Source: a virus. From it: DNA of 64,000 nucleotides. The notes under the pieces are model-generated. The model worked only from the letters and a program-made list of their open reading frames with translations, was not told the DNA's origin and did no database searches. Below, one piece after another: positions 1-64,000 of this stretch. The stretch spans positions 266,025 to 330,024 of the IMG/VR virus record IMGVR_UViG_3300042564_002819; one strand, written 5' to 3'. A program made the translations under genes and the position numbers. Positions within the stretch are counted from its first letter, which is position 1. Each line of letters starts with the position of its first letter.

Positions 1-159
1 GAGGATTTAAAAAATGATGTATCTGATAGACCTGATTATGAACAATCAGATAACAAAGATCTCAAAGCCACAACCACAACCCCAACCAGTGTTGCAGCCA
101 CAGCCACAACCACAGAGAAAACCGGGCCCAACAATGGCGGAACTGAAATTGATGATACC

Positions 160-552
160 TTGTCTAGAACAAGATCTCAAAACGGAGGACTAGACAATGA
201 TAGAATTATTCCGAAAACTAACACTGATGCAGATGCAATCGTGGGAGAACTTCGTACAGAAGACCTTGCTTCCGCCGCAGTTGAAGATGATGCAGGAGTG
301 GAACCGCGTGAAGTATCAGATGATGAAACTCGACAAAGAAGAATAAACGAGCTAGATGCAATAGAAAGTCACGCCGAAAACAAGCTTGCAAAAATACAGT
401 GGAAACAAGATCATCCAGATTTAACTATCAAAGAGTTTAAAGAAGCATATATAAATGGAGAGATTGATCGCCTTCCTTGGGAAGCGTATGTTCAAAACTC
501 CGAACAAAACCCTAACAGTATCTGGAATAAAATAAGATCTGACAATGAATAA
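160..552 (+). CDS. hypothetical acidic protein
   Basis: 130-aa ORF, D/E-rich, no recognisable motif. Confidence 0.35.
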   Translation: MSRTRSQNGGLDNDRIIPKTNTDADAIVGELRTEDLASAAVEDDAGVEPREVSDDETRQRRINELDAIESHAENKLAKIQWKQDHPDLTIKEFKEAYINGEIDRLPWEAYVQNSEQNPNSIWNKIRSDNE

Positions 553-934
553 TATTGTTATAATTACTCCGCCGGATATATTAAACAATGATGCATTTAG
601 TATTTGTTTAATACATCCTAGAAAAGAGTTAAAAGAAACTTTGCACGATATTTTAACTCGCGTTGAAATAAATGTAAATGTTTTTTTATACGAATTATTA
701 GCAGACTATGATATTGAATGGCTGTTAAATGTGGTAAAGTCATCCGATGTAGTTTTAATTGATGTTGATAATTGTGACGTACTTACAAAAGTTTTTTCTA
801 GTCATATTATTGCACAACCGAAAACATTTTACTTGACAAATGATAACTATACCCCTTATAATGTAATAAGCAAGAACAGAGTTTATGATCTGTCTTGGTT
901 AGAAAATATTCTTAATAGAGGAACAAATGAATAA
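545..934 (+). CDS. hypothetical protein
   Basis: 129-aa ORF, start overlaps upstream stop (ATGA coupling). Confidence 0.35.
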   Translation: MNNIVIITPPDILNNDAFSICLIHPRKELKETLHDILTRVEINVNVFLYELLADYDIEWLLNVVKSSDVVLIDVDNCDVLTKVFSSHIIAQPKTFYLTNDNYTPYNVISKNRVYDLSWLENILNRGTNE

Positions 935-1157
935 ATTTCACCAAACCGATAGCTATCCTAAAGGTTTAAGAGTTGAGGTCCATAATAACGATCTCACAAA
1001 GGCACTACGCAAACTTAAAAAGAAAATTGCAGACGACGGTATTATGCAAGATATTAAAAATAAAGAATTTTTTGAAAGCAAAAGTCTCAAGCGTCGTAAA
1101 GCAAAAGAAGCTGCAATTAGACGTTACAAGAAAACACAAAAAATGCAAGACCTCTAA
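927..1157 (+). CDS. rpsU: ribosomal protein bS21-like
   Basis: 76-aa basic protein; [43 protein letters not shown] parallels the E. coli S21 core [44 protein letters not shown]. Confidence 0.7.
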
Positions 1158-1165
1158 GGTTTAAA

Positions 1166-2299
1166 ATGCGTTTAGATTTAGATATAAAATTAGATTATAA
1201 AGACGTTCTTATACGTCCCAAAAGAAGTACATTAGGAAGTCGTGCAGAAGTAGATCTAATACGTAACTTTACGTTTAGAAACTATGTTCCTGGATTTCCT
1301 GAAAACACAGAAGATTATCATTATCGTGGTATTCCTATTATGGCAGCCAACATGGACGGTGTTGGCACATTTGAAGTAGCAGATGCTCTTGCGAAGCAAG
1401 GACTGTTTACATGCCTTGTAAAAACTTACACAGAAAAAGAATTAGTCGATTATTTTAATCAAGAACCGGGCGGCATTTATAGAACAGATCATGTTGCTAT
1501 GAGTATCGGAGTAAGCAATGCAGATTACGAAAAGTTCTGTAAAGTTTATTTAAGTCTCGGTGCTAGATTAAAATACCTCTGTATCGATGTTGCTAATGGA
1601 TATACAGAAACTTTTGTTAATCATGTAAGAAACATTCGCGAACGCTATCCGGAAATAGTTATTATTGCCGGTAACGTAGTAACAGGCGAAATGACGGAGG
1701 AACTTATTCTTGCTGGAGCAGATATCGTTAAAGTTGGCATTGGTCCTGGTAGTGTTTGTACTACTCGTATACAGACTGGTGTGGGTTATCCGCAATTATC
1801 AGCAGTTATCGAATGTGCAGATGCTGCTCATGGACTCGGTGGTCATATTATTGCTGACGGGGGTTGCACTTGTCCTGGCGACGTAGCCAAAGCATTTGCA
1901 GCCGGTGCTGACTTTGTAATGCTAGGTGGAATGTTAGCCGGGCATGATCAAGGCGGCGGCAACGTTATACACAAGGCTTTCAAGACTGGCGAAATACACT
2001 ATGATAACGGCGACGAAATACTTGATATAAAAAAGTTTGTGCAGTTTTATGGTATGAGTTCAAAAGCTGCTAACGATAAACACTTCGGTGGCTTAAAAGA
2101 TTACAGAGCATCCGAAGGTAGAGAAGTTCTTGTACCTTACAGAGGTGATGTACAAGTAACTGTGCAAGAAATACTAGGCGGGCTGCGTAGTACTTGCACG
2201 TATGCAGGTGCTAAGACATTAAAACAACTTAGCAAATGCACAACCTTTGTACGTGTAACACAGCAATTTAATGCTGTTTATGCGAACAATGGTAAATAA
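1166..2299 (+). CDS. guaC: IMPDH/GMP reductase family enzyme (GMP reductase-like, no CBS insert)
   Basis: 377 aa; catalytic loop [20 protein letters not shown] and GGxLAG glycine motifs of the IMPDH/GuaC TIM barrel. Confidence 0.8.
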
Positions 2300-2354
2300 A
2301 AGTGGAACGCCAAAACGGGTTCCGAAAGATCTTGCTTAAATAAGGAGATATAAA

Positions 2355-2789
2355 ATGACAAGACTTACAACATTAGACCTACCCTCATTTCATCGTGCCA
2401 CAGTTGGCTTTGACAGAATTTTTAATGAAATTGAACGTCAATTTGCCAATTCTCCAAATACCAACAACTATCCTCCATACAACGTTGCTGAAATCAACGA
2501 AAACGAATGGATGATCAGTATTGCAGTTGCTGGCTTTGGAATGGACAATCTCGATATTGTACACGATAAAAATATCTTGACTGTTGAGGGCACATCTCCA
2601 AAAGGAGACGAGGAAGTAAAGTATCTACACAAGGGACTCGGAAGACGCAGTTTCCGTAGAAGCTTTACACTAGCCGACTTTGTTGAAGTTGCAAACGCAA
2701 CCCTTGAGCTCGGTATGCTAAATATTCATCTAAAGCGTAATGTTCCAGAAGAACTACAGCCGAAGAGAATTGAAATTATTGCTAACTAA
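2355..2789 (+). CDS. small heat shock protein (Hsp20/alpha-crystallin)
   Basis: IbpA-like blocks PPYNV..NEW.ISIAVAGF and FRRSFTLADFVEV within a 144-aa protein. Confidence 0.8.
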   Translation: MTRLTTLDLPSFHRATVGFDRIFNEIERQFANSPNTNNYPPYNVAEINENEWMISIAVAGFGMDNLDIVHDKNILTVEGTSPKGDEEVKYLHKGLGRRSFRRSFTLADFVEVANATLELGMLNIHLKRNVPEELQPKRIEIIAN

Positions 2790-2795
2790 TGTCTA

Positions 2796-2824
2796 ATTGT
2801 TAGAGGGTGCAACACCCTCTAACA
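2796..2824 (+). terminator. perfect 13-bp inverted repeat (TTGTTAGAGGGTG CAA CACCCTCTAACAA), putative terminator/operator
   Basis: palindrome directly after the Hsp20 stop; no U tract. Confidence 0.35.
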
Positions 2825-2842
2825 AACCTTGGAGAAAAATAA

Positions 2843-3175
2843 ATGACAAATGATGTATATAAACAAAAAGAACAACTCGACATTGCTAAAGTTAATGAAA
2901 AAATAAAAGTTGATTATAAAGAACCGTCGAGATTTAAGGTTGTGTTTTTAAATGACGACCATACTCCAATGGAATTTGTAGTTATGTTATTAGTCAAACT
3001 TTTTAAACACTCTGAAGAAACTGCACACGCTCTTACTATGAAAATTCACGAAGAAGGTTCGGGAGTTGTTGGAGTTTACAGTTATGAAATTGCCGAAGAA
3101 AAGGCCATAGAAACAATTTCTGTTTGCAGAGATAACGGGTTTCCTTTAAGAATTAAGTTAGAGGAAGAAGCTTGA
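2843..3175 (+). CDS. clpS: ClpS protease adaptor
   Basis: VVFLNDDHTPMEFVVMLLVKLF..ALTMKIHEEG matches the ClpS core (ILVNDDYTPMEFV). Confidence 0.85.
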   Translation: MTNDVYKQKEQLDIAKVNEKIKVDYKEPSRFKVVFLNDDHTPMEFVVMLLVKLFKHSEETAHALTMKIHEEGSGVVGVYSYEIAEEKAIETISVCRDNGFPLRIKLEEEA

Positions 3176-3699
3176 AGTTAAAAGAACTAACATACGAAGT
3201 TCATCAACGTGCTGAACGTACCGAATTTGCACGAAATCTTCTTAAAGGGCTTTCTCCAGAAGAATACCATCGTTATCTGTATAATCAGTATATGATATAT
3301 TCTATACTTGAAGATGCTGCCAAGCATGTATTACCTGAACTAAAAGAAATCTATAGAGCAGAACGCATTTATGCAGATATCAGAGAACTCGAACGAGAAT
3401 ACGCTATAGGCACCACACCCAGTCTCTTAATGCCAGTTGTGCGTGAATATGAAAAGCATATTATAAATCTAAATCGAGAAGGTATACTTGCTCACATTTA
3501 CGTTCGTCATTTTGGCGATATGTATGGCGGCCAGATGATTAAGAAACGTAATCCAGGATCAGGAACTATGTATGATTTTGATAACGTTGAAGAACTTAAA
3601 ACTAAGGTTAGATCAATGCTGTCAGATGACATGGCAGAAGAAGCAAATCGTTGTTTTGAGTTTGCTATTCAATTGTTTACGGAATTAACCAATGAGTGA
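3172..3699 (+). CDS. ho1: heme oxygenase
   Basis: TTG start; YEVHQRAERTEFARNLLKG and HIYVRHFGDMYGGQMI resemble the HO family heme-binding helices. Confidence 0.7.
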   Translation: MKLKELTYEVHQRAERTEFARNLLKGLSPEEYHRYLYNQYMIYSILEDAAKHVLPELKEIYRAERIYADIRELEREYAIGTTPSLLMPVVREYEKHIINLNREGILAHIYVRHFGDMYGGQMIKKRNPGSGTMYDFDNVEELKTKVRSMLSDDMAEEANRCFEFAIQLFTELTNE

Positions 3700-4372
3700 A
3701 GTTTGGAATCAGTTAGTCAATCTTCAAGATAAAATTATATCTAAACTCAACTCGTGTGCCACAGAAGTATACGAGCCTGGCATGGATAGATTTAATCAGC
3801 CGGGCTGGGTGAATAGAGTTTGGCAAAACGACACAATTCGTCGTGCCCATGTTGATGTGGTTGATGCAAGATCAACTAAAGGACTGTGGATGATGCATGT
3901 TTGTTTATTTCCACATTGCACAGATACTGCACCAATTTACGGGCTAGACATAATAGCAGGTAAAAATAAAGTTACAGGATTTTTTCACGATTTTAGTCCA
4001 ACTGTAGCACCTAATCATACAATGATTATAAACTTTGGAAAAGTTGTATCTGAGTATGACTGGAAAAAAGAAAGAGAGCTTCCTGACTGGGCTAAAGCTA
4101 TTTTTAGTCAGTATATGGTTGCTGTTGGTAATGTAAATACCAACGAAGAATTAGAATCGTTAATAGACTTAAGTCTTAACAATCTTGATGACTGGCTTGG
4201 ATATTACAGATACACAAAATGCACTTACGAAGAAGGCGCGGCAGCACAAAATCGTTATGCATATTATCAAAAACAAAATCCGCATACACCAAGAACAATG
4301 ACAGCTCTTGGACTAAACGAAGAAGATGTACAAGTTTTTGTACAGGAATGCTTGTTTCCTGATATAAAATAA
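3692..4372 (+). CDS. pebS: ferredoxin-dependent bilin reductase (PebS/PebA-like)
   Basis: 226 aa; RRAHVDVVDARSTKGLWMMH and C-terminal NRYAYYQKQNPHT match FDBR motifs; adjacent to ho1 as in cyanomyophages. Confidence 0.6.
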   Translation: MSEVWNQLVNLQDKIISKLNSCATEVYEPGMDRFNQPGWVNRVWQNDTIRRAHVDVVDARSTKGLWMMHVCLFPHCTDTAPIYGLDIIAGKNKVTGFFHDFSPTVAPNHTMIINFGKVVSEYDWKKERELPDWAKAIFSQYMVAVGNVNTNEELESLIDLSLNNLDDWLGYYRYTKCTYEEGAAAQNRYAYYQKQNPHTPRTMTALGLNEEDVQVFVQECLFPDIK

Positions 4373-4427
4373 TATTAGCATACATAGAAATGACTCCGTT
4401 AGTTAAATAATAATGGAGGGCATTCCA

Positions 4428-4883
4428 ATGAAAAAAATAATAATAATCGCATGTTTGATTGCGAATCCGGCCCTAGCGGATATCGTGTTTGAATTTAATT
4501 CCCCTGCTTTTAGCGGCAATGGATATAGTACACACGTTCTTACTATTGAACAGTTAGAGCAACAACGCAGAGATAAAATTAAAGCAGACGAGCAAGCAGA
4601 ACTTGATCGCATTGAGCGTGAATATCGTAACAGTAACGCTTATAAATTTCAAAACAACTTAGAAAGTCGTATCTACGCACAACTGTCAAAACAAATAGCA
4701 GATGCACTATTTGGCGAAGGCGGCACCATTACAATAGGAGAATGGGCAGAAGCAGAAACTCCATTCGGCGATAATATTCGTTGGATGAGAGATGTTGATG
4801 ACAGAATTTATATAGAGGTATACGACTCAAATGGAGAGTTAGTATCTAGCTTTGATGTACCAGTAGGGGAGTTTGCGTTCTAA
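4428..4883 (+). CDS. csgF: CsgF-like curli assembly component
   Basis: signal peptide, then DIVFEFNSPAFSGNG (compare CsgF TMTFQFRNPNFGGNP); GGAGGG RBS 7 nt upstream. Confidence 0.65.
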   Translation: MKKIIIIACLIANPALADIVFEFNSPAFSGNGYSTHVLTIEQLEQQRRDKIKADEQAELDRIEREYRNSNAYKFQNNLESRIYAQLSKQIADALFGEGGTITIGEWAEAETPFGDNIRWMRDVDDRIYIEVYDSNGELVSSFDVPVGEFAF

Positions 4884-5656
4884 TGAAAATACTATTATCT
4901 ATATTGCTGGCCACATCTATATTAGCAAGTTGTTCATCTACAGTGAATAGAATTGAAAGTGAACCGCCGCAGGTTGTGATCACAGACGAAGAATACCTAA
5001 ATGCACTTCCTCCTCTAGCAGGACCTATGGTAGCAGCAGTGTATCAATTTGAAGATAAAACAGGGCAGCGTAAACCTAGTGAACGCCTTGCAAATATCAG
5101 CACAGCCGTTACACAAGGTGCAAGTGAATACGTAATTAAAGCACTACGCGAAGTAGGCAACGGTACATGGTTTAAAGTTGTTGAACGTGTGGGATTAGAA
5201 AACTTGTCTAAAGAGCGTCAGATTATTAGACAGACCAGAGAAAGTGTAGGAGACGAAACTCCTCTAGCACCAATGATGTTTGCAGGACTAATTGTAGAAG
5301 GTGCTATAGTTGGTTATGATTCAAATACTCTAACAGGCGGAGCGGGGGCACGCTATTTAGGTATAGGACCGAGCACTCAATACACAGAAGATGTTATAAC
5401 TGTAACAATGCGTTGTGTAAGTGTGCAGACCGGTGAAATATTAACCAGCACGGCGGTAACAAAAACAGTTGTAAGCACTAGCACAGATATGGGGGTATTT
5501 CGCTTTATTGAGTTAGGCACACAAGCAGTTGAATTAGAAGTGGGCAACAGTCAAAACGAAAGCGTAAATCATGCTGTAAGATTGGCAATTCAAGCAGCAA
5601 TAGTAGAAATGATAAAGGAAGGTGCGGATAACGGTATCTGGACCATCCAACAATAA
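4883..5656 (+). CDS. csgG: CsgG-like curli secretion channel lipoprotein
   Basis: lipobox LASC; long collinear identity with E. coli CsgG (AVYQFEDKTGQRKP; KERQIIR; IVEGAIVGYDSNTLTGGAGARYLGIGPSTQY; VQTGEILTST; GVFRFIE). Confidence 0.9.
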   Translation: MKILLSILLATSILASCSSTVNRIESEPPQVVITDEEYLNALPPLAGPMVAAVYQFEDKTGQRKPSERLANISTAVTQGASEYVIKALREVGNGTWFKVVERVGLENLSKERQIIRQTRESVGDETPLAPMMFAGLIVEGAIVGYDSNTLTGGAGARYLGIGPSTQYTEDVITVTMRCVSVQTGEILTSTAVTKTVVSTSTDMGVFRFIELGTQAVELEVGNSQNESVNHAVRLAIQAAIVEMIKEGADNGIWTIQQ

Positions 5657-5695
5657 ACAGAGTAAGATAAAACTTACCAATACGAGGGCAAAAAA

Positions 5696-6529
5696 ATGAA
5701 AAAGATTCTAACCACAGTGGCTTTCTCTATGTTGGCAACAACAGCGATAGCAAGTGAAGTATATATTGATCAAGCAGGTGGTGCATTGAATGTAGATGTG
5801 CTACAAGAAAATGGACTTAACCGTGTTAATAGAGAAGACAACCCTTTTGATATTGAAGGAAATGACATTGATATTAACATAACTCAAAACGGCGACGGCA
5901 ACGAAGCAGATTTTGAATTAGAATCAGGGGCAAATAATACTACACTGGTCTACAGTGCCGCTGGAGATTATAACACTATAATTGGACAAATATTTGGCGG
6001 AATTTCAAATACATTTGATACTACTATTACTGGTAGTTCGAACGCTATTACATACTGTAGAGATTATACAAACAGTAATTGTAATGGTGTAATTGTTAAC
6101 AATACCACAACTACAGTAGAACTAATAGGTAGTAATAACCAGTTGAACTTTGCATTAGACAGTGCAGATAGCACTAATAATATAAAAATAGGACAAACTA
6201 CTCCTAGCGATCAAAACGTGTTCAATCTTACACAAATTTCAACAGCAGGCTATGACTCTGTAACTGCTAACATTGATGGAGATTCAAACACTACCGATAT
6301 TACTCAAAATACCACAGGTGGAAACAATGTAGTAATTATGGACATCATTGGTGGAAACAACGTATTAGCATTTACTCAAACTGGAGCAGCAGGTTATAAC
6401 AATATCACAATGGACATAACCGGAAACTCCAATGCATTTACGTTTGATCAACAGACTGCTATAGGATATACTTATATCACTGGTGTAGTTGCTGGTAATT
6501 CAAATACTGTGAATATATTACAGAACTAA
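5696..6529 (+). CDS. secreted curlin-repeat-like protein
   Basis: signal peptide; N/T/Q-rich with degenerate repeats GNSNAFTFDQQTAIGY, GGNNVLAFTQTGAAGYNN, GDSNTTDITQNTTGGNN (S/G-N-x5-Q-x-G). Confidence 0.5.
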   Translation: MKKILTTVAFSMLATTAIASEVYIDQAGGALNVDVLQENGLNRVNREDNPFDIEGNDIDINITQNGDGNEADFELESGANNTTLVYSAAGDYNTIIGQIFGGISNTFDTTITGSSNAITYCRDYTNSNCNGVIVNNTTTTVELIGSNNQLNFALDSADSTNNIKIGQTTPSDQNVFNLTQISTAGYDSVTANIDGDSNTTDITQNTTGGNNVVIMDIIGGNNVLAFTQTGAAGYNNITMDITGNSNAFTFDQQTAIGYTYITGVVAGNSNTVNILQN

Positions 6530-6530
6530 T

Positions 6531-7625
6531 ATGTGGCGTTGGTTTGGAATAATGGTTATTATACCTAGCATAGCATTTGCTGAAGTGGGCAGTATCACAG
6601 AGTTTGATGGCAATCCTGCAGGTGCTGTTCGTAGCAAAGAAGAACTTGTTTTTGAACAAGCAGGGTTCGGTGTGGAAATGCTAGACAAGTTGATTACTGC
6701 TCAAACTAATTTAGAAATTACATTTGAAGACGATTCAAAAGTAAGAATTACTGAACAAAGTGAATTAGTGATAGACGATTTTGTATATGACCCAAACACC
6801 AGCACAGGAAGTATGAGTATGAAAGTTGCCCTCGGCACTGTACAAATGACCAGCGGTAAACTAGCTAAAACTAGCCGAGATCGTGTAAGTATAAACACGC
6901 CTACTGCTAGCATAACAGTTAGAGGTACTGATTTTTCAATGACTGTGGACGAGTTAGGTCGTAGTCTGATAATTCTGCTTCCAAGTTGCCCTGACGAAAC
7001 ACTCAACGAAGACGAATGTCCAGTGGGTGCTATTACAGTTAGTAACGCAGCAGGTAGTGTATCTCTTAACGAAGCATACCAAGGAACTATGGTAAGCAGT
7101 ATGGCAATGTTACCAAGCGATCCTCGTAGATTATTGTTACAAAGATCAAATATTAACAATGAATTAATCATTGTTCCTCCTAGTGAATTTCCAAACGGAT
7201 TTGCTACTGAAGACGAAGAAGAAGAAATTAGAACAGGCCTTGATGTAGACTTTTTAGAATATCAAGAACTTAGCGTAAATTTATTAAACGACGATCTTCT
7301 TAACTTTTCACAATTAGACGTAAACAGGCTTAATAACAAATACTTGGATAACTTTTTAGATTTCACACCAGGCTTAGACGACAACGAACTAGATGAAGAA
7401 GAAAATACAATTTTACCAAACATACACAAATATCCATGGATGACATGGATTGCAAACGAAGAAAGCATATTTATAGACAGTGATCGCCCTCCTCACATTG
7501 CTGTTCTAAATACCAGGGCAGACACACACGGAACTTACAGTCTTACACAAGACGACTACGTTGCAAACGTTCAAATACAAGACGGTGGCGACAACATCAA
7601 TATTAAGGTGGTACAAAAACAATGA
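6531..7625 (+). CDS. secreted protein with FecR-like beta domain
   Basis: signal peptide; segment VRSKEELVFEQAGFGVEMLDKLITAQTNLEITFEDDSKVRITEQSELVID resembles PF04773-type strands; acidic C-terminus. Confidence 0.3.
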   Translation: MWRWFGIMVIIPSIAFAEVGSITEFDGNPAGAVRSKEELVFEQAGFGVEMLDKLITAQTNLEITFEDDSKVRITEQSELVIDDFVYDPNTSTGSMSMKVALGTVQMTSGKLAKTSRDRVSINTPTASITVRGTDFSMTVDELGRSLIILLPSCPDETLNEDECPVGAITVSNAAGSVSLNEAYQGTMVSSMAMLPSDPRRLLLQRSNINNELIIVPPSEFPNGFATEDEEEEIRTGLDVDFLEYQELSVNLLNDDLLNFSQLDVNRLNNKYLDNFLDFTPGLDDNELDEEENTILPNIHKYPWMTWIANEESIFIDSDRPPHIAVLNTRADTHGTYSLTQDDYVANVQIQDGGDNINIKVVQKQ

Positions 7626-9271
7626 AAACAATAATAAAAATAATCGCAACATTTTTTGTACTAACATTTGCCACAGCAGCAAACGCTGCAATTACAGATG
7701 GTAAATTTGGTATAGCACAAATATTTGACGTTCAATATTATTGGAATGGAACAACGCTTAATGCAAGCAACTTTATTGCTCCATACGATAAGGACTTCAA
7801 CACAGTAACAGCAACCTCCGGGCAGTATTTTGAATTTTTTGATTCAACAGTGCAACCGGGAAAACAAGGTCTAAGATTAATGAATTCCAACGGAACACTG
7901 GATCGTATTATTCATGACTACGGAGACATTACAGCACTAGGCTCCGGCGCCATATTTTATATCGGCAGCGGATTCTTTGGTAATGTTATCTCGACAGCAC
8001 AAGGTTATAACTATGGATCTAGTGCTTCGTTTACAAATATGGATACAAGTGTAGATTCAAGTGATTTAACAAGTTACACTTTCGCAAGTTCGCAGCCGCT
8101 AGCAGCAGGACAAAGTGCTGCTCCAGCAGGTCCAACTTATACTAACCTAAACAGTACTATAACAACTGTTTATCCAACTAGTACTAATACACCTGCAGGT
8201 GAAGAAGCCATTAAAGCAGTCGACGGCAGCGGCAGCACCAAGTATCTTAACTTTGACAGAGAAACAGCAGGTTTCACTGTAAAATTAAGTGCAGGTCGTG
8301 TGGTAAAAGCATTGCAATTCACAACAGCAAACGATTTTGCATTGCGTGATCCAACTAAGTTTACACTTTATGGTTCAAACGATGGTGTTACTTGGACAGC
8401 AATTGTACAAGATCAACCTATTACACTGCCTAGCGGACGTGGTGTAACAATAGATCCTGTAGTTATTACAAACACAACAGCATATGTTTATTACTTTATT
8501 ACATTCCCTGAATTAAAGTCAACAACAGATCCTAGTTGTGCTAATCCAACTACACAACAACAGATACTTGCTTGCGACAGTGTTCAGATTGCAGAAGTAA
8601 TATTCTTGATGGAAGACGGCGATACCACTACCAGCACTGACCAAGGTTCAGGAAGTGTAAGCAACCCAGGTCCACAAGTACAAGTACCGTTAACCAGTAT
8701 CACAAGTGTACAACAAGCACAAGTTGCAACAGCATTTGCTATTACAAGTGGCAACAATGTTGACTTTACTATTATAGGTAGTTCAAACACAGTTGACATT
8801 GAACAACTAAGCAATGGTAACTATGTATTACTTTACTTAAACGGTAGTTCAAACACACTGGATATTTCACAGAGTGGATCAAATGCTGATAGAAACTTTG
8901 CTGACATTAACATTGTAGGCAGCAACAACACTATGACATTTGAACAAAGTGGTAACAGCAACAAAACAGCATTTTTAGATATTGACGGTAGTTACGGAAC
9001 ATACAACATTACTCAAACAGGAACTGGACTACATCATTTAGATCTTACCAACGTCGGCGATGATGCTACAGTTACAGTATTGCAAGAAGGTGCAGGTAAT
9101 CATCAAGCAATAGTAGAACTAGAAAATGCAGGCGGAAACTGGAACTTCAATCTTACACAGAGTGGAGATACAAGTCAGCTGTATAGTCTTCCAAATAACC
9201 TCAGTGACAATACTGTAGTAAATGGCGTTTGTACTAGCGGCACTTGCAATATGACAGTTAATCAACAATAA
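7622..9271 (+). CDS. secreted curlin-repeat protein with central discoidin (F5/8 type C)-like domain
   Basis: signal peptide; C-terminal repeats SNTVDIEQLSNGN, SNTLDISQSGSNA, NNTMTFEQSGNSNK, TVTVLQEGAGNHQA, NFNLTQSGDTSQ; middle AIKAVDGSGSTKYLNF..KFTLYGSNDGVTWTAI is discoidin-like. Confidence 0.55.
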   Translation: MKTIIKIIATFFVLTFATAANAAITDGKFGIAQIFDVQYYWNGTTLNASNFIAPYDKDFNTVTATSGQYFEFFDSTVQPGKQGLRLMNSNGTLDRIIHDYGDITALGSGAIFYIGSGFFGNVISTAQGYNYGSSASFTNMDTSVDSSDLTSYTFASSQPLAAGQSAAPAGPTYTNLNSTITTVYPTSTNTPAGEEAIKAVDGSGSTKYLNFDRETAGFTVKLSAGRVVKALQFTTANDFALRDPTKFTLYGSNDGVTWTAIVQDQPITLPSGRGVTIDPVVITNTTAYVYYFITFPELKSTTDPSCANPTTQQQILACDSVQIAEVIFLMEDGDTTTSTDQGSGSVSNPGPQVQVPLTSITSVQQAQVATAFAITSGNNVDFTIIGSSNTVDIEQLSNGNYVLLYLNGSSNTLDISQSGSNADRNFADINIVGSNNTMTFEQSGNSNKTAFLDIDGSYGTYNITQTGTGLHHLDLTNVGDDATVTVLQEGAGNHQAIVELENAGGNWNFNLTQSGDTSQLYSLPNNLSDNTVVNGVCTSGTCNMTVNQQ

Positions 9272-9287
9272 ATTTGTATACCACCTT

Positions 9288-9320
9288 AATGATAGGGCCT
9301 ACGGGCCCTATCATTTTAAA
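9288..9320 (+). terminator. rho-independent terminator
   Basis: AATGATAGGGCC-TACG-GGCCCTATCATT followed by TTTAAAT. Confidence 0.6.
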
Positions 9321-9344
9321 TAAATACGTTAGGGGGCAATAACA

Positions 9345-9683
9345 ATGGATTTAGTATACGGAATAGCATTGAGTTTTCATCTAGGAATGAACGAGGACTA
9401 CAATAATTTGCATCCACATATTCGTTTACAAAACGATGACTTTATTGCAGGTGCTTACTACAATAGCGAAGATGCATTAAGTGCTTATGCTGGGATTGAG
9501 CTAGGCAGCGGAAAATGGAATCACGAATTCGGTTTAGTATCTGGATACAATGAAAGCACTGTAATTCCTTTTGTTAGATCCACTTATGAATTAAATGATA
9601 ATACAATAGGTTATATATCGCCAGGGTTCGAAGATAACAACATTGGTGTAGTATTAGGCATAGAATTTCAAATTAAAAAATGA
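9345..9683 (+). CDS. hypothetical small protein (possible outer-membrane beta-strand protein)
   Basis: alternating aromatic/hydrophobic pattern, C-terminal GIEFQIKK. Confidence 0.3.
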   Translation: MDLVYGIALSFHLGMNEDYNNLHPHIRLQNDDFIAGAYYNSEDALSAYAGIELGSGKWNHEFGLVSGYNESTVIPFVRSTYELNDNTIGYISPGFEDNNIGVVLGIEFQIKK

Positions 9684-9919
9684 AGTGGCTGATCGATCTA
9701 TTTAAAGGAAAAGAAGATGAAGTACACAGTGGATCATCGGACCTCCATATTAGAATTGCTGAAATCCAGACCCGCATCGCCGCTGTTAGAAGCCGCAATG
9801 GCTGGGACAAAGAACCCTATAAAAATACTAAAATACAATCCCAACCAGTGGTGGCCCAGGAAAAACCTAAAGTAGGCAGCGAAGATTTAAAAGCTAAACT
9901 ACTTGCTATAAAAAAATAA
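9680..9919 (+). CDS. hypothetical protein
   Basis: 79-aa ORF. Confidence 0.3.
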   Translation: MKWLIDLFKGKEDEVHSGSSDLHIRIAEIQTRIAAVRSRNGWDKEPYKNTKIQSQPVVAQEKPKVGSEDLKAKLLAIKK

Positions 9920-9926
9920 ATACAGT

Positions 9927-11966
9927 ATGAAAAAATTACTGTTATCGCCTGTTTGGAGCATTTTAGTATTAGTATTGTTGGCTTGGCTACAGTTTGCTAA
10001 TCCTAGTTTTTTAGAAAGTCTACAGCTACGTTACTTTGACCAACTTATAGTAAATCAAGAACCTGTAGCTAACAACGTTTACACAGTAAACATAGACGAA
10101 GCAAGTTTAAAGGCAAACGGACAATGGCCGTGGCCAAGAGGCGAATACGCCAAACTCATCGAAGAACTATATGCACGTGGTGCAGGATTAGTTGTGTTCA
10201 ACGTTCTAATGAGTGAAACAGATCGTGCAGGACAAGATGGCGTATTATCTACCACAATGAGCAACTATCCTGTTATAGTTACAATGTTGGGTACAGAGGA
10301 AAACAAAAATGAACCAATCAATCCTGGTGCTAGTATTATTAATAGCGACTACATCGATCTTATTCCTTCCGTGCCTGGCATCACAGCAAACGTGTCAGAT
10401 ATTGAACGTGCGGCTGTTGGATCAGGAATTGTTAACACTTTTCCAGAAATAGACGGTGTTACAAGACGTGCTCCACTAATACTAGAAAGCGGTGGAATAC
10501 TGTATCCTAACGTTACTATGGAAGTGCTTCGTGTTCTTGCCGGCGATCCAAGTTTCCAAATTAAACTGTCACCAATTGGTATAGACAAACTTCGTATTCC
10601 ACAGTATGGTGTATTACAAACAGATGAAATCGGCAGAGTTTGGTTAGATTGGAGTCAAAATTTTTCCAGTTACAGTGCTGCTGAGTTGCCCGATGATTTT
10701 GCAGGCGGTATAGTTTTTGTAGGACCAACAGCAGCCGGCATTACACAACCAATTGCAACAGCCGCAGGCGGTATTTGGCCGCATGAACTACAAGCTATAA
10801 TGCTAGGTACAGTGTTTAATCAAAGCAATATAAAACGTCCAGCATGGGCAACAGGTGCTGAATTGCTAGGATTTGTAATTTCTGGCATAGCTTTAATAAT
10901 AGCAGCACGTTGGACCTATGCGGGCATAGGAATATTTTTAATACTAGTTGGAACATCAATCGGTGGCAGCATCTATATGTTCTCTGCTTATAACTTCTTA
11001 CTAGACGGTTTTGTTCCGGCAGCATTCTTGTTGTTGGTAGGATTAGTAAGATATACTGTTAAGTTTGTAAGTGAGTTCTTACAAAAGCAAAAGATCAAAA
11101 AACAATTTGGTGGTTATGTGTCGCCTAAGATTGTTGATTTACTGGCTAAAGATCCGAGTGTAATAGAACGTGGAGTAAAGAAAAACATCTCTATTACTAT
11201 GACTGATCTGCGTGGCTTTACTCCTCTTGGAGAAAGTTACGGTGCTGATGTTGAAGGATTGCGTCAAATCATGAATGACTACATGGAAGCAATTACACAG
11301 CCAGTATTACGCAACGAAGGCACTATTATCAAATATATCGGTGATGCAAGTTTACATATAAACGGTGCACCATTTGATCAAGATAATCATGAATGTGTTG
11401 CGGTAAAAACTGCAATTGAAATGATAGATGCTGTAGAGGTGTTTAATGAAGAACTTAAAGCAAAAGGTAAGCCACCCGTTGGCATGGGTGCTGGTATCAA
11501 TACTGGTCCTACAGTTATTGGTAATATTGGCAGTTATAAGCGTTATGGTTATGACGTTTTAGGTGATAGTGTAAGCACAGCCGCACGTCTTGAAGGACAA
11601 ACCAAGCCCTATGGTGTTTTATTAATACTAGGACCAAAAACTGCCGAAGTAGCACGTCATTTCTATCACGTTGTAGAATTAGATCTATTAGCAGTCAAAG
11701 GTAAAACCGAAGCACTTCCTATTTACACAGTAATTTGGAGAGAAACACCCAACACTGAGTTTTGGCATCATCATGAAACATTCTTATCAGAATACAGATT
11801 AGCAAATTGGAAATCAGCTCTGGAACAAATTCAGTGGTTAAAAATTAATGGTCCTGTCACACTAGTCAAGTACTACGAGATGATGGAAGAACGTATTGCT
11901 GATCTATCTAAGAAAAAAATACAGCCCGGAAAATGGGACGGAGTATTCAGAGCTACAAGTAAATAA
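9927..11966 (+). CDS. CHASE2-sensor class III adenylate/guanylate cyclase
   Basis: N-terminal TM, then periplasmic CHASE2-like segment (NGQWPWPR); three further TM helices; cyclase core ITMTDLRGFT, KYIGDASL, GINTGPTVIGNIGS, GYDVLGDSVSTAARLEG. Confidence 0.75.
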   Translation: MKKLLLSPVWSILVLVLLAWLQFANPSFLESLQLRYFDQLIVNQEPVANNVYTVNIDEASLKANGQWPWPRGEYAKLIEELYARGAGLVVFNVLMSETDRAGQDGVLSTTMSNYPVIVTMLGTEENKNEPINPGASIINSDYIDLIPSVPGITANVSDIERAAVGSGIVNTFPEIDGVTRRAPLILESGGILYPNVTMEVLRVLAGDPSFQIKLSPIGIDKLRIPQYGVLQTDEIGRVWLDWSQNFSSYSAAELPDDFAGGIVFVGPTAAGITQPIATAAGGIWPHELQAIMLGTVFNQSNIKRPAWATGAELLGFVISGIALIIAARWTYAGIGIFLILVGTSIGGSIYMFSAYNFLLDGFVPAAFLLLVGLVRYTVKFVSEFLQKQKIKKQFGGYVSPKIVDLLAKDPSVIERGVKKNISITMTDLRGFTPLGESYGADVEGLRQIMNDYMEAITQPVLRNEGTIIKYIGDASLHINGAPFDQDNHECVAVKTAIEMIDAVEVFNEELKAKGKPPVGMGAGINTGPTVIGNIGSYKRYGYDVLGDSVSTAARLEGQTKPYGVLLILGPKTAEVARHFYHVVELDLLAVKGKTEALPIYTVIWRETPNTEFWHHHETFLSEYRLANWKSALEQIQWLKINGPVTLVKYYEMMEERIADLSKKKIQPGKWDGVFRATSK

Positions 11967-11996
11967 GGAGCCAAAAGGCTCCTTATTTTTATTAAT
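11963..11996. terminator. bidirectional rho-independent terminator
   Basis: AATAAGGAGCC-AAAA-GGCTCCTTATT then TTTTATT; lies between converging genes. Confidence 0.75.
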
Positions 11997-12007
11997 GTAA
12001 AGTGTTA

Positions 12008-12343
12008 TTATGAACGACTCATATAAGCACTAGAACCAAAGAATGATGCTACTACACCAGCTTGTGCAATGTAGAACATACTTAAAATGTTGTCTAATGC
12101 TGCTAGTCTGTCAATACCGATAAAAGGTAAAAATAGTAAAACTGTAAATACAACCATACTAAGCATAGCAACCCATGCCATTCTTCTAAGTTGATCTTCT
12201 TTTTGATCTTTGTTTTCTAAGTCAACAATGCGTTCTGCTTTAGCAAGTTCTTCGTCGGAAACTACGCCATCGCCGTCGGTGTCAAACTTGTTAAATTGAC
12301 TGTCTTCTTGTAGTGTCTTTGGTGTTCTTGGTGTTCTTGCCAT
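12008..12343 (-). CDS. small membrane protein with EF-hand-like Ca-binding loop
   Basis: DTDGDGVVSDEE matches DxDxDGxxSxEE; two C-terminal TM helices. Confidence 0.5.
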   Translation of the reverse strand: MARTPRTPKTLQEDSQFNKFDTDGDGVVSDEELAKAERIVDLENKDQKEDQLRRMAWVAMLSMVVFTVLLFLPFIGIDRLAALDNILSMFYIAQAGVVASFFGSSAYMSRS

Positions 12344-12360
12344 TTCTGGATCTCCCTCTA

Positions 12361-12705
12361 TTATTTTTTTTTATCTTCTCTGCCGGTGCTGTTAAAAACT
12401 TGGCTACGGCTTTGATACTTGTTAATCAATTCGTCGAGTTCGTCTTTTTTGTCATCTGGAAGCGAATCTATGTGTTGTCGATATTCTAAAACCATTGTTA
12501 GCTTACTGTTTAAACGAATCATGTCGTTATCTAACATACGTACACGATCCACTAGTTTAATCAGCGTCCCCATTGTTTCACCAATCACAGGATCAATTTC
12601 TTCAGTTACCCATTTCCATATAAAGAAAACAAAGTAGCCCATTCCCATTGCTGCAATGATCGGAAATCCAAAGTCTTTAATAGCCTGTGCAATATCAAAT
12701 TCCAT
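12361..12705 (-). CDS. small single-pass membrane protein (paralog A)
   Basis: N-terminal TM DFGFPIIAAMGMGYFVFFIWKW then charged coiled-coil tail. Confidence 0.4.
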   Translation of the reverse strand: MEFDIAQAIKDFGFPIIAAMGMGYFVFFIWKWVTEEIDPVIGETMGTLIKLVDRVRMLDNDMIRLNSKLTMVLEYRQHIDSLPDDKKDELDELINKYQSRSQVFNSTGREDKKK

Positions 12706-12983
12706 TAGTCTCTCCTTGCATCGTTTTTGCCTTCGTTAGCAGCAATACGATCTATATTAGGTTTAACATTTAACGCATAACTTAATAGTGCATCTATCTT
12801 AACTAAATCATTATTCATAGTTTGAACACGATTATCTAACTGTGCAATAATATTTTTTAGAGTTGTAACAGATCCTGTTACTCCTGCTAGAATAAACTTC
12901 AATGTTAAGAAAACAAAACCGCCGGCTGCTAATGCACCGGCAATTGGAAACCCTACTTCGCTTACTAATTGCAAAAAATCCAT
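12705..12983 (-). CDS. small single-pass membrane protein (paralog B)
   Basis: N-terminal TM EVGFPIAGALAAGGFVFLTLKF; same architecture as 12361..12705. Confidence 0.4.
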   Translation of the reverse strand: MDFLQLVSEVGFPIAGALAAGGFVFLTLKFILAGVTGSVTTLKNIIAQLDNRVQTMNNDLVKIDALLSYALNVKPNIDRIAANEGKNDARRD

Positions 12984-13035
12984 TAAAACGCCCTCACGTT
13001 TTGCATAGTATTTAGCATAATGCGATTGTTTTTTA

Positions 13036-13066
13036 TTGACAAAATGCTTAAATATACTACTATATT
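13036..13066 (+). promoter_or_regulatory. sigma70-like promoter
   Basis: TTGACA at 13036, TACTAT/TATATT -10 candidates, AAGGAGA RBS, ATG at 13081. Confidence 0.5.
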
Positions 13067-13080
13067 ACAAAGGAGACTGC

Positions 13081-14214
13081 ATGAACAATTTTATAGAAGA
13101 TTTTATTAAAAAAAATACATTTCACAGACCGACTTTAGTGTTAGATATAAATGAAGTGGAAAAAAACTTCTATAATCTTAAACGTGGGATGCCCGATGCT
13201 CACATACACTATGCTGTTAAAAGCAATCCGCATCCTGAAATACTAAAATGCTTAGTGCAACAAGGTTGCAAGTTTGATGCAGCATCGATGGGAGAAATAG
13301 ATGCTTGTTTAGAAGCAGGTGCAAAGCCCGAACATATCAGTTTTGGCAATACTGTAAAGCGTTGGCAAGACATCAAATATGCACACTCTATAGGTATTGA
13401 CCTTTTTGCAGCAGATGCAAGTGAAGAACTTGAAAAGATTGCAAATTACGCACCTAACTCTCGCGTGTTTATTCGTGTATTGATTGGGCAAACTGAAGCA
13501 GAATGGCCGTTATCACGAAAGTTTGGTTGCGATCCCCAAATGGTTCTTGAGCTAATGGGATATGCTACAGACCTAGGTCTTAAGCCAGTTGGTATTAGTT
13601 GGCACATTGGTTCACAAACAAAACATCCTGAAATGTGGTTCGACACACTAGAAATGATGGCTAACCTTTGGGATGAAGCCTGCGGTTTTGGATACGATTT
13701 ATCGTTGGTAAACATCGGCGGCGGATTTCCTGCATACTACGGTGTTGATATAACTCCGCCAGAAGAATACGGTAGAAAATTAATGGATCGTGTTCGTAAG
13801 CAATTTCCAGGTGCAGACTACATTATGGTCGAACCGGGTCGCGGATTAGTAGGCAGTGCTGGTGCTATTGCTGCTGAAGTGTTATTGGTTAGCAAGAAGT
13901 CATCCTACGAAACAGTGCGTTGGGTTTATTTAAACATAGGAAGATTTAGTGGATTGGCTGAAACCGAAGGCGAAGCTATTAAATATCAATTTTCTATACC
14001 AGGTAAAGAAAACTCTACTACAGGACCATGTATTCTTGCAGGTCCTACTTGCGATAGTGCAGATGTACTATATGAAAAGAACAAGGTTCATTTGCCAGTT
14101 GACCTTTGCAGTGGCGATCGATTTATTATACGAAACTGCGGGGCTTACACCAGCACCTACAGCACTATTGCGTTTAACGGGTTTCCGCCGTTAGCTGTTG
14201 TAGTTTGCAAATGA
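13081..14214 (+). CDS. PLP-dependent ornithine/arginine/DAP decarboxylase (alanine-racemase fold, group IV)
   Basis: HYAVKSNPHPEILKCLVQQGCKFDAASMGEI (PLP lysine region), GGGFP, EPGR, C-terminal CGAYT motif. Confidence 0.8.
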   Translation: MNNFIEDFIKKNTFHRPTLVLDINEVEKNFYNLKRGMPDAHIHYAVKSNPHPEILKCLVQQGCKFDAASMGEIDACLEAGAKPEHISFGNTVKRWQDIKYAHSIGIDLFAADASEELEKIANYAPNSRVFIRVLIGQTEAEWPLSRKFGCDPQMVLELMGYATDLGLKPVGISWHIGSQTKHPEMWFDTLEMMANLWDEACGFGYDLSLVNIGGGFPAYYGVDITPPEEYGRKLMDRVRKQFPGADYIMVEPGRGLVGSAGAIAAEVLLVSKKSSYETVRWVYLNIGRFSGLAETEGEAIKYQFSIPGKENSTTGPCILAGPTCDSADVLYEKNKVHLPVDLCSGDRFIIRNCGAYTSTYSTIAFNGFPPLAVVVCK

Positions 14215-14216
14215 GG

Positions 14217-14244
14217 TTGACAATTTTTACAATTTATGTATAGT
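14217..14244 (+). promoter_or_regulatory. sigma70-like promoter P1 upstream of a long leader
   Basis: TTGACA-N16-TATAGT. Confidence 0.45.
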
Positions 14245-14308
14245 AAAGAGAATAGCAATGATTGTCGCTGTTGGCCCGTGGCGATACATTGCTATAAATC
14301 TATAAGTC

Positions 14309-14338
14309 TTGACAATGAACCGAGTAAGATGATATTAT
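14309..14338 (+). promoter_or_regulatory. sigma70-like promoter P2 (extended -10)
   Basis: TTGACA-N18-TGATATTAT. Confidence 0.45.
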
Positions 14339-14430
14339 CTGCGAAAGTCCGGCGAGAGCTTAAATTTGTCAAGGGTCACAAGCACTAGTCCAACAGTGTG
14401 TGGCTAACGGGCCGCCAATAGGAGGAAAGT

Positions 14431-14622
14431 TTGGTAAATAATAACATGAAAACGTATCCAGCTAATGAAATATTTCAAGACATTGAAAATGACAAAAACA
14501 ACGTCTTGATGAATATTCCTCCTGAAATTGCAGAAGAATTAGGATGGGTACCGGGAGACGTCTTGAAGATCGAAATATTAGAAAGTGGCGGCGTTTCTAT
14601 TTCCAAGGTAAAAAATGGCTAA
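14431..14622 (+). CDS. AbrB/MazE-like small DNA-binding protein
   Basis: 63 aa; [31 protein letters not shown] resembles a swapped-hairpin motif. Confidence 0.35.
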
Positions 14623-14830
14623 AGAAGATGTTATTGAAGTAGAAGGCGAAATTGTAGATGTTTTGCCTAACCAAACTTTTCGTGTAGAACTCGAAAACGG
14701 TCACAGGGTAACTTGTTACACTGGCGGAAAGATGAGACAATTTAAAATTAGACTCGTACAGGGCGACAAAGTTAAAGTAGAAATGACACCATACGATCTA
14801 CAAAAAGGTCGAATTATGTTTAGGATCTAA
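14615..14830 (+). CDS. infA: translation initiation factor IF-1
   Basis: 71 aa; [64 protein letters not shown] is near-colinear with bacterial IF-1. Confidence 0.85.
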
Positions 14831-14831
14831 A

Positions 14832-15221
14832 ATGATACAAGAGCTTTTGAGTTTAGAAAAAGCGTTTAATTGCAAACTTTCTCCAATTACTTTAGATTCG
14901 TGGAACAATTATAAAAGCATACCCAAAGGTCTGCGTGGTGTTTATATAATTTACGACGACGATAAATTCTACTATGTTGGAAAAGGATTTGTCAAAGATC
15001 GTCAACCGCATCACGAAGAAAAGTTTTCCGGTATTTTTAAAAAAGCTAGAGATACTGCTGGGTTTAGATGGCTTAGAGAAAGCGGAGTAGAATTCGACGT
15101 AACAAAAATGCGTATGACATACATTCCGTTAGAGCAAGAAACACTTATTTCTGCAATTGAAGGCAGTTTGATACACATGCTACAACCTATTGCAAACGAC
15201 GAAGTAGTAAAAAGTCTTTAA
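14832..15221 (+). CDS. GIY-YIG nuclease-domain protein
   Basis: GVYIIYDDDKFYYVGKG...R...HH matches the GIY-x10-YIG core. Confidence 0.55.
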   Translation: MIQELLSLEKAFNCKLSPITLDSWNNYKSIPKGLRGVYIIYDDDKFYYVGKGFVKDRQPHHEEKFSGIFKKARDTAGFRWLRESGVEFDVTKMRMTYIPLEQETLISAIEGSLIHMLQPIANDEVVKSL

Positions 15222-15227
15222 CAGGGC

Positions 15228-15256
15228 TTGACACGCCTTCTGCGATTTGCTATATT
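15228..15256 (+). promoter_or_regulatory. sigma70-like promoter
   Basis: TTGACA-N17-TATATT. Confidence 0.55.
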
Positions 15257-15287
15257 GCTACAAATGCAACAGCTAAAGGCTAGAAAA

Positions 15288-15983
15288 ATGTTTCCTACAG
15301 AACAACTGCTTGAATTTGCATATGCTGCATACCGTATCAATAACGGATATGTAAAATCAACAGTATATCATTCTGCAAATGATACTACAACTTATCCAAA
15401 CAAGGATATTGTTCTTTTTTCTGCATTGAAAAAATTTCGCCCCGATGATTATATTCCGTCATGGTTTGTTATGCCAGAAATTACAGACCGAGACCGTGAA
15501 AATGTAAAACTTGCCCTAGAGCATTATAAACGTTATACGTTGCTGCTTTTGGGGACAGACCTGTCAACGTTTCAAAAAGATGTCTTTGCTGTAATCAGTC
15601 AAGATACTGTTCCCGTTCACAAAATCGGTCTAGTTGCTGTTGTTCCAACTGTGGTAAAAAGCGAAAAAGCAGAAAGTGTATATCTACGCAAACTAAAGAA
15701 AGATTTTTCTGATAGCAAACATTATGTTTTAAAGACATCTGTGAGTGGAACAATCGAAATTCTTAAACGTATCCACCTCAGAGATTATTCCACTTATCTG
15801 TATTTTGCAGGATTAGGAGAAAACTTGATTTCTTTTACTAAACCGACTGAGTACAGTGTTGGTGCAGTATACGAATTAAATGGTAAGGTAAAATCTCTCG
15901 AAAAAGAAAGAGAGACTGGATTCAATATGACAAAACTAAACTATGTCAAGTTAAATGCTGTTGAGGTAACAAACAATGATTGA
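15288..15983 (+). CDS. hypothetical protein
   Basis: ORF; first ATG after the promoter (the longer ORF start lies inside the promoter). Confidence 0.35.
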   Translation: MFPTEQLLEFAYAAYRINNGYVKSTVYHSANDTTTYPNKDIVLFSALKKFRPDDYIPSWFVMPEITDRDRENVKLALEHYKRYTLLLLGTDLSTFQKDVFAVISQDTVPVHKIGLVAVVPTVVKSEKAESVYLRKLKKDFSDSKHYVLKTSVSGTIEILKRIHLRDYSTYLYFAGLGENLISFTKPTEYSVGAVYELNGKVKSLEKERETGFNMTKLNYVKLNAVEVTNND

Positions 15984-16188
15984 ACTGTGGTTTTTGGCTG
16001 TTGCTGTAATTTTTACAGTATTTGGATATATCATTGGCGTAAAAAAACAAGTAAAAGTATCTGCAGAGATGATTATTTCAACTACTATCGATACTCTTAT
16101 TGAAGATGGATATCTTAAAACTAGAGGCACTGGAAACAACTTAGAGATTTTAAAAGTAGATGACAAAGCCGATAGAACTCAGCCATAG
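15976..16188 (+). CDS. small membrane protein
   Basis: 70 aa with N-terminal TM helix. Confidence 0.3.
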   Translation: MIELWFLAVAVIFTVFGYIIGVKKQVKVSAEMIISTTIDTLIEDGYLKTRGTGNNLEILKVDDKADRTQP

Positions 16189-16441
16189 TCAGTGGAAAAA
16201 ACTTTTAGAACGTCTTAAGGAGGATTACCCTCCTAGTGTTATTCTTGTTCGCAGCAAGATGAAAACAAAGTTAGGATTCACATCTCGAGAATACAAAGAC
16301 TGGGATGACAGCATAGGTAAGTATGGCGGCTGGCGTAAAAACTGTATCATGCTTGATTTTTATTCGGAAAAGAAAAGAACCTTCTTTATCGTGAAATACA
16401 GCGAATTTGTAAAAAAGGAAGATCTTAATGACAACTTCTAA
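16160..16441 (+). CDS. hypothetical protein
   Basis: 93-aa ORF. Confidence 0.3.
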   Translation: MTKPIELSHSQWKKLLERLKEDYPPSVILVRSKMKTKLGFTSREYKDWDDSIGKYGGWRKNCIMLDFYSEKKRTFFIVKYSEFVKKEDLNDNF

Positions 16442-16760
16442 TAATGATCACATCTTTATTGCGTATTGGGATTGTTACGGATTTGAATGCGTTGTAGACT
16501 TAACTTCATATGAACGACATAAATTGTTGTCTGATATTAAAGGAGACCCTCTTAAATCTCCTGTTAATCTACATTATTTAACTATGCGAGCTCGGTTTAA
16601 TCCACAACGTGACCCTGAAATTTGGCTCTTTACTTCTGAAGTAGACGAAGCTACACTGCAAGAGTTAGCAGAAGAACAGCCGCAGATGTTGGCAGATCTT
16701 ATTCGCAGTCATGGAAAAAATCTATACAAAAGTAAAACACTGGAACCAAAAATAAAATGA
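16428..16760 (+). CDS. hypothetical protein
   Basis: 110-aa ORF. Confidence 0.3.
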   Translation: MTTSNNDHIFIAYWDCYGFECVVDLTSYERHKLLSDIKGDPLKSPVNLHYLTMRARFNPQRDPEIWLFTSEVDEATLQELAEEQPQMLADLIRSHGKNLYKSKTLEPKIK

Positions 16761-17113
16761 TACGTTATACTGACATCAACACCGGCAACAATCTACTAGA
16801 CGAAGCACTAGAAAACTATCTCATGCATGGGTTTCAGCCCGGCGGATTTCTAACCAGTGTTCTTGCTAACGACTTGCAGCTAGCTGTTGGAAGGGCAGAT
16901 CATTGGAATAAAACTCGTCTGCCTGAAATTGTAGATGCAGTAGTGTACAATGTCCCAGATCGTGCTTGGGGCAGTTATCAGCGTGTCAGAGATTGGTGTG
17001 TAGACAAAGACGGGCATCGTACCGCATATGCTCAACGTAAAGAAAAAGAATATACGTTTAACGTATTGAAAGGCAATGTACGTGCAAAAGAACCGCAAGA
17101 CCCCCCGTTTTGA
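16757..17113 (+). CDS. hypothetical protein
   Basis: 118-aa ORF. Confidence 0.3.
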   Translation: MIRYTDINTGNNLLDEALENYLMHGFQPGGFLTSVLANDLQLAVGRADHWNKTRLPEIVDAVVYNVPDRAWGSYQRVRDWCVDKDGHRTAYAQRKEKEYTFNVLKGNVRAKEPQDPPF

Positions 17114-17381
17114 AGTAGACTATAAAGAACGTCTTGAACAAAAACGAACAGCAATCAATGCTGTTCGCTTGCCTCGTCTTGGCTATTCTCAATATCGTGT
17201 ATATGATATTCGAGAGCGGTCCACTCGTCAATACAACAACGGCAACTGGCAGAACTGGATCTTGTGGGCAGTTGTTGATGAACTAGAATCTCGTACAGAA
17301 CCACCTCATCAAGTAAAATGGCTCAAACCTAAACAGGTGACATTGCTTAGACTACAAGGACATAGGGTAGAAGAAGTATGA
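17076..17381 (+). CDS. hypothetical protein
   Basis: 101-aa ORF. Confidence 0.3.
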   Translation: MYVQKNRKTPRFEVDYKERLEQKRTAINAVRLPRLGYSQYRVYDIRERSTRQYNNGNWQNWILWAVVDELESRTEPPHQVKWLKPKQVTLLRLQGHRVEEV

Positions 17382-17644
17382 ATTACGTTGATGTTTTAAC
17401 AGTTCGAGAGTATGTTGACTATTATAAGGCAAACGATCCTTATGTACACGCTGCTGTATTAGAACAAGCAGGATACACTCCAGTAAGTATTAACCCAAAA
17501 GTTTTTTGGGAATCTGCACACGAGTATATGACCAAACGTTATGGCGAGGACAATTACGTTTGGACTGGTGAAAAATTTTGGTTTGATAATATGGAAGAAG
17601 CAAGTCATTTTTATGCATACTACAGCAGTTGGTTAGAGGATTAA
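17378..17644 (+). CDS. hypothetical protein
   Basis: 88-aa ORF. Confidence 0.3.
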   Translation: MNYVDVLTVREYVDYYKANDPYVHAAVLEQAGYTPVSINPKVFWESAHEYMTKRYGEDNYVWTGEKFWFDNMEEASHFYAYYSSWLED

Positions 17645-17914
17645 ATGATTACTTTTGTTTGCGAAATTAATCCAACATATGCCAAGCAGAATGGACTTAA
17701 TAGATACTATCTTGCAAAGGCTAAAAATGCAAATTGGCAAAAAGAAACAAATCTTCCTCGTTCACTACTGTATGGCTCTGACCGTGTGTGGAGAATTTAC
17801 GAAAACGGAACAGTTGATTTTGTAAAAAATAGATTTACAGGTATTATGACTCCTGTCGATCAAAGAGAACTTACTGTTGCTCTCTTGAGTGCAGTATGCT
17901 ATAACAGTGTATGA
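17645..17914 (+). CDS. hypothetical protein
   Basis: 89-aa ORF. Confidence 0.3.
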   Translation: MITFVCEINPTYAKQNGLNRYYLAKAKNANWQKETNLPRSLLYGSDRVWRIYENGTVDFVKNRFTGIMTPVDQRELTVALLSAVCYNSV

Positions 17915-18519
17915 TCAAAGTACAAGGCAAACTCCCTCGCAGTGTTTACGTCGGATGTTCCGGCGGCTCGGATTCTATGGCTGTGGTCGATTTCTTGTCT
18001 CGTAGACATGATGTTGAAGTTATTTTCTTCCATCATGGCTCCGAACACGACACTGTTGCACAAGATCTTGTTTATAATTACTGTCATAAAAAGAACATCG
18101 AATGTATTCTCGGCGGCATGAACAAAGACGATACAATCAAGCCAGGAATGAGCAAAGAAGACTTTTGGAGATGGCGTCGCTATCGATTCTTTGAGCAATT
18201 CGCTAGGCCTGAAACTCCTGTTATTACTTGCCATCATCTAGATGACTGTGCTGAAACTTGGATTTGGAGTAGCTTGAACGGAAGTCCTTGTATTATTCCT
18301 TATCGTAGAAACAATGTGATTAGACCGTTTAGACTTAACAGAAAAAAAGACTTGGAGCTCTGGGCACAACTTAATGGCGTGCCCTACATCGACGATCCTA
18401 CTAACACCGATACTACTTTTACTCGAAATTATATTAGACACGAGCTAATGCCACATGCATTACGAGTTAATCCTGGACTGCACAAGGTTATTAAAAAGAA
18501 AGTTTTAGATGATGTTTAG
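17911..18519 (+). CDS. tilS: TilS-like PP-loop ATPase (tRNA(Ile)-lysidine synthetase N-domain-like)
   Basis: PP-loop VGCSGGSDSMAVV; FFHHGSEHD and CHHLDDCAETWIWSSLNGSP parallel TilS HVHHG and HLDDQCETFL motifs; only about 200 aa, so catalytic domain only. Confidence 0.6.
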   Translation: MIKVQGKLPRSVYVGCSGGSDSMAVVDFLSRRHDVEVIFFHHGSEHDTVAQDLVYNYCHKKNIECILGGMNKDDTIKPGMSKEDFWRWRRYRFFEQFARPETPVITCHHLDDCAETWIWSSLNGSPCIIPYRRNNVIRPFRLNRKKDLELWAQLNGVPYIDDPTNTDTTFTRNYIRHELMPHALRVNPGLHKVIKKKVLDDV

Positions 18520-18991
18520 TATTTTTAAAACACGCCATACTCACAGATGGGAATTGGTTGCGTGTAACGACAACTATCATACTGAATACACAGATACTGG
18601 TAAAAAAATATATTGGAAACAGCGTTTTTACAAATGCAGTTGCGGTGCTCGCAAACACGAAGACAATCGTAATCAGTATCAAACTCACGAAGGAATTGAT
18701 GCTGCTAAGAAAAACTGGATTGATGCTGGTGTTGTTCCGAACGGCAGTTATTACCCCGGAACACAAAATGGCTATGTCAAGATTGATGATGTTCCCCAGG
18801 ATACGTTAGATCCAATTGAAAAATTAAATAAAAATCTCGAAGAGTTGTTCAACATGATGAGTGTAATTAAAAGAGACTATGATCTTGAAAAAAAGTATCC
18901 TAAGTTAAAAACTCTTGCAGACAAATACAATCAAGAGCTAAGTAAGTATAGAACGTTTGAATCATTGAAAGGTAAAGACAATGTCACATGA
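18509..18991 (+). CDS. hypothetical protein
   Basis: 160-aa ORF. Confidence 0.35.
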   Translation: MMFSIFKTRHTHRWELVACNDNYHTEYTDTGKKIYWKQRFYKCSCGARKHEDNRNQYQTHEGIDAAKKNWIDAGVVPNGSYYPGTQNGYVKIDDVPQDTLDPIEKLNKNLEELFNMMSVIKRDYDLEKKYPKLKTLADKYNQELSKYRTFESLKGKDNVT

Positions 18992-19187
18992 TTTTATATA
19001 TTTTGAAAACAGCCTTGAAGACGACGACTACGGACTTGTTGTAGGAAAAGATGGAATGCTAAAAGGAATTTGGGTTCCGAAAGGTCTGGAAAACGAAGAA
19101 GACGTGCCATCTACTGTAGCTAGAGTATGTATAGAATATTTTGGACTAGATCCTAACGACGAAAGCAACTACGGAGTCATTCATTAA
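18981..19187 (+). CDS. hypothetical protein
   Basis: 68-aa ORF. Confidence 0.3.
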   Translation: MSHDFIYFENSLEDDDYGLVVGKDGMLKGIWVPKGLENEEDVPSTVARVCIEYFGLDPNDESNYGVIH

Positions 19188-19423
19188 TGACACCGTTAGA
19201 AATTGCTGAGTACAAAATGCGGTGGATGCGTGATGGCGGATACAGTATTCGCCTTCACAGTGACCTTGACGTAGCAGGTAAGGACTGGTGTCGTAAAAAT
19301 ATTGAACGCCATCAATGGAGTTTTGAAGCGTATACTGCTATCTATCAGCATACCTTTTATTTCGAAGATCAAGCGGTAAGCCAACAATTTGCACAAGAAT
19401 TTCACAATTGGGTGCAGCGTTGA
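19187..19423 (+). CDS. hypothetical protein
   Basis: 78-aa ORF. Confidence 0.3.
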   Translation: MTPLEIAEYKMRWMRDGGYSIRLHSDLDVAGKDWCRKNIERHQWSFEAYTAIYQHTFYFEDQAVSQQFAQEFHNWVQR

Positions 19424-19611
19424 AAGTGTTAATGATTGACCCACCAGAAGGATGGAAATACGGGTTTCCTAAACCAGTACATGAAGAATATTATACACTA
19501 GGCGAAGATTTTGATCTTGGGCGGTGGCTGGTTTCTGAAGGATATCCTGCCAAAGACGTCGAATTGGCACTAAAGTACAGTAGATATTTGGAGATAGACA
19601 ATGAAGGCTGA
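19408..19611 (+). CDS. hypothetical protein
   Basis: 67-aa ORF. Confidence 0.3.
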   Translation: MGAALKVLMIDPPEGWKYGFPKPVHEEYYTLGEDFDLGRWLVSEGYPAKDVELALKYSRYLEIDNEG

Positions 19612-19957
19612 AACACCAGCAGAAGGCATTCTAAAAACTACCGAATGGGGAGACAGCAAGTGGTATCACATTCGTTGTGAATGTGGCAGTGACGATTGCA
19701 GCCACGAACTAAATGTGGAAGCAGACGATGTTGAAGTTCAAGTTCACATCTATGTAAAGAATCGTACCAAGTGGTGGGAGCGGAATCGTTGGAAGCAAAT
19801 TTGGCAAATCCTTACTCGAGGATATGCAGAAATGCAAACAACAATTGTTTTGAAAGAACAAGTTGCCATCAATTATGCCGAGACTCTTAAGAGTGCAGTT
19901 GCAGATGTAAAACAATTCAAAGCCGATTACTGGGCAAAAAAGGAAGCGACAAAATGA
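19601..19957 (+). CDS. hypothetical protein
   Basis: 118-aa ORF. Confidence 0.3.
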   Translation: MKAETPAEGILKTTEWGDSKWYHIRCECGSDDCSHELNVEADDVEVQVHIYVKNRTKWWERNRWKQIWQILTRGYAEMQTTIVLKEQVAINYAETLKSAVADVKQFKADYWAKKEATK

Positions 19958-20163
19958 CCGAAGACGAAATACTTAAAAAAGCTGAAGAAATTAAAGCAGC
20001 TAGAGAAAAAGATAATAGAACTAAAAGTTTTAAAAATGGAACAAAGTTTTATGTTAGATGGGAGTGCAGATTTCAAGAATACGGTTGCTCTTCTGATCAA
20101 GTTGTAGTAAATTATAGTGATATTGAAGAACTTGTTCTTAGAAAATTAAAAGAACAAAATTAA
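19954..20163 (+). CDS. hypothetical protein
   Basis: 69-aa ORF. Confidence 0.3.
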   Translation: MTEDEILKKAEEIKAAREKDNRTKSFKNGTKFYVRWECRFQEYGCSSDQVVVNYSDIEELVLRKLKEQN

Positions 20164-20183
20164 ATTTCACATAGAGAAGAAAA

Positions 20184-20918
20184 ATGAAAATCAAGATCGG
20201 CCCGTATAAGAATTGGTTTGGCCCTTATCAGTTGGCTAAAATGATCATGTTTTGGGTTCCTGACGAAAAAGACGAGTACGGGTTTTCCCATACCGCTGAT
20301 CGTGTTCATAAGTTTGGTGAATGGCTTGCTCATGGTAGTATCCGCCCTGAGCCTGCTGTAGACGAAGTATATGACTTTGGCGACGAACGTCCTGACACTT
20401 GGATCTACCGACTGCTACTGTGGATTGATCGTAAGAAAAAGCGTAAGATCAAAGTTCATATCGATCGCTGGGATACCTGGGGCATGAGTGAGACTTTAGG
20501 CTACATTGTTCGTCCTATGCTTAAACAACTGAATGAAAATAAGCACGGTGCACCTTATGTTGACGACGAAGACGTTCCTGAGCATCTGCGTAGTACTGCG
20601 GCCCCTGAACTTTCGCAAGATAAAAAAGATACTGGTCACACCGATGACAATCATTTCAAGCGGTGGGATTGGGTCATGGACGAAATGATCTTTGCGTTTG
20701 AAAGTCTTGATGGCGGTGCTAATGCGGATTGGGAAGATCAGTTTACCACTGGAAAATATGATTATCGTCTTAAAAAACAAGACAACGGTACTAGTCTAAT
20801 GGTCCACGGTCCTAATCACACTGCTGAAACAGATTGGGAAGGTCGCAAAGCATATGCAGAACGTGTAGCAAATGGTTTCCGGCTGTTTGGTAAGTATTAC
20901 CAATCGCTTTGGGACTAA
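20184..20918 (+). CDS. hypothetical protein
   Basis: 244-aa ORF with RBS. Confidence 0.35.
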   Translation: MKIKIGPYKNWFGPYQLAKMIMFWVPDEKDEYGFSHTADRVHKFGEWLAHGSIRPEPAVDEVYDFGDERPDTWIYRLLLWIDRKKKRKIKVHIDRWDTWGMSETLGYIVRPMLKQLNENKHGAPYVDDEDVPEHLRSTAAPELSQDKKDTGHTDDNHFKRWDWVMDEMIFAFESLDGGANADWEDQFTTGKYDYRLKKQDNGTSLMVHGPNHTAETDWEGRKAYAERVANGFRLFGKYYQSLWD

Positions 20919-20950
20919 AATACACATATAAAAACTTATAGGATTAAAAG

Positions 20951-21652
20951 ATGCAAAACATCGCAGTTAGCTGGGATATAATGTTTAATGAAGATACATC
21001 GAAAAATAAGAAAGAAGAAACAAAACTTATTACGTTTCATCACGATCCGTTAGCCTTTACTATAAAAATGGACAGTGACGGGATGAGTTTAGGAGAGATT
21101 CACACTGCACTTTTGCTTGCTAATACCACCGAAGTTGAACAGTGTTTTATCGATGAAGCAAGTAAAATACGTAGCTTTTTCAACCACTCGATCCTTCTAA
21201 GACGTCTTAAAAATGAATTTATTAGTTCATTTATGGAAATTGTTGAAGCACTTAACAACAATGTATACGTTGTAGATGAATCACACCTAAAAGCATTGGT
21301 AAAATTACCCGACTTTTTTAAAGAGTCAACCGAAACTAACATGCTGTTTGCAGAACACGTATCTTTAAGTATTAACCAACCATCTGGCGATTTGTCTGAT
21401 ACATGGAATTTTGTTAAGAAAATAAAAAGATCAAGCAAACACGAAAATCAATATCGTTATTATTTTACCAATGACAAAAAGCAGTTGCTTAGTTTTTTTG
21501 TAAATGTTTCGGACAGATCTTTTCCTGTATGGAATTATATTGCAAGCAGCGGGCCTGTTGGTATAAAAGGATATGCCTATCCTAATAAACAACCAGGGCA
21601 CGACTTTATTTTTTACAAGATGAGTAACTATGAATTTTATCCCGTCCGTTGA
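20951..21652 (+). CDS. hypothetical protein
   Basis: 233-aa ORF. Confidence 0.35.
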   Translation: MQNIAVSWDIMFNEDTSKNKKEETKLITFHHDPLAFTIKMDSDGMSLGEIHTALLLANTTEVEQCFIDEASKIRSFFNHSILLRRLKNEFISSFMEIVEALNNNVYVVDESHLKALVKLPDFFKESTETNMLFAEHVSLSINQPSGDLSDTWNFVKKIKRSSKHENQYRYYFTNDKKQLLSFFVNVSDRSFPVWNYIASSGPVGIKGYAYPNKQPGHDFIFYKMSNYEFYPVR

Positions 21653-21872
21653 ACAACTTATAAGTTTAGCAAAAGAAGCAGAAATAACAGATCCGTTGAA
21701 CTGGGACTTGATCAAGGTTGACAAAGAAACAGTTTATAGTATTATGGCTTCAAATGTGCTAGAACAGTTTGCATCTTTAAAAGATGAAGAAAAATTAGTT
21801 ATAGCAATGGGAACTGTAACCAAGCTTTTGGTTGAAAATTTTTACTTACATATGAAAGAAAAACTAAAATGA
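21630..21872 (+). CDS. hypothetical protein
   Basis: 80-aa ORF. Confidence 0.3.
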   Translation: MNFIPSVEQLISLAKEAEITDPLNWDLIKVDKETVYSIMASNVLEQFASLKDEEKLVIAMGTVTKLLVENFYLHMKEKLK

Positions 21873-22276
21873 AAGTAGGATCTAGCCTTAGCCGGTGTGT
21901 GCGAGACATTTATGAAGGCACAGTTGACATTTATGATGTGCTAGTGATTGTTGCCCGTACAGATTTCGATCCCGAAGATGATCGTCATTGGAAATCGATC
22001 TGGAAAGGTTACGCTGGAGGCAACAGCACGGGCAGTCTGTATAGCCAGCCAGAATGGAGTGTTATTCCTGCAGAAGACGAATCTAAGGTTAGAGACATCT
22101 GTGTTCAACTTAAGAAGCTAGGCAAGTTGCATCAGCCTCGACAGTACGGTGCTCATCCTACAAGATTGAATCACTATTGGTATGATGTTATACTTACAGA
22201 TGACGTTGTAAATACAAATCCCGCAGCTAAGAAAGCATGGGATAATTATAAGACGATTGCTGGCCTTTCTAAATAA
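21869..22276 (+). CDS. hypothetical protein
   Basis: 135-aa ORF. Confidence 0.3.
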   Translation: MKVGSSLSRCVRDIYEGTVDIYDVLVIVARTDFDPEDDRHWKSIWKGYAGGNSTGSLYSQPEWSVIPAEDESKVRDICVQLKKLGKLHQPRQYGAHPTRLNHYWYDVILTDDVVNTNPAAKKAWDNYKTIAGLSK

Positions 22277-22304
22277 TTTTTTCAAAAAAGATAAATAAAA
22301 CTAG

Positions 22305-22333
22305 TTGACAGATAAATAAAGTTGTAGTAAGTT
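22305..22333 (+). promoter_or_regulatory. sigma70-like promoter preceding tRNA cluster 1
   Basis: TTGACA-N17-TAAGTT. Confidence 0.35.
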
Positions 22334-22493
22334 ACTACTATAAGTTTAAAACAACATAAGAAAGACACATTGTAATGAAACTCGCATATGAACATAAGTT
22401 TATGATTAGAAGCATTGAAAAATGCCGCGAGTATCGCTATGGCGTCTCGGAGGGTTCAGCTGTATGATGTGATTAACACACATATAGATTTAC

Positions 22494-22526
22494 AAACCCT
22501 CCAGTAGCAATACTAGGAGGGTTTTT
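22494..22526 (+). terminator. rho-independent terminator
   Basis: AAACCCTCC-N15-GGAGGGTTTTT. Confidence 0.55.
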
Positions 22527-22727
22527 CATTATGTGCATATAGGAAACGAGGTCCTACTCAAAGCACTTTAAAAAACAGAGAAACGGGCGGGCTAGTGGAT
22601 GAAATGACCGGAGATAACGGCAGAGTAAAATACTAGCAGGTAATAGTAAAGCACACTCGTTCTGCCGGGCTGCGAACCCGGAATTGGACTGCATAGCGGA
22701 GAGTGTGTTTCACTATTACAAATAATT

Positions 22728-22814
22728 GGTCGGTGGCCCGGATGGTAAGGGGATGGACTGCAACTCCATAGCACTGCACGACAGTAATCAGTTCGATTCT
22801 GATACCGACCTCCA
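22728..22814 (+). tRNA. tRNA-like, class II-type (long variable arm), apparent anticodon GCA
   Basis: perfect acceptor GGTCGGT/ACCGACC, T arm ATCAG-TTCGATT-CTGAT, anticodon stem ATGGA/TCCAT with loop CTGCAAC, 17-nt variable arm; unusual for Cys. Confidence 0.4.
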
Positions 22815-22818
22815 CAAT

Positions 22819-22895
22819 TGGTGCCGTAACTCAGTTGGTCAGAGTGCATCGCTCATAACGATGAAGTCGGTGGTTCAAATCCACCCGGCACCACC
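22819..22895 (+). tRNA. tRNA with CAT anticodon (Met or Ile2/lysidine type)
   Basis: GGTGCCG..CGGCACC acceptor, anticodon loop CTCATAA, TTCAAAT T loop, CCA encoded. Confidence 0.8.
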
Positions 22896-22900
22896 AAAAT

Positions 22901-22977
22901 TGGGACATTGGACTTCTTGGCGAAGGTCGCCGCCCTTTCAAGGCGGAGAAACGGGTTCGAAACCCGTATGTCCTACC
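22901..22977 (+). tRNA. tRNA-Glu(TTC)
   Basis: cloverleaf by eye; anticodon stem CCGCC/GGCGG, loop CTTTCAA. Confidence 0.7.
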
Positions 22978-23093
22978 AAAATAGATCAAGCCTAGTCGAT
23001 CTCGAAAATCACTAGGCCCGCTCCTGAGGATCAAGCCATCGGAAGGTTCGAGACTTCCTTTGCAGGGTCGTCACCTGCCAGGAGTAACATACA

Positions 23094-23178
23094 TGGGAGA
23101 GACGCCTCAAGGTGAGGCAGTGGATTGTAAATCCATCGCGGCAACGCACGGACGGGTTCGATTCCCTCCTCTCCCACC
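23094..23178 (+). tRNA. tRNA-Tyr(GTA)
   Basis: GGGAGAG..CTCTCCC acceptor; loop TTGTAAA; long variable arm as in bacterial Tyr. Confidence 0.75.
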
Positions 23179-23184
23179 AAAATT

Positions 23185-23260
23185 AGGGTCTCTGGTATAG
23201 CTGGTGCGTACGGCTGCCTGAAGAGCAGTAGGACACGGTTCGATTCCGTGGGGACCCGCC
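23185..23260 (+). tRNA. tRNA-Phe(GAA)
   Basis: anticodon loop CTGAAGA, T arm CACGG-TTCGATT-CCGTG. Confidence 0.7.
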
Positions 23261-23469
23261 AAGAATTATACTACCATAAACACGAAAGAAAATAAAATGA
23301 AACTTGATCCGGAAGAAAGAATCTTCTTGACTGAAGAAGAATTGAAGCGTATACATGATGCTTGTGCTAATCCACCGGAACCAACAGACTATGTAAGACG
23401 CTATATTAACGCATATAGGAGAAAAAATGAAACGAAAACGTAACGCAGAAGATTATGACAAACGCAACA

Positions 23470-23545
23470 TGGACCGGTAGCTGAGGTGGTTTTAGCACCC
23501 GACTTTTAATCGGAGTACGTGGGTTCGAGTCCCACCCGGTCCACC
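23470..23545 (+). tRNA. tRNA-Lys(TTT)
   Basis: perfect acceptor GGACCGG/CCGGTCC; loop CTTTTAA. Confidence 0.8.
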
Positions 23546-23665
23546 ATAGTTTTGATGATACACTGACGCCGCGTGGTTACGGCTATACAACTAGGCTTAT
23601 CGCAACCTAATAACCATAGAGGGTTGAGTCGAGGTTGAGCAGTGTATCTTTTAAACTATGAATAT

Positions 23666-23741
23666 TGTTCCATAGCACAACTGGTTAGTGCAGGCGACTG
23701 ATAATCGTCAGATCTGAGTTCGAGTCTCGGTGGAACAACCA
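23666..23741 (+). tRNA. tRNA-Ile(GAT)
   Basis: acceptor TGTTCCA/TGGAACA; loop CTGATAA. Confidence 0.75.
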
Positions 23742-23953
23742 AAATTAGTAGGAAGACAGCCAGTGGAAGAACAGGAATATTACGCACCGTGGGAATGGCA
23801 GCCGATCGAATTCATGCCTAACGGATGTAATGATGTTGTTGTAAGAGACCGTGAAGGCAACACTCGAGAATTGTGTTCATGCGATTACTGGTGGTTGTCA
23901 GCAGAAGATAAAAAGATTTACACATCTTTTAGATTTGTGTAATTTTAACATAA

Positions 23954-24029
23954 TGCCGTGCTTGGTGTAAGGGTAGCATACCGCACTGTGACTGCGTTGG
24001 AATAGGTTCAAATCCTATACACGGTACCA
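23954..24029 (+). tRNA. tRNA-His(GTG)
   Basis: anticodon arm CCTGCC-like CCGCA-CTGTGAC-TGCGT; TTCAAAT T loop; acceptor register and G-1 uncertain. Confidence 0.6.
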
Positions 24030-24041
24030 ATACAAATTTAA

Positions 24042-24635
24042 TTATTGTACTTTTTTACTTAATACTCTGTATATGTCGTTATAGTTATTTTTATATTTCG
24101 ACTCATTGACAATTTCGTAGTTATATAATTGGTTTAATACCTTTAAACCATGTATTCCATCTTTAGTATCTAATTGATTGCATGTACCTATTACATGATC
24201 TGACAATGACAAACTATAATCAAATAGTTCTTCCCAAGTATTATTATATGGATACAGTTCTATAATTACCATTTGATGTTTTTTAGTGTAATTAAAAAAA
24301 TCACATTTCATAGCTGTGATGTTTGGGTAGTTGTGCATTGTGTTAAACAGTGCTAGGGTGTTTTGTTTTTTTAAAAACTTATCCGCACAAGTCATCTTAT
24401 GAAGATCACGCAACTCTTCGTATGTTTCAATATAGTGAAACGTATCTATTGCAGTAACATGTGTCTTTGGAAATGAACGACAAATTGCCGCAGCAACTCT
24501 GCCGCCAAATGTGCCAGCACACAAAACGTCACGTATATCATTGTTTGATATATGATCGCAAATATTAACTATTTCCTCGTATCCAGTCCAATTTGGAAAG
24601 TCCATTAGTATATTATATTTGCTTTTATATGACAT
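24042..24635 (-). CDS. putative SAM-dependent methyltransferase
   Basis: glycine-rich motif I LCAGTFGGRVAAA followed by an acidic residue; AAGGAA RBS. Confidence 0.4.
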   Translation of the reverse strand: MSYKSKYNILMDFPNWTGYEEIVNICDHISNNDIRDVLCAGTFGGRVAAAICRSFPKTHVTAIDTFHYIETYEELRDLHKMTCADKFLKKQNTLALFNTMHNYPNITAMKCDFFNYTKKHQMVIIELYPYNNTWEELFDYSLSLSDHVIGTCNQLDTKDGIHGLKVLNQLYNYEIVNESKYKNNYNDIYRVLSKKVQ

Positions 24636-24691
24636 GTGATATTCCTTGTATAACTAAAACGTATTTATAAAACTTAAAATAAGAGAGATAA

Positions 24692-25123
24692 ATGATGAGC
24701 AAATATGACACATATAACAGATTAACCGAACCTGTAAAATCATTTGATGAACTACGCGGCCGTGCGTTAACTCGTGTTGAAAAAATCGGAAACGACGAAT
24801 TGCGTTTCTACTTAACAGATGAACATTATGTTCGTATGCATCACAATCAAGATTGTTGCGAATCAGTAACAATCGAGGATATTGTTGGTGATTTAGACGA
24901 TTTAGTCGGAACTCCGTTGCTGGTTGTCGAAGAACGTGTTTCTCGTAACGATGGCGGTACAGATGAACTGTATTGTGATTCATACACTTGGACATACTAC
25001 AGTTTTCGCACTATCAAAGGTAGTGTAGATATTCGTTGGTATGGAAGTAGCAATGGATACTATTCAGAAGGTGTTGACATTGACATTGTAACACCCGATG
25101 CAGAAAATCAAGTAGAAATCTAA
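24692..25123 (+). CDS. hypothetical acidic protein
   Basis: 143-aa ORF with AAGAGAG RBS. Confidence 0.4.
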   Translation: MMSKYDTYNRLTEPVKSFDELRGRALTRVEKIGNDELRFYLTDEHYVRMHHNQDCCESVTIEDIVGDLDDLVGTPLLVVEERVSRNDGGTDELYCDSYTWTYYSFRTIKGSVDIRWYGSSNGYYSEGVDIDIVTPDAENQVEI

Positions 25124-25192
25124 GGCCAAAGGCTTAGATCACATCAAGTTAAACTGTATTATTTCTATATACTGTCATTTTATAAATATTTT

Positions 25193-25705
25193 ATGAGGGT
25201 ATTACTAATAATAACGCTATTATTATCTCTTTCTGCTTGTGCTGATTTTAAGAAAATTCTTCGACCCGAACCTACACCAGAACCGATAAAAACAGCAATA
25301 GAAAAAGTAGGTTGGAACGAGCATCAAGACCGCAGAGAAATAAGAGAATTTACTGGTGTAGATCCAGTAAGTACACAATGGTGTGCTGCGTTTGTAAACG
25401 CAGTTCTTGAAGAAAATGGGTTACCTGGATCGGAGTTCTATAACGAAAATCCACTGTTAGCAAGAAGTTTTCTGTCCTGGGGTGTAGAGGTAGAAGAGCC
25501 CGAATACGGCGATATTGTAGTATTTGCTCGAGGCAATGAAGCTTGGAAGGGTCATGTTGGGTTTTATGTAACTTCGACATATTTAGAAGGTCAAAAACAC
25601 TACTTAGTTCTTGGCGGAAATCAAAACAACAGTGTCACATACAAAGCATATCCTACTCGTAGACTGCTTTCTGTAAGACGACTTACAACAGAAGATACTG
25701 AATAA
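25193..25705 (+). CDS. lipoprotein, CHAP/NlpC-P60-like (TIGR02594-type) putative peptidoglycan hydrolase
   Basis: lipobox LSAC; conserved Cys (TQWCAAFVNAV) and His (WKGHVGFYV) spaced as in Cys-His amidases. Confidence 0.5.
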   Translation: MRVLLIITLLLSLSACADFKKILRPEPTPEPIKTAIEKVGWNEHQDRREIREFTGVDPVSTQWCAAFVNAVLEENGLPGSEFYNENPLLARSFLSWGVEVEEPEYGDIVVFARGNEAWKGHVGFYVTSTYLEGQKHYLVLGGNQNNSVTYKAYPTRRLLSVRRLTTEDTE

Positions 25706-25718
25706 AATTTAGTTTAAT

Positions 25719-25795
25719 GCTCTCGTAGCTCAATGGATTAGAGCGTCGGTCTACGAAACCGAAGGTTAGAGGTTCGAGTCCTCTCGAGAGTGCCA
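25719..25795 (+). tRNA. tRNA-Arg(ACG)
   Basis: anticodon stem TCGGT/ACCGA, loop CTACGAA. Confidence 0.75.
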
Positions 25796-25804
25796 AAATA
25801 CTAG

Positions 25805-25833
25805 TTGACACTGGCATAGACAAGTGTTATTGT
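25805..25833 (+). promoter_or_regulatory. sigma70-like promoter
   Basis: TTGACA-N17-TATTGT. Confidence 0.45.
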
Positions 25834-25858
25834 GAGTGCAACAAGAAAGGAAATACAC

Positions 25859-26155
25859 ATGAATAAAATTCTAATTTCTGCACTTTTTGCCTTTGTTTCT
25901 ACTGCTGCTACTGCAAAAACAGTTTATTACCCCGAAGCTGCATGTAACGAAATTCTCAGCAGCGAATACAGCACTGGTGGGGGTGATTCCAGCTGGGAGA
26001 TGTACGAAATTCTTTGCCGTGACGCTAATGGAAAATACACTACCTTTGTTACCAGCTGGATGAGTGTTGCAGGGTTCTTTGGTATGGGTCGAGTTGCATA
26101 CGAAGAAACGATTGACCTTGTACCCTACAACGGTACTACATTGAAGGCTGAATAA
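25859..26155 (+). CDS. secreted small protein
   Basis: signal peptide MNKILISALFAFVSTAATA; AAGAAAGGAAA RBS. Confidence 0.4.
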   Translation: MNKILISALFAFVSTAATAKTVYYPEAACNEILSSEYSTGGGDSSWEMYEILCRDANGKYTTFVTSWMSVAGFFGMGRVAYEETIDLVPYNGTTLKAE

Positions 26156-26156
26156 A

Positions 26157-26600
26157 ATGAAAATCGAATATCGTAAAGGCAACATGTTTGAAACTGACAT
26201 CCTGCATATTGCACATGGCTGCAATGCACAAGGTGTTATGGGATCTGGCGTTGCTAAGATTGTAAAAGAAGATTACTTTGATGCATATCGTTTCTACGCA
26301 GAACAGTACGACGAGCATGGACTTAAATTAGGAGATGTGCAGTTTGTTCCTGCAAACGGCAAAGTAATCATCAATGCTGTTACGCAGAATCTGTACGGCA
26401 AAGACGGTCGTCGTTTTGTTAATTACGAAGCAGTTGCAGAGTGCATGAGAACTATTAATAGTGTACTTAAGCAAAGTGGCGAAACTCATGTTGCTATGCC
26501 GCAAATTGGTGCCGGCCTTGGTGGCGGCGATTGGCGTGTGATTGAAGCAATCATTGAAAGCGAAATGACAGACATTCAACCTGTGGTGTATGTACTGTGA
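26157..26600 (+). CDS. macro domain (ADP-ribose binding/hydrolase) protein
   Basis: GNMFETDILHIAHGCNAQGVMGSGVA and MPQIGAGLGGGDW match Macro-domain glycine-rich loops. Confidence 0.75.
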   Translation: MKIEYRKGNMFETDILHIAHGCNAQGVMGSGVAKIVKEDYFDAYRFYAEQYDEHGLKLGDVQFVPANGKVIINAVTQNLYGKDGRRFVNYEAVAECMRTINSVLKQSGETHVAMPQIGAGLGGGDWRVIEAIIESEMTDIQPVVYVL

Positions 26601-26773
26601 CAACACCCTTAGCAGATCAGAAGATATTCTCACTCAATGATCTCATTGAAATGGGTCTTATTACACGTAAACAGTTAGAAGATCACATCCGATACATGGA
26701 AGCAAAACAGTTAGTAAAAGAACTGTTTCCAGGAATGTTTTAAAAATAAAGAATAGGTAGCCGCGACTACCTT

Positions 26774-26905
26774 GGCTAGGAGACTATTTGCATTGTGCAT
26801 CGTGGGGCCTTTGTGTAGTAGACTGTTTCGTCTAACGGAGAGGACGCCGGTGGAGATCCGGAGATACAGGTTCGAGTCCTGTAGCAGTTTTGCTCCTAGC
26901 CAAAA
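26774..26905 (+). ncRNA. tRNA-like element with 9-bp terminal stem and canonical T arm (about 130 nt)
   Basis: GGCTAGGAG...CTCCTAGCC closing stem; ACAGG-TTCGAGT-CCTGT T arm; extra hairpin AGCA-GTTT-TGCT; too long for a tRNA. Confidence 0.3.
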
Positions 26906-26912
26906 TAATTTA

Positions 26913-26988
26913 GCCTTCGTAGCTCAACTGGAAGAGCAAGGGATTTCTACTCCCTAGGTTGTGGGTTCGACTCCTGCCGGGGGCACCA
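26913..26988 (+). tRNA. tRNA-Arg(TCT)
   Basis: anticodon stem AGGGA/TCCCT, loop TTTCTAC; acceptor GCCTTCG/CGGGGGC with two G-U pairs. Confidence 0.7.
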
Positions 26989-26997
26989 AAAAAGCTG

Positions 26998-27026
26998 TTG
27001 ACACAGACTTGGCACTATGCTACAAC
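26998..27026 (+). promoter_or_regulatory. island promoter unit 1
   Basis: GTTGACA ... TATGCT/TACAAC, GAGGAA RBS. Confidence 0.45.
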
Positions 27027-27058
27027 AAGTTATTGAATAACACATGAGGAACACTGAG

Positions 27059-27448
27059 ATGAAGACTGCTTACAAGAACCGTGACGGCGAATGGGTTGTG
27101 GCCGAGCAGATCAAGATGAGCCGGTATGACCTTGAAGGTTCGGTAGATTCGATTAAGGCTGCACTGGACGAGGTTCGCGACCGTGCTACCGCAATGGGTA
27201 TGGTGGGTGAAGGCACTGTTGACATCAGCCTGAACCGCGGCTTCTACTCGGACGACTACGAAATAGAAGTGGAATACTCCTTCACTCGGTATGAATACCC
27301 TGTGGAGATGGAGCGGCGTTTGGAGCGTGAGGCCAAGGATAAGGCTGCGGCTGCTGCCAAGCGTAAGGAAGCCGCCCAGAAGCGGAAACTCAAGAACGAT
27401 CCTGAGTATGTGGAGTTTGAACGGCTCCGGGCCAAGTTTGGTGGTTGA
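27059..27448 (+). CDS. hypothetical protein (GC-rich island gene 1)
   Basis: about 50% GC versus about 38% background; own promoter and RBS; Lys/Ala/Glu-rich C-terminus. Confidence 0.5.
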   Translation: MKTAYKNRDGEWVVAEQIKMSRYDLEGSVDSIKAALDEVRDRATAMGMVGEGTVDISLNRGFYSDDYEIEVEYSFTRYEYPVEMERRLEREAKDKAAAAAKRKEAAQKRKLKNDPEYVEFERLRAKFGG

Positions 27449-27504
27449 CAACACTCTCCTGCTGTGCTATAACAACAGCATAGGGCAACACGAGGAGAAA
27501 TCAA
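27445..27504 (+). promoter_or_regulatory. island promoter unit 2 with conserved leader
   Basis: GTTGACA-N17-TATAAC then CATAGGGCAACACGAGGAG leader. Confidence 0.55.
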
Positions 27505-27852
27505 ATGCCTTGTAGAGTCAACGACGAAGACTGGAAACCGCGTAAAGAAACCCGCCACGGGATGGATATCGAATCTTTCGAAGCTACACTTTGCGGCGTC
27601 TTCACTGCTGCAGAGGAAGGCGCCTTTGCGCCTACGGTTGTTGGCGGAGTTGATGGCTTGCTGGATGTGATCGACTGGAAAGAAGCCGGAGTGAAACGCA
27701 AGACCGTTGAAGCATGGTGGAAGCGGCATAAGGCAGAAGATGCTGCCCGCCTTGCTCGCGAATCTGCTGAACGGCGTAAGGCTGAACTCAAGCGGATTGC
27801 GATCGGCAAACTCACTGCAGAAGAACTGGAAGTGTTGGGGATCAAACTCTAA
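27505..27852 (+). CDS. hypothetical protein (island gene 2)
   Basis: 115-aa ORF, GC-rich, own promoter and SD. Confidence 0.5.
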   Translation: MPCRVNDEDWKPRKETRHGMDIESFEATLCGVFTAAEEGAFAPTVVGGVDGLLDVIDWKEAGVKRKTVEAWWKRHKAEDAARLARESAERRKAELKRIAIGKLTAEELEVLGIKL

Positions 27853-27862
27853 CACTTTCTGG

Positions 27863-27923
27863 TTGACATCCTACCTACACCGTGCTATGTATATTGTATA
27901 GGGCAACAAGAGGACAACCACAG
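27863..27923 (+). promoter_or_regulatory. island promoter unit 3 with conserved leader
   Basis: GTTGACA-N17-TATGTA then TATAGGGCAACAAGAGGA leader. Confidence 0.55.
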
Positions 27924-28175
27924 ATGCCGAATCCTGCTACTGCTCCCCGTGACGAATTGAACGAGTTTACTCGCTCTGTATGGCTGCTTGGTAACAGCAA
28001 CTGGGGTAATCACGGTGTACGTCTTCGGAACGGGTTGATTGTCAAACCGATCTACAAGCCCGCAGAAGACGAGACCAGTGAAGATGCATTCTTCACCGAA
28101 GACTATGAATACTGCTGGAACCTGGACGGCACTTCGGTAACCCGCAGGGACTTTGATATGATGGAGATCGTGTGA
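27924..28175 (+). CDS. hypothetical protein (island gene 3)
   Basis: 83-aa ORF from the ATG 8 nt after the GAGGA box. Confidence 0.45.
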   Translation: MPNPATAPRDELNEFTRSVWLLGNSNWGNHGVRLRNGLIVKPIYKPAEDETSEDAFFTEDYEYCWNLDGTSVTRRDFDMMEIV

Positions 28176-28176
28176 T

Positions 28177-28584
28177 ATGATCAGAGACCTATTCGTTCCT
28201 GTGGCTGAACTGCTGTTCTGGTTCACCGGCGGAGAACTACTGCTGAATACCTGGTGGTTCTTTGTGTGGGTTGTTGGTGGTGCGTTCCTTGTAACCTTGC
28301 CGCTGTGGTTAGGTATGCGTCTGGCCAGACGTGGTAGTAACCTCAAGTGGATACCTGGCACACTCTTCCTAGTCGGCTTCTTCCCTGCCTTACTGCTGAT
28401 CACCAGCCCAGGCATCATCCAAGCCGACTTGATGGAAGAATGCCTACCCGTCCAGACCGTAACAGTGGATACCGCACAGGTCAAAGGTATTGAAGTTCGA
28501 GTTCGCCAGTGTCGCTTCAAGGCCAACTACTATGACAAAAATTATGGTGAATGGCAAGCCTGGGCGGTTGACCGGCACCAATAA
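28177..28584 (+). CDS. membrane protein (island gene 4), about 4 TM segments
   Basis: translationally coupled to gene 3; hydrophobic N-terminal half. Confidence 0.45.
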   Translation: MIRDLFVPVAELLFWFTGGELLLNTWWFFVWVVGGAFLVTLPLWLGMRLARRGSNLKWIPGTLFLVGFFPALLLITSPGIIQADLMEECLPVQTVTVDTAQVKGIEVRVRQCRFKANYYDKNYGEWQAWAVDRHQ

Positions 28585-28869
28585 CTGTATTATAAGCTGC
28601 ATAAGGAGAGACCGGCAACTTGTGTAGTGCATGTAGTGACGACTTGCGGATAACAGGTGGGATCGTGACATGTTGTAAATCTTTATGTAAGGGGTCGACA
28701 CTTTATATAGAGAGAACGCTGCATACGCTGTGGGACCTCGGCGTATCATTAAGGTGATCAAATCACGCAGGGGTAAAAGCCCTAATGAGGGGTCCTAGGA
28801 ATTAAAGGAAATACTGTGAGATATAGAAAGTTTTACGACGACTTCTAGGCTATAACCTAGGAGAATCAA

Positions 28870-29076
28870 ATGGCAAAATCACCTGTTTACGGCAGAGGCC
28901 GTAATCGTAAACATAGAGGGCACCGCGGCCCTGTTCACGCTGCGGCTGCTAACATCAATATGCGTGGCAAAAAAAGCAAACCTGACCACTGCTGGTGCTG
29001 TATTTGTATTGACATGCGTGAAGATATCTTGTATCGTATACACAAGAAGGAGATGAGAGATGAAAGAGACACGTAA
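28870..29076 (+). CDS. small basic Cys-rich ORF (doubtful)
   Basis: GGAGAA RBS but odd composition. Confidence 0.25.
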   Translation: MAKSPVYGRGRNRKHRGHRGPVHAAAANINMRGKKSKPDHCWCCICIDMREDILYRIHKKEMRDERDT

Positions 29077-29584
29077 GTATCTAGTATTTTTAGACATTGA
29101 CGGCGTTTTTACTAGCTCTCGTGTTCACTTTGCACACGCTGCTGCTTATGAAATGTGGCACAGATTTGATCCTGTAGCAGTTGATTTTATGAACAAGATT
29201 CATGACAGATATCCTGTGGAGTTTGTGATCATGAGTACTTGGAAGGACAACCTTCGCAGTGACGATAACAACGTAAAACACTGGGTTCATGCTGCGTTTG
29301 GCAACAGTGGCTTTCGTGGGCAACTTGCTACACCTTGGAAAACAGATCCTGACAACGTCATCTGGCAGCGTAAAGGTGCAAATGATCGTGCCTACGAAGT
29401 AAAAGAATATTTAGAACTATACGCAACAGATATAAAAGATTACATTTTGTTTGATGATAATCGCTATCAATTCAAAGAAGTGCTAGGCGTTAATCGCCTA
29501 GTTCATACAGATCACGAAAATGGTCTGTTATACAAGCATATGCTAAATGCTCATAGTTTGATGGGACAGTGGCACGAGCGGTGA
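29060..29584 (+). CDS. HAD-superfamily phosphatase (paralog 1)
   Basis: motif I LVFLDIDGVF; 174 aa. Confidence 0.55.
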   Translation: MKETRKYLVFLDIDGVFTSSRVHFAHAAAYEMWHRFDPVAVDFMNKIHDRYPVEFVIMSTWKDNLRSDDNNVKHWVHAAFGNSGFRGQLATPWKTDPDNVIWQRKGANDRAYEVKEYLELYATDIKDYILFDDNRYQFKEVLGVNRLVHTDHENGLLYKHMLNAHSLMGQWHER

Positions 29585-29616
29585 CATCGCTCGGAATAAT
29601 AACAAAGGAAACAGAG

Positions 29617-29826
29617 ATGACTAAAGAACAAGTTTTAAAATCGCTACCCACGTTTAAATTGCTGGCATGGGGAGAAACCGCAGAAACCAGCGGCAATGGA
29701 AAATATGTGCATTTTGATGCAAAAGAATCTAGTACACGTATCTTTACTATTGAAGCAATTCTTGCAGAACTAGATAAGCGTGACGACAATCCTAACCGAG
29801 ATTCTAGAAAAAAGAAGAAAAAATGA
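29617..29826 (+). CDS. hypothetical protein
   Basis: AAAGGAAACAGAG RBS then ATG. Confidence 0.3.
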   Translation: MTKEQVLKSLPTFKLLAWGETAETSGNGKYVHFDAKESSTRIFTIEAILAELDKRDDNPNRDSRKKKKK

Positions 29827-29909
29827 TTAAGTTGCATATTGCTAATTTGGTTAATATTTTGTTATCCAAATTGCAAGAGATATTGTATAATAGATTAATA
29901 AATTAAAGT

Positions 29910-30482
29910 ATGTGTAAGTTAGTTTTTGTTTATAGTTCTATGAATTCCGGTAAAAGCCTAGCTGTTCTTACCAAAAATTATATGTTAAAAGAAAAAGGTT
30001 TTAAGACTGTGCTCATGAAGCCGGCAGTTGATACTAGGACTGCGGCAACTGTGGCTACACGCTTAGGCTTAGAAGAGCCCTGTGTTGTACTAGGAACAAC
30101 TGATTTGCCTAGTCATACTATACTAAAATCAGCACACGACAAGCCTGATTTTATTATTGTTGACGAAGCACAGTTTTTAACAAGCGAACAAGTTTGGGAC
30201 CTAGCTGGCTTAGTCGACAACTGGGGCATAAACGTGTATTGCTATGGTCTACGACTTAACTGGCAAGGAGAGTTTTTTACAGGATCGGAAGCACTGATGA
30301 AAATTGCTGATGTGCTAGAACCAATCGAAAACTTCTGTCAAATAAATAAAGGAGCACTAGCATTCTTTCATATTAAAAAAGCAGGTGGCGATAATCCTGT
30401 AGAAGTTGGAATGGAAGACATGTATGACACTGCGTCTAGAAAAGCCTGGAAGCAGTGGTATGACACAAAAAGGCCTCTGTAG
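29910..30482 (+). CDS. tdk: thymidine kinase
   Basis: VFVYSSMNSGKSLAVL P-loop plus FIIVDEAQFL; extended TGTATAAT promoter upstream. Confidence 0.85.
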   Translation: MCKLVFVYSSMNSGKSLAVLTKNYMLKEKGFKTVLMKPAVDTRTAATVATRLGLEEPCVVLGTTDLPSHTILKSAHDKPDFIIVDEAQFLTSEQVWDLAGLVDNWGINVYCYGLRLNWQGEFFTGSEALMKIADVLEPIENFCQINKGALAFFHIKKAGGDNPVEVGMEDMYDTASRKAWKQWYDTKRPL

Positions 30483-30548
30483 CTCAATGGATAGAGCAGC
30501 AGACTTCGAATCTGTAGGTTGGGCGTTCGAGTCGCTCCAGGGGTACCA
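30473..30548 (+). tRNA. tRNA-Arg(TCG)
   Basis: starts inside the tdk stop codon; loop CTTCGAA. Confidence 0.7.
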
Positions 30549-30610
30549 AAATAACACTTGATCTCTTACTTTGCATAGTGTAAGCTGTAAGTATAGTAAA
30601 GGAGAATCAA

Positions 30611-30790
30611 ATGTGGAAACTTTATATTATGGAATCTGAACGCGGTTGGGGTCAACGAGTTGACGAAATACTAAAGTTCGACACGTATGAAGAGGCCGAT
30701 AAATACAAAAAAGAATTTAACAGTAAAAACAATCTTCCTGAAGTGCCTGATTGGTACATGTATGCAGATGGACCTGTTAAAGTAGATTAA
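30611..30790 (+). CDS. hypothetical small protein
   Basis: 59 aa, strong AAAGGAGAA RBS, wedged between two tRNAs. Confidence 0.45.
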   Translation: MWKLYIMESERGWGQRVDEILKFDTYEEADKYKKEFNSKNNLPEVPDWYMYADGPVKVD

Positions 30791-30874
30791 GTCGCTGTGG
30801 TGTAATGGTAGCCACGACAGCTTGAGGTGCTGTTGCCGCAAGGCGTGGGAGTTCGAATCTCCCCAGCGACACCA
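30791..30874 (+). tRNA. tRNA-Leu(GAG)
   Basis: class II; acceptor GTCGCTG/CAGCGAC; loop TTGAGGT; variable arm TGCCGCAAGGCG. Confidence 0.75.
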
Positions 30875-30890
30875 ATTTTAAGGAATAAAA

Positions 30891-31541
30891 ATGGCTCTAA
30901 CTAGATTAATTGGCGACATTCATGGAATGGTAAATGACTACAAGGCCTATTCTATTGGGGATTTTAGTGGTCCTACAATTCAACTTGGCGACTTTGGAGT
31001 TGGGTTCGGTCAAAATGATTACTGGTATGAAAGCATTAATTCTTTTCATAAAGCAGGCAACCATCGGTTTATTCGTGGTAATCATGATAATCCTGCTCTG
31101 TGCAAAACTATGGACGGATACATTACAGACGGTAGCATTGAGAATGATGTAATGTTTATTGGTGGTGCTTGGAGCATCGATAATCCTAATGCACCTCCGG
31201 GTTGGTATAAGCGTACAAAGGACTATGACTGGTGGGAGGAAGAAGAACTCAGCAGTGACGAACTTGAACGTATGATTGATATCTATGCTGTAGTTAAACC
31301 ACGTGTGATGATTACACATGATTGTCCTAACATTATCAGCAGACAGATGTTTTTCAACAGTGGATTTCTAAAAGGTCCTGAATACCCCAACCGTACAAGT
31401 GCTGCGTTTACTCGTATGTTGGATATTCATCAACCCGACGAATGGTACTTTGGACACTGGCATTTTACAATGCAATACAAATACGGACGCACACTATTTC
31501 ACTGTCTTGGTGAACTAGATTACGTAGACGTAGAACTTTAA
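30891..31541 (+). CDS. calcineurin-like metallophosphoesterase
   Basis: GDIHG ... GDFG ... RGNHDNP motifs. Confidence 0.6.
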   Translation: MALTRLIGDIHGMVNDYKAYSIGDFSGPTIQLGDFGVGFGQNDYWYESINSFHKAGNHRFIRGNHDNPALCKTMDGYITDGSIENDVMFIGGAWSIDNPNAPPGWYKRTKDYDWWEEEELSSDELERMIDIYAVVKPRVMITHDCPNIISRQMFFNSGFLKGPEYPNRTSAAFTRMLDIHQPDEWYFGHWHFTMQYKYGRTLFHCLGELDYVDVEL

Positions 31542-31606
31542 GGTTGATGTTCTGTTGTGTACTTGCTATAATGCAAGTCACAACAGCACATTGAAAGAAT
31601 CTTAAA

Positions 31607-31930
31607 ATGTCGGAAACTACGTATAAATTTACTATCGGAGATGAAGGCATGGTTATTTCGGCTAGCTACGATACTGGTTGGAATGACAGTCTCAATTGTG
31701 GCGGCGTTGGCGGCTGGTCCGGAGTTATTAATAGTAACAGCGGAACATACGAATTTTACATGAAAAGTATTAAAAGTCTAAACGGCCTTGCTGTAAAAAG
31801 TAATGGAAAGGACTTTTGGACCGAGTATTACAATTCTAGCAGAGGTGTAGATGGATACACCGTGACTATCGAAGATAACACTATTACTGTTATTGCAAAT
31901 GAACCTCAATCTTTTCCATGGTGGAAATAA
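31607..31930 (+). CDS. hypothetical protein
   Basis: 107-aa ORF. Confidence 0.35.
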   Translation: MSETTYKFTIGDEGMVISASYDTGWNDSLNCGGVGGWSGVINSNSGTYEFYMKSIKSLNGLAVKSNGKDFWTEYYNSSRGVDGYTVTIEDNTITVIANEPQSFPWWK

Positions 31931-31942
31931 AGGAAAAACAAA

Positions 31943-32179
31943 ATGACTTATATGGCTACATTGTGGTATGCTGGTGCTGTGGTTATGCAACTAGGTTCGG
32001 AAGGACAAAATCTTAATGATTGTGAAATGTTAAAAACTATGATGATCACTGACATTGAACAAACATATTCCGATCCTAGTAAAATTGATGAACTTTCTAA
32101 ATCAATTTTTCCTACAAACCAGTTTGAAGTAACCTGTGAAACACAGTTGCTTGCAGTTGATGAGAAATACAAAAAATGA
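31943..32179 (+). CDS. hypothetical protein
   Basis: 78-aa ORF. Confidence 0.3.
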   Translation: MTYMATLWYAGAVVMQLGSEGQNLNDCEMLKTMMITDIEQTYSDPSKIDELSKSIFPTNQFEVTCETQLLAVDEKYKK

Positions 32180-32568
32180 CATCTAAACTTTATATTGTTA
32201 TGCGGCGTGATCTGTGGGATATGAACCCAGGCAAGGCTATGGCACAGGCTGCTCATGCTCAAGCAGACTTTGACCTGTATATGTTTGCTGATCCTAAAGC
32301 TGCAAAAAGCAAAGAAATTGCAGATGCTGTAATAGCATGGCGTGAAGATAGGCATTTTGGCACTACGCTAGTGCTGCACGAACCAGTGGATACATTTGAC
32401 AAGATTTCAATGAATGTAGCACATTGGGGCTACGTTACTGATCCTACATATCCGTACCGTAACTATTACGGTGAAGTGTTTCTTCGTAGCGAAGTTACCT
32501 GTATGTGGGTATTTGCCTACACTGAAGCAGAACTAAAATATATGAGTCAATTTGATCTTCACCGTTGA
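32176..32568 (+). CDS. PTH2-family peptidyl-tRNA hydrolase-like
   Basis: KLYIVMRRDLWDMNPGKAMAQAAHAQAD parallels the PTH2 motif [24 protein letters not shown]. Confidence 0.5.
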   Translation: MTSKLYIVMRRDLWDMNPGKAMAQAAHAQADFDLYMFADPKAAKSKEIADAVIAWREDRHFGTTLVLHEPVDTFDKISMNVAHWGYVTDPTYPYRNYYGEVFLRSEVTCMWVFAYTEAELKYMSQFDLHR

Positions 32569-32625
32569 CCTTAGGTCAGCTTGATGCTATGTTACATACA
32601 CAGAGAAACAACTTAGGCACAAAAC

Positions 32626-34764
32626 ATGATTATTAATTCAACTCCGGACAATATTGCAACTCTTGGCAACATTGATCAAGTCAGCGAATTTAAAATTCGC
32701 AACAGTGCAAAGGCATTTGGCATTCTTTCGAGTGGGCTTTATGCAAACAAAATTCGAGCAATCATTCGAGAACTAAGCTGCAATGCTGTTGATAGCCATG
32801 TTGCAGCTGGCATTCCTGATATTACTTTTGACGTGCATCTTCCTACTCCGCTTCGTCCGTACTTTTCTATTCGCGACTACGGAACCGGTTTGAGCCACGA
32901 TCAAGTCCTCAATATCTACACCACTTACTTCGAAAGCACCAAAACTAACAGCAACGACTTTATCGGTGCATTGGGTCTTGGATCAAAAAGTCCTTTTAGC
33001 TATACTGACAATTTTACTGTCATTGCAATTAAAGATGGCAAAAAAGGTGTTTACAGTGCATTTATCAACGACAACGGTGTTCCTGCTGTTGCTGTGATGG
33101 GCCAAGGAGATACCGAAGAACCTGCTGGTGTTGAAGTTAAATTTGCAGTTACTGACAGCGACGACTTTCACAAGTTTAAGTACGAAGCAGAACAAGTTTA
33201 TCGTTATTTTGCACTTAAGCCTAATTTTACTGGTGCAGAAGTTAAACTTACTGCCGTTGAGTACTCTGTTGAAAACGTTATTAATAATGTTCATCAACGT
33301 GCAGATGTTGACTATCGTAGCGGTCGTACAAATCGTGCAATTATGGGCAATATTGAGTATCCTATCGAGCTTCCACGTAAAAATACAGAACTCGGAGAAC
33401 TAAGCCACATTGATAACAATAGTCTTGATCTGTTTTTTGAAATCGGTGATTTGGATTTCCAAGCAAGCCGCGAAGGGTTGCAGTATACTGAAAAGACTAT
33501 TGCATCTATTTTGGCAAAATATCGCGAAATTTCAGATGTTCTTGCAGAAAAGTTTGCCAAGGAAACCGCAGGCATTAAAAATAAATGGGAACTTGCAAGG
33601 TTTGTAGTCAATCAATGCAATAGCCAATTGTGGTCTACTGCTGCAAGACAGTATGTTAGCAAACATAAAGTTCCGTTTGTTCACTGCTATTCACACGGTC
33701 ACGCATATCTAACTGCTGCCGATGTATCAATCAAGGTCATCGAAGAACAGTTCAATATTTCTGTACGAGCTTTCACAGTCGACGACGGATACAGCGTAGA
33801 TCGTACTTCTAGTGAAGTTAAGCCTAGCTATAGTCAGACTTTCTCAGTTTGCCCAAGCCAAAACATGAAATTTGTAAAAAACCCTGAGAATAAAAAAATC
33901 TGGGAACAAAGTAAGTATCACTTCAAGACGCAGACTGAGGGTAAACATCTTGTGTGGGTATTGTATGCCAAGGATCCTGCTAAGCCTGTGCTGTTTGACA
34001 AGTTTTTTAAGTTCATTTACGATCCTCCCGAAAACAGTATTTTTGAAGTAGAGAATCTTGTTAAGAAAGAAGTTAAACAACGGCAAAAACAAAACAGAAA
34101 GATTTCTACTCTGCGTCTTGCTTATCGTCAAAGTAGTTATAAGGACGAGTGTGTTTGGGAGCCTTATGTTCTCGATCAGACCCAACAACAGACTGAAACC
34201 AACTATTATGTTCCGATCAAAGGTTACCAGGCGTTTGACCGTAATAATCAACCTATTGACATCAAGCAGTATTATATGCAACTGATGAAAAGTAAGAAAA
34301 AGGAATTTCACAAGCTTCGAGTGTTTGGTGTTCGCCAGGACGACATTCCTGTTGTCGAAAGCCAAAGTAATTGGATTTTGCTGGATGACTTTCTTGCAGT
34401 TGAACTTGGACGGGTTACTAAAGAAGATTTCTTTGGAATGATTGTTGCTTCGGTTGACAAGAATAATTCAAGAATGTATACTTCAGAAAGGATCATGAAA
34501 AACTTAGATCCTAGCAGTCCGTTTGTACTGTTTGGTTCTAAGGCAACTACGGCAGAAAATAACACACTTCATTATCTTGCTGACTTGTGTAAAATTTATG
34601 CACCTGCGGTAGACGTAGAAAATCTTAAAAATGAGGCAAAAGCTGAAATGGAAAAGATTCAAACACGCTATCCTATGTTAAAACTTCTCCGCAACGGTTA
34701 TTACGACGACCCGGCTGTGGTAGAATATATCCAATTCGTCGATCAACACAAAGGATTGAACTAA
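32626..34764 (+). CDS. rIIA: rIIA-like protein (GHKL ATPase fold)
   Basis: 712 aa; N box IRELSCNAVDSH, G1 IRDYGTGLSHD, G2 GALGLGSKSPF; size and position next to rIIB. Confidence 0.75.
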   Translation: MIINSTPDNIATLGNIDQVSEFKIRNSAKAFGILSSGLYANKIRAIIRELSCNAVDSHVAAGIPDITFDVHLPTPLRPYFSIRDYGTGLSHDQVLNIYTTYFESTKTNSNDFIGALGLGSKSPFSYTDNFTVIAIKDGKKGVYSAFINDNGVPAVAVMGQGDTEEPAGVEVKFAVTDSDDFHKFKYEAEQVYRYFALKPNFTGAEVKLTAVEYSVENVINNVHQRADVDYRSGRTNRAIMGNIEYPIELPRKNTELGELSHIDNNSLDLFFEIGDLDFQASREGLQYTEKTIASILAKYREISDVLAEKFAKETAGIKNKWELARFVVNQCNSQLWSTAARQYVSKHKVPFVHCYSHGHAYLTAADVSIKVIEEQFNISVRAFTVDDGYSVDRTSSEVKPSYSQTFSVCPSQNMKFVKNPENKKIWEQSKYHFKTQTEGKHLVWVLYAKDPAKPVLFDKFFKFIYDPPENSIFEVENLVKKEVKQRQKQNRKISTLRLAYRQSSYKDECVWEPYVLDQTQQQTETNYYVPIKGYQAFDRNNQPIDIKQYYMQLMKSKKKEFHKLRVFGVRQDDIPVVESQSNWILLDDFLAVELGRVTKEDFFGMIVASVDKNNSRMYTSERIMKNLDPSSPFVLFGSKATTAENNTLHYLADLCKIYAPAVDVENLKNEAKAEMEKIQTRYPMLKLLRNGYYDDPAVVEYIQFVDQHKGLN

Positions 34765-35594
34765 TGTTTCCGTATATGATTCAAGGCAATAACATTGTTG
34801 TAGTTATCGGTACTCAACCGCATACTATCAACAAAACCCATGTTGCATACGAAAAGGTCAAAAACGCTATTCGTAATAACGACTGGGATACCGTAAAGAA
34901 AATTATCGACCCTGAGAAGGTTGTTCTCGATTATGGCAGCGGTCGTGTTGCTGTGCAAGGAGACAAGCTGTTCTGGGACGGTGTTGAAATGCACAACGCT
35001 CTGTCACGCCGCATGATTCAAATGCTGCAAGAAGACTTCCCGATTGAGCCGCTGGTTAAGTTTATGGAAAACCTCCACGAAAACCCGAGCTTCCGTGCAG
35101 TTAACGAACTGTATGGCTTCCTTGAAAAGAACAGCCTGCCGATTACTCCGGACGGTCACTTCCTTGCTTACAAGAAGGTGCGTGACGACTTTATGGACGT
35201 ACACTCGGGCACTGTGTCTAACAAGCCTGCTTATGCGTTTACGGACGAAGAAAAAGCTGCTATGCCGTTAACTTCGGGTAAGAAAAAAGAAGTTTCTGTT
35301 GCACTCGAAAATGGTGTAACTGTTATCTCGATGCCGCGTAACATGGTCAATGACGATAAGAATCAGACTTGCAGCGAAGGTTTGCACTTCTGCTCTAAAG
35401 AGTACTTGGGTCACTTCGGTGGTGAACGAATCGTGATCCTTAAAATTAACCCGCGTGATGTTGTTAGTATTCCTTCGGATTACAACAACAGCAAGGGTCG
35501 TGCTTGCCGTTACGAGATTGCTGGCGAACTTGGCGTTGATCCTGATACTGCATTTACTGCTGCTGTACAGGAAAATGCTAACACAGAAGCATAA
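34764..35594 (+). CDS. rIIB: rIIB-like protein
   Basis: C-terminal block QTCSEGLHFCSKEYLGHFGGERIVILKINPRDVVSIPSDYNNSKGRACRYEI closely parallels T4 rIIB (QTCSRGLHVCS...HPRDVVSIP.DYND). Confidence 0.75.
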   Translation: MFPYMIQGNNIVVVIGTQPHTINKTHVAYEKVKNAIRNNDWDTVKKIIDPEKVVLDYGSGRVAVQGDKLFWDGVEMHNALSRRMIQMLQEDFPIEPLVKFMENLHENPSFRAVNELYGFLEKNSLPITPDGHFLAYKKVRDDFMDVHSGTVSNKPAYAFTDEEKAAMPLTSGKKKEVSVALENGVTVISMPRNMVNDDKNQTCSEGLHFCSKEYLGHFGGERIVILKINPRDVVSIPSDYNNSKGRACRYEIAGELGVDPDTAFTAAVQENANTEA

Positions 35595-35717
35595 TATGAA
35601 ATTAGCTATTGTAATGATAGTCTCGTACATCCCGTTTTTTTACGGGATGTACAAAATGTATAAAGAAGAACAAGCCGAAAAAAATAGCCATCGTCCTAAG
35701 TCTTCTTCTAAAAATAC

Positions 35718-35746
35718 TTGACAAGCTTATTGTAGTTATATAGTGT
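35718..35746 (+). promoter_or_regulatory. sigma70-like promoter
   Basis: TTGACA with TATAGT/TATATA -10 candidates. Confidence 0.4.
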
Positions 35747-35776
35747 ATAAACAACGTAACACATAGAGGATTTAAA

Positions 35777-36220
35777 ATGTTAATCGTATTTGATATTGAT
35801 GGAACACTGGCTAACATCGAGCATCGTTTGGACTATGTTCGTAGCAAGCCCAAGAACTGGGCTGCGTTTGATGCTGGCATTCCGAATGATAAAGTAAACG
35901 AGCCTGTAGCAGAAGCATTCCGCTCGCTGTCTGCATTTAACACTATCATTCTTGCGAGTGGGCGGAATGAGCGTAGTCGCTCTGCTACTGAAAAGTGGCT
36001 ACAGAGCAATGGGTTTTATGAATACGAAAAACTCTACATGCGTAAGGCAGACGACTTTCGCGGTGACGACATTGTGAAGCAGGAAATCCTGGATCAAATC
36101 GTTGCTGACTACGGTAAGAAGCCGGACATGGTGTTCGACGACAGGCCTCGCGTGGTTCGCATGTGGCGTGATAACGGTATCTTTGTGTTTAACGTATACC
36201 AAGGTGAGGAGGACTTCTAA
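35777..36220 (+). CDS. HAD-superfamily phosphatase (paralog 2)
   Basis: motif I LIVFDIDGTL, motif IV VFDDR. Confidence 0.55.
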   Translation: MLIVFDIDGTLANIEHRLDYVRSKPKNWAAFDAGIPNDKVNEPVAEAFRSLSAFNTIILASGRNERSRSATEKWLQSNGFYEYEKLYMRKADDFRGDDIVKQEILDQIVADYGKKPDMVFDDRPRVVRMWRDNGIFVFNVYQGEEDF

Positions 36221-36517
36221 ATGACCGAAAAAACTGTAGATGAACGTATTCGTCAGCATTACCAAGTAAATAAAGGCGAATGGCTTGTTGAAAAAGGCAA
36301 AGTGAAAGAGGCAAAGCTGCTGAAAGAAGCTTGCGAAACAATTGAACGTCTGCGTAATCAAGCTGCTAATTCTGAGCGTCTTTATTGGGAAATGCTTAGA
36401 AAAACAGAGGCAAAACAGTCTGAGCTTTCAAAGCGTGAAAAGGATATTGCAGAGCGTGAAGAAAAGTTTGAGGCTCGCAAGGCTTCTTTCATTCGAGATT
36501 TTGAAAAATGGGTGTAA
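36221..36517 (+). CDS. coiled-coil protein
   Basis: 98 aa, K/E-rich heptads. Confidence 0.35.
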   Translation: MTEKTVDERIRQHYQVNKGEWLVEKGKVKEAKLLKEACETIERLRNQAANSERLYWEMLRKTEAKQSELSKREKDIAEREEKFEARKASFIRDFEKWV

Positions 36518-36559
36518 GCTAAAGCATATACTATGATTGCATAGCATTAATGCTATTTT

Positions 36560-36592
36560 AAAGCCTGGTTAAACTCCAGGCTTTTCTTTTGG
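36560..36592. terminator. bidirectional rho-independent terminator
   Basis: AAAGCCTGG-TTAAACT-CCAGGCTTT then TCTTTT; between converging genes. Confidence 0.7.
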
Positions 36593-37300
36593 TTCTAGCG
36601 TGGTTTGTTGAGGCGGCGGAGCAGGTTGTTGTGCTGCTCGGTCTCTTGAACGATTTCTTGCTTGTAGTTCGTTATCAATCCATGCTTGTGCAGTAGGATT
36701 CTTAACTGGTGTATTAAGCCATCTGCGTATAGGACGTTCGACTCTATTAAAATTAGGCTGTTCGCCGTTGTTATCTACTACAAAAAATCTATCGCCGAAT
36801 AAAGTTTTTAATTGTTCAGCACCTTGCTGTATTCTATCATATGTCGTTTTTATGAAATTGTGATCTATTTCTCTACCGTAGTCCGGACCAGGCACTTGAG
36901 CTCTTCTTTCAGCTCGTTCGATACTGGTTTCTAGTGTAACATCAACAAACACCATTATGGTTTCGTAACCTCTAGACTCTAATGTTTCTTTGATTTCCTT
37001 AATTACATTTGGATTTTTTGCTGTTCCGTTAACGATTAAGCCCATTCTACCTTTTTGTGATAATTCGTCTTCTTTTCTATAATGCTGCCAAAATTTTTCG
37101 TAATCTTGTGGTTGGCCTTTTTTCTGGTAAAGTGTCCAAAATTTATCTACATTTAGTTCTTTTAAGCCACTGCCTCTAAATAAACGACTAACTACTGTGC
37201 TTTTACCTGCGCCGGGAGCACCGGCCATAAAAACAGCCTTGAAAATGTTAGGATCGTACACGCCCTCTTTTGTAATTTGGGTGATTTCGTTAATCTTCAT
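36569..37300 (-). CDS. P-loop kinase (zeta-toxin/AAA_33-like)
   Basis: Walker A FMAGAPGAGKSTV; isolated minus-strand gene. Confidence 0.5.
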   Translation of the reverse strand: MKINEITQITKEGVYDPNIFKAVFMAGAPGAGKSTVVSRLFRGSGLKELNVDKFWTLYQKKGQPQDYEKFWQHYRKEDELSQKGRMGLIVNGTAKNPNVIKEIKETLESRGYETIMVFVDVTLETSIERAERRAQVPGPDYGREIDHNFIKTTYDRIQQGAEQLKTLFGDRFFVVDNNGEQPNFNRVERPIRRWLNTPVKNPTAQAWIDNELQARNRSRDRAAQQPAPPPQQTTLEPKEKPGV

Positions 37301-37329
37301 ACTATATTTATGTTTGAAATAAATATAAT

Positions 37330-40300
37330 ATGAGATTAAGAAACCTTTTTGAAGTACAAGTGCAACCAGGTGAACGCAGAGGATTTTCGCTGCGGTTGAA
37401 GCGTCTTGAAGATTTGCAAGTAAAAATTGCAGAAATACAAAATACTATAAGCGAACTTGGTAATGTTAGCGTTCCAGAAAACTTAAAAAAACAAATGGAA
37501 GATCTTATCGATGCTGCTAAAATAGAAAAAGAAAAAATCTATGCAGAAGTATCTGACGCAGAAGTAAAAAATCCAAGAATTCAAGGAATACCTGGATCTG
37601 TCATGAAGTTACTTAGAGGCATAGAAAAAAATGCTTCAACTATAATGAACGCATACAGAAAAACTGGAAAATATCTCTATAGAGGAATCAAATCTTCCGA
37701 AGACGCACTTTATGGAAAACCTTTTGACATCAGAAAAGCCAAGGATAGTAATGTAGATTTAAGTAATGCATTAAATCAATCCTTAGCAGACCAAGGATTT
37801 AATGCTAGAAGAGACAACACTACTTTTACTTCTGGTTCTTATAATCAGGCTAGTAATTACGGTACTGTGTATATAATATTTCCTAGAGATGGGTTCTCAT
37901 TCCATTACAGTAAAAAGATAAGAGACCTTGTTTTAGATACCGGCAAGATTGATATGTTACTGGATCCCGAAATAACAGGTTATATCGAAAGTGCTATACG
38001 TTCTAACTGGAGCAATCTCAAAAACTATTTTTCTTATAAATTTAGTGGAGATAAATTCTTTACAGGTTATGAATATCAAAAAGATTTAGATGGGTTACAA
38101 CGTGCAGTAGCAGACGGTGTGCTTCCACAAGAATTTGCAAAATATAAGACTTTTTATGATCTAGTTGATCCTGCAAAAGTTATAGCTAATTTTCAATACA
38201 ATCAAACTGATCTCGACAGTGCTATAACTTCCGAACATGAAGTCATGATTACAGGACCGTATTATGCTGTTAAAACAGAGTCCTTTCAAGATTATATTGA
38301 CAAATATATTAAAATGACAGCAAATGGTGAATTTGATGTCACTCCAGATAACAAAAAAGAAAAAACTACTTTAAATCAAAAAATACAATCTATAGTAGGC
38401 GGTTCCGCGCCTGAGTTTGCAATAGGAGATTGGGTGCAGCATAAGTACGAAGGATTTAAAGGTGAAGTTGTTGACTATTACCATACCAATGACTTTGTTC
38501 AAATTAAAGATTATGCCGGAAAACTAAAATTAGTCAATAAGAAAAATATTGATAAAATTAAAACTCCTGAGATGCCCGACTACCAGCCCGGCGATAAAGT
38601 TTATCTAAGAACAAAAGACACAGAATGGGAATATTATAATAATAAAAAATACAAGGTAGTAGACTCTGATAAGTTTACCGTAACAGTTCAAAAAGGCAGT
38701 TACGACACCACAATTACATTACCTAAATTGTTAACCGAACCTGCTCCTAAATTTGATACCAAAGATCCAAGTGTAGGAGACACAGTTCATGTTACCAAGG
38801 GCGATTTTGAAAACATGTACGGAACTATTACATATGTTTCTAGTTACAGTAAAGATATTGATGTTGACTTCGGAGACAGCGATTCGCACACTGTTCAAAA
38901 AGGATCTTACGAAGTTATTGATCCTGCAACAAAACCTGCAGATGCAAACTCTATTGCATCAAAGTTTAAAGAAGGTGATTACGTTAGAATCTCTGACGAC
39001 GGGTTTGATTACAGTGGTCTTGTAGCGGTAATTAATAAACCTGGTTTATCAAAATCAAGAGTATATCCGTTCGGCGAAAAAAGTTATGCTTTAAGTATAA
39101 AAAATTCTAGATTAAAAGCTATTGATGAAGATGAATTTAAAAAACAATCGTTTAGCATAACAGATCAAGTAGTTGTATCTGGCGGCAAGCATGATGGAAA
39201 GAGTGGAAAACTTAATTATGTAAGCTTTGATGGAACTATGGAAATAGTTGTCAGTAGTGGTAACACCATAGAAGTACCCGGAAAATATGTTTTTAATCAA
39301 AACGTAAATGGTTCTCCTGAAAATAACGAGAATAAAGAAACAATTAAAAAAGGTGATTTTGTAAAAATCTCAGACGACTCGGACTTGTTCCCAGGTTCTG
39401 TAGCAAAAGTAGTTGTAAAGAATTCCGGCGAAAAATCTACAATATTAGTAAACAACGACAACAATCTCGATTATATTATTGATACAAAATATCTAACCAA
39501 GATTGATGAAAATGAATTTAACAATAAAAAGCTGTCAACCGGCGACGAAGTCAATGTCACAGACGGATATTATAAAGGAAAAACTGGAAAAATAAAATCG
39601 TTTGGGACTGATGGTCCTGTAAGAGTTGATATAACTTCGCCGTCCACAGGGGATACATTTACAATTAAGGTACTTCCACAATACTTGGAAAAAATAAATC
39701 AAAGCAGTGACGACTTAATTGATTTAATGGATCTTGAGTTTGAACCGATGGACGAGCCTACTGATTTTAAAAATAATGAAACTAAAAAATTTAAAGTCGG
39801 CGACAGCGTAAAAGTAATTAATGGTAAACACAAAGGAAAAACTGGAAAAATAAATTACCTATATACGTATACAAAAGAAGCGTATGTTGACTTCGACGGT
39901 GAATATCACGACATTGAGTTAAAAGACTTAGAGTTAGACAAAGAAGAATCAAAAACTGATAGCAATTTTAACAAAGACGAATTAAAAAAGCTAATCAGTC
40001 AAGGAAAAGAAAAAGGTTTTATAACCTATAATCAACTAAACGATGTAGTGCCTTCGGACAAAGTTACTTCTGAAGAAATTGAAGATATAATGGATATGTT
40101 AAATGAATTAGGAATCAATTTAGTTGATGCTGAAAAAGACTCGGCTCCATCAGGTGAAACTCCACAGGAATTACAAGCAAGAATAAACGATCCAGATACA
40201 AAAGCGTTCCTTAAACAAGCATTTGCAGATCCTGATGTAAAAGAACTAGTGAGTAATATAATCAAAAAGAAAATTATAACAACCGACGACATTGATAATA

Positions 40301-40389
40301 TATCTGTTCTAGTAGGATATGACAAGTATTTGTTTGGCATAAAACCATATATCGAACTTAAAGGCGTTGTATACCAACCTACTACTTGA
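37330..40389 (+). CDS. multidomain protein: Alt-like ADP-ribosyltransferase candidate, about 8 KOW-like repeats, C-terminal sigma70 region 1.1-like domain
   Basis: ART R-S-E candidates YLYRGIK / TFTSGSY / SEHEVMITG; repeats GDxVxVxxGxxKGKxG (e.g. GDEVNVTDGYYKGKTGKI, GDSVKVINGKHKGKTGKI); C-terminus ELKKLISQGKEKGFITYNQLNDVVPSDKVTSEEIEDIMDMLNELGINLVD versus E. coli RpoD QLKLLVTRGKEQGYLTYAEVNDHLPEDIVDSDQIEDIIQMINDMGIQVME. Confidence 0.55.
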   Translation: MRLRNLFEVQVQPGERRGFSLRLKRLEDLQVKIAEIQNTISELGNVSVPENLKKQMEDLIDAAKIEKEKIYAEVSDAEVKNPRIQGIPGSVMKLLRGIEKNASTIMNAYRKTGKYLYRGIKSSEDALYGKPFDIRKAKDSNVDLSNALNQSLADQGFNARRDNTTFTSGSYNQASNYGTVYIIFPRDGFSFHYSKKIRDLVLDTGKIDMLLDPEITGYIESAIRSNWSNLKNYFSYKFSGDKFFTGYEYQKDLDGLQRAVADGVLPQEFAKYKTFYDLVDPAKVIANFQYNQTDLDSAITSEHEVMITGPYYAVKTESFQDYIDKYIKMTANGEFDVTPDNKKEKTTLNQKIQSIVGGSAPEFAIGDWVQHKYEGFKGEVVDYYHTNDFVQIKDYAGKLKLVNKKNIDKIKTPEMPDYQPGDKVYLRTKDTEWEYYNNKKYKVVDSDKFTVTVQKGSYDTTITLPKLLTEPAPKFDTKDPSVGDTVHVTKGDFENMYGTITYVSSYSKDIDVDFGDSDSHTVQKGSYEVIDPATKPADANSIASKFKEGDYVRISDDGFDYSGLVAVINKPGLSKSRVYPFGEKSYALSIKNSRLKAIDEDEFKKQSFSITDQVVVSGGKHDGKSGKLNYVSFDGTMEIVVSSGNTIEVPGKYVFNQNVNGSPENNENKETIKKGDFVKISDDSDLFPGSVAKVVVKNSGEKSTILVNNDNNLDYIIDTKYLTKIDENEFNNKKLSTGDEVNVTDGYYKGKTGKIKSFGTDGPVRVDITSPSTGDTFTIKVLPQYLEKINQSSDDLIDLMDLEFEPMDEPTDFKNNETKKFKVGDSVKVINGKHKGKTGKINYLYTYTKEAYVDFDGEYHDIELKDLELDKEESKTDSNFNKDELKKLISQGKEKGFITYNQLNDVVPSDKVTSEEIEDIMDMLNELGINLVDAEKDSAPSGETPQELQARINDPDTKAFLKQAFADPDVKELVSNIIKKKIITTDDIDNISVLVGYDKYLFGIKPYIELKGVVYQPTT

Positions 40390-40413
40390 CATCTTTGATA
40401 AAAAGTGTATACT
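40386..40413 (+). promoter_or_regulatory. sigma70-like promoter giving a leaderless or near-leaderless mRNA
   Basis: TTGACA-N16-TATACT; ATG 10 nt after the -10, no SD. Confidence 0.5.
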
Positions 40414-40422
40414 ACAAACACT

Positions 40423-41316
40423 ATGAATCAAAAATTACAAGATCATTTAATCGGGTCACTTGTTGGCCTTGCCGTCGGTGATGCAGTAGGCACTACTGTT
40501 GAATTTAAACCGCGTGGCTCATTTCCTAAGATTGTTGACATGATCGGCGGCGGCCCTTTTAGATTGCCAGTAGGGTATTGGACAGATGATACATCTATGG
40601 CATTGTGCCTAGCAGAAAGTCTTATAGCATATCCACTGCTTGATAAAAAAGATTTGTTAACTCGTTTTTGTAACTGGTATAAGAATGGACATAATTCTTC
40701 TACCGGTCGTTGCTTTGACATTGGTAATACAACTGTCTCTGCACTAGAAGAATTTATTCACAGTGGTCAAACGAATAACAATCCTGAAGACTTTTATGCA
40801 GGTAATGGATCTATTATGCGATTGTCTCCTGTGGCAATTGCAAATTATAAAGACTTACACAAAGCAATTAAAATTGCACGTGAACAAAGTGAAACAACTC
40901 ATGAAACTATTAAAGCAACTGCTTCTTGTGAGTTGCTTGCAGAAATTTTAGTTAGAGCATACACTGCTGAAACTAAACAGCAAGTAATGGATATTGAATG
41001 TCCGTTACATTGGCCCGAACCTGTTTGCGATATTGTTGCATCTAGCGTTGTTAAAAAAACTGAAGCAGAAATTAAGTCTTCGGGTTACGTTATTGACACA
41101 TTAGAAGCAGCCGTCTGGGCATTTTTAAATACAGACAACTTTGAGGATGCAGTTTTAATAGCAGTTAATCTTGGACACGATGCTGATACAGTCGGTGCTG
41201 TAACAGGACAAATTGCCGGAGCATACTATGGAGAAACCGGAATTCCTAAACATTGGCTAGAAAAGCTTTATAACCATGAACACATCAGAAACCTTGCAAT
41301 CAAACTTTCCGAATAA
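40423..41316 (+). CDS. ADP-ribosylglycohydrolase (DraG/ARH family)
   Basis: LIGSLVGLAVGDAVGTTVEF and GYWTDDTSMALCLAESL match the ARH di-metal site region. Confidence 0.8.
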   Translation: MNQKLQDHLIGSLVGLAVGDAVGTTVEFKPRGSFPKIVDMIGGGPFRLPVGYWTDDTSMALCLAESLIAYPLLDKKDLLTRFCNWYKNGHNSSTGRCFDIGNTTVSALEEFIHSGQTNNNPEDFYAGNGSIMRLSPVAIANYKDLHKAIKIAREQSETTHETIKATASCELLAEILVRAYTAETKQQVMDIECPLHWPEPVCDIVASSVVKKTEAEIKSSGYVIDTLEAAVWAFLNTDNFEDAVLIAVNLGHDADTVGAVTGQIAGAYYGETGIPKHWLEKLYNHEHIRNLAIKLSE

Positions 41317-41797
41317 AGTAGTAGTTTTCTTAGACCTCGACGGTCCTATCATTGATCTTAAAACTTACAAGACCAACCCGATTGTGTCTTATTATAGAAC
41401 TGGTGGAAATTCAAAGGCTATCGAAAATCTTGTAAAGTTGTGCGACGAGTTTGGTCTTGAAATCGTCACTAATTCTATGCACAACTATTACCAGTTAGGA
41501 GATGATACTCTTCAGGACGATTTAGTATCCTGGGGTATTCCTGTAGATCTTTTTCACAGTGACTGGAGAACTATTTTTCCTAAAGTTAATTACAAGGAAA
41601 TAAAAAGCACTGTTCGGGGAATTGGTAGACTTTACGCTATTGAACAATGGATCAAAGAACATCCTGGGTATAACTGGATTTGTTTTGATGATCGAAAGTT
41701 TACAGAAGATCCGAGACTGATACATATTTCTAGAGAAAACGGAATCGACCAAGGATATTACGAGCAGGCAAGAAAAATTCTAAAAACACTTGCTTGA
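41276..41797 (+). CDS. HAD-superfamily phosphatase (paralog 3)
   Basis: motif I VVFLDLDGPI; ends CFDDRKF. Confidence 0.5.
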   Translation: MNTSETLQSNFPNKVVVFLDLDGPIIDLKTYKTNPIVSYYRTGGNSKAIENLVKLCDEFGLEIVTNSMHNYYQLGDDTLQDDLVSWGIPVDLFHSDWRTIFPKVNYKEIKSTVRGIGRLYAIEQWIKEHPGYNWICFDDRKFTEDPRLIHISRENGIDQGYYEQARKILKTLA

Positions 41798-41823
41798 CAG
41801 CAGTGTCGATTCCTGTTACTTTG
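41795..41823 (+). promoter_or_regulatory. sigma70-like promoter
   Basis: TTGACA-N16-TACTTT. Confidence 0.4.
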
Positions 41824-41843
41824 TTGCAAACATGGAGATCTAA

Positions 41844-42377
41844 ATGAGCGAACCCGTCTGCACTGTAATGGTTGGCTTGCCTGCTATGGGCAAGTCCACT
41901 CTTGTTAAAGGCATGTGGAAAGATGAAAGCACTTTCATCTACAGCACTGACGATCTTCTTGAGGCCGCTGCTAAAGAACTTGGCAGCACTTACAATGAAG
42001 TGTTTGAAACGCTAATCAAGTCAGTTACTGAGGCAGCAAACGGATCTCTCGATGTTGCCGTCAAGAACCGTCAAGACATCATCTGGGATCAAACCAACTT
42101 GGGTGCAGGCAAGCGTCGTAAAATTATTAATCGTATGCGTCAGGCAGGTTATCAAGTTCGTTGTGTTTGTATCGTTCCTCCTGAAGCAGGACACATCAGT
42201 AATCTCAAGGACTGGAAGTATCGTTTGGCTAACCGCCCTGGTAAAACTATTCCAGATGAGGTGTTGACAAACATGTATCGTTCGTTTACACTGCCTACAG
42301 TAGAGGAAGGGTTTGATATGATTACCTTCTATAACATGCACGGTGCCCTGTTGGGTGTTGACTATGGAGAAGAATAA
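41844..42377 (+). CDS. P-loop polynucleotide kinase-like (Pnk kinase domain-like)
   Basis: Walker A VGLPAMGKSTLV, 177 aa, directly upstream of the RNA ligase. Confidence 0.5.
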   Translation: MSEPVCTVMVGLPAMGKSTLVKGMWKDESTFIYSTDDLLEAAAKELGSTYNEVFETLIKSVTEAANGSLDVAVKNRQDIIWDQTNLGAGKRRKIINRMRQAGYQVRCVCIVPPEAGHISNLKDWKYRLANRPGKTIPDEVLTNMYRSFTLPTVEEGFDMITFYNMHGALLGVDYGEE

Positions 42378-43534
42378 TGCACTACCGTTTTCCTGAGATC
42401 CGTCACATTAGTGATGTGCTTCCGCACATCGAAGGTCGTGAGGAATTTGTTGTAGCAGAGCGTGAAGGCTACACTGTGATCAACTACGTGGTTGCAATGG
42501 CCGACACCTTTGACATGACTGGAGCAGATGACTTGGGCGGTGCAATCCGTCGTGAATGTCGTGGCTTGATTTTTGACCGTGATGGTAACATCATGAGCCG
42601 TCCGTTTCACAAGTTCTTCAACATCAACGAGCGTGAAGAAACTCAAGCACATCGGTTGGATCTCAGTGTTTTGTTTGACCATGTGATCATGGAAAAGATG
42701 GATGGTTCGATGATCCGTCCTATCTTAGTCGATGGACACTTGCGTCTTGCTACCAAGATGGGTGTAACTGAAGTGGCCATGCAGGCCGAAACTTGGCTAG
42801 CTGCTCAGGACCCTATGTTGAAGAAGTGGATGGCTATCATGATGGCACAGGGTATTACTCCGATCTTCGAGTGGGTAAGCCCGTTCAATCAGATTGTGTT
42901 GGCGTATGAAACCGCTGATCTTGTGCTATTGGCACTGCGTAACAACATCACTGGCGAATACCTTGATGTCGGCGATCCAAAAGACGACAAACTGTGGACT
43001 GTGGTTCCGCAGTATGGTTCAGTAGAAGGCAACCTTGGTGACTATATTGCTCGTCAGCGTGGTGCAGAAGGTCGCGAAGGTGACATCATTCGCTTTGCGG
43101 ATGGGCATATGGTCAAGGTCAAGAACGACTGGTATGTGCGTATTCACAAGACTGTGGATCGCATCGTGTTCGACCGTAACATTGTTGCTCTTATCCTCAA
43201 CGAGGAAGTGGACGACGTGTTGCCGATGTTGCCGCAGGTTCAAGCAGATCGTGTTCGTGTATTCGAGCGTCGATTCGCCGAACGGCTTCACGCTGTGGTT
43301 GAAAACTACGAACGCTACTGGAACACTGTAGTAGCATCGGGTCTTGACCGCAAGCGTTATGCTCAAGAGTGGATGCCTACTATTAAGGGCAACGATCCGT
43401 TTGCTACTAACTACGTGTTTGGTCGCTTTGCTGGTCGAGATGGTCGTCAAATGATTCTTGATCATATCGAAAAGAGCATCACTACCAACGTTCGTTGGGA
43501 TGAATGTGCAGCGTGGATGGGGATGGGTCCGTGA
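42377..43534 (+). CDS. rnlA: RNA ligase 1
   Basis: ECRGLIFDRDGN..RPFHKFFNINE..MEKMDGSMI (KxDG nucleotidyl-transferase lysine) and DGHMVKVKNDWYVRIHKT parallel T4 Rnl1 ECRGIMFEMDGE..KEDGSLV..DGSHFKIKSDWYVSLHST. Confidence 0.8.
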   Translation: MHYRFPEIRHISDVLPHIEGREEFVVAEREGYTVINYVVAMADTFDMTGADDLGGAIRRECRGLIFDRDGNIMSRPFHKFFNINEREETQAHRLDLSVLFDHVIMEKMDGSMIRPILVDGHLRLATKMGVTEVAMQAETWLAAQDPMLKKWMAIMMAQGITPIFEWVSPFNQIVLAYETADLVLLALRNNITGEYLDVGDPKDDKLWTVVPQYGSVEGNLGDYIARQRGAEGREGDIIRFADGHMVKVKNDWYVRIHKTVDRIVFDRNIVALILNEEVDDVLPMLPQVQADRVRVFERRFAERLHAVVENYERYWNTVVASGLDRKRYAQEWMPTIKGNDPFATNYVFGRFAGRDGRQMILDHIEKSITTNVRWDECAAWMGMGP

Positions 43535-43773
43535 CCGATCCCCTCTTTTCTATCTGTAAACGTCTTCCTACAGACTACAGTGATTATGGCGGAGAGATCA
43601 AGCGTTGGGACTACGAAGGCGTAGACTATCCTGACTGTAGTTGTGGTTGTCGCTGGTTTTTGCCACTTGAAGGCGACTTAGGTTCTGACTGGGGTGTTTG
43701 CAGTAAATTAGATGGCCCAAGAGCAGGATTGCTAACTTTTGAACATCAAGCAGGAAAGGGCTGCTTTGAATAA
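43504..43773 (+). CDS. small Cys-rich protein
   Basis: CSCGC...C cluster. Confidence 0.3.
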   Translation: MCSVDGDGSVTDPLFSICKRLPTDYSDYGGEIKRWDYEGVDYPDCSCGCRWFLPLEGDLGSDWGVCSKLDGPRAGLLTFEHQAGKGCFE

Positions 43774-43921
43774 CTATTATGAACTTTGACGAATGGTTTG
43801 AACAACACCGAGACATTTTAGCAGGTCTGCTACGCAATGATCAACTAGAAGCACTATGGATTGCGTGGTATGCTGGCTACCAAAAAGGTCTTGACGACAG
43901 AATTAAAATTGATAAAGAATT

Positions 43922-44296
43922 TTGGACACTAAAATGAAATACTGGTCACTGTTTTTAGACGACATTCGGTTTCCGGAAGATGTAAAATTCTTCTATGGCC
44001 CCTATGAGAATCTGCGTATTTGCCGCAGCATGGATGATGCTGTGTGGGCAGTCAAGCAGTATGGTTTGCCTACATTTATTAGTTTCGACCATGACCTTGC
44101 TGACGTTCACTACATCATCGGCGATGGCGAAAAGACTGGCTACACCTTTGCTAAATGGTTCTGTGATTATGTGATGGATAACGATTTGATTTTGCCTGTG
44201 GGCTTTGGATATCATGTTCACAGCATGAATCCAGTTGGTGCTGTGAACATTAGAACTTACATGGAAAACTTTTTAAAGGCATATGACCGTGACTAA
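43922..44296 (+). CDS. hypothetical protein
   Basis: 124-aa ORF. Confidence 0.35.
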   Translation: MDTKMKYWSLFLDDIRFPEDVKFFYGPYENLRICRSMDDAVWAVKQYGLPTFISFDHDLADVHYIIGDGEKTGYTFAKWFCDYVMDNDLILPVGFGYHVHSMNPVGAVNIRTYMENFLKAYDRD

Positions 44297-44516
44297 TGAA
44301 GAACGCTGGGCCAAACTGCTCGAACCTTGTAAGTGTGAACCACGATACACTATTGAACCGCACGGTACGGGTTATGCGTTGTATCACGGTCGTTGCGTTC
44401 ACCGTCACGGATACAATTTGGTTTATTTGAATGAACCTGCTGCTAACTGTGATCTAAAACACATTGAACGCTTGCTTAATGTAGGCGATGCATTTGTCAA
44501 GGAAGGCTTGTTATGA
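44283..44516 (+). CDS. hypothetical protein
   Basis: 77-aa ORF. Confidence 0.3.
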   Translation: MTVTNEERWAKLLEPCKCEPRYTIEPHGTGYALYHGRCVHRHGYNLVYLNEPAANCDLKHIERLLNVGDAFVKEGLL

Positions 44517-44953
44517 ACTACGCAGAAAATCCAATTACAGATTTAGCAGACTGCATCGCTCACGCTCAGTATGTGGGCTTCTCAGACATTGAATACGAAC
44601 GAATGGACTACGATGCTGTTCGCAATGCTAGAACCGCCGAAGAAAAGCGAGCAAGCATGAGTGCTACAGTAAAAGCACTTCGTCGTCCAACTACACGAGA
44701 CTTTGGGGTCTATGCAATGTTTCCGCAAACTTGGGGCAGCACTGCTCTAGGACACGGCGGAATGGGCGGAGCAGCCATGACTAAAGCATATACTGTTGTG
44801 TTGGAATGTTATGCCACGCAGGAGTTTTTGGTTTACTTTGGCAGTGAGTTCTGTTATAAAGTAGATAGACGCAGCAAGAATCTTGATGTGTTTATCGAAG
44901 ACTGTCGTAACCACTGCTTGGCAAGCAAACGAGATAGCGAGAAATATCAATGA
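44513..44953 (+). CDS. hypothetical protein
   Basis: 146-aa ORF. Confidence 0.35.
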   Translation: MNYAENPITDLADCIAHAQYVGFSDIEYERMDYDAVRNARTAEEKRASMSATVKALRRPTTRDFGVYAMFPQTWGSTALGHGGMGGAAMTKAYTVVLECYATQEFLVYFGSEFCYKVDRRSKNLDVFIEDCRNHCLASKRDSEKYQ

Positions 44954-45315
44954 TCGACTTTGAGAATCTAAATTTTGGTGATCGAATATATGTCGTTTCT
45001 GAAAGAAACAATGCGTTTACCAAAAAGAAAATTGAAAAGACAGACGAAAACGGAATCACTTGGTTTCGTTATGACAGAGATCACTGGGAGTATTCAATCA
45101 GCGAAATTGTATACTGCGGTAAAGTAACATATGTAGAAGAAGGCGAAGTTCGTTTTAGCGAAGACCGTTTAACTGAATATCACTTTCTGTATCCAGATGG
45201 TCAAATCTATCACGAAAATGAACCTGGATACAACGATGATTTTGATGACTGGTTTCTTACCAAAGAAGAAGCAGAAGCATACATAGACTTTAAAAAACAA
45301 ACAAAAAATTCTTAA
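44950..45315 (+). CDS. hypothetical protein
   Basis: 121-aa ORF. Confidence 0.35.
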   Translation: MIDFENLNFGDRIYVVSERNNAFTKKKIEKTDENGITWFRYDRDHWEYSISEIVYCGKVTYVEEGEVRFSEDRLTEYHFLYPDGQIYHENEPGYNDDFDDWFLTKEEAEAYIDFKKQTKNS

Positions 45316-45319
45316 GGCA

Positions 45320-45812
45320 AGTTAGGAAAGTAAAGGCTATATACGACACAGTTTAGCCGTGAGGTCACCTTGAGCCCGCAATGCGGTCGGATCTGGTGGT
45401 GTTCCTGGCGTGGTTCTTGCACGCCTTGTAGTCCGTTATCGTGGCTCCTTGACCGGAGCGAATGAGTAGGCTCTCCTGACACTTGGATCCTACAGACGAC
45501 GAGACAGTTGGTCATATTATTGTCTCGTGAGTCCGCGTTGTAATTAAGCACAAAATAAAAAGGTACAGCACAACCGCCTTTCCCTTACCAAGTAGGTTTT
45601 TGAATATGACTGTGATGAAAGAACTCAGATAGAGTCTTTTTTGCCTTAGCCTGTAAGAAGGCTAAGTGTGAATCCAAATCTAGATAGAATCTCTCATAAA
45701 AAACAATATGTTAAGTATTGAATGAGACAAGTGTCGAAATGAAAAACTTAACTGATCAACGTTAGTTGATCACACTACGATAATTCAAAATAGATTTAAG
45801 GTGAATTATGAC
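45320..45812 (+). ncRNA. about 500-nt non-coding interval, candidate structured RNA
   Basis: no credible ORF on + strand; locally GC-rich hairpins (TTGCCTTAGCC-TGTAAGAA-GGCTAAG); ends at the promoter 45813..45841. Confidence 0.3.
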
Positions 45813-45841
45813 TTGACAGAACACCGGTTGAGTTGTATGTT
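45813..45841 (+). promoter_or_regulatory. sigma70-like promoter
   Basis: TTGACA-N17-TATGTT. Confidence 0.5.
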
Positions 45842-45862
45842 GAACTATAGAGGAGAAGATTT

Positions 45863-46108
45863 ATGATCAATAAAGAACCTAAGCAATACCTTTGGGTCAA
45901 GCAGGGCCGTGCTCCGATTTTTGTTACAGATTTAGTAGCACTATACAAGGATCACGACTTTGATCCTGCTGAGGATAAGATTTACGAAATTGGTCCAGAA
46001 GTTAAACTGGAACTGAATGTCAAAGTAACACCTGCTAAGCCTGTGTATCGTGATAACACTACTGATAGTGTCACAGGCTATCGTGTGCCTTTTGAAAATA
46101 GGGACTAA
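45863..46108 (+). CDS. hypothetical protein
   Basis: 81-aa ORF with GGAGAAG RBS. Confidence 0.35.
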   Translation: MINKEPKQYLWVKQGRAPIFVTDLVALYKDHDFDPAEDKIYEIGPEVKLELNVKVTPAKPVYRDNTTDSVTGYRVPFENRD

Positions 46109-46110
46109 CA

Positions 46111-46461
46111 ATGTCCTGTAAAGTATTTCTGTTCGACGACAATAACTGGCTCTACTGTAGTGATGTAACTTTTGAAGATGGTGTATATCACGGTTGGGTA
46201 GAAAACGGTGCTTGGCATCTGATGTATGACACCAAACTGGAAGGATGGTTTGCTTGTGAGAGTAGAGCCGCAGCAAACAGTCTTGTAGCAGTTACCAAAG
46301 GTTATAAAAAACTCGTTTGGGCTTGTGATCCTGGAAAAGGTGGTGATTATAACACTGTTATTGCGGACGCACAAGAACGCTATGCTGCGGGCGAACCTGC
46401 CGACTTTGAACTCAAACCCAAACCTGTGCGTAAAGATAAAGAAGATGAGGTGGCATTCTAA
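46111..46461 (+). CDS. hypothetical protein
   Basis: 116-aa ORF. Confidence 0.35.
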   Translation: MSCKVFLFDDNNWLYCSDVTFEDGVYHGWVENGAWHLMYDTKLEGWFACESRAAANSLVAVTKGYKKLVWACDPGKGGDYNTVIADAQERYAAGEPADFELKPKPVRKDKEDEVAF

Positions 46462-46838
46462 TGGGAATCAATGTTCACGTGTATAGTTATTGGGGTGTTC
46501 GCACTGAGTGGAACCGAGAGTTCTACGATGCTTATGAGGCTGTAGAAGAAGCCAACATCGATACCTATGGCTACAACAAAGAACCCGCAGACGCTCAAGC
46601 ACACGTTCTCATGGACGGTATGAGCGGTGAGTATATGGTGTTTGGAGAACGTCTGTATGACTCCGGTGACAGCCGTTGGGGCGAAATGGTCAATTCAAAC
46701 GAAGTCGACATCAGTCATAATGTGCTGGATCAAATGCGTTGGGACTATATGTCAAAGTTTAAACGACTGTATCCTGAACACTTTGAATGGCTTAACTCAA
46801 AGCCATGGCGTTTGGTAAATTTGGTACACTACTCGTGA
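46461..46838 (+). CDS. hypothetical protein
   Basis: 125-aa ORF. Confidence 0.35.
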   Translation: MGINVHVYSYWGVRTEWNREFYDAYEAVEEANIDTYGYNKEPADAQAHVLMDGMSGEYMVFGERLYDSGDSRWGEMVNSNEVDISHNVLDQMRWDYMSKFKRLYPEHFEWLNSKPWRLVNLVHYS

Positions 46839-47155
46839 CACGCTACGTTGAATACTACGAAGTAAAAACACGTGGCGGGTATGAATACTATTTTATGCCT
46901 GTTGATGCAGATGCTAAAAACAAAGAAAACCTTGATATTCACTGTCACAGGATTTGGAAGTTCGACACTAAGACTAATCGTATTCAAGAAATACGCAATA
47001 TTCGAGAGCACAAGCCTCAAGTAAATCGTGCAGAGTTTATGAAAATACAACTAATGGCAAAACCTGTGCCATATAATGAATACTACCTTAGATTAGAAGA
47101 AGTGAAACGACGTCGTGAACAGCGTGAAGCCGAAAAATCCTCTACTGAGGATTAA
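46805..47155 (+). CDS. hypothetical protein
   Basis: 116-aa ORF. Confidence 0.3.
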   Translation: MAFGKFGTLLVTRYVEYYEVKTRGGYEYYFMPVDADAKNKENLDIHCHRIWKFDTKTNRIQEIRNIREHKPQVNRAEFMKIQLMAKPVPYNEYYLRLEEVKRRREQREAEKSSTED

Positions 47156-47546
47156 GTATAGATTCCTTGAGTGGCGTTGGGACAAGGTTCTTAAGAAAAG
47201 TGGTCACACTCACTGGGAAAGTTATCTGCGTTATAACGATCCTGACTTCGATATCCGCGGCCGCACAGTAAAAGATCAATTTTGTGGTTACCCTTACGTA
47301 GTAATAGTCAACTACAAACATTTAGAAGCTAGAGTTGATGCTATGTGGGGAGAAATATGGAACGGCAGCACGGTAGAGGATTGGTGTAAACAATATTGTA
47401 AGGGCAAGTATCGTTGGCATTGGGAGCGTGTTATTATGGATCACAACGGACAATATCTACCCAATGGTATCGGCGACACAGACGAACTGTTCTTTGGATT
47501 TAAAGACGAAAGAGATTATACAATGTTTTTGTTGAGGTGGAGTTAA
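47115..47546 (+). CDS. hypothetical protein
   Basis: 143-aa ORF, Trp-rich. Confidence 0.3.
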   Translation: MNSVKPKNPLLRIKYRFLEWRWDKVLKKSGHTHWESYLRYNDPDFDIRGRTVKDQFCGYPYVVIVNYKHLEARVDAMWGEIWNGSTVEDWCKQYCKGKYRWHWERVIMDHNGQYLPNGIGDTDELFFGFKDERDYTMFLLRWS

Positions 47547-48205
47547 TGGTAAGTTGGGCAGATGATTATGTAGATAATATTCTTGACAACTGTTGGGAAG
47601 GCAATTATACTAGCAGATACAAGAAAGAAAATCAAAAGGCAAAGAAAATGGCACAAACTTTTCAACGAGGCGATATTGTTCGCAAAATTAACGGTAGAAC
47701 ACATATTGAAGTTACTGACAGCTACGGTAACTGCATCTATGGCAAGTATCTGCACACTGGTCTAAGCACTGGTAGAATTGACACTAGAAATCTTGTAAAA
47801 GTTGATGAAGAAATTGAACAAAAAGGAAACGGATCAATGAAAGGCAAACTATTTAAAGTTAAAGCAGACGGCGTCTATGGCATCGGTCTTGCTGTAGACA
47901 GCACTGGTCAATACGTGCTGGAAATGAAAGACGGCAGCGGAGTTCGCTCTTTTGCAAAAAAAGAAGTTGAAGTTGTTATGCCTTTCACTTTTAGCGTCCA
48001 GTTTAACGGTGTTGGTACTGAATACAGCTACCTTGGCAAAGAAGGTACCGTAAAGGTTGGCGATTTGCTACTAAAGCAAGACGGCACAAAAGGTATTACT
48101 ATTGCTAAGGTTACTGCTGTTAACACTAAGAGCGACAAGGCTACTAAGTATTTTGACGGCGTTAAGATCGTAACTGAAAGCATTGATAATGAGGTTATCG
48201 AGTAA
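47537..48205 (+). CDS. hypothetical protein
   Basis: 222-aa ORF. Confidence 0.35.
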   Translation: MELMVSWADDYVDNILDNCWEGNYTSRYKKENQKAKKMAQTFQRGDIVRKINGRTHIEVTDSYGNCIYGKYLHTGLSTGRIDTRNLVKVDEEIEQKGNGSMKGKLFKVKADGVYGIGLAVDSTGQYVLEMKDGSGVRSFAKKEVEVVMPFTFSVQFNGVGTEYSYLGKEGTVKVGDLLLKQDGTKGITIAKVTAVNTKSDKATKYFDGVKIVTESIDNEVIE

Positions 48206-48786
48206 TGAGCGATATTTGGGTTATCTCGGATACCCATTTCAATCATGCTAACATCTTAACTTTTAAGGACGGCGCCACGGGTAAACTTGTCCGTGGCGAT
48301 CGTTTTTCGTCTGTAAAAGAAATGGACGAATTTATGATTGAAAGGTGGAATAGCGTTGTAAAGCCTGGAGACAAAGTTTACCATCTTGGTGATGTTATGT
48401 TTGGTGACAGAGAATACTTCCAAAAACTATGGCCTAAACTGCACGGACAAAAGCGTCTAATTGTTGGTAATCACGACGACATTAAATATTTGAGCAGCGG
48501 CGGCTTTTTTGCTAAAGTTCACATGTGGCGTATGTTTCCTGAATTTGGTTTGGTGTTTAGCCATGTTCCTTTGCACAAAAGTTCACTAAAACGTCACTGG
48601 ATTAGAAAAGAAGATCATACATTTCTTGGCTACTGGTGGAACCGATATAAAGTAAGAAATAAGACTATGTTAAATGTGCATGGGCATATTCATCAGAATC
48701 CAAGTCCCTGTGGTCCCTATCGTAATATGAGTGTAGAAGCAATTGACTATACTCCTGTTAATATTGAAGATTTGAGAATCATCTAG
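48205..48786 (+). CDS. metallophosphoesterase
   Basis: ISDTHFNH ... GDVMFGD ... VGNHDD motifs. Confidence 0.55.
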   Translation: MSDIWVISDTHFNHANILTFKDGATGKLVRGDRFSSVKEMDEFMIERWNSVVKPGDKVYHLGDVMFGDREYFQKLWPKLHGQKRLIVGNHDDIKYLSSGGFFAKVHMWRMFPEFGLVFSHVPLHKSSLKRHWIRKEDHTFLGYWWNRYKVRNKTMLNVHGHIHQNPSPCGPYRNMSVEAIDYTPVNIEDLRII

Positions 48787-48808
48787 TATAGAATCAACAA
48801 ATAAAATC

Positions 48809-48838
48809 TTGACAGATAAAACGTTTTATAGTATAAAT
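48809..48838 (+). promoter_or_regulatory. sigma70-like promoter
   Basis: TTGACA-N18-TATAAA. Confidence 0.5.
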
Positions 48839-48890
48839 ACTGTGTAAGCCAGAGAGGCTCACACTTAACCGCAAAAGGAGTTTTTGCAAA

Positions 48891-49967
48891 ATGAAATATG
48901 ACGCTCTAGTCTTTATCGGCCGGTTCCAGCCGTTTCACAATGGACACAAGGCAATTGTTGATGCCGCCCTTGAACGAGCAAAAGAAGTAATCATTGTAGT
49001 TGGTTCTAGCTTTTCTTCAAGGAATATCCGAAATCCTTTTACATTTGATGAACGCAGACAGATGATTAAAGCTGTGTTCCCGCAGGAGAACGTTAAAGTC
49101 GTTCCTGTTAGCGATTACCCGTATGATGATAATAAATGGGTTCATGCTGTGCAAAACGTAGTTCGCGGTGCGATGCGTTGGAGTGCTGATCCGATTCGAG
49201 TTGGCCTTATCGGCCATGAAAAGGACGGATCTAGCTACTACTTGAAAATCTTCAAGCCGCTAGGTTGGGGTAACGTTAGCGTAAACAACGTCGACGGCGT
49301 TAATGCAACAGACATTCGCAATATGTTGTTTGCATCTGCTCCGGATAGTTCAACTATTCTTCCAACTATTGTCCATAAAATTTATGAACAATTTGTTCAT
49401 AAAACTATGAATAAACAGGCAGTAGAAACTATGCACTCACTGATTATAAAAGATGGAGTTGTATCACCATGGTTTGAAACGCTGTTCCAAGAATACCAAA
49501 TGATCAAGAAGTACAAGGAAGCATGGAAAGCTGCTCCATTCCCTCCTACTTTCATGACTGTTGATGCTGTTGTTGTTCAAAGCGGACACATCCTTCTTGT
49601 GAAACGTGGCGACATGCCTGGTAAAGGTCTTTGGGCTTTGCCCGGTGGGTTCCTTAATCAAGGTGAAACAATGCTTGACGGTGCCATTCGTGAACTCAAA
49701 GAAGAAACTAAAATCAAAGTTGCTGTGCCTGTACTAAAGGGTTCTATTAAAGCGTTTAACACTTTTGATGCACCTAACCGCAGCCAGCGTGGACGTACTA
49801 TTACACAGGCGTTCTACATTGACCTTGGCTTTGCAGAAGAACTTCCTAAAGTAAAAGGCAGCGACGATGCAGAAAAAGCGTTTTGGGTTCCGTTTCACAA
49901 AGTGAAACAAGAACTTATGTTCGAAGATCACTTTCATATTATCGACCATTTTGTTAACATTGGGTAA
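48891..49967 (+). CDS. natV: bifunctional NMN adenylyltransferase / Nudix hydrolase (NatV-like)
   Basis: N-terminal cytidylyltransferase FIGRFQPFHNGH; C-terminal Nudix box GGFLNQGETMLDGAIRELKEETKI. Confidence 0.75.
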   Translation: MKYDALVFIGRFQPFHNGHKAIVDAALERAKEVIIVVGSSFSSRNIRNPFTFDERRQMIKAVFPQENVKVVPVSDYPYDDNKWVHAVQNVVRGAMRWSADPIRVGLIGHEKDGSSYYLKIFKPLGWGNVSVNNVDGVNATDIRNMLFASAPDSSTILPTIVHKIYEQFVHKTMNKQAVETMHSLIIKDGVVSPWFETLFQEYQMIKKYKEAWKAAPFPPTFMTVDAVVVQSGHILLVKRGDMPGKGLWALPGGFLNQGETMLDGAIRELKEETKIKVAVPVLKGSIKAFNTFDAPNRSQRGRTITQAFYIDLGFAEELPKVKGSDDAEKAFWVPFHKVKQELMFEDHFHIIDHFVNIG

Positions 49968-49971
49968 AACT

Positions 49972-50265
49972 ATGAGAATTATTGAACCTGGTAAAGTCGG
50001 CAAAACGTGGACCATTAAACACCGTTGCACCGGTTGGGGGAATAGCGACAATGGTTGCGAAGCACTTCTTGAACTGGAATTCGACGATCTTAGATTTTAC
50101 GAAGGTCAAGAATTTCCTTGGCGAGTTAGCGAACCTGCTGTATGTTTTAAGTGTCCGTGCTGCGGAAAAATTACTGACCTTGGGCTAAATGATTGGCCCA
50201 CAGGTTACCGAAATCTTGAACGGTGGTCTAGTGAATGGTGTGATGCCAGACCTGACGCTGCTTAA
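49972..50265 (+). CDS. small zinc-ribbon-like protein
   Basis: CTGWGNSDNGC ... CFKCPCCGK. Confidence 0.35.
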   Translation: MRIIEPGKVGKTWTIKHRCTGWGNSDNGCEALLELEFDDLRFYEGQEFPWRVSEPAVCFKCPCCGKITDLGLNDWPTGYRNLERWSSEWCDARPDAA

Positions 50266-50317
50266 GAAAAAGTCCAACTCAGAGAGAGTTGGCATTAACG
50301 TTTAGAGGAGTTCTAAA

Positions 50318-51772
50318 ATGACAAACGTACTAAATCTACTAACTGCTATTATTCGCACTGACAGCTATAAGCTGAGCCAGTGGCTACAATATCCAAAGGA
50401 CACTGTCCGTATTAGTTCATACATCGAAAGTCGTGGTGGCGAAGACGAATCGGTATTCTTTGGTCTACAAGCGTTCATTAAACAGTATATGATGACACCG
50501 ATTACTGTAGCAGATATCAATCGTGCTGAACTTATTGTAAAAGCACACGGACTGCCTTTCAACAGAGAAGGTTGGGAAATCATCGTCAAAGAATACGGCG
50601 GCATTCTGCCGTTGGAAATCGAAGCTGTTCCTGAAGGTACCGTTATGGAGACCCATAACGTGCAAGTGCAGATTGTTAATACCGATCCACGCTTGTTCTG
50701 GTTGACCTCATATGTTGAAACTGCAATGCTTCGCGGCATTTGGTATCCTTCAACTGTTGCTACAAAGAGCCGTAAAATGAAGAAACTCATTGCTGCTGCT
50801 CTTGAACTAACTAGCGACGTTCCTGTTAACGATCAAATCATGTTCAAGCTACACGACTTTGGTGCTCGTGGTGCAAGTTCTTCTGAAACTGCAATGCTTG
50901 GTGGTATGGGTCACCTTGTTAACTTTATGGGTACTGACACTGTGGAAGCACTTGTTGGTGCAATGGAATATTACAACACAGACTCTGTACCTGGGTTTAG
51001 TATTCCTGCTAGTGAACACTCAACAATCACTAGCTGGGGTGGTCCTGCTGGAGAAGTTGTAGCATTTGAAAACATGATCAATACATTTGCCGGTCCCGGT
51101 AAACTGTATGCTTGTGTTAGCGACAGCTACGACATTTACTCTGCCGCACGTGACTTGTGGGGCGGCGTTCTAAAAGAAAAAGTCATTGCTGCCGGCGGCA
51201 CCTTGGTGGTACGTCCGGACTCAGGTGATCCTACTACAGTTCCGATTGAAGTTATTGGCATCCTTATGGATCGCTTTGGATACACTGTTAACAGCAAAGG
51301 CTACCGAGTACTTCCTCCTTACATCCGTCTAATCCAAGGAGATGGTATCAACGAAAAAACTTTGCCTAAGATCTTGTCAAACATGGTTGAAGCAGGTTAC
51401 AGCATTGATAACATTGCATTTGGTATGGGCGGTGGCTTGCTACAAGCGTGGAACCGTGATACACTCAAGTATGCTATGAAAGCTAGTGCTAGACAGGATA
51501 CTGAGGGTGTATGGCACGATGTCTTTAAAGATCCGATCTCAGACCGCGGCAAAGTGTCTAAAAAAGGTCGTCTTGGATTAGTTTATGAGTGCGGGATTGG
51601 AAACTGCGGTTATAGAACTCTTCCAAAGTCGGTTGCTGACAAAAAAGGCAACCTACTGAGAACTGTATATCGCAACGGTGAACTCTTAATTGAGGACACT
51701 TTTGAAAATATTCGCAATCGTGCAAAACTTAAAGTGGAGGAATACACTCATGATGTCGTTGAAAGATATTGA
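50318..51772 (+). CDS. nadV: nicotinamide phosphoribosyltransferase (NadV-like)
   Basis: 484 aa; type II PRTase features (FGARGASS, GMGGGLLQ); adjacent to natV as in KVP40-type phages. Confidence 0.75.
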   Translation: MTNVLNLLTAIIRTDSYKLSQWLQYPKDTVRISSYIESRGGEDESVFFGLQAFIKQYMMTPITVADINRAELIVKAHGLPFNREGWEIIVKEYGGILPLEIEAVPEGTVMETHNVQVQIVNTDPRLFWLTSYVETAMLRGIWYPSTVATKSRKMKKLIAAALELTSDVPVNDQIMFKLHDFGARGASSSETAMLGGMGHLVNFMGTDTVEALVGAMEYYNTDSVPGFSIPASEHSTITSWGGPAGEVVAFENMINTFAGPGKLYACVSDSYDIYSAARDLWGGVLKEKVIAAGGTLVVRPDSGDPTTVPIEVIGILMDRFGYTVNSKGYRVLPPYIRLIQGDGINEKTLPKILSNMVEAGYSIDNIAFGMGGGLLQAWNRDTLKYAMKASARQDTEGVWHDVFKDPISDRGKVSKKGRLGLVYECGIGNCGYRTLPKSVADKKGNLLRTVYRNGELLIEDTFENIRNRAKLKVEEYTHDVVERY

Positions 51773-51898
51773 AATTGTCCAAATGATGGCAATGGCGTGG
51801 AAAATGAACGATGAGCGTAACAAACGCTTAGAAGCAGAAAAACGCCTCAATAACACAGACTATCGTGTTAAAATCATCGACGATGCAGTACAAGAATA

Positions 51899-51926
51899 AA
51901 AAGGGCCTTCGGGCCCTTTTTTACTG
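51899..51926 (+). terminator. rho-independent terminator
   Basis: AAAGGGCC-TTCG-GGCCCTTT then TTTACT. Confidence 0.8.
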
Positions 51927-51927
51927 G

Positions 51928-51956
51928 TTGACTCTGCTCTCAAGAGTCGCTATATT
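51928..51956 (+). promoter_or_regulatory. sigma70-like promoter
   Basis: TTGACT-N17-TATATT. Confidence 0.55.
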
Positions 51957-51982
51957 CTAATACATAGAGCAAGGAGATACAA

Positions 51983-52132
51983 ATGCTTGATATTCTAGTT
52001 TACTACGTACTTCCTAACGTTGCTATGTTTGGCGGACTTTATCTTATTGCCAAATACATTGAAAACTCTGCTTGGTATTTTATTGAAAACTACGAAGAGA
52101 TTCAACAAAAGCTTAAATCTTATCTTAACTAA
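51983..52132 (+). CDS. small membrane protein
   Basis: 49 aa, strong AGCAAGGAGAT RBS, one TM helix. Confidence 0.4.
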   Translation: MLDILVYYVLPNVAMFGGLYLIAKYIENSAWYFIENYEEIQQKLKSYLN

Positions 52133-52154
52133 ACCGTAACAAAAGGAGAAATAT

Positions 52155-53573
52155 ATGTTCGGTATTTTTGTAGGAGTTCTACTTCTGCTTGGTGCATCTG
52201 CACTAATGTTTGTTCCTCTAGATCCAGCACTTAGTAAATTGAAGATGATTGGTTCTACAGTGATGATTGTTCTAGCTGGTATTTTTAGCCTCGGTGGTGC
52301 CGTTGGTTATAACGATGCTGGCTTCTGCCAACACGTTCGTACTATCTTTGGTAATGAAACTGCAACCTGTGAGACCGGTTGGTATTTTGCCGGTTGGGGA
52401 ACCAGCACTGCATGGCCGCACTATATCACTGTAGCACACACACTTGATGCAACTGGTGAAAATGCAGGCACTGTGTTCCAGGGATCGATTGCAGAACCTT
52501 ACCGTGTTCGACTTGCAGACAACTGGACCGGTGATGTAACTCAAACTACTCGCTTTGGTATTCCGCAAGATACTGCACAGTTTCTTGAAATGGCACGAAC
52601 TTTCCGCACACCTGAGCGACTGATCAATACTACTCTAAAGCCTGCTGTTACTGCTAGTCTTGACTCAGTGAGTAACATGTTTACTATGGAAGAATACTAC
52701 AGTGGCGGTAAGCGTGACCAATTCAAGAGCGAGTTTAAGGATGCTATTGAAAAAGGTCGTGCCCAAGTTCGCCAAATTAGCCTTAACCAAGCAGGTGGCG
52801 TAATTCGAAATCGTGTTGCTGCTAGTGATAGTGATGCTGCACAAGACACCAGTGAAGTCGGTGACACTGAAGTTCGCAAAGTGCTAATGGAAAAAATTAC
52901 AGATGCCAGTGGCAATGATGTTCGCACACCGCATGACTTTACTGAAATTGGCGTTACTGTAGCAAGTGCTATTCTTGAAAACATCGATCCCGATGACGAA
53001 TACGAACGTCAAATCGGCGAACGTAAAAAAGCCGCAAGCCGTCGAGTTGTAGCACGTGAACAGCGACTTGAACAGGAAGAACAGCGTCTACTTGCTATCC
53101 AACAAGGTGAAACCGACATTGCCAAGCGTCAAGCAGAAGCAAAGGTTAACCAAATTGAACAAACTACCAATGCCGAAACAACCAAGAAACTGGCTCTGAT
53201 TGAAGCAGAACGTGTAAAGGAAGAAGCTGAAATTGCTCGCCAGACTGCCGCAATTAACCTTGAACGAGCTCGTATTGATGCTGAGGCTGTAACTGTTGCT
53301 GCTGATGCTGAAGCCTACGCAAAAGAAGCAATTCTTACTGCTGACGGTGCTCTTGCACAGAAGCTAGAAGCGTGGGTTGCTGCACAACGAGTTTGGGCTG
53401 ATGCTGCAAGTAAGATCAATGTTCCTGCTACTGTGATTGCAGGCGGTGGTGACGGTGGTACTGCTGGTAATGCTCTTGGCACTGTAGACCAGTTCATGCA
53501 GATGCTGATGATCAAGACTGCAAAAGATCTGCAAGTTGATCCAACTATTGCTGCTACTCCTGTAAAGCAGTAA
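52155..53573 (+). CDS. SPFH/band-7 (stomatin/prohibitin/HflKC-like) membrane protein
   Basis: N-terminal TM pair, then long Ala/Glu/Gln/Arg-rich helical region (EQRLEQEEQRLLAIQQGETDIAKRQAEAKV) typical of SPFH tails. Confidence 0.6.
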   Translation: MFGIFVGVLLLLGASALMFVPLDPALSKLKMIGSTVMIVLAGIFSLGGAVGYNDAGFCQHVRTIFGNETATCETGWYFAGWGTSTAWPHYITVAHTLDATGENAGTVFQGSIAEPYRVRLADNWTGDVTQTTRFGIPQDTAQFLEMARTFRTPERLINTTLKPAVTASLDSVSNMFTMEEYYSGGKRDQFKSEFKDAIEKGRAQVRQISLNQAGGVIRNRVAASDSDAAQDTSEVGDTEVRKVLMEKITDASGNDVRTPHDFTEIGVTVASAILENIDPDDEYERQIGERKKAASRRVVAREQRLEQEEQRLLAIQQGETDIAKRQAEAKVNQIEQTTNAETTKKLALIEAERVKEEAEIARQTAAINLERARIDAEAVTVAADAEAYAKEAILTADGALAQKLEAWVAAQRVWADAASKINVPATVIAGGGDGGTAGNALGTVDQFMQMLMIKTAKDLQVDPTIAATPVKQ

Positions 53574-53585
53574 AACGAAACATTA

Positions 53586-53608
53586 AAAGGGCCCATTGGG
53601 CCCTTTTA
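53586..53608 (+). terminator. rho-independent terminator
   Basis: AAAGGGCCC-ATTG-GGCCCTTTT. Confidence 0.75.
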
Positions 53609-53610
53609 GT

Positions 53611-53639
53611 TTGACTACTCAAGCCAAGTATGCTACAGT
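53611..53639 (+). promoter_or_regulatory. sigma70-like promoter
   Basis: TTGACT-N17-TACAGT. Confidence 0.5.
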
Positions 53640-53657
53640 TAATTATAGGAGGATGCT

Positions 53658-54011
53658 ATGGCTAAAAGAAGACTTATTATTAGAGAATCAGACTTTGAAA
53701 AGTTTTCAAAGTCTTTAAAAAAAGACTATCAGTCTGTTTCTTTTACTCCATTGACTAAACAATATTTTGAAAAAAGAGCAACATACTTTGCACTAAAGTC
53801 TAAACAGTATCTTGCAGATCAGTATGCACATTACGAATATCCTGCAAATATGCTAGGAAGGCTAACTGGATTTAATTTGCATAACAGACAATACCCTTTT
53901 TGGCTGGTCAAATACAATGAAGCAGGACACATGGTTATACGTGCAGGACTTAGACAGCCAGAATCGAACCTTGGATTTGTTACGCTTGTTGATAAAGAGA
54001 AAAGTAAATGA
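53658..54011 (+). CDS. hypothetical protein
   Basis: 117-aa ORF with AGGAGGAT RBS. Confidence 0.4.
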   Translation: MAKRRLIIRESDFEKFSKSLKKDYQSVSFTPLTKQYFEKRATYFALKSKQYLADQYAHYEYPANMLGRLTGFNLHNRQYPFWLVKYNEAGHMVIRAGLRQPESNLGFVTLVDKEKSK

Positions 54012-54232
54012 GAGAATACAGACTTAGGAAATTTCAAGCAACAGATGATGAAACGCAATCTCGTATGGTTTTTTCTAAGTTTTATAAAGCAACAGAGATT
54101 GCTATGAAAGTAGCACAAGAAGATGCCGGAAACGATACTGTTTTGCAATGGACAGAAACTTCAAAAGATTTTCTCGAAAGCCAAACAACTTCTACTACAT
54201 ACGATATAAAAACTATTACACTTGAGGAATGA
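54008..54232 (+). CDS. hypothetical protein
   Basis: 74-aa ORF. Confidence 0.3.
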   Translation: MREYRLRKFQATDDETQSRMVFSKFYKATEIAMKVAQEDAGNDTVLQWTETSKDFLESQTTSTTYDIKTITLEE

Positions 54233-54233
54233 C

Positions 54234-54620
54234 ATGAAATTTTCTTCTGAACTAATCTACTCTGCTGTTAACTTTGTGCAAATTGCTAACAAGGAACTTG
54301 GCAACATTGCAGATGAAAAGATCGAAGCAATGTTTGATGCGTTTGACCCTGCACTGCGTAGGCAGATTCTTATGCACATGATCAAAGGAGATATTACAGG
54401 TCCTATCAGTATTCGTTTTGATCATTCAGCTAAAATGCCAAACAAGATTCAAGCAATCAAAGCAGTTCGTTGGATTTCGGGCATGGGACTCAAAGAAGCT
54501 AAAGAGTTTGTCGAAGAAGCAGAAGCCGGAAAGGTTGCTACTATTGTTGGTAACTTCGATGTTAAACAACGTAGGCAGTTTTCTCTTGAACTTGCTAACA
54601 CAGGCTACGAGGTAGTATGA
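54234..54620 (+). CDS. hypothetical protein
   Basis: ORF with GAGGAA RBS. Confidence 0.35.
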   Translation: MKFSSELIYSAVNFVQIANKELGNIADEKIEAMFDAFDPALRRQILMHMIKGDITGPISIRFDHSAKMPNKIQAIKAVRWISGMGLKEAKEFVEEAEAGKVATIVGNFDVKQRRQFSLELANTGYEVV

Positions 54621-54859
54621 GTATGAAGTGGAAAACCAAGCACGAACCGAGACAATGGGAAAAACGCATAGTAACATACTTTGCATTTCTTCCTACTAAA
54701 CTAGACGACGGTTATACTGTGTGGCTACAATCGTATTGGGCAGTTGAGTCATGGGATGATGGCACTACCAGCATAGGGTTTGGATACTGGAAAACAAAGC
54801 ACACTAGTTCAACACACCCTGACCGACCTAACACTGGCTCACCTGTAAGACGACCATAA
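54617..54859 (+). CDS. hypothetical protein
   Basis: 80-aa ORF. Confidence 0.3.
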   Translation: MSMKWKTKHEPRQWEKRIVTYFAFLPTKLDDGYTVWLQSYWAVESWDDGTTSIGFGYWKTKHTSSTHPDRPNTGSPVRRP

Positions 54860-54897
54860 AATGATTAAACTACAAATTCAAACAAAGGAAAAAAGAA

Positions 54898-55095
54898 TTG
54901 TCTGAACAAACTATGAGCGAATTAGAAGAAATGATCGTGGAAGACATGCGTGAATGGGTAACTGTTAAGTTACTAAACGGTGAAGACATGTTTGTACACC
55001 TTGACGAAATTAGTATTAACGAAGGCGAAGATGCCTATCAAAAAAAACTAAAAGAATTTACCGATATTTACTGGCGTGATCATTTGTGGCCATAA
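54898..55095 (+). CDS. hypothetical acidic protein (TTG start)
   Basis: AAAGGAA RBS 7 nt upstream of TTG. Confidence 0.3.
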   Translation: MSEQTMSELEEMIVEDMREWVTVKLLNGEDMFVHLDEISINEGEDAYQKKLKEFTDIYWRDHLWP

Positions 55096-55104
55096 ATATC
55101 AGAC

Positions 55105-55194
55105 GGAGAGTTGGTTGAGCGGCCGATAACACTCGTCTACTAAACGAGCAGGGGGTAATGCCCCTCGTGGGTTCGAATCCCACACTCTCCGCCA
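55105..55194 (+). tRNA. tRNA-Ser, class II, anticodon reads ACT (A34)
   Basis: colinear with E. coli tRNA-Ser; anticodon stem CTCGT/ACGAG with loop CTACTAA; variable arm CAGGGGGTAATGCCCCTCG. Confidence 0.65.
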
Positions 55195-55211
55195 AAAATA
55201 TAAATACTTAC

Positions 55212-55583
55212 ATGCTAATAAATGAAATTTTTACCGGGTATACATTAAAAGACTGGACAACTGTTGAATTGCTGGAAAGTTCTGGTAATTGGATGACCAC
55301 TCAAACGACTGCATATAAAAAAGGATTAAAATTCTATTCAAAAAATGCAGTCGTTATGAACAGTTTAAGTGAATTGCTTGGGTTTATACAGCAACATACG
55401 TCACCACCGCCAACTGATTCTTATCCTCCAAAATTTAATGTACACATGATTCCAAAACATAAATATTATTCCAGAGAACTTTGGTCACATCTAAAAGGAC
55501 AAAATATTGGACTATTGTTTAGTGTTGAACCAGGAGTTATAAATTTAAGATGTATAGGAACACATGACGGATGCGGTATTTAA
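55212..55583 (+). CDS. hypothetical protein
   Basis: ORF from the first ATG after the tRNA. Confidence 0.3.
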   Translation: MLINEIFTGYTLKDWTTVELLESSGNWMTTQTTAYKKGLKFYSKNAVVMNSLSELLGFIQQHTSPPPTDSYPPKFNVHMIPKHKYYSRELWSHLKGQNIGLLFSVEPGVINLRCIGTHDGCGI

Positions 55584-55771
55584 AAAATATATTGACACAC
55601 ATCTCTAACTATGTTACTACAGTAATAACAAAACTAGTAGGAGCAAAGACAGTGTACAACGAAAGTGATATGACTAACATTGAAACTGTTCAATCGCTTG
55701 AAAAGCATCTCGAAGAAATTGCAGTTGAAAAACCAAAACCGAGACGCGGCAGACCGAAAAAAGATAAATAA
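55571..55771 (+). CDS. hypothetical protein
   Basis: 66 aa with basic C-terminus. Confidence 0.3.
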   Translation: MRYLKNILTHISNYVTTVITKLVGAKTVYNESDMTNIETVQSLEKHLEEIAVEKPKPRRGRPKKDK

Positions 55772-55920
55772 AAGATAAATAAAATAAAGAGGAAAAGACT
55801 TTCTATGAACTTAACGAGTGCATCATCGCTAGTATGGACAAACGGATTACAAAATCCGGGCAATGATCTATGCTCGGAGGGTTATGGAAACGGTTAACAA
55901 TGAGTTAACAAAAAATTCCA

Positions 55921-55957
55921 AAAACCCTCCAAGCAAGAAGCTTAGGAGGGTTTTTTA
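55921..55957 (+). terminator. rho-independent terminator
   Basis: AAAACCCTCC-N13-GGAGGGTTTTTT. Confidence 0.65.
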
Positions 55958-56103
55958 ATATGAACACGAAAGTTTTAAGAGACTATAAGGCACTACTAAA
56001 AGACTACAACGAAGGCAAAATTAGTTACAAAGAATTTGTTGATCAAACACTTCCGCTGTGGAATAAATTAAACAACTTGTTCGAAAAAGATTAAAAAAGC
56101 AGT

Positions 56104-56131
56104 TGACATAGAGTAAAACATACACTATATT
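56104..56131 (+). promoter_or_regulatory. sigma70-like promoter of the tRNA operon
   Basis: TTGACA-N16-TATATT. Confidence 0.55.
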
Positions 56132-56149
56132 AACTAAACAAACAAAAAA

Positions 56150-56188
56150 TAAAACGTAACGCAAGTTACACGCTCTTTGACAATTTAG
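56150..56188 (+). promoter_or_regulatory. boxB-hairpin plus boxA-like antitermination motif
   Basis: GTAAC-GCAA-GTTAC hairpin then CGCTCTTTGACAATTTAG (E. coli rrn boxA is GCTCTTTAACAATTTA). Confidence 0.5.
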
Positions 56189-56677
56189 ATTTGTTGTTTA
56201 CATCGTAAGATGTAGTAAACAACGCTCACTTAGACGCAAGTCGATAATAGTGGGGGTAAGTAGAGAATGACTCTACTTACACGTATTAACTGGTAGCTGG
56301 TTCGATTCCGGCGTAGAGTCTAGGTGACTATGAAAGGTTTGATTCCTTTGTACTACTGGTGTAGCAAATTGGACGACAGTCCGCCAAGTTAGTACGTGTA
56401 AGTAGAGTCGAGCAATTGAATTATTCGATGCTGTGAAGTATTTCTAACAGCATTTGATGATTGTGCCATGTGGTAAAAAGATTGCTTACAGCTAGAAAAA
56501 AGCTGACTACAATAATACACGGTAATAGAAAAGACCAAATCTTTTTTAACATCGTGTATTTATAGAAAAAACTAGTGCAGGAGGATAACTCTGTAAGTCA
56601 CAAGAACAACGGTGCCGCATGACTCAATTGCGGTTAAATTACCCGAGTAGTGCCGGGCAGAGCCAAACACACAATGT
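56189..56677 (+). ncRNA. about 490-nt structured leader/ncRNA preceding the tRNA array
   Basis: no ORF; direct repeat GTAAGTAGAG x2; tRNA-like mini-helix GACTCTAC..GCTGG-TTCGATT-CCGGC-GTAGAGTC. Confidence 0.35.
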
Positions 56678-56753
56678 TCCTCGTTAGCTCAGTTGGTAGA
56701 GTATTTGACTGTTAATCAAAGTGTCGCTGGTTCGAGCCCAGCACGAGGAGCCA
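56678..56753 (+). tRNA. tRNA-Asn(GTT)
   Basis: perfect acceptor TCCTCGT/ACGAGGA; loop CTGTTAA. Confidence 0.8.
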
Positions 56754-56822
56754 AAATTGAGAAGGGGATAAACACGGCAGTCTCATTGCGTAGCAACGGT
56801 GCCCTTTCTTTTAGAATAATGC

Positions 56823-56898
56823 ATCGGTATAGCTCAGCTGGTAGAGCAGCGGTCTCCAAAACCGCGTGTCCTGGGTTCGAATCCTAGTGCCGGTGCCA
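56823..56898 (+). tRNA. tRNA-Trp(CCA)
   Basis: GGTCTCCAAAACC anticodon arm as in E. coli Trp. Confidence 0.75.
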
Positions 56899-56905
56899 AA
56901 AATAC

Positions 56906-56997
56906 GGATTGATGGGTGAGAGGCTTAAACCAGCAGATTGCTAATCTGTCGTACCTTGTAAAGGGTACCGAGGGTTCGAATCCCTCTCGATCCGCCA
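56906..56997 (+). tRNA. tRNA-Ser(GCT)
   Basis: class II; loop TTGCTAA; variable arm CGTACCTTGTAAAGGGTACCG. Confidence 0.75.
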
Positions 56998-57008
56998 GAA
57001 TAAGATAC

Positions 57009-57083
57009 GGGCTGTTGGTATAGTTGGGAACACAGTAGCTTTGCAAGCTTCAATCACCGGTTCGAACCCGGTACGGTCCACCA
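57009..57083 (+). tRNA. tRNA-Ala(TGC)
   Basis: anticodon arm GTAGC-TTTGCAA-GCTTC (one mismatch); T arm ACCGG-TTCGAAC-CCGGT. Confidence 0.6.
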
Positions 57084-57090
57084 AAATAAT

Positions 57091-57112
57091 GCGGGATTAA
57101 CTCAGTGGTAGA
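57091..57112 (+). pseudogene. duplicated 5' fragment of tRNA-Val (acceptor plus D arm)
   Basis: GCGGGATTAACTCAGTGGTAGA versus GCGGAATTAGCTCAGTGGTAGA at 57547. Confidence 0.5.
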
Positions 57113-57142
57113 TAAATACTTTAAATAGGAGATACTCTACCA

Positions 57143-57556
57143 ATGGCTAAAACGTTCAACTGTTTAAATTGTAGTAAAGAAAGTAAATGGAGTTATAGCA
57201 GCACTAACAAGTATTGCAGCGGCGATTGCTTTCAAGAACACAAATGGAAAACTGTAAAAAAACTTGAAGTAGAAGCAGGGTTAGTCAATGACGGAAGCCC
57301 TGCGTTAAAAAAATACCTTGTTGAAACAAAAGGTGAATGCTGTGAAGAGTGCAAAGTTGGCACTGTTTACAACGGAAAGCCATTAACACTAACTGTTGAT
57401 CATATTGATGGTAATAGTGATAATAACTTTCCAGGCAACCTTAGACTTTTATGTCCTAATTGTCACAGTCAAACTGAAACATACAAAGGACGAAACAAAA
57501 AGAATAGTGCTCGTTCTCGATATATGAGAAAGTATAGAGATAATTTGCGGAATTAG
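57143..57556 (+). CDS. HNH homing endonuclease with N-terminal zinc finger
   Basis: CLNCSK..CSGDC finger; HNH core DHIDGNSDNNFPGNLRLLCPNCH; stop codon lies inside the tRNA-Val 5' end. Confidence 0.7.
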   Translation: MAKTFNCLNCSKESKWSYSSTNKYCSGDCFQEHKWKTVKKLEVEAGLVNDGSPALKKYLVETKGECCEECKVGTVYNGKPLTLTVDHIDGNSDNNFPGNLRLLCPNCHSQTETYKGRNKKNSARSRYMRKYRDNLRN

Positions 57557-57621
57557 CTCAGTGGTAGAGCAGGGGTTTTACACACCTCAGGCCGGGAGTT
57601 CGACCCTCTCATTCCGCACCA
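57547..57621 (+). tRNA. tRNA-Val(TAC)
   Basis: perfect acceptor GCGGAAT/ATTCCGC; loop TTTACAC. Confidence 0.75.
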
Positions 57622-57732
57622 AGTTTAGACTGGATATAATCACCCCTTGTGAGGGTGGCCCAAGGACTCAGTAACGAGATACAGCGAAGGGTTGTTGGTC
57701 AAGGCTGCAAACAGCCCAGTCTAAAGCAATAC
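57622..57732 (+). ncRNA. about 110-nt structured spacer RNA
   Basis: closing helix TTTAGACTGG/CCAGTCTAAA; internal hairpins CACCC-CTTGTGA-GGGTG and GGCTG-CAAA-CAGCC. Confidence 0.3.
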
Positions 57733-57821
57733 GGACACTTGGCAGAGATGGATTATTGCACCGGTCTTGAAAACCGACGAACCGCAAGGTTCCCAGGGTT
57801 CGAATCCCTGAGTGTCCGCCA
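57733..57821 (+). tRNA. tRNA-Ser(TGA)
   Basis: class II; perfect acceptor GGACACT/AGTGTCC; loop CTTGAAA. Confidence 0.8.
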
Positions 57822-57897
57822 TAAGCACACTAGCATCAGGCTAGTCCAGACCGTAAGGTTAACGGTGACAAGCGGGGAGAGACCCGCACAAAAATAC

Positions 57898-57974
57898 GGC
57901 CTGTTAGTCGAGTGGTTTAAGATGCCTGCCTGTCACGCAGGAGATGATGGGTTCAATTCCCATACAGGTCGCCA
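57898..57974 (+). tRNA. tRNA-Asp(GTC)
   Basis: anticodon arm CCTGCCTGTCACGCAGG identical to E. coli tRNA-Asp. Confidence 0.8.
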
Positions 57975-58126
57975 AATTGAAAGGAAGGCTCATAGTTTAC
58001 GTTTAGCCCGTTACGACGGTTTGGGCGGAAAATGGTTGAGTCACGGCACGGGCGGGTCGGGGGCTGCGTGACGGCATTGAACTATGAAGCAGTTGTCGGT
58101 CTGCGTTAACAAACACCGTCAAAATT

Positions 58127-58200
58127 GCGGGTATGGTGTAGCGGTAACATGCGAGCCTTCCAAGCTCTTGTCACGAGTTCGAATCTCGTTACCCGCTCCA
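58127..58200 (+). tRNA. tRNA-Gly(TCC)
   Basis: GCCTTCCAAGCT arm as in E. coli Gly2; perfect acceptor GCGGGTA/TACCCGC. Confidence 0.75.
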
Positions 58201-58225
58201 ATTTATCCGTATGTGAGAGGACAAT

Positions 58226-58492
58226 ATGAAAACAGAAGATGAAAAGAGAGAATTTTACGAGCGTTGCTCCTCTATGTTAGGAATAGCTCACGTTTACAAC
58301 ACGCCAGTTCCACGACGCAATAGATGGAACGCAAGACGACTGGGCAACGGACGTTATCCAGGATTTGGACTAATACAGTGCTACGGAAACGGAGCAAGAG
58401 TAGTTAGTCGACAAGGAACACGTATGTTTTATACATACGAAGCAGTTTATGAATATTTGCAGATTGTGCTTGACGCAACTGCAAAAGCGTAG
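58226..58492 (+). CDS. hypothetical basic protein
   Basis: 88-aa ORF inside the tRNA array; GAGAGG RBS. Confidence 0.35.
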   Translation: MKTEDEKREFYERCSSMLGIAHVYNTPVPRRNRWNARRLGNGRYPGFGLIQCYGNGARVVSRQGTRMFYTYEAVYEYLQIVLDATAKA

Positions 58493-58507
58493 TATAAAAA
58501 CTATAAC

Positions 58508-58583
58508 GCCCTTATAGCTCAGCTGGTAGAGCATCTGATTTGTAATCAGAGGGTCGGCGGTTCAAGTCCGTCTGGGGGCACCA
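58508..58583 (+). tRNA. tRNA-Thr(TGT)
   Basis: anticodon arm TCTGA-TTTGTAA-TCAGA. Confidence 0.8.
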
Positions 58584-58590
58584 AAATTAT

Positions 58591-58666
58591 GTCGCGTTAG
58601 CAAAAGGTTAATGCGTGTCCTGTGCAAAGGACAAGGACGGTGGTTAAACTCCCCGACGCGACTCCA
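58591..58666 (+). tRNA. tRNA-Cys(GCA)
   Basis: perfect acceptor GTCGCGT/ACGCGAC; arm GTCCT-GTGCAAA-AGGAC. Confidence 0.7.
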
Positions 58667-58672
58667 AATAAT

Positions 58673-58754
58673 GCGGATGTGGTGTAATGGTAGCCACGCT
58701 GGTCTTAGAAGCCAGTGCGTAAGCGTGAGAGTTCGAGTCTCTCCATCCGCACCA
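58673..58754 (+). tRNA. tRNA-Leu(TAG)
   Basis: class II; loop CTTAGAA; paralogous to the Leu(GAG) at 30791. Confidence 0.75.
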
Positions 58755-58798
58755 AAATATTTCTTATCTTAAAAAGTTTTAAATTTAGAAAGATTAAC

Positions 58799-59242
58799 AT
58801 GCAATTTTATGAAAAAGTAACTTTTTTACCAAGCATTCCAGAAGGTTTAATAAAACCTTTAGATATAATCGAATCGATGCCGAATGTTTTTCCAGATCCG
58901 GATTACGCTCATACTTATGCCAGCTATAAGGCAAATGACGATTTACAAGCTTGGGCACAAAGTTATTTTGACTTTCCTGTACTTGCAAGATATCAGGTAA
59001 TTAAACAACAATTGCCTATTCATGTTGACGTTGGAATTGTAGGAATAAAATATAACTACCTTATTAGCAGGGGTGGTGACGATGTAAAAACAAGATGGTG
59101 GGATAGTGTAGAAAATCCTTCAAAAATACTTTTTGAAACTACTTCGCCATTACGTGTGTGGCACAGCTTAAACATCGAAGTGCCACACGATATAACAGAA
59201 ATTAGTTATCCTAGAATTAGTGTAACTATAAGAAAAAAATAG
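58799..59242 (+). CDS. hypothetical protein
   Basis: ORF from the first ATG after tRNA-Leu. Confidence 0.35.
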   Translation: MQFYEKVTFLPSIPEGLIKPLDIIESMPNVFPDPDYAHTYASYKANDDLQAWAQSYFDFPVLARYQVIKQQLPIHVDVGIVGIKYNYLISRGGDDVKTRWWDSVENPSKILFETTSPLRVWHSLNIEVPHDITEISYPRISVTIRKK

Positions 59243-59270
59243 TAATAACTTTTTTAAAGAAAAATACTGT

Positions 59271-59346
59271 TGGGAAGTAGCTCAATTGGTAGAGTAGCGG
59301 ACTTTGAATCCGTTGGTTGGTGGTTCGAATCCACCCTTCCCAGCCA
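59271..59346 (+). tRNA. tRNA-Gln(TTG)
   Basis: U1-A72 start TGGGAAG/CTTCCCA as in bacterial Gln; loop CTTTGAA. Confidence 0.75.
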
Positions 59347-59352
59347 AGATAT

Positions 59353-59429
59353 CGGAGTATAGCACAGCCTGGTAGTGCGATGGTTTTGGGTACCATAGGT
59401 CGAGGGTTCGAATCCTTCTACTCCGACCA
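59353..59429 (+). tRNA. tRNA-Pro(TGG)
   Basis: C1-G72 acceptor CGGAGTA/TACTCCG; D arm GCACAGCCTGGTAGTGC; loop TTTGGGT. Confidence 0.75.
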
Positions 59430-59646
59430 CGATTAAACTGTTGATCTAACCTCGGACTCGAACAAATAGCCATAGGCTTAGGCAGGTAGTACGGCGGATT
59501 AGTGTTAGACAACATTCGGACCAAGTAATCCGTGAGGTCCAGCTATTAGTGATGGCGGGGACGAACAAGCGGCTGATTTGGTATCAGTCGTGAGGCGGTA
59601 AGCTGCACCATAGGTGTCGTAGGCCGGGACTTGTTCAATTTATTAT
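59430..59646 (+). ncRNA. about 215-nt structured spacer within the tRNA array
   Basis: no ORF; GC-rich paired segments (GGCGGATTAGTG..CCAAGTAATCCGTG). Confidence 0.25.
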
Positions 59647-59724
59647 CTGGGTATAGCTCAGTCTGTGAAGAGTGCTCGCCTTGGAAGCGAGAGGTCGCTG
59701 GTTCAAATCCAGTTACCCAGACCA
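59647..59724 (+). tRNA. tRNA-Pro-like(TGG), second copy
   Basis: C1-G72 acceptor CTGGGTA/TACCCAG; arm CTCGC-CTTGGAA-GCGAG. Confidence 0.6.
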
Positions 59725-59731
59725 AAATAAC

Positions 59732-59816
59732 GCGGTGTTGGACAAGATGGATTGTCAGAGGATTCTAAACCTTAGTAGGCAGGATCGTTACCTGTACGCC
59801 GCACCAATACACACAT
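59732..59816 (+). tRNA. non-canonical tRNA-like (possible pseudogene or suppressor)
   Basis: acceptor GCGGTGT/ACGCCGC and CCA present, but T loop ATCGTTA and anticodon arm irregular (loop region ATTCTAAA, could present TCT or CTA). Confidence 0.3.
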
Positions 59817-59919
59817 ATGATGCCGTAGCCCGACGCTGGTATGTGTGAAACCTAAATATCGGGCATGTAATTTAATAAAGGAAAGAAAAATGTCGTAGAT
59901 TGAATATGCTTGTAAAGAT

Positions 59920-60456
59920 GTGGTGTTCCACTTTAACAAAAAACACTTGGAAGATGAAACTATTCCGATGTGGGTGATTAAGTTTCGAGGCGAAACCTAT
60001 TATGTAAATCATGTCGAATGTAGTGTTCCGTGGAGTACAAAAGAAACGCCTGATAACAATCACACTAAAGGCAGTATCAAAGTCAAGGATTGTTTAGTTA
60101 TTATTGATGATGAGAACTGTGCTAACATTCGTGTGTTAACTCCAGCAGATCGTTTGCGTCTTACTAAAGAACAAACTGTAAGAGTTATTACCGAGCAAGG
60201 AGCAAAACTGCGTACTGCACTACAGAACATGGCACATGGTCCGATTAAGTTAGCAGGTGGAGGATGTGGCACTACTTGGTATATCACAGATATTCCCAGT
60301 AAGAAACATTTAACAATACTACAACTACAGATTCCTTATATTAGGCAATTGATGCCCAATGAGGATTATTACAAGAAATATGATCAAACATCTTCAGATA
60401 CTGAATGGTTAGATGATGATGACGACTACGAGTGGGAAGACCTTTATGAAAATTGA
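59920..60456 (+). CDS. hypothetical protein
   Basis: 178-aa ORF with acidic C-terminus. Confidence 0.4.
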   Translation: MVFHFNKKHLEDETIPMWVIKFRGETYYVNHVECSVPWSTKETPDNNHTKGSIKVKDCLVIIDDENCANIRVLTPADRLRLTKEQTVRVITEQGAKLRTALQNMAHGPIKLAGGGCGTTWYITDIPSKKHLTILQLQIPYIRQLMPNEDYYKKYDQTSSDTEWLDDDDDYEWEDLYEN

Positions 60457-60625
60457 AGTGCCTCACTCGTTACTAAAAGAAGTCTGTGCTACAATTCGTC
60501 AATTCAAATTAAGGCACGGGCCATTCTACAAACTGTTAAATAGCTATAGGATATATTTGTATCCAAGTAGTAAATTAAGTTTGTTTTTGATTAAACATTC
60601 TAGCACTGTTACAGTGCTAGAATAA
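60413..60625 (+). CDS. hypothetical small protein (doubtful)
   Basis: 70-aa overlapping ORF. Confidence 0.2.
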   Translation: MMMTTTSGKTFMKIEVPHSLLKEVCATIRQFKLRHGPFYKLLNSYRIYLYPSSKLSLFLIKHSSTVTVLE

Positions 60626-60626
60626 T

Positions 60627-60701
60627 GCGGGCGTAGCTCAGGGGTAGAGCGTCACCTTGCCAAGGTGAATGTCGTGGGTTCGAATCCCATCGCCCGCTCC
60701 A
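60627..60701 (+). tRNA. tRNA-Gly(GCC)
   Basis: perfect acceptor GCGGGCG/CGCCCGC; arm TCACC-TTGCCAA-GGTGA. Confidence 0.8.
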
Positions 60702-60719
60702 ATTGTTGAAAGATATTGT

Positions 60720-61301
60720 ATGAGTAAAATAGAGCACTTTTATCATCTTCCGCACTTCGAAGAAGAATGGTTTACATATTCGGCTTTATATTCTGATATG
60801 GTAGCTAAATTTCCATCCGGAAGTAAGTTTGTTGAAGTCGGTTGTTGGAAGGGAAGATCTGCTGCTTATATGTGTGTAGAAATTGCTAATTCAAAAAAAG
60901 ACATTGATTTTTATTGTGTTGACTTTTGGCATGTATCAGCAGAGCATGAAATAGAAGAACCCCATCTAAAAAATTTGTATGAAATTTTTCTTTCTAATAT
61001 GAAACCAGTTGAAGCTTTTTATAAGCCAATGAAAATACCGTCGTCTGATGCTGCAAAAAAATTTAAAGACGAAAGTTTAGATTTTGTTTTTATTGATGCT
61101 GGACATCAATACGATGAAGTAAAAGATGATATTCTTGCATGGTATCCAAAAATTAAAAAAGGTGGCATACTAGCAGGACATGATTTTTATCCAACTGAGC
61201 CAACTTGGGGAGATGTTTCTAAAGTAGTAAACGAACTTTTTCCAAATAATTATGAAGTTTTAATAGAACAAAGTTGCTTTCTAGTAAATAAGCCGGTATA
61301 G
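60720..61301 (+). CDS. class I SAM-dependent methyltransferase-like
   Basis: KFVEVGCWKGRSAAYM (motif I-like) and FVFIDAGHQYDEV (motif IV-like). Confidence 0.5.
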   Translation: MSKIEHFYHLPHFEEEWFTYSALYSDMVAKFPSGSKFVEVGCWKGRSAAYMCVEIANSKKDIDFYCVDFWHVSAEHEIEEPHLKNLYEIFLSNMKPVEAFYKPMKIPSSDAAKKFKDESLDFVFIDAGHQYDEVKDDILAWYPKIKKGGILAGHDFYPTEPTWGDVSKVVNELFPNNYEVLIEQSCFLVNKPV

Positions 61302-61365
61302 CTGAGTGGTTTAGCAGCTGATTAGTAATCAGCTGACGGGAGTTCGATTCTCTCTACCGGCACCA
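61292..61365 (+). tRNA. tRNA-Thr-like, anticodon reads AGT (A34)
   Basis: acceptor GCCGGTA/TACCGGC (Thr-like); perfect anticodon stem GCTGA/TCAGC with loop TTAGTAA. Confidence 0.6.
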
Positions 61366-61400
61366 AATCTAAATTTTTTATTAATTAATAGGTATCCAAG

Positions 61401-62156
61401 TTGAAAATAGTCGACGAAAGAAAAGATCCAAATTTTGGAACAGTAATGAATTTTGAACATATTAGTTTGCCTCCTCAAGGGTATAACGGTAAACTGTTTT
61501 TAGATTTTTCTAAGTATGCTAATTTTGATTTTGAAAAAATGGATACAGAAATATGTTTAGCATTATCAAAAATTGATTTAAATAAATATCCTATTGTTTC
61601 GGGGGTTATGCCTCCAAAATTAAAATACGGAATATTTGAAAATGAAGTAATGTACAACTTTACTGGAGATAGAGAAAATTTAAAAAATCTTTCTCCAATG
61701 GAGATGCGTAAATTTTTGTTTTTTAAACACAAAACTCTTTTACCTTGGTTCTTTGTTGTAGACTTAAAACCGAGTCTCTTTTTTGAAAGATCGGAAGATA
61801 AACATCCGTGGAGCGAAGTTAGTAAACTTACTCCATATACAAGACAGTGCATTGAGAGTCTTCCTTTCAAATCAATAGGCAGAGTAGTTATATATGGATC
61901 TTGGCCACAAGCTGAAGTACCATGCCACAGAGATTGGATACCCGACGGTGTTTTCCATCATCATATAAATCTTAATCCTGGTGGATACAGACCAGTCTAC
62001 ATTTATGATCCTGAAACAGATACAAAGAATTATTTACCGGAAAGCTATAAGTTGTATGCTTATCAAACAACCGATTACCACGGCGTAGATGCTCTTACGC
62101 ATTTTAGTTATACAATACGCATAGACGGAATTTATAATGACGACGTAGAATTGTAA
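61401..62156 (+). CDS. hypothetical protein (possible His-rich metal-binding/oxygenase fold)
   Basis: 251 aa; PCHRDW...HHHINL cluster. Confidence 0.3.
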   Translation: MKIVDERKDPNFGTVMNFEHISLPPQGYNGKLFLDFSKYANFDFEKMDTEICLALSKIDLNKYPIVSGVMPPKLKYGIFENEVMYNFTGDRENLKNLSPMEMRKFLFFKHKTLLPWFFVVDLKPSLFFERSEDKHPWSEVSKLTPYTRQCIESLPFKSIGRVVIYGSWPQAEVPCHRDWIPDGVFHHHINLNPGGYRPVYIYDPETDTKNYLPESYKLYAYQTTDYHGVDALTHFSYTIRIDGIYNDDVEL

Positions 62157-62230
62157 TTTACAAATTTGAAAACGTTAAAAAACGATAATATAAATACTGT
62201 AAATTATTAACAAATAGTGAAATATATAAA

Positions 62231-62992
62231 ATGAATTATCACATAAAAAACTTTATTATCCCTATACATGTCTTATTTTTAGTATCACTAATTGGTATGT
62301 ATTTAAATATAATCGATTTTCATATTTGGTTATTTTTAATAGGGTGGACTTTGATCTATGGGCTAGGTCTTGTTGTAGGATTTCATAAATTGTTATCCCA
62401 TAGCTCTTTTAAAACAAACAAATACATATCTTATGTGTTAGCTTACTTAGGATGCTTAGGAATTAGCGGATCACCTATATGGTGGGCTGCTATACATAGA
62501 GGACATCATCATGCTCATACTGAGACTGAAAAAGACCTTCAAAGTCCACGTCGTGGATGGCTTACATCTTACATAGGTTGGCAGTTTGGTGAAGAAACAA
62601 GTAAAATAAGTTTAAAGTATGCATCTGATTTAATAAAAGATCCTTTTTATCTTTTTTTACACAAGAATTATAGATTAGTTGTTTGGAGTACAGTGATTAT
62701 TGTTGGTATGTTGTCACCATCTGTTGCAGTTTCATTATTAATATTTCCGATGATTGCAGCACACCATGGAGAAAATATTACCAATTCATTTGGTCATAGC
62801 AGGTTTGCTGGTTACAGAAATTTTAATACCAACGACGACACTATAAATAACCCATTGTTAGCATTTATAACTTGGGGTCAGCTTTTGCATAACAATCATC
62901 ATGCTAAGCCAAATAACGATAGTTTTGCCATTAAATGGTTTGAATTTGATCCAACTTCTCCTTTTGTATGGATTTTAAAAAAACTAAAATAG
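62231..62992 (+). CDS. membrane fatty-acid desaturase (acyl-lipid/acyl-CoA Delta9-type)
   Basis: three His boxes HKLLSH, HRGHHHAH, HNNHHAKP and four TM segments. Confidence 0.7.
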   Translation: MNYHIKNFIIPIHVLFLVSLIGMYLNIIDFHIWLFLIGWTLIYGLGLVVGFHKLLSHSSFKTNKYISYVLAYLGCLGISGSPIWWAAIHRGHHHAHTETEKDLQSPRRGWLTSYIGWQFGEETSKISLKYASDLIKDPFYLFLHKNYRLVVWSTVIIVGMLSPSVAVSLLIFPMIAAHHGENITNSFGHSRFAGYRNFNTNDDTINNPLLAFITWGQLLHNNHHAKPNNDSFAIKWFEFDPTSPFVWILKKLK

Positions 62993-63049
62993 TTACAATA
63001 TAAACATTTTTCTGTAACAGAAAAAAAATAAAAAAGTTGAAAAAAGTGG

Positions 63050-63079
63050 TTGACCTTTGAGGCAACATGCACTATATTA
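63050..63079 (+). promoter_or_regulatory. sigma70-like promoter
   Basis: TTGACC-N18-TATATT; shares CACTATATTAAC with the promoter at 56104. Confidence 0.5.
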
Positions 63080-63083
63080 ACTA

Positions 63084-63127
63084 CATAAGCAGCAAATGTG
63101 TTGCTTACACGCTCTTTGAAAATTTAG
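63084..63127 (+). promoter_or_regulatory. boxB-like hairpin plus boxA-like motif
   Basis: AAGCAGCA-AATG-TGTTGCTT hairpin then CGCTCTTTGAAAATTTAG. Confidence 0.5.
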
Positions 63128-64000
63128 TAACTTAACTGCAATAATCAACAGTTTAGCGAAAGGCTAAAGATTGTGGTTGTGCTGAGTAATTAACAGTTTA
63201 AATCAGCAAGTGATGCGTGATTAGGTAAACTGTTGTTTATTGCAGTTTTTAAGATGGGCGGCTTAGCGTCCACGTAAGGGTAAGTGCGGTAACGCACCCA
63301 AAGGCAGGTTTCCTATAAACTGCCGCCAGCAATGGTCCACCTAAGCAAGCCTGAACTAAGGTTGACTCGGTTTAACCCGAAAGCAACCTCCGTCCTTAGG
63401 CGGGCGGTAGGCAGTAAGTTAGAGTTGTAGTCCGAAAGGATAGGCACAGAGCCGGTCGGTGAGTGCTAAGAGGCTGTGGTGGCTGAACTGCAACATACCA
63501 AACTAACGAATGCTGAAGGTTAACAGGTAGCTACACTGTCTGAGCCCGCAAGCAAAGGCATGGTAGCATCACAAGAGTGGAAGGGTTAGGCCCCGGATAC
63601 TTGAAGTGACGTTGAGTAGCTCGCAAGGCAAAAGACAGTCGGTGTGTTGTATACTGTATCTAACAAGGTATGGTGCAACTGGGACAGCACATCGAAGTAG
63701 GTTCGCAATATTGCATAACGGTAATGCAATCGTCTTATGAAACGATGGATTGTAGGTTCAACTCCTACTATTGAAACAAAAGCGAAAGACTGTCCCGGTA
63801 CGTTGTGAAAGGTGGTTAATGCCACACTCGCAAGAGAATGTGGTCTACGGATGCTCGCAAGGCTGATGTAGTTGTTCGGAAAGATAGCGTAAGGGTTTAG
63901 CGACTCTGAACTGCTCGCAAGGCAGACGAAGGATAGAAGGACGAGTAGCAACGTGCGACGAGAGAAACGCCACTCTCCAAAAAAGGCACCACTGGGAGAT
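63128..64000 (+). ncRNA. large structured ncRNA (partial, runs off window end)
   Basis: more than 870 nt with no credible ORF; many GNRA/GAAA-type loops (CCGAAAGG, CCCGAAAGCAACC, CGCAAG); 10-mer CTCGCAAGGC repeated 3 times plus CCCGCAAGCA. Confidence 0.5.

Follow-up and report, generated by a model that had tools for sequence, protein, structure and literature searches.

The stretch of viral DNA analysed here (the window; 64,000 nucleotides of IMG/VR virus record IMGVR_UViG_3300042564_002819) contains a fragment of a tRNA gene, an endonuclease gene and a complete tRNA-Val, in that order and on the same strand. This raises the question of how a nuclease gene came to lie between two versions of one tRNA sequence, and whether the arrangement is mobile. 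The fragment, GCGGGATTAACTCAGTGGTAGA, is read directly from the plus strand at 57091-57112. It begins 7 nt past the CCA of the upstream tRNA-Ala(tgc) (57009..57083, plus strand), which is the usual distance to the next tRNA in this array. It corresponds to tRNA positions 1-22/23, covering the acceptor 5' strand and the D stem and loop, and breaks off directly after ...GGTAGA. The start of the intact tRNA-Val(tac) downstream is the same at 20 of 22 positions, the mismatches falling at tRNA positions 5 and 10, and a BLAST search of the 2.5-kb neighbourhood with this tRNA returned the fragment as the sole strong partial match (E 6e-4). When the fragment was ranked against 253 distinct tRNAs, taken from the window and from related loci, tRNA-Val(tac) alleles came top, with 21/22 and 20/22. 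Judged from its sequence, the 22-mer is a genuine remnant of a tRNA-Val gene, and we refer to it as the 5' stump of the resident tRNA-Val(UAC). The first-pass annotation had described a 22-nt copy of the tRNA-Val 5' end followed by a 137-aa HNH gene, and direct sequence, ARAGORN, Pfam and PHROG all bear this description out. The 21/22 match is to the intact tRNA-Val of a relative (L025) with no HNH gene beside it.

The endonuclease gene follows at 57143..57556 on the plus strand and encodes 137 residues, comprising a zinc ribbon at the N-terminus and an HNH domain. Residues 67-110 match the Pfam HNH family PF01844 at 25.2 bits, above the cut-off of 21.4, and PHROG HNH families also match, down to 5e-25. 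Both CxxC zinc pairs and the catalytic D-H...N...H are present, and residues C67, C70, D86, H87, N99, C104, C107 and H108 are invariant across 43 homologues as well as in 19 homologues checked for context. An AF2 model of the protein has a pLDDT of 85.9; structural matches to it were weak (best E 0.027), with HNH nucleases making up all of the top-ranked ones, and the best PDB match by sequence was I-HmuI (E 0.014). The dN/dS ratio is 0.05-0.16 where measurable, dS being saturated elsewhere, which indicates that the gene is under strong purifying selection and, together with the invariant catalytic and zinc residues, that it is functional. Homologues of the protein are numerous, with 987 at E<=1e-20. 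A megablast search for near-identical phage genomes among 50,697 phage records gave isolated tRNA matches only and no cultured relative. The ORF stands alone between the tRNA sequences, as expected for the freestanding homing-type gene associated with tRNA-Val that had been proposed. It lies outside any intron or intein and shows presence/absence polymorphism with sharp cassette boundaries, both of which are features of freestanding homing endonucleases.

The intact tRNA-Val(UAC) at 57547..57621 (plus strand; ARAGORN, Rfam 66.9 bits) has a 5' end that reads GCGGAATTAGCTCAGTGGTAGA. It is the functional replacement copy tied to the HNH gene, in keeping with the earlier suggestion that a functional tRNA-Val had been regenerated there. 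The ORF and the tRNA overlap by 10 nt (57547-57556), so that the tRNA contains the final three sense codons of the ORF as well as its stop; the TAG stop at 57554-57556 forms U8-A9-G10, tRNA positions 8-10, and is thus embedded in the first nucleotides of the tRNA, as previously noted. In all same-strand homologues the ORF likewise ends inside the tRNA. Overlap between an ORF end and a tRNA start is not specific to endonucleases here, since a thymidine kinase ORF overlaps tRNA-Arg.

Five related metagenomic phages (L020/L032, L028, L029, L030 and L031), with HNH proteins 64-83% identical to that of the window, show the same layout of a stump, a leader, the HNH gene and an intact tRNA-Val, and in L020, L028, L029, L030 and L031 the stump always ends at ...GGTAGA. 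In four of the five a 3' stump follows the intact tRNA-Val as well; the window itself has none. In L029 the cassette is flanked by positions 1-22 (22/22) and 51-76 (26/26) of the window tRNA-Val, so that the allele broken in L029 is, in its remaining parts, identical to the allele linked to HNH in the window. In L030 the stumps equal positions 1-22 (22/22) and the last 14 nt (14/14) of the L025 tRNA-Val. The 5:68 pair between the stumps is A-T in L029 and G-C in L030, a compensatory change which argues that the stumps derive from functional alleles. In these relatives the stumps and the intact copy are different tRNA-Val alleles, and the cassette therefore carried in a tRNA of its own. The L029 and L020 cassettes are ~94% identical from CAGTGGTAGATAAATAC through the tRNA CCA, within unrelated flanks, and the context upstream of the cassette varies among the relatives, being tRNA-Ala, an inserted ORF, or neither.

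The window and L022 share the same tRNA-Ala (100% identity), and the tRNA-Ala of L028 is 98.8% identical to it, yet the sequence after this tRNA differs in each. Neither L022 nor L025 has an HNH gene next to tRNA-Val; both carry other tRNAs after an identical or similar tRNA-Ala, and neither supplies an exact empty site for the backbone of the window. A BLAST search near 13 IMG/VR homologues found partial copies of the resident tRNA in the window only; with a generic tRNA HMM, L013, L016 and L020 also proved to have stumps, which belong to other alleles. Between the window and L020 the cassette is 78% and the backbone 80-85% similar, which fits vertical descent for this copy. The first-pass annotation saw an insertion scar at this locus; the scar is not a fresh one, because the layout is common to relatives whose synonymous sites are saturated, and the leader is 100% conserved with L020.

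These observations make it likely that the region is a break-and-replace homing cassette inside a broken resident tRNA-Val(UAC) gene. The mobile unit would comprise a short regulatory leader, the freestanding HNH gene and its own complete tRNA-Val(UAC), and would be seated within the former resident gene, with 57091-57112 as the left-hand stump and the left junction directly after D-arm position 22/23. The right junction would have resolved inside or beyond the tRNA, leaving no 3' stump in the window. We infer that the endonuclease has as its targets the tRNA-Val(UAC) genes of cassette-free relatives infecting the same cell, and that repair of the cut would then copy the cassette in through D-arm homology (CAGTGGTAGA) at the left and the tRNA at the right. 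As the carried tRNA would keep the phage supplied with tRNA-Val, the insertion would cost nothing. The model predicts that tRNA-Val(UAC) genes are cut in their D-arm/anticodon-arm region and that the HNH-linked tRNA-Val allele is immune. Against such immunity counts the likeness, noted above, between what is left of the allele broken in L029 and the HNH-linked allele of the window.

A single ancient illegitimate recombination could instead have placed the HNH gene in an ancestral tRNA-Val, with vertical descent and recombination or gene conversion among tRNAs accounting for everything since, and the HNH protein may under this history now have another role. The arrangements in the window and L020 have diverged to a similar degree as their backbones, and the arrays are heavily rearranged and littered with fragments irrespective of HNH genes, both of which would be expected of an immobile relic. 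We nevertheless consider this history unlikely, given that the L029 and L020 cassettes remain ~94% identical within unrelated flanks, that the upstream contexts differ (tRNA-Ala, inserted ORF, none) and that the stumps are identical to intact alleles and preserve the compensatory 5:68 pair. The strong purifying selection on the HNH gene also argues against it, as does an independent pair of filled and empty sites for an analogous tRNA-Ser cassette, described below.

The leader (57103..57145, plus strand), to which the 3' part of the stump belongs, is identical at 43/43 positions between the window and L020, while the ORF is only ~77% identical and its synonymous sites are saturated. Within the leader lie GATAAATA (57111-57118), a Shine-Dalgarno sequence AGGAG (57127-57131) and the start codon, and no further copies of the leader motif were found in the window. 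A hairpin is predicted at 57106..57142 (plus strand). Its 5' arm, TGGTAGA (57106-57112), derives from the stump's D arm; TCTACCA (57136-57142), between the Shine-Dalgarno sequence and the AUG, forms the 3' arm, and the loop contains GATAAATA and the Shine-Dalgarno sequence. In the window this hairpin is weak (-9.8 kcal/mol, z -0.7) and not significant by energy, so the case for it rests on the relatives. It is predicted in 7/7 leaders compared, with compensatory changes, and is stronger in L028 (-17.9), L031 (-14.6, z -5.6) and L001 (-22.1, z -6.3). A metagenome-wide scan for the junction-plus-hairpin pattern returned the L020 contig again and otherwise unrelated matches.

We infer that the ...GGTAGA of the stump owes its retention to its pairing with TCTACC, located upstream of the AUG and downstream of the ribosome-binding site; the pairing would mask translation initiation in read-through transcripts of the array. 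With its 3' end lying in the tRNA, the ORF would lose its stop codon when RNase P cleaves at G1 (57547), and its expression would be limited as a result. By analogy with what has been proposed for T4 SegB, expression is probably throttled both by the stump/RBS hairpin and by the position of the stop codon within the tRNA; the prediction is that the hairpin gates translation and that RNase P processing limits it. An ATAAATA motif is enriched upstream of genes (10/22 against a background of 4%), which is equivocal evidence for its role; several copies are too near the start codon for promoters. Scans of the window for sigma-70 promoters and terminators gave matches at background level.

The hairpin also suggests another origin for the 22-mer, as the 5' arm and upstream part of an endonuclease leader that resembles a D arm by accident and never belonged to a tRNA. 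A GTAGA(CC)/(GG)TCTAC hairpin is indeed found upstream of the distant homologues L001, L041 and L044, and in L041 and L044 no acceptor-like sequence is recognisable. The first 12 nt of the stump, however, lie outside the hairpin, agree at 11-12 of 12 positions with the acceptor and D-stem of intact tRNA-Val alleles and, in the relatives, are complementary to the 3' stumps. The distance from tRNA-Ala to the start of the stump is, moreover, the canonical tRNA spacing. An origin from the leader alone is therefore very unlikely.

Two near-identical 22-mers flank the ORF, and this had led to the suggestion of a target-site duplication or a decayed intron. The right-hand copy is part of a complete tRNA of a different allele, and in the relatives 3' stumps lie beyond the intact tRNA. 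Their structure is therefore nested, a 5' stump and a 3' stump of another allele enclosing the leader, the HNH gene and a complete tRNA-Val, and is not one of flanking direct repeats. We also considered a transposable element, but 57091-57621 contains no transposase, its sole long ORF is the HNH gene, and the right "repeat" is a whole tRNA. Searches for group I and group II introns gave no signal in 57000-57750, even at E<=10, or across 54-64 kb at E<=0.1, and no other known RNA turned up besides the tRNAs. A group I intron with an endonuclease ORF was rejected on the absence of any model match there, the complete tRNA inside the insert and the position of the junction, after D-arm position 22/23. 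In the relatives the two stumps together lack positions ~24-43 or more, the anticodon arm included, so that no splice could rebuild the tRNA. We therefore give almost no credence to a transposon-style 22-bp target-site duplication or to an intron or split tRNA. An integrase-mediated, tRNA-targeting island was likewise rejected, as the unit holds only the HNH ORF and tRNA sequence and the duplicated part is the 5' end; no integrase was found among the tRNA-array ORFs scanned against Pfam. Although D-loop sequences are generic, and the runner-up within the window, tRNA-Gly(gcc), reaches 18/22, chance likeness of a random 22-mer to a well-conserved tRNA 5' part can be dismissed with near certainty, as the earlier annotation had also judged from the 20/22 match, because tRNA-Val alleles match best among the 253 tRNAs, allele-specific acceptor stem included, and the fragment is kept at the same position in five diverged relatives.

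The association with tRNA-Val extends beyond these relatives, as ~20 further HNH homologues are found beside a tRNA-Val(UAC). All examined HNH homologues with at least 47% identity, which come from 11 IMG/VR lineages and three more lineages that include 336-512 kb contigs, lie within 230 nt of this tRNA. All three orientations of the pair occur, and one pair has a sigma-70-like promoter match upstream, a hairpin downstream and no other tRNA within 1.5 kb. Distant homologues in L016, L017 and a T5-like phage adjoin tRNA-Thr(UGU), the two full-length ones being 39-41% identical. As a control, we observed that tRNA debris is common throughout the arrays, far from any HNH gene; a fragment alone is therefore weak evidence, and we dropped it as an argument.

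Analogous cassettes were found with other nucleases. In L031, a leader, a 215-aa endonuclease and a tRNA-Ser(UGA) stand in place of 10 nt of a tRNA-Ser(UGA) gene that is intact in L020, where the flanks are ~98% identical, giving a filled and an empty version of one site. The 215-aa protein belongs to a PHROG endonuclease family, and its PD-(D/E)XK match in Pfam is sub-threshold only. In L028 a PDDEXK_5 ORF, for which no PDB sequence match was found, and a tRNA-Ser(GCU) lie between complementary Ser stumps. The first-pass annotation had called the array of the window a homing hotspot. Among the 20 ORFs of the window's two tRNA arrays no other endonuclease gene is recognisable, so the idea has only indirect support, from the related phages, which bear further cassettes of a nuclease and a tRNA. 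On balance we lean towards a class of break-and-replace cassettes in phage tRNA arrays, comprising at least three unrelated endonuclease types that each travel with the tRNA they disrupt: HNH with tRNA-Val(UAC), PDDEXK_5 with tRNA-Ser(GCU) and the 215-aa protein with tRNA-Ser(UGA). In such a class the resident isoacceptor gene would be destroyed, 5' and 3' stumps would be left and function would be restored at once, and for HNH-Val, the invader would also have taken over the stump's D arm to form half of its translational-repressor hairpin.

That phage tRNA clusters can harbour homing endonuclease genes is already known from T4 SegB and T5 F-Tfl. The coexistence of these genes with essential or useful tRNA genes, and the mosaic, pseudo-tRNA-rich nature of the arrays, have so far been poorly explained. 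The architecture proposed here would make insertion cost-free through a spare copy of the target carried by the invader, and would link each nuclease family to one isoacceptor. If general, such cassettes would rank among the main causes of turnover of tRNA alleles, of tRNA debris and of reshuffled arrays in large phages. The HNH family may also serve as a source of sequence-specific nucleases against conserved tRNA genes, and for annotators, short tRNA fragments beside small nuclease ORFs would be informative scars and not noise. A literature search, incomplete in its coverage, found no earlier account of tRNA stumps flanking cassettes of an endonuclease and a tRNA.

Several known systems share parts of this anatomy. 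Akulenko and colleagues reportedly described, in 2004, the T5 endonuclease ORFs F-TflI/II/IV among tRNA genes; in T5-like phages a ~40% identical homologue of the window protein abuts tRNA-Thr(UGU), not tRNA-Val. In Aeromonas phage Aeh1, nrdA is split by mobE without an intron ("genes in pieces"), and the halves function as separate polypeptides. That case is also an intron-less insertion of a homing endonuclease into a functional gene, but here the broken tRNA is dead and a complete spare copy in the cassette restores function. Integrase-borne islands and prophages enter tRNA genes at an att site with the help of a tyrosine integrase, duplicating the 3' part of the gene. As in those islands, the element carries tRNA sequence, an intact tRNA survives and a partial duplicate remains; in contrast to them, the unit has no integrase, a complete tRNA is carried, and the leftover is a 5' stump, with a 3' stump in relatives.

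Parallels in expression are found in T4. SegB, a GIY-YIG freestanding homing endonuclease in a tRNA cluster, cuts tRNA genes and drives the co-inheritance of itself and neighbouring tRNA genes; a 5' hairpin has been proposed to occlude its translation initiation, and tRNA maturation to split the stop codon from the ORF, with the same limits on expression proposed for T5 F-TflI/II/IV (PMC2330249). Like segB, the endonuclease gene of the window stands among phage tRNA genes, has a hairpin at its 5' end and ends in a stop codon that could be detached by tRNA maturation. SegB recognises a generic T-psi-C motif of many tRNAs, whereas the window family is HNH and tied to tRNA-Val(UAC), and the abstract and discussion of the SegB paper contain no nested structure, broken-target stumps or dedicated replacement tRNA (PMC2330249). 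Hairpin-based translational control that covers the ribosome-binding region is also described there for the T4 endonuclease genes I-TevI and mobE (PMC2330249). An ATAAATA-type, late-promoter-like motif in or at the hairpin is common to that control and to the window, so that transcripts starting there would lack the 5' arm. What sets the window apart from I-TevI and mobE is that the 5' arm of its hairpin is the D arm of the broken target, with GATAAATA as the putative promoter.

Reading the interval 56400-58400, we find tRNA-Ala(tgc) at 57009-57083 and, after a 7-nt spacer, a tRNA-Val-like 22-mer, GCGGGATTAACTCAGTGGTAGA, at 57091-57112. A leader of 30 nt separates this 22-mer from the ATG, at 57143, of a 137-aa HNH ORF that ends with a TAG at 57554-57556. 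ARAGORN and Rfam identify an intact tRNA-Val(tac) at 57547-57621, starting GCGGAATTAGCTCAGTGGTAGA, and U8-A9-G10 of this tRNA form the stop codon of the ORF. The two 22-mers in the window are mismatched only at tRNA positions 5 and 10. The first-pass annotation had read the locus as an HNH endonuclease insertion that duplicated the 5' half of tRNA-Val, and all the parts it described are present, as judged from the sequence, ARAGORN, Rfam, Pfam and PHROG. Its interpretation holds in spirit but not in mechanism, as the relatives show a nested insertion. Selfish elements of this kind are known, and the locus is a variant of them.

The window lies on a metagenomic contig of 136.6 kb and encodes 30 tRNAs along with rIIA/rIIB, an RNA ligase and NAD-salvage functions; a comparison with 50,697 deposited phage genomes turned up nothing closely related. 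Relatives were drawn from IMG/VR and public assemblies. Loci L020, L021, L032 and L040 have their gene order in common with the window at 70-85% nucleotide identity, and four short contigs (L028, L029, L030 and L031) encode HNH proteins 64-83% identical to that of the window. In L022 and L025 a tRNA-Val is present and has no HNH gene beside it; an exact cassette-free site on the window's own backbone was not found among the relatives. The window also contains auxiliary genes unusual for a phage, at 54222-54620, 49-54 kb, 62231-62992 and 26157-26600: a Ribosomal_L12-like ORF, NAMPT and a CTP_transf_like plus NUDIX protein (possibly NadR-like) for NAD salvage, Band_7, a fatty-acid desaturase, a macro domain and an ADP-ribosylglycohydrolase.

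All five distinct HNH-carrying relatives present the same order, with a tRNA-Val-like 5' piece (ending GGTAGA), leader, HNH ORF and intact tRNA-Val(tac), and in all five the ORF ends inside the tRNA. A tRNA 3' piece follows a few bases past the intact tRNA in four of them (L020/L032, L029, L030 and L031). In L029 both pieces agree fully with the intact tRNA-Val of the window, the 5' piece over positions 1-22 (22/22) and the 3' piece over positions 51-76 (26/26); as far as it survives, the allele disrupted in L029 is identical to the one that accompanies the HNH gene in the window. In L030 the 5' piece matches positions 1-22 of the L025 tRNA-Val (22/22) and the 3' piece its last 14 nt. The sole difference between these two stump pairs is a compensatory pair, 5:68 (A-T versus G-C), and because drift in dead fragments would not keep this pairing, each stump pair must come from a functional allele. 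The order of stump, then leader, HNH gene and complete tRNA, then second stump is a nested insertion, and this architecture is common to the relatives and old. The right junctions vary, which may reflect illegitimate joining or later decay of the 3' stumps. The similarity of the window's 22-mers had suggested a target-site duplication in the first-pass annotation, but a tandem duplication or pair of direct repeats was rejected, as the relatives show stump-insert-stump nesting. Intron, split-tRNA and transposon readings are excluded by the nested order, by the complete tRNA inside the insert, by two stumps that together lack an anticodon arm, and by intron models giving no match even at E<=10, in agreement with the earlier remark that no group I intron was obvious.

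A clean pair of filled and empty sites is provided by L031 and L020, which have a backbone in common with flanks ~98% identical around a tRNA-Ser(UGA) site. In L020 the tRNA-Ser(UGA) is intact (minus strand, reverse-complement coordinates 10716-10807), whereas in L031 (677-1556) it is interrupted after U33 by ~790 nt, comprising a leader, a 215-aa endonuclease matching PHROG endonuclease families, a complete replacement tRNA-Ser(UGA) and 13 nt; the insertion took the place of 10 nt from the anticodon loop and stem. In L028 (1466-2050) a PDDEXK_5 ORF (1553-1918), its TGA stop at positions 3-5 of an intact tRNA-Ser(GCU), is nested with that tRNA between tRNA-Ser stumps (5' beginning GGAGCGT, 3' ending ACGCTCCGCCA). 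The acceptor strands of these stumps are complementary, and the same acceptor stem occurs in the intact tRNA-Ser(GCU) of L020. L022 has a match to the 3' end of the L028 PDDEXK_5 ORF immediately before its own tRNA-Ser(gct). The design of nested nuclease plus replacement tRNA recurs with other nucleases. None of the 20 ORFs in the window's two tRNA arrays is a further recognisable endonuclease gene, so the homing hotspot proposed for this array is shown for the phage group and not for the array itself.

To trace the origin of the 22-mer we compared it with 253 distinct tRNAs, taken both from the window and from related loci. It is closest to the intact tRNA-Val(tac) of the related phage contig L025, which has no adjoining HNH gene (21/22), followed by the window's own tRNA-Val (20/22). 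Within the window the next best is the 5' end of Gly(gcc), and since this reaches 18/22, D arms are generic. Given the tight packing of the array, the 22-mer starts exactly at the position expected for the next tRNA. As a control, a generic tRNA HMM recovered many tRNA fragments within these arrays at sites far from any HNH gene, so a lone fragment proves little. The argument for a remnant and cassette rests on allele identity, paired-stump complementarity and cassette boundaries.

The 137-aa protein scores above the Pfam HNH threshold and matches PHROG HNH families. It retains every residue that 43 homologues share without exception, among them two CxxC pairs and D86-H87...N99...H108. Its structure model is confident (pLDDT 85.9) and weakly resembles solved HNH nucleases; the best PDB match by sequence is I-HmuI (E 0.014). 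The gene has a dN/dS of 0.05-0.16 where measurable, synonymous sites being saturated between window and L020. The protein has 987 homologues at E<=1e-20. Genomic context was checked for 11 distinct lineages, which comprise all IMG/VR homologues with 47% identity or more, and for three additional lineages, found in part on contigs of 336-512 kb; in every case a tRNA-Val(UAC) is no more than 230 nt away. On the same strand the HNH gene is upstream and its ORF ends at tRNA positions 8-10, 13-15 or 19-21; in the convergent arrangement it reads 43 nt antisense into tRNA-Val and stops opposite the anticodon loop. A divergent arrangement also occurs, and in L013 the HNH gene is inverted, with an antisense tRNA 5' stump on one side and an intact tRNA-Val on the other. 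In L047/L048 the gene and its tRNA-Val are preceded by a sigma-70-like promoter match and followed by a hairpin, and the surrounding 1.5 kb holds no further tRNA. The HNH family is tied to one isoacceptor, tRNA-Val(UAC). More distant homologues in L016, L017 and a T5-like phage (39-41% identity for the two full-length ones) likewise adjoin tRNA-Thr(UGU). Large-phage tRNA arrays in L041/L042 (contigs up to 512 kb) and L044/L045 are interleaved with several different HNH genes, of HNH_5 type and a 147-aa type, besides the tRNA-Val-linked one.

Signs of mobility come from L029 and L020. Their identity is ~94% over a segment that opens with CAGTGGTAGATAAATAC, spans the HNH gene and closes with the CCA of the tRNA-Val linked to it. 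Upstream the sequences are unrelated, with 5' pieces 17/22 identical; past the CCA the spacers are unrelated, the 3' pieces partly alike and the tRNA-Ser genes further downstream different. The HNH phylogeny does not follow the linked tRNA-Val type; L028 groups by protein with the window and has the tRNA-Val type of L031. Upstream contexts of the cassette also vary (tRNA-Ala, an extra 146-aa ORF, or no tRNA). Between window and L020 the cassette (78% identical) and backbone (80-85%) are similarly diverged, so vertical inheritance over a long period may account for the copy in the window.

The stump appears in the leader as well. The 43 nt from its CAGTGG to the ATG are identical between window and L020 despite saturated synonymous sites, and its D-arm part (ending GGTAGA) pairs with TCTACC between Shine-Dalgarno and AUG in all seven leaders compared, with additional or compensatory pairs in L030, L031 and L001. 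Predicted hairpin energies extend from -9.8 kcal/mol in the window, which is not significant, to -22 kcal/mol (z -6.3). The motif GATAAATA lies in the loop of most leaders, including both Ser cassettes, and ATAAATA is enriched upstream of gene starts in the window (10/22 copies against a 4% background). A late-promoter role is only a lead, because several copies are too near the start codon for promoters. Because the HNH ORF runs into the tRNA, processing by RNase P at G1 (57547) would sever its third-last sense codon and remove the stop codon. We infer that hairpin and tRNA processing may both regulate the HNH gene. Such overlap is not restricted to the endonuclease gene in this genome, since a thymidine kinase ORF (29910-30482) ends 10 nt inside tRNA-Arg(tcg) (30473-30548).

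Several other RNA features were observed in the window. A GOLLD RNA (RF02032; 136 bits, E 1.3e-36, model positions 1-336 of 416) occupies 63639-64000 and runs off the window end; the ARAGORN 'tRNA-??? (tatg)' at 63704-63777 falls within it. A tRNA-like sequence at 59733-59806, missed by ARAGORN and matched by the generic tRNA HMM in its 3' half only, has an acceptor GCGGTGT/ACGCCGC plus ACCA, an unusual T loop and an anticodon loop TTCTAAA with a possible CUA (amber-reading) anticodon. Unusual tRNAs, with A34 or rare anticodons (Ser(act), Thr(agt), Arg(acg), two Leu(gag)) and one with a non-standard anticodon loop called 'tRNA-???', lie at 55105-55194, 61292-61365, 25719-25795, 26820-26891, 30791-30874 and 58591-58666. 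GC-rich non-coding spacers between tRNA genes (57622-57732, 57822-57897, 57975-58126 and 59430-59646) matched nothing in Rfam at E<=0.1. A 10-bp stem, TTTAGACTGG/CCAGTCTAAA, closes the first, and the second is conserved in L022 (93%) and L025 (87%); these spacers may represent small, structured RNAs that are released when the tRNA precursor is processed.

In the literature searched, which was incomplete, we found no earlier description of nesting of this kind, of a replacement tRNA dedicated to the cassette, of stumps in pairs or of a stump recruited into a leader hairpin. Surveys have noted HNH genes in tRNA arrays (PMC6409571, PMC8421152). Phage tRNA clusters are well known to harbour freestanding homing endonuclease genes, as with T4 SegB and T5 F-Tfl, and both hairpin and tRNA-processing devices have been proposed for these enzymes (PMC2330249).

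Follow-up and report, generated by a model that had tools for sequence, protein, structure and literature searches.

The non-coding stretch that closes the window, meaning by window the whole 64,000-nucleotide stretch of viral DNA analysed here, almost certainly encodes the GOLLD RNA of a large tRNA-rich phage, on the + strand and from position 63250 to beyond position 64000. Judging by homology, the full RNA would measure about 855 nt, and about 102-110 nt of its 3'-end would lie beyond 64000. The GOLLD family reportedly goes back to Weinberg et al. in 2009; the family and its embedded pseudo-tRNA are already known, and the window copy adds nothing categorically new.

Identification of the GOLLD RNA and of its relatives

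When the whole window was scanned with Rfam at the default gathering thresholds, only 31 tRNA hits were obtained, one of them at 63704-63776, and no GOLLD was reported. GOLLD was detected once the gathering threshold had been replaced by an E-value threshold: in this cmscan search, the RF02032 model matched positions 63639-64000 of the + strand with 136 bits (E=1.4e-37). A preliminary description of the region had proposed a large ornate phage non-coding RNA, possibly of the GOLLD/ROOL class, and this match narrowed the proposal to GOLLD, not ROOL; the accession RF01998 that had been given there for GOLLD was wrong, as the Rfam family is RF02032. The match covered model positions 1-336 of 416 and was flagged as cut at its 3'-end by the window edge. 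The curated (gathering) cut-off of Rfam for GOLLD is 150 bits, and the window copy stayed below it as a result of the window edge, which falls at model position 336; the 80 model positions left outside contribute about 55-60 bits to the scores of the closest relatives.

The RNA had previously been placed at 63128-64000. Its location at the window edge was correct, but the conserved RNA body begins at about 63250 (TAAGATGGGCGG), and positions 63128-63249 turned out to be a leader hairpin that varies within the clade.

All the 16 uncut relatives, namely 14 uncultured-virus contigs and the cultured phages Phaeobacter MD18 and Sinorhizobium Phosso, scored above the 150-bit cut-off (161-234 bits), and the 14 contigs were 60-88% identical to the window where complete. 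An exact match to the last 39 bases of the window was found in seven IMG/VR viral contigs. Contigs L001, L002 and L004-L007, which are uncut, reached 190.5-195.8 bits over model positions 1-416, and L003, which is cut at its own 5'-end, reached 150.7 bits and matched the final 250 nt of the window at 98.8% identity. L003 and the other six closest contigs run on for ~100 nt to model position 416, supplying the 3'-end that is missing from the window. Nine further viral contigs, 60-80% identical to the window, were collected by a motif search with the 5' domain; eight of them (L010-L012 and L015-L019) passed the cut-off at 160.7-234.1 bits and the ninth was cut by the contig end. L014, which duplicates L010, was not given a scan of its own. 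The GOLLD copies of MD18 and of Phosso, a phage of 469 kb, scored 169.6 and 186.6 bits, respectively. Both copies are unannotated, save for a 'tRNA-Arg' in MD18.

All the relatives were IMG/VR viral contigs or cultured phages, and they carried tRNA arrays. Megablast of positions 40000-64000 against cultured phages gave tRNA-sized matches only and no close cultured relative. When bacterial genomes were scanned for a host or prophage, the matches were a short MAG fragment from Lake Mendota that carries a tRNA array (L020) and three loci lacking GOLLD, and no host emerged.

Conserved structure of the 5' and 3' domains

The RNA would be composed of three parts, a structured 5' domain of ~390 nt, a linker with a pseudo-tRNA and the family-defining 3' domain. 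The 5' domain occupies positions 63250-63638 (+ strand) and contains 22 helices, including an invariant GTCCGAAAGGAT hairpin at 63430-63441. The GOLLD family is known to have a less conserved 5' region (PMC12286853), and positions 63250-63638 are this variable 5' domain of the family. The alignment of 15 sequences gave 99 consensus pairs, 51 of which showed compensatory changes; 98.3% of the cells were paired, versus 30-40% when the 3' partners were slid by 1-3 columns, and none of 500 shuffles reached the observed values. In the window copy, 98 of the 99 consensus pairs were intact.

When the consensus was threaded onto the cultured phages, 68 of 98 pairs (69%) could form in MD18 and 69 of 90 (77%) in Phosso, versus 27-46% in the slid controls, which indicated that this architecture is shared with these two GOLLDs of alphaproteobacterial phages. 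An nhmmer search with the 5'-domain profile gave no match in the structurally solved env-38 GOLLD, and threading env-38 onto the consensus gave 50% pairing versus 33-40% in the slid controls, so that the helices of the domain may or may not correspond to P1-P13 of env-38. In a pairwise local alignment, the motifs in common with env-38 were few in extent, all of them short. Since the 5' domain has no detectable sequence similarity to that of env-38, the stoichiometry of the env-38 cage is not transferable to the window RNA.

In the 3' domain, the cmscan alignment assigned the first conserved hairpin (63639-63700, + strand) to model positions 1-62, and compensatory changes in this hairpin were visible among close relatives. 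The core of the domain (63778-64000, + strand) corresponded to model positions ~115-336, is cut by the window end and was nearly identical in the seven closest contigs, with three variable positions. RNAalifold predicted 73 pairs for the 3' domain of 15 sequences and 52 of them were supported by compensatory changes. The covariation that the preliminary description had suggested looking for was thus found in both domains, and also in the arms of the tRNA-like insert described below; structural conservation was strong and no conserved ORF was found.

The tRNA-like insert in the linker

The variable linker of the window copy holds a tRNA-like insert at 63704-63776 (+ strand). The insert has D, anticodon and T arms; its anticodon loop measures 8 nt (CTTATGAA) and CCA is absent. 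It scored 44.8 bits on the Rfam tRNA model (cut-off 29) and was reported by ARAGORN as 'tRNA-???' with a 4-base anticodon. The insert falls in the variable stretch of the GOLLD model and was found at the same place in all 17 copies compared. In the D, anticodon and T stems of these copies, 11 of 14 pairs were compensatory and 98.7% of the positions were paired, versus 32-54% in the slid controls. The acceptor stem had 4-6 of its 7 pairs in all 17 copies, with the mismatches at the terminal end (5/7 in the window, with mismatches at 1:72 and 2:71). No CCA followed the insert in the 17 copies, its 3' side leading directly into the conserved GOLLD AAAAGCGAAAGACUG.

Of the 16 distinct copies, six had a UCU-type anticodon loop, those of MD18 and Phosso among them (CTTCTAA in five and CGTCTAA in MD18). 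The remaining anticodon loops were of the UGA type in four copies and of the GCU, UAG, GUU and CUU types in one copy each, and 8-nt loops were found in three copies including the window. The body of the insert was of class I throughout, and the UGA and GCU 'Ser' versions were devoid of the long variable arm of bacterial tRNA-Ser. Taken together, the covarying arms, the incomplete acceptor stem and the varying anticodon loop indicated that the shape of the insert has been selected and decoding has not. We class the insert as a pseudo-tRNA, which had been described before in GOLLD. The ancestral insert of the clade appears to have been of the Arg(UCU) type, with drift in its anticodon loop.

The GOLLD linker sometimes holds a tRNA (PMC12286853, PMC12990946); in the GOLLD of Mycolicibacterium a tRNA-Phe sits in J13/15, and 'inhibited storage' of this embedded tRNA has been proposed (PMC12990946). 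It could be argued from this proposal that GOLLD is mainly a precursor delivering a working tRNA, in which RNase P and RNase Z would excise the insert while the surrounding structure times or protects its release. The maintenance of the cloverleaf arms by compensatory changes and the canonical Arg-UCU-type loop of six distinct copies agree with such a role, but we consider it unlikely, because neither the acceptor stem with its terminal mismatches nor the missing CCA in 17/17 copies suits a working tRNA, and neither do the 8-nt loops, the variety of anticodons on one class I body or the 'Ser' types without a long variable arm. Furthermore, the window already carries a normal tRNA-Ser(UGA) gene and two tRNA-Arg genes for those codons, and the pseudo-tRNA gene inside the Mycobacterium GOLLD gave no separate signal in northern blots (Behra et al. 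2019, PMC6582537). The features of the insert therefore speak against its being delivered as a working tRNA in this clade, and are compatible with a structural or a bait role. The insert was accordingly rejected as a functional embedded tRNA, given its 4-6 acceptor pairs, the lack of CCA and the unstable anticodon loop.

Integrity of the RNA, motif content and coding potential

The window copy could also be a decaying GOLLD remnant, that is, a pseudogene without function in the phage, as its score under the gathering cut-off and the aberrant anticodon loop of its insert might suggest. We regard this as very improbable, because the truncation at model position 336 accounts for the low score, what is visible of the 3' core hardly differs from that of seven independent contigs, the 5' domain has lost only one of its 99 consensus pairs, and the promoter and the boxA-like motif described below are intact.

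The region had been described as dense in GNRA-type motifs. All of them were present at their coordinates, TCCGAAAGGA at 63431, CCCGAAAGCAACC at about 63376, CCCGCAAGCA at about 63545 and CTCGCAAGGC three times (63620, 63854 and 63914), but strict GNRA tetraloops closed by three pairs were only mildly enriched (5 versus 2.2 +/- 1.4 in dinucleotide shuffles) and the 'CGCAAG' motifs corresponded mostly to CGCAA pentaloops in the Rfam structure.

No frame of the region is coding, as had been proposed from the first inspection. On the + strand there were no ORFs longer than 44 aa, and the longest ORF, of 121 aa, was found on the minus strand (63586-63951). A protein gene on this strand, with the RNA structure being incidental, might be imagined from the fact that the window and every relative have an open stretch of 79-197 codons there. 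However, the substitutions in the 121-aa ORF against 16 relatives were distributed evenly among the codon positions (344/379/325), without position bias; indels of lengths not divisible by three interrupted the ORF (those of 1, 2 and 4 nt were frequent), and the open stretches of the relatives lay in other frames and positions from one relative to another. As the + strand is purine-rich, composition alone explains why the minus strand is poor in stop codons, and the covariation of the RNA helices was overwhelming, so that we give practically no weight to a minus-strand gene. The 121-aa ORF was rejected as a gene on the grounds of its even substitutions, frame-breaking indels and shifting frames.

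Finally, another class of large RNA (ROOL, HEARO, OLE or a group I or group II intron) or a fragment of rRNA, which share with the window RNA only the general resemblance of being large, GNRA-rich, phage-borne and beside tRNAs, is hardly conceivable here, as the permissive Rfam scan of 62950-64000 (E<=10) gave no match to these models or to rRNA and, besides GOLLD and tRNA, only four chance-level hits (E 2.8-9), and the scan of the whole window at E<=0.05 yielded nothing beyond GOLLD, hits of the tRNA clan and four sub-threshold plastid-UTR matches, which overlap tRNA genes on the opposite strand. The comparison with the Rfam models of these classes, proposed in the preliminary description together with the exclusion of rRNA, thus left GOLLD alone, and the identity is specifically that of GOLLD.

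Promoter and leader region

A sigma-70-type promoter was identified at 63050-63078 (+ strand), composed of a -35 hexamer TTGACC (63050-63055), a 17-nt spacer and a -10 hexamer TATATT (63073-63078), with 10 of 12 consensus matches in the promoter scan; the transcription start is predicted near 63085. Directly after the predicted start, RNA folding gave a leader hairpin of 9 bp with a 4-nt loop (63086-63107, + strand). A boxA-like element, CGCTCTTTGAAAATTT, was found at 63110-63125 (+ strand). Its core GCTCTTTGAAA starts 33 nt after the -10 hexamer and matches 10 of the 11 positions of the boxA consensus GYTCTTTAANA (PMC5725501), with G for A at position 8; this consensus is gamma-proteobacterial and may not be that of the host.

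The extended promoter TTGAC-N15-CACTATATTA had two exact matches in the window, at 56103 and 63050, and when two mismatches were allowed one weaker site was added (3 matches versus 0.17 expected). A second copy of the boxA-like motif was located at 56171-56186, behind the second promoter copy, where GCTCTTTGACA starts 41 nt after the -10 of the duplicate promoter. This copy of the promoter and boxA cassette at 56103 heads the main tRNA array of the window (56678-61365). The boxA 11-mer alone was not rarer than chance in the window (2 GYTCTTTRANA matches found versus 1.3 expected), and for this reason its reading as a boxA rests on position and conservation; the only two matches in the window each follow an exact copy of the promoter.

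Among the relatives, the promoter was kept upstream of GOLLD in L005, L006, L007, L010, L014 and L018, and its -10 part in L012. An equivalent leader hairpin, with sequence changes, was found in L005, L007, L010 and L012, and the boxA-like motif was kept upstream of GOLLD in L005-L007, L010, L012-L015 and L017, the L015 copy (GTTCTTTAACA) agreeing with the boxA consensus at every position. All three elements were conserved even though the intervening leaders of the relatives were otherwise unrelated. The boxA-containing promoter claimed in the preliminary description was supported at the level of sequence conservation, as a promoter-like site with a boxA-like motif, both conserved in relatives.

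A clade-variable leader element was found at 63134-63247 (+ strand); it consists of a 70-nt insert, with a GAAA-type hairpin in it, closed by a stem of ~22 bp (63134-63155 paired with 63226-63247). The fold z-score was -3.3 for positions 63085-63255. The relatives had a different sequence at this element, again with a long closing stem around a variable insert.

Transcription of the GOLLD RNA most likely proceeds from the sigma-70-type promoter at 63050-63078. In rRNA leaders a hairpin is followed by boxA (PMC10250234), and boxA-dependent Nus complexes shield long untranslated RNAs, such as rRNA and CRISPR arrays, from Rho (PMC7665894). By analogy, the boxA-like element may recruit host Nus factors, and the long untranslated transcript, probably together with the downstream tRNAs, would then escape Rho termination as rRNA operons and CRISPR arrays do. 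The arrangement resembles that of the leaders of rRNA operons and CRISPR arrays, with a promoter, a hairpin and a GCTCTTT-type boxA before a long untranslated structured transcript (PMC7665894, PMC5725501, PMC10250234), and the leader hairpin of GOLLD has the position of boxB in the rRNA-operon leaders. Unlike them, the GOLLD element is phage-encoded, with no boxC identified and with the one mismatch at position 8 to the E. coli-type consensus.

Genomic neighbourhood

The window (37-48% G+C) contains 30 tRNA genes, located upstream of GOLLD, in agreement with the tRNA-rich neighbourhood noted earlier; the internal tRNA-like element had been missed at that time. A fatty-acid desaturase gene lies directly upstream of the GOLLD promoter. 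The protein genes of the window comprise phage-type accessory genes, such as that of a T4 Rnl1-like RNA ligase, and also include those of a NAMPT, a CHASE2-cyclase and a protein of 1019 aa in which KOW motifs and a sigma-70 region 1.1 are present.

On the 3' side, contig L003 had no terminator-like site on the + strand between GOLLD and the downstream tRNA-Met and tRNA-Leu genes. The two terminator candidates found on this strand were located inside the tRNA-like insert and beyond the tRNA-Met and tRNA-Leu genes. The lack of a terminator before these tRNAs in L003 suggested that GOLLD is probably the first gene of a non-coding operon.

Discussion

The GOLLD structures solved by cryo-EM are a 14-mer of env-38 (PDB 9MEE), a 12-mer of the full-length Streptococcus agalactiae RNA (9L0R) and a 10-mer of its 3' domain (9LMF) (PMC12286853, PMC12990946). 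These three constructs, from two RNAs, form closed cages free of protein; the caps are made by the 5' domains and the rings by the 3' domains, and the linker is in the interior (PMC12286853, PMC12990946). The window RNA shares with the solved GOLLDs the same order of a large 5' domain, a linker and a 3' domain, a predicted length of more than 800 nt and the location in a tRNA-rich region of a phage (PMC12286853, PMC12990946). It differs from env-38 in that its 5' domain is not alignable by sequence, has the architecture found in MD18 and Phosso and is preceded by the extra clade-variable leader hairpin. By homology with the solved structures, 10-14 copies of the RNA would be expected to assemble by themselves, with no protein, into a closed homo-oligomeric cage, with the 5' domains as caps, the 3' domains as rings and the pseudo-tRNA linker presumably facing the cavity.

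The GOLLDs of Mycobacterium and Mycolicibacterium, as reported in PMC6582537 and, for Morgado et al. 2020, as cited in PMC12990946, are likewise located amid tRNA genes and have in their linker a tRNA-like gene unlike a normal tRNA. They belong to horizontally acquired tRNA arrays of bacterial chromosomes or plasmids and have a Phe-type insert, whereas the window copy is viral and its insert would be of Arg(UCU)-type ancestry. ROOL is likewise a large phage-associated RNA found near tRNAs, which forms RNA-only cages with an inward variable linker (PMC12286853), but its sequence and fold are unrelated to those of the window RNA.

Expression of GOLLD rises in lytic growth in a Lactobacillus brevis prophage, according to the work cited in PMC12286853, and from this literature the RNA of the window may be expected to be expressed in lytic growth too. 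The published ideas on the function of GOLLD include the encapsulation of tRNAs, ribosomes or other partners and the 'inhibited storage' of an embedded tRNA. Our best guess, which is speculative, is a role in the tRNA and translation programme of the phage, in which the cage might hold or present the tRNA-like module or enclose a translation-related partner.

A more specific form of this idea, which we put forward as a long shot, is that the pseudo-tRNA is the cargo or bait of the cage: 10-14 tRNA-shaped modules, with no usable acceptor end and with anticodon loops that change fast, would be displayed in the cage or released from it and would offer a multivalent decoy or sponge to a host factor directed against tRNA; this factor could be an anticodon nuclease, or a defence protein that binds or modifies tRNA. 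A decoy would fit a phage that has about 30 tRNAs and a T4 Rnl1-like tRNA-repair ligase and, if this were true, the turnover of the anticodon loop across the clade would reflect an arms race and not neutral drift.

We found no account in the accessible literature of three refinements provided by this clade: the promoter, hairpin and boxA leader common to GOLLD and the tRNA operon, the drift of the anticodon loop relative to the Arg-UCU outgroups, and the covarying 5' architecture in the contigs, MD18 and Phosso. For genome annotation, the lesson is that a GOLLD copy cut by a contig edge drops under the Rfam gathering score, and that default scans miss such copies.

Very few natural RNAs are known to form cages without protein, and GOLLD is one of them. 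The clade is well defined, with 24 copies in total, including those of two cultured and genetically tractable phages, MD18 and Phosso. It offers as handles a 5' architecture that differs in sequence from that of env-38, an ever-present pseudo-tRNA with a preserved shape and a drifting loop, and a conserved leader. The fact that this leader is common to GOLLD and to a phage tRNA operon suggests that non-coding operons of phages may borrow the rRNA antitermination machinery of the host.

Leader of the tRNA array and tRNA-shaped elements

The promoter that precedes the large phage RNA GOLLD (Rfam RF02032) in this window, TTGAC-N15-CACTATATTA, was found a second time, as an exact copy, at the head of the tRNA array (56103-56132), where it was accompanied by the boxA-like motif GCTCTTTGACA (56172-56182). 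The non-coding leader that follows this motif (56187-56677, 491 nt) folded far better than its shuffled versions (z=-7.5) and holds a stem of about 20 bp around a cloverleaf-like element with the T-arm GCTGGTTCGATTCCGGC, for which neither ARAGORN nor Rfam gave a call.

A small element was seen to recur across the non-coding operons of these phages, both in L003 (470-575), a viral contig whose GOLLD is near-identical to that of the window, and, by alignment, in the GOLLD leaders of four related contigs (L010, L012, L014 and L018). It consists of a tRNA-shaped body within a long closing stem, with a canonical T-arm (GGTGGTTCRATTCCAC) and an 'anticodon' loop of only 3 nt, and is placed either within the GOLLD leader or between GOLLD and the adjacent tRNAs. 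None of the tools recognised it. This recurrent element may be a tRNA-like processing signal, serving as punctuation.

Two calls in the tRNA arrays of the window were also unusual. At 58591-58666, which scored 43.2 bits in Rfam, ARAGORN called a 'tRNA-???' whose anticodon has 2 bases, and a weak Rfam tRNA match (35 bits) at 23095-23176, without an ARAGORN call, was matched slightly better by the tRNA-Sec model (37.3 bits, under the cut-off of that model).

In the cultured Phaeobacter phage MD18, a two-piece (permuted) tmRNA of the alphaproteobacterial type, with the tag peptide ANTNAAPMEMAIAA, was located about 210 nt downstream of GOLLD (L008, 3214-3648). The GenBank record of this phage has no annotation for either RNA, and labels the pseudo-tRNA of its GOLLD as tRNA-Arg.

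Stretch with only small ORFs, and accessory genes

An 11-kb stretch (21650-32630) contained scattered tRNAs, small overlapping ORFs on both strands and no ORF of at least 220 aa; its G+C content was raised, with a maximum of 0.48 at 26-28 kb, and the Rfam scan of this stretch detected nothing except tRNAs.

Several unusual accessory genes are encoded on the + strand: a fusion of a CHASE2 sensor with an adenylate/guanylate cyclase domain (9927-11966), a 1019-aa protein combining KOW motifs with sigma-70 region 1.1 (37330-40389), a nicotinamide phosphoribosyltransferase (50318-51772) and, immediately upstream of the GOLLD promoter, a fatty-acid desaturase (62231-62992). The same strand encodes a T4 Rnl1-like RNA ligase (42377-43534; Pfam RNA_lig_T4_1, 1.5e-27, plus a T4_Rnl1_C domain). 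In T4, the Rnl1 enzyme mends tRNAs cleaved by an anticodon nuclease of the host, and the presence of such a ligase is noteworthy given the 30 tRNAs and the GOLLD RNA carried by the same phage.
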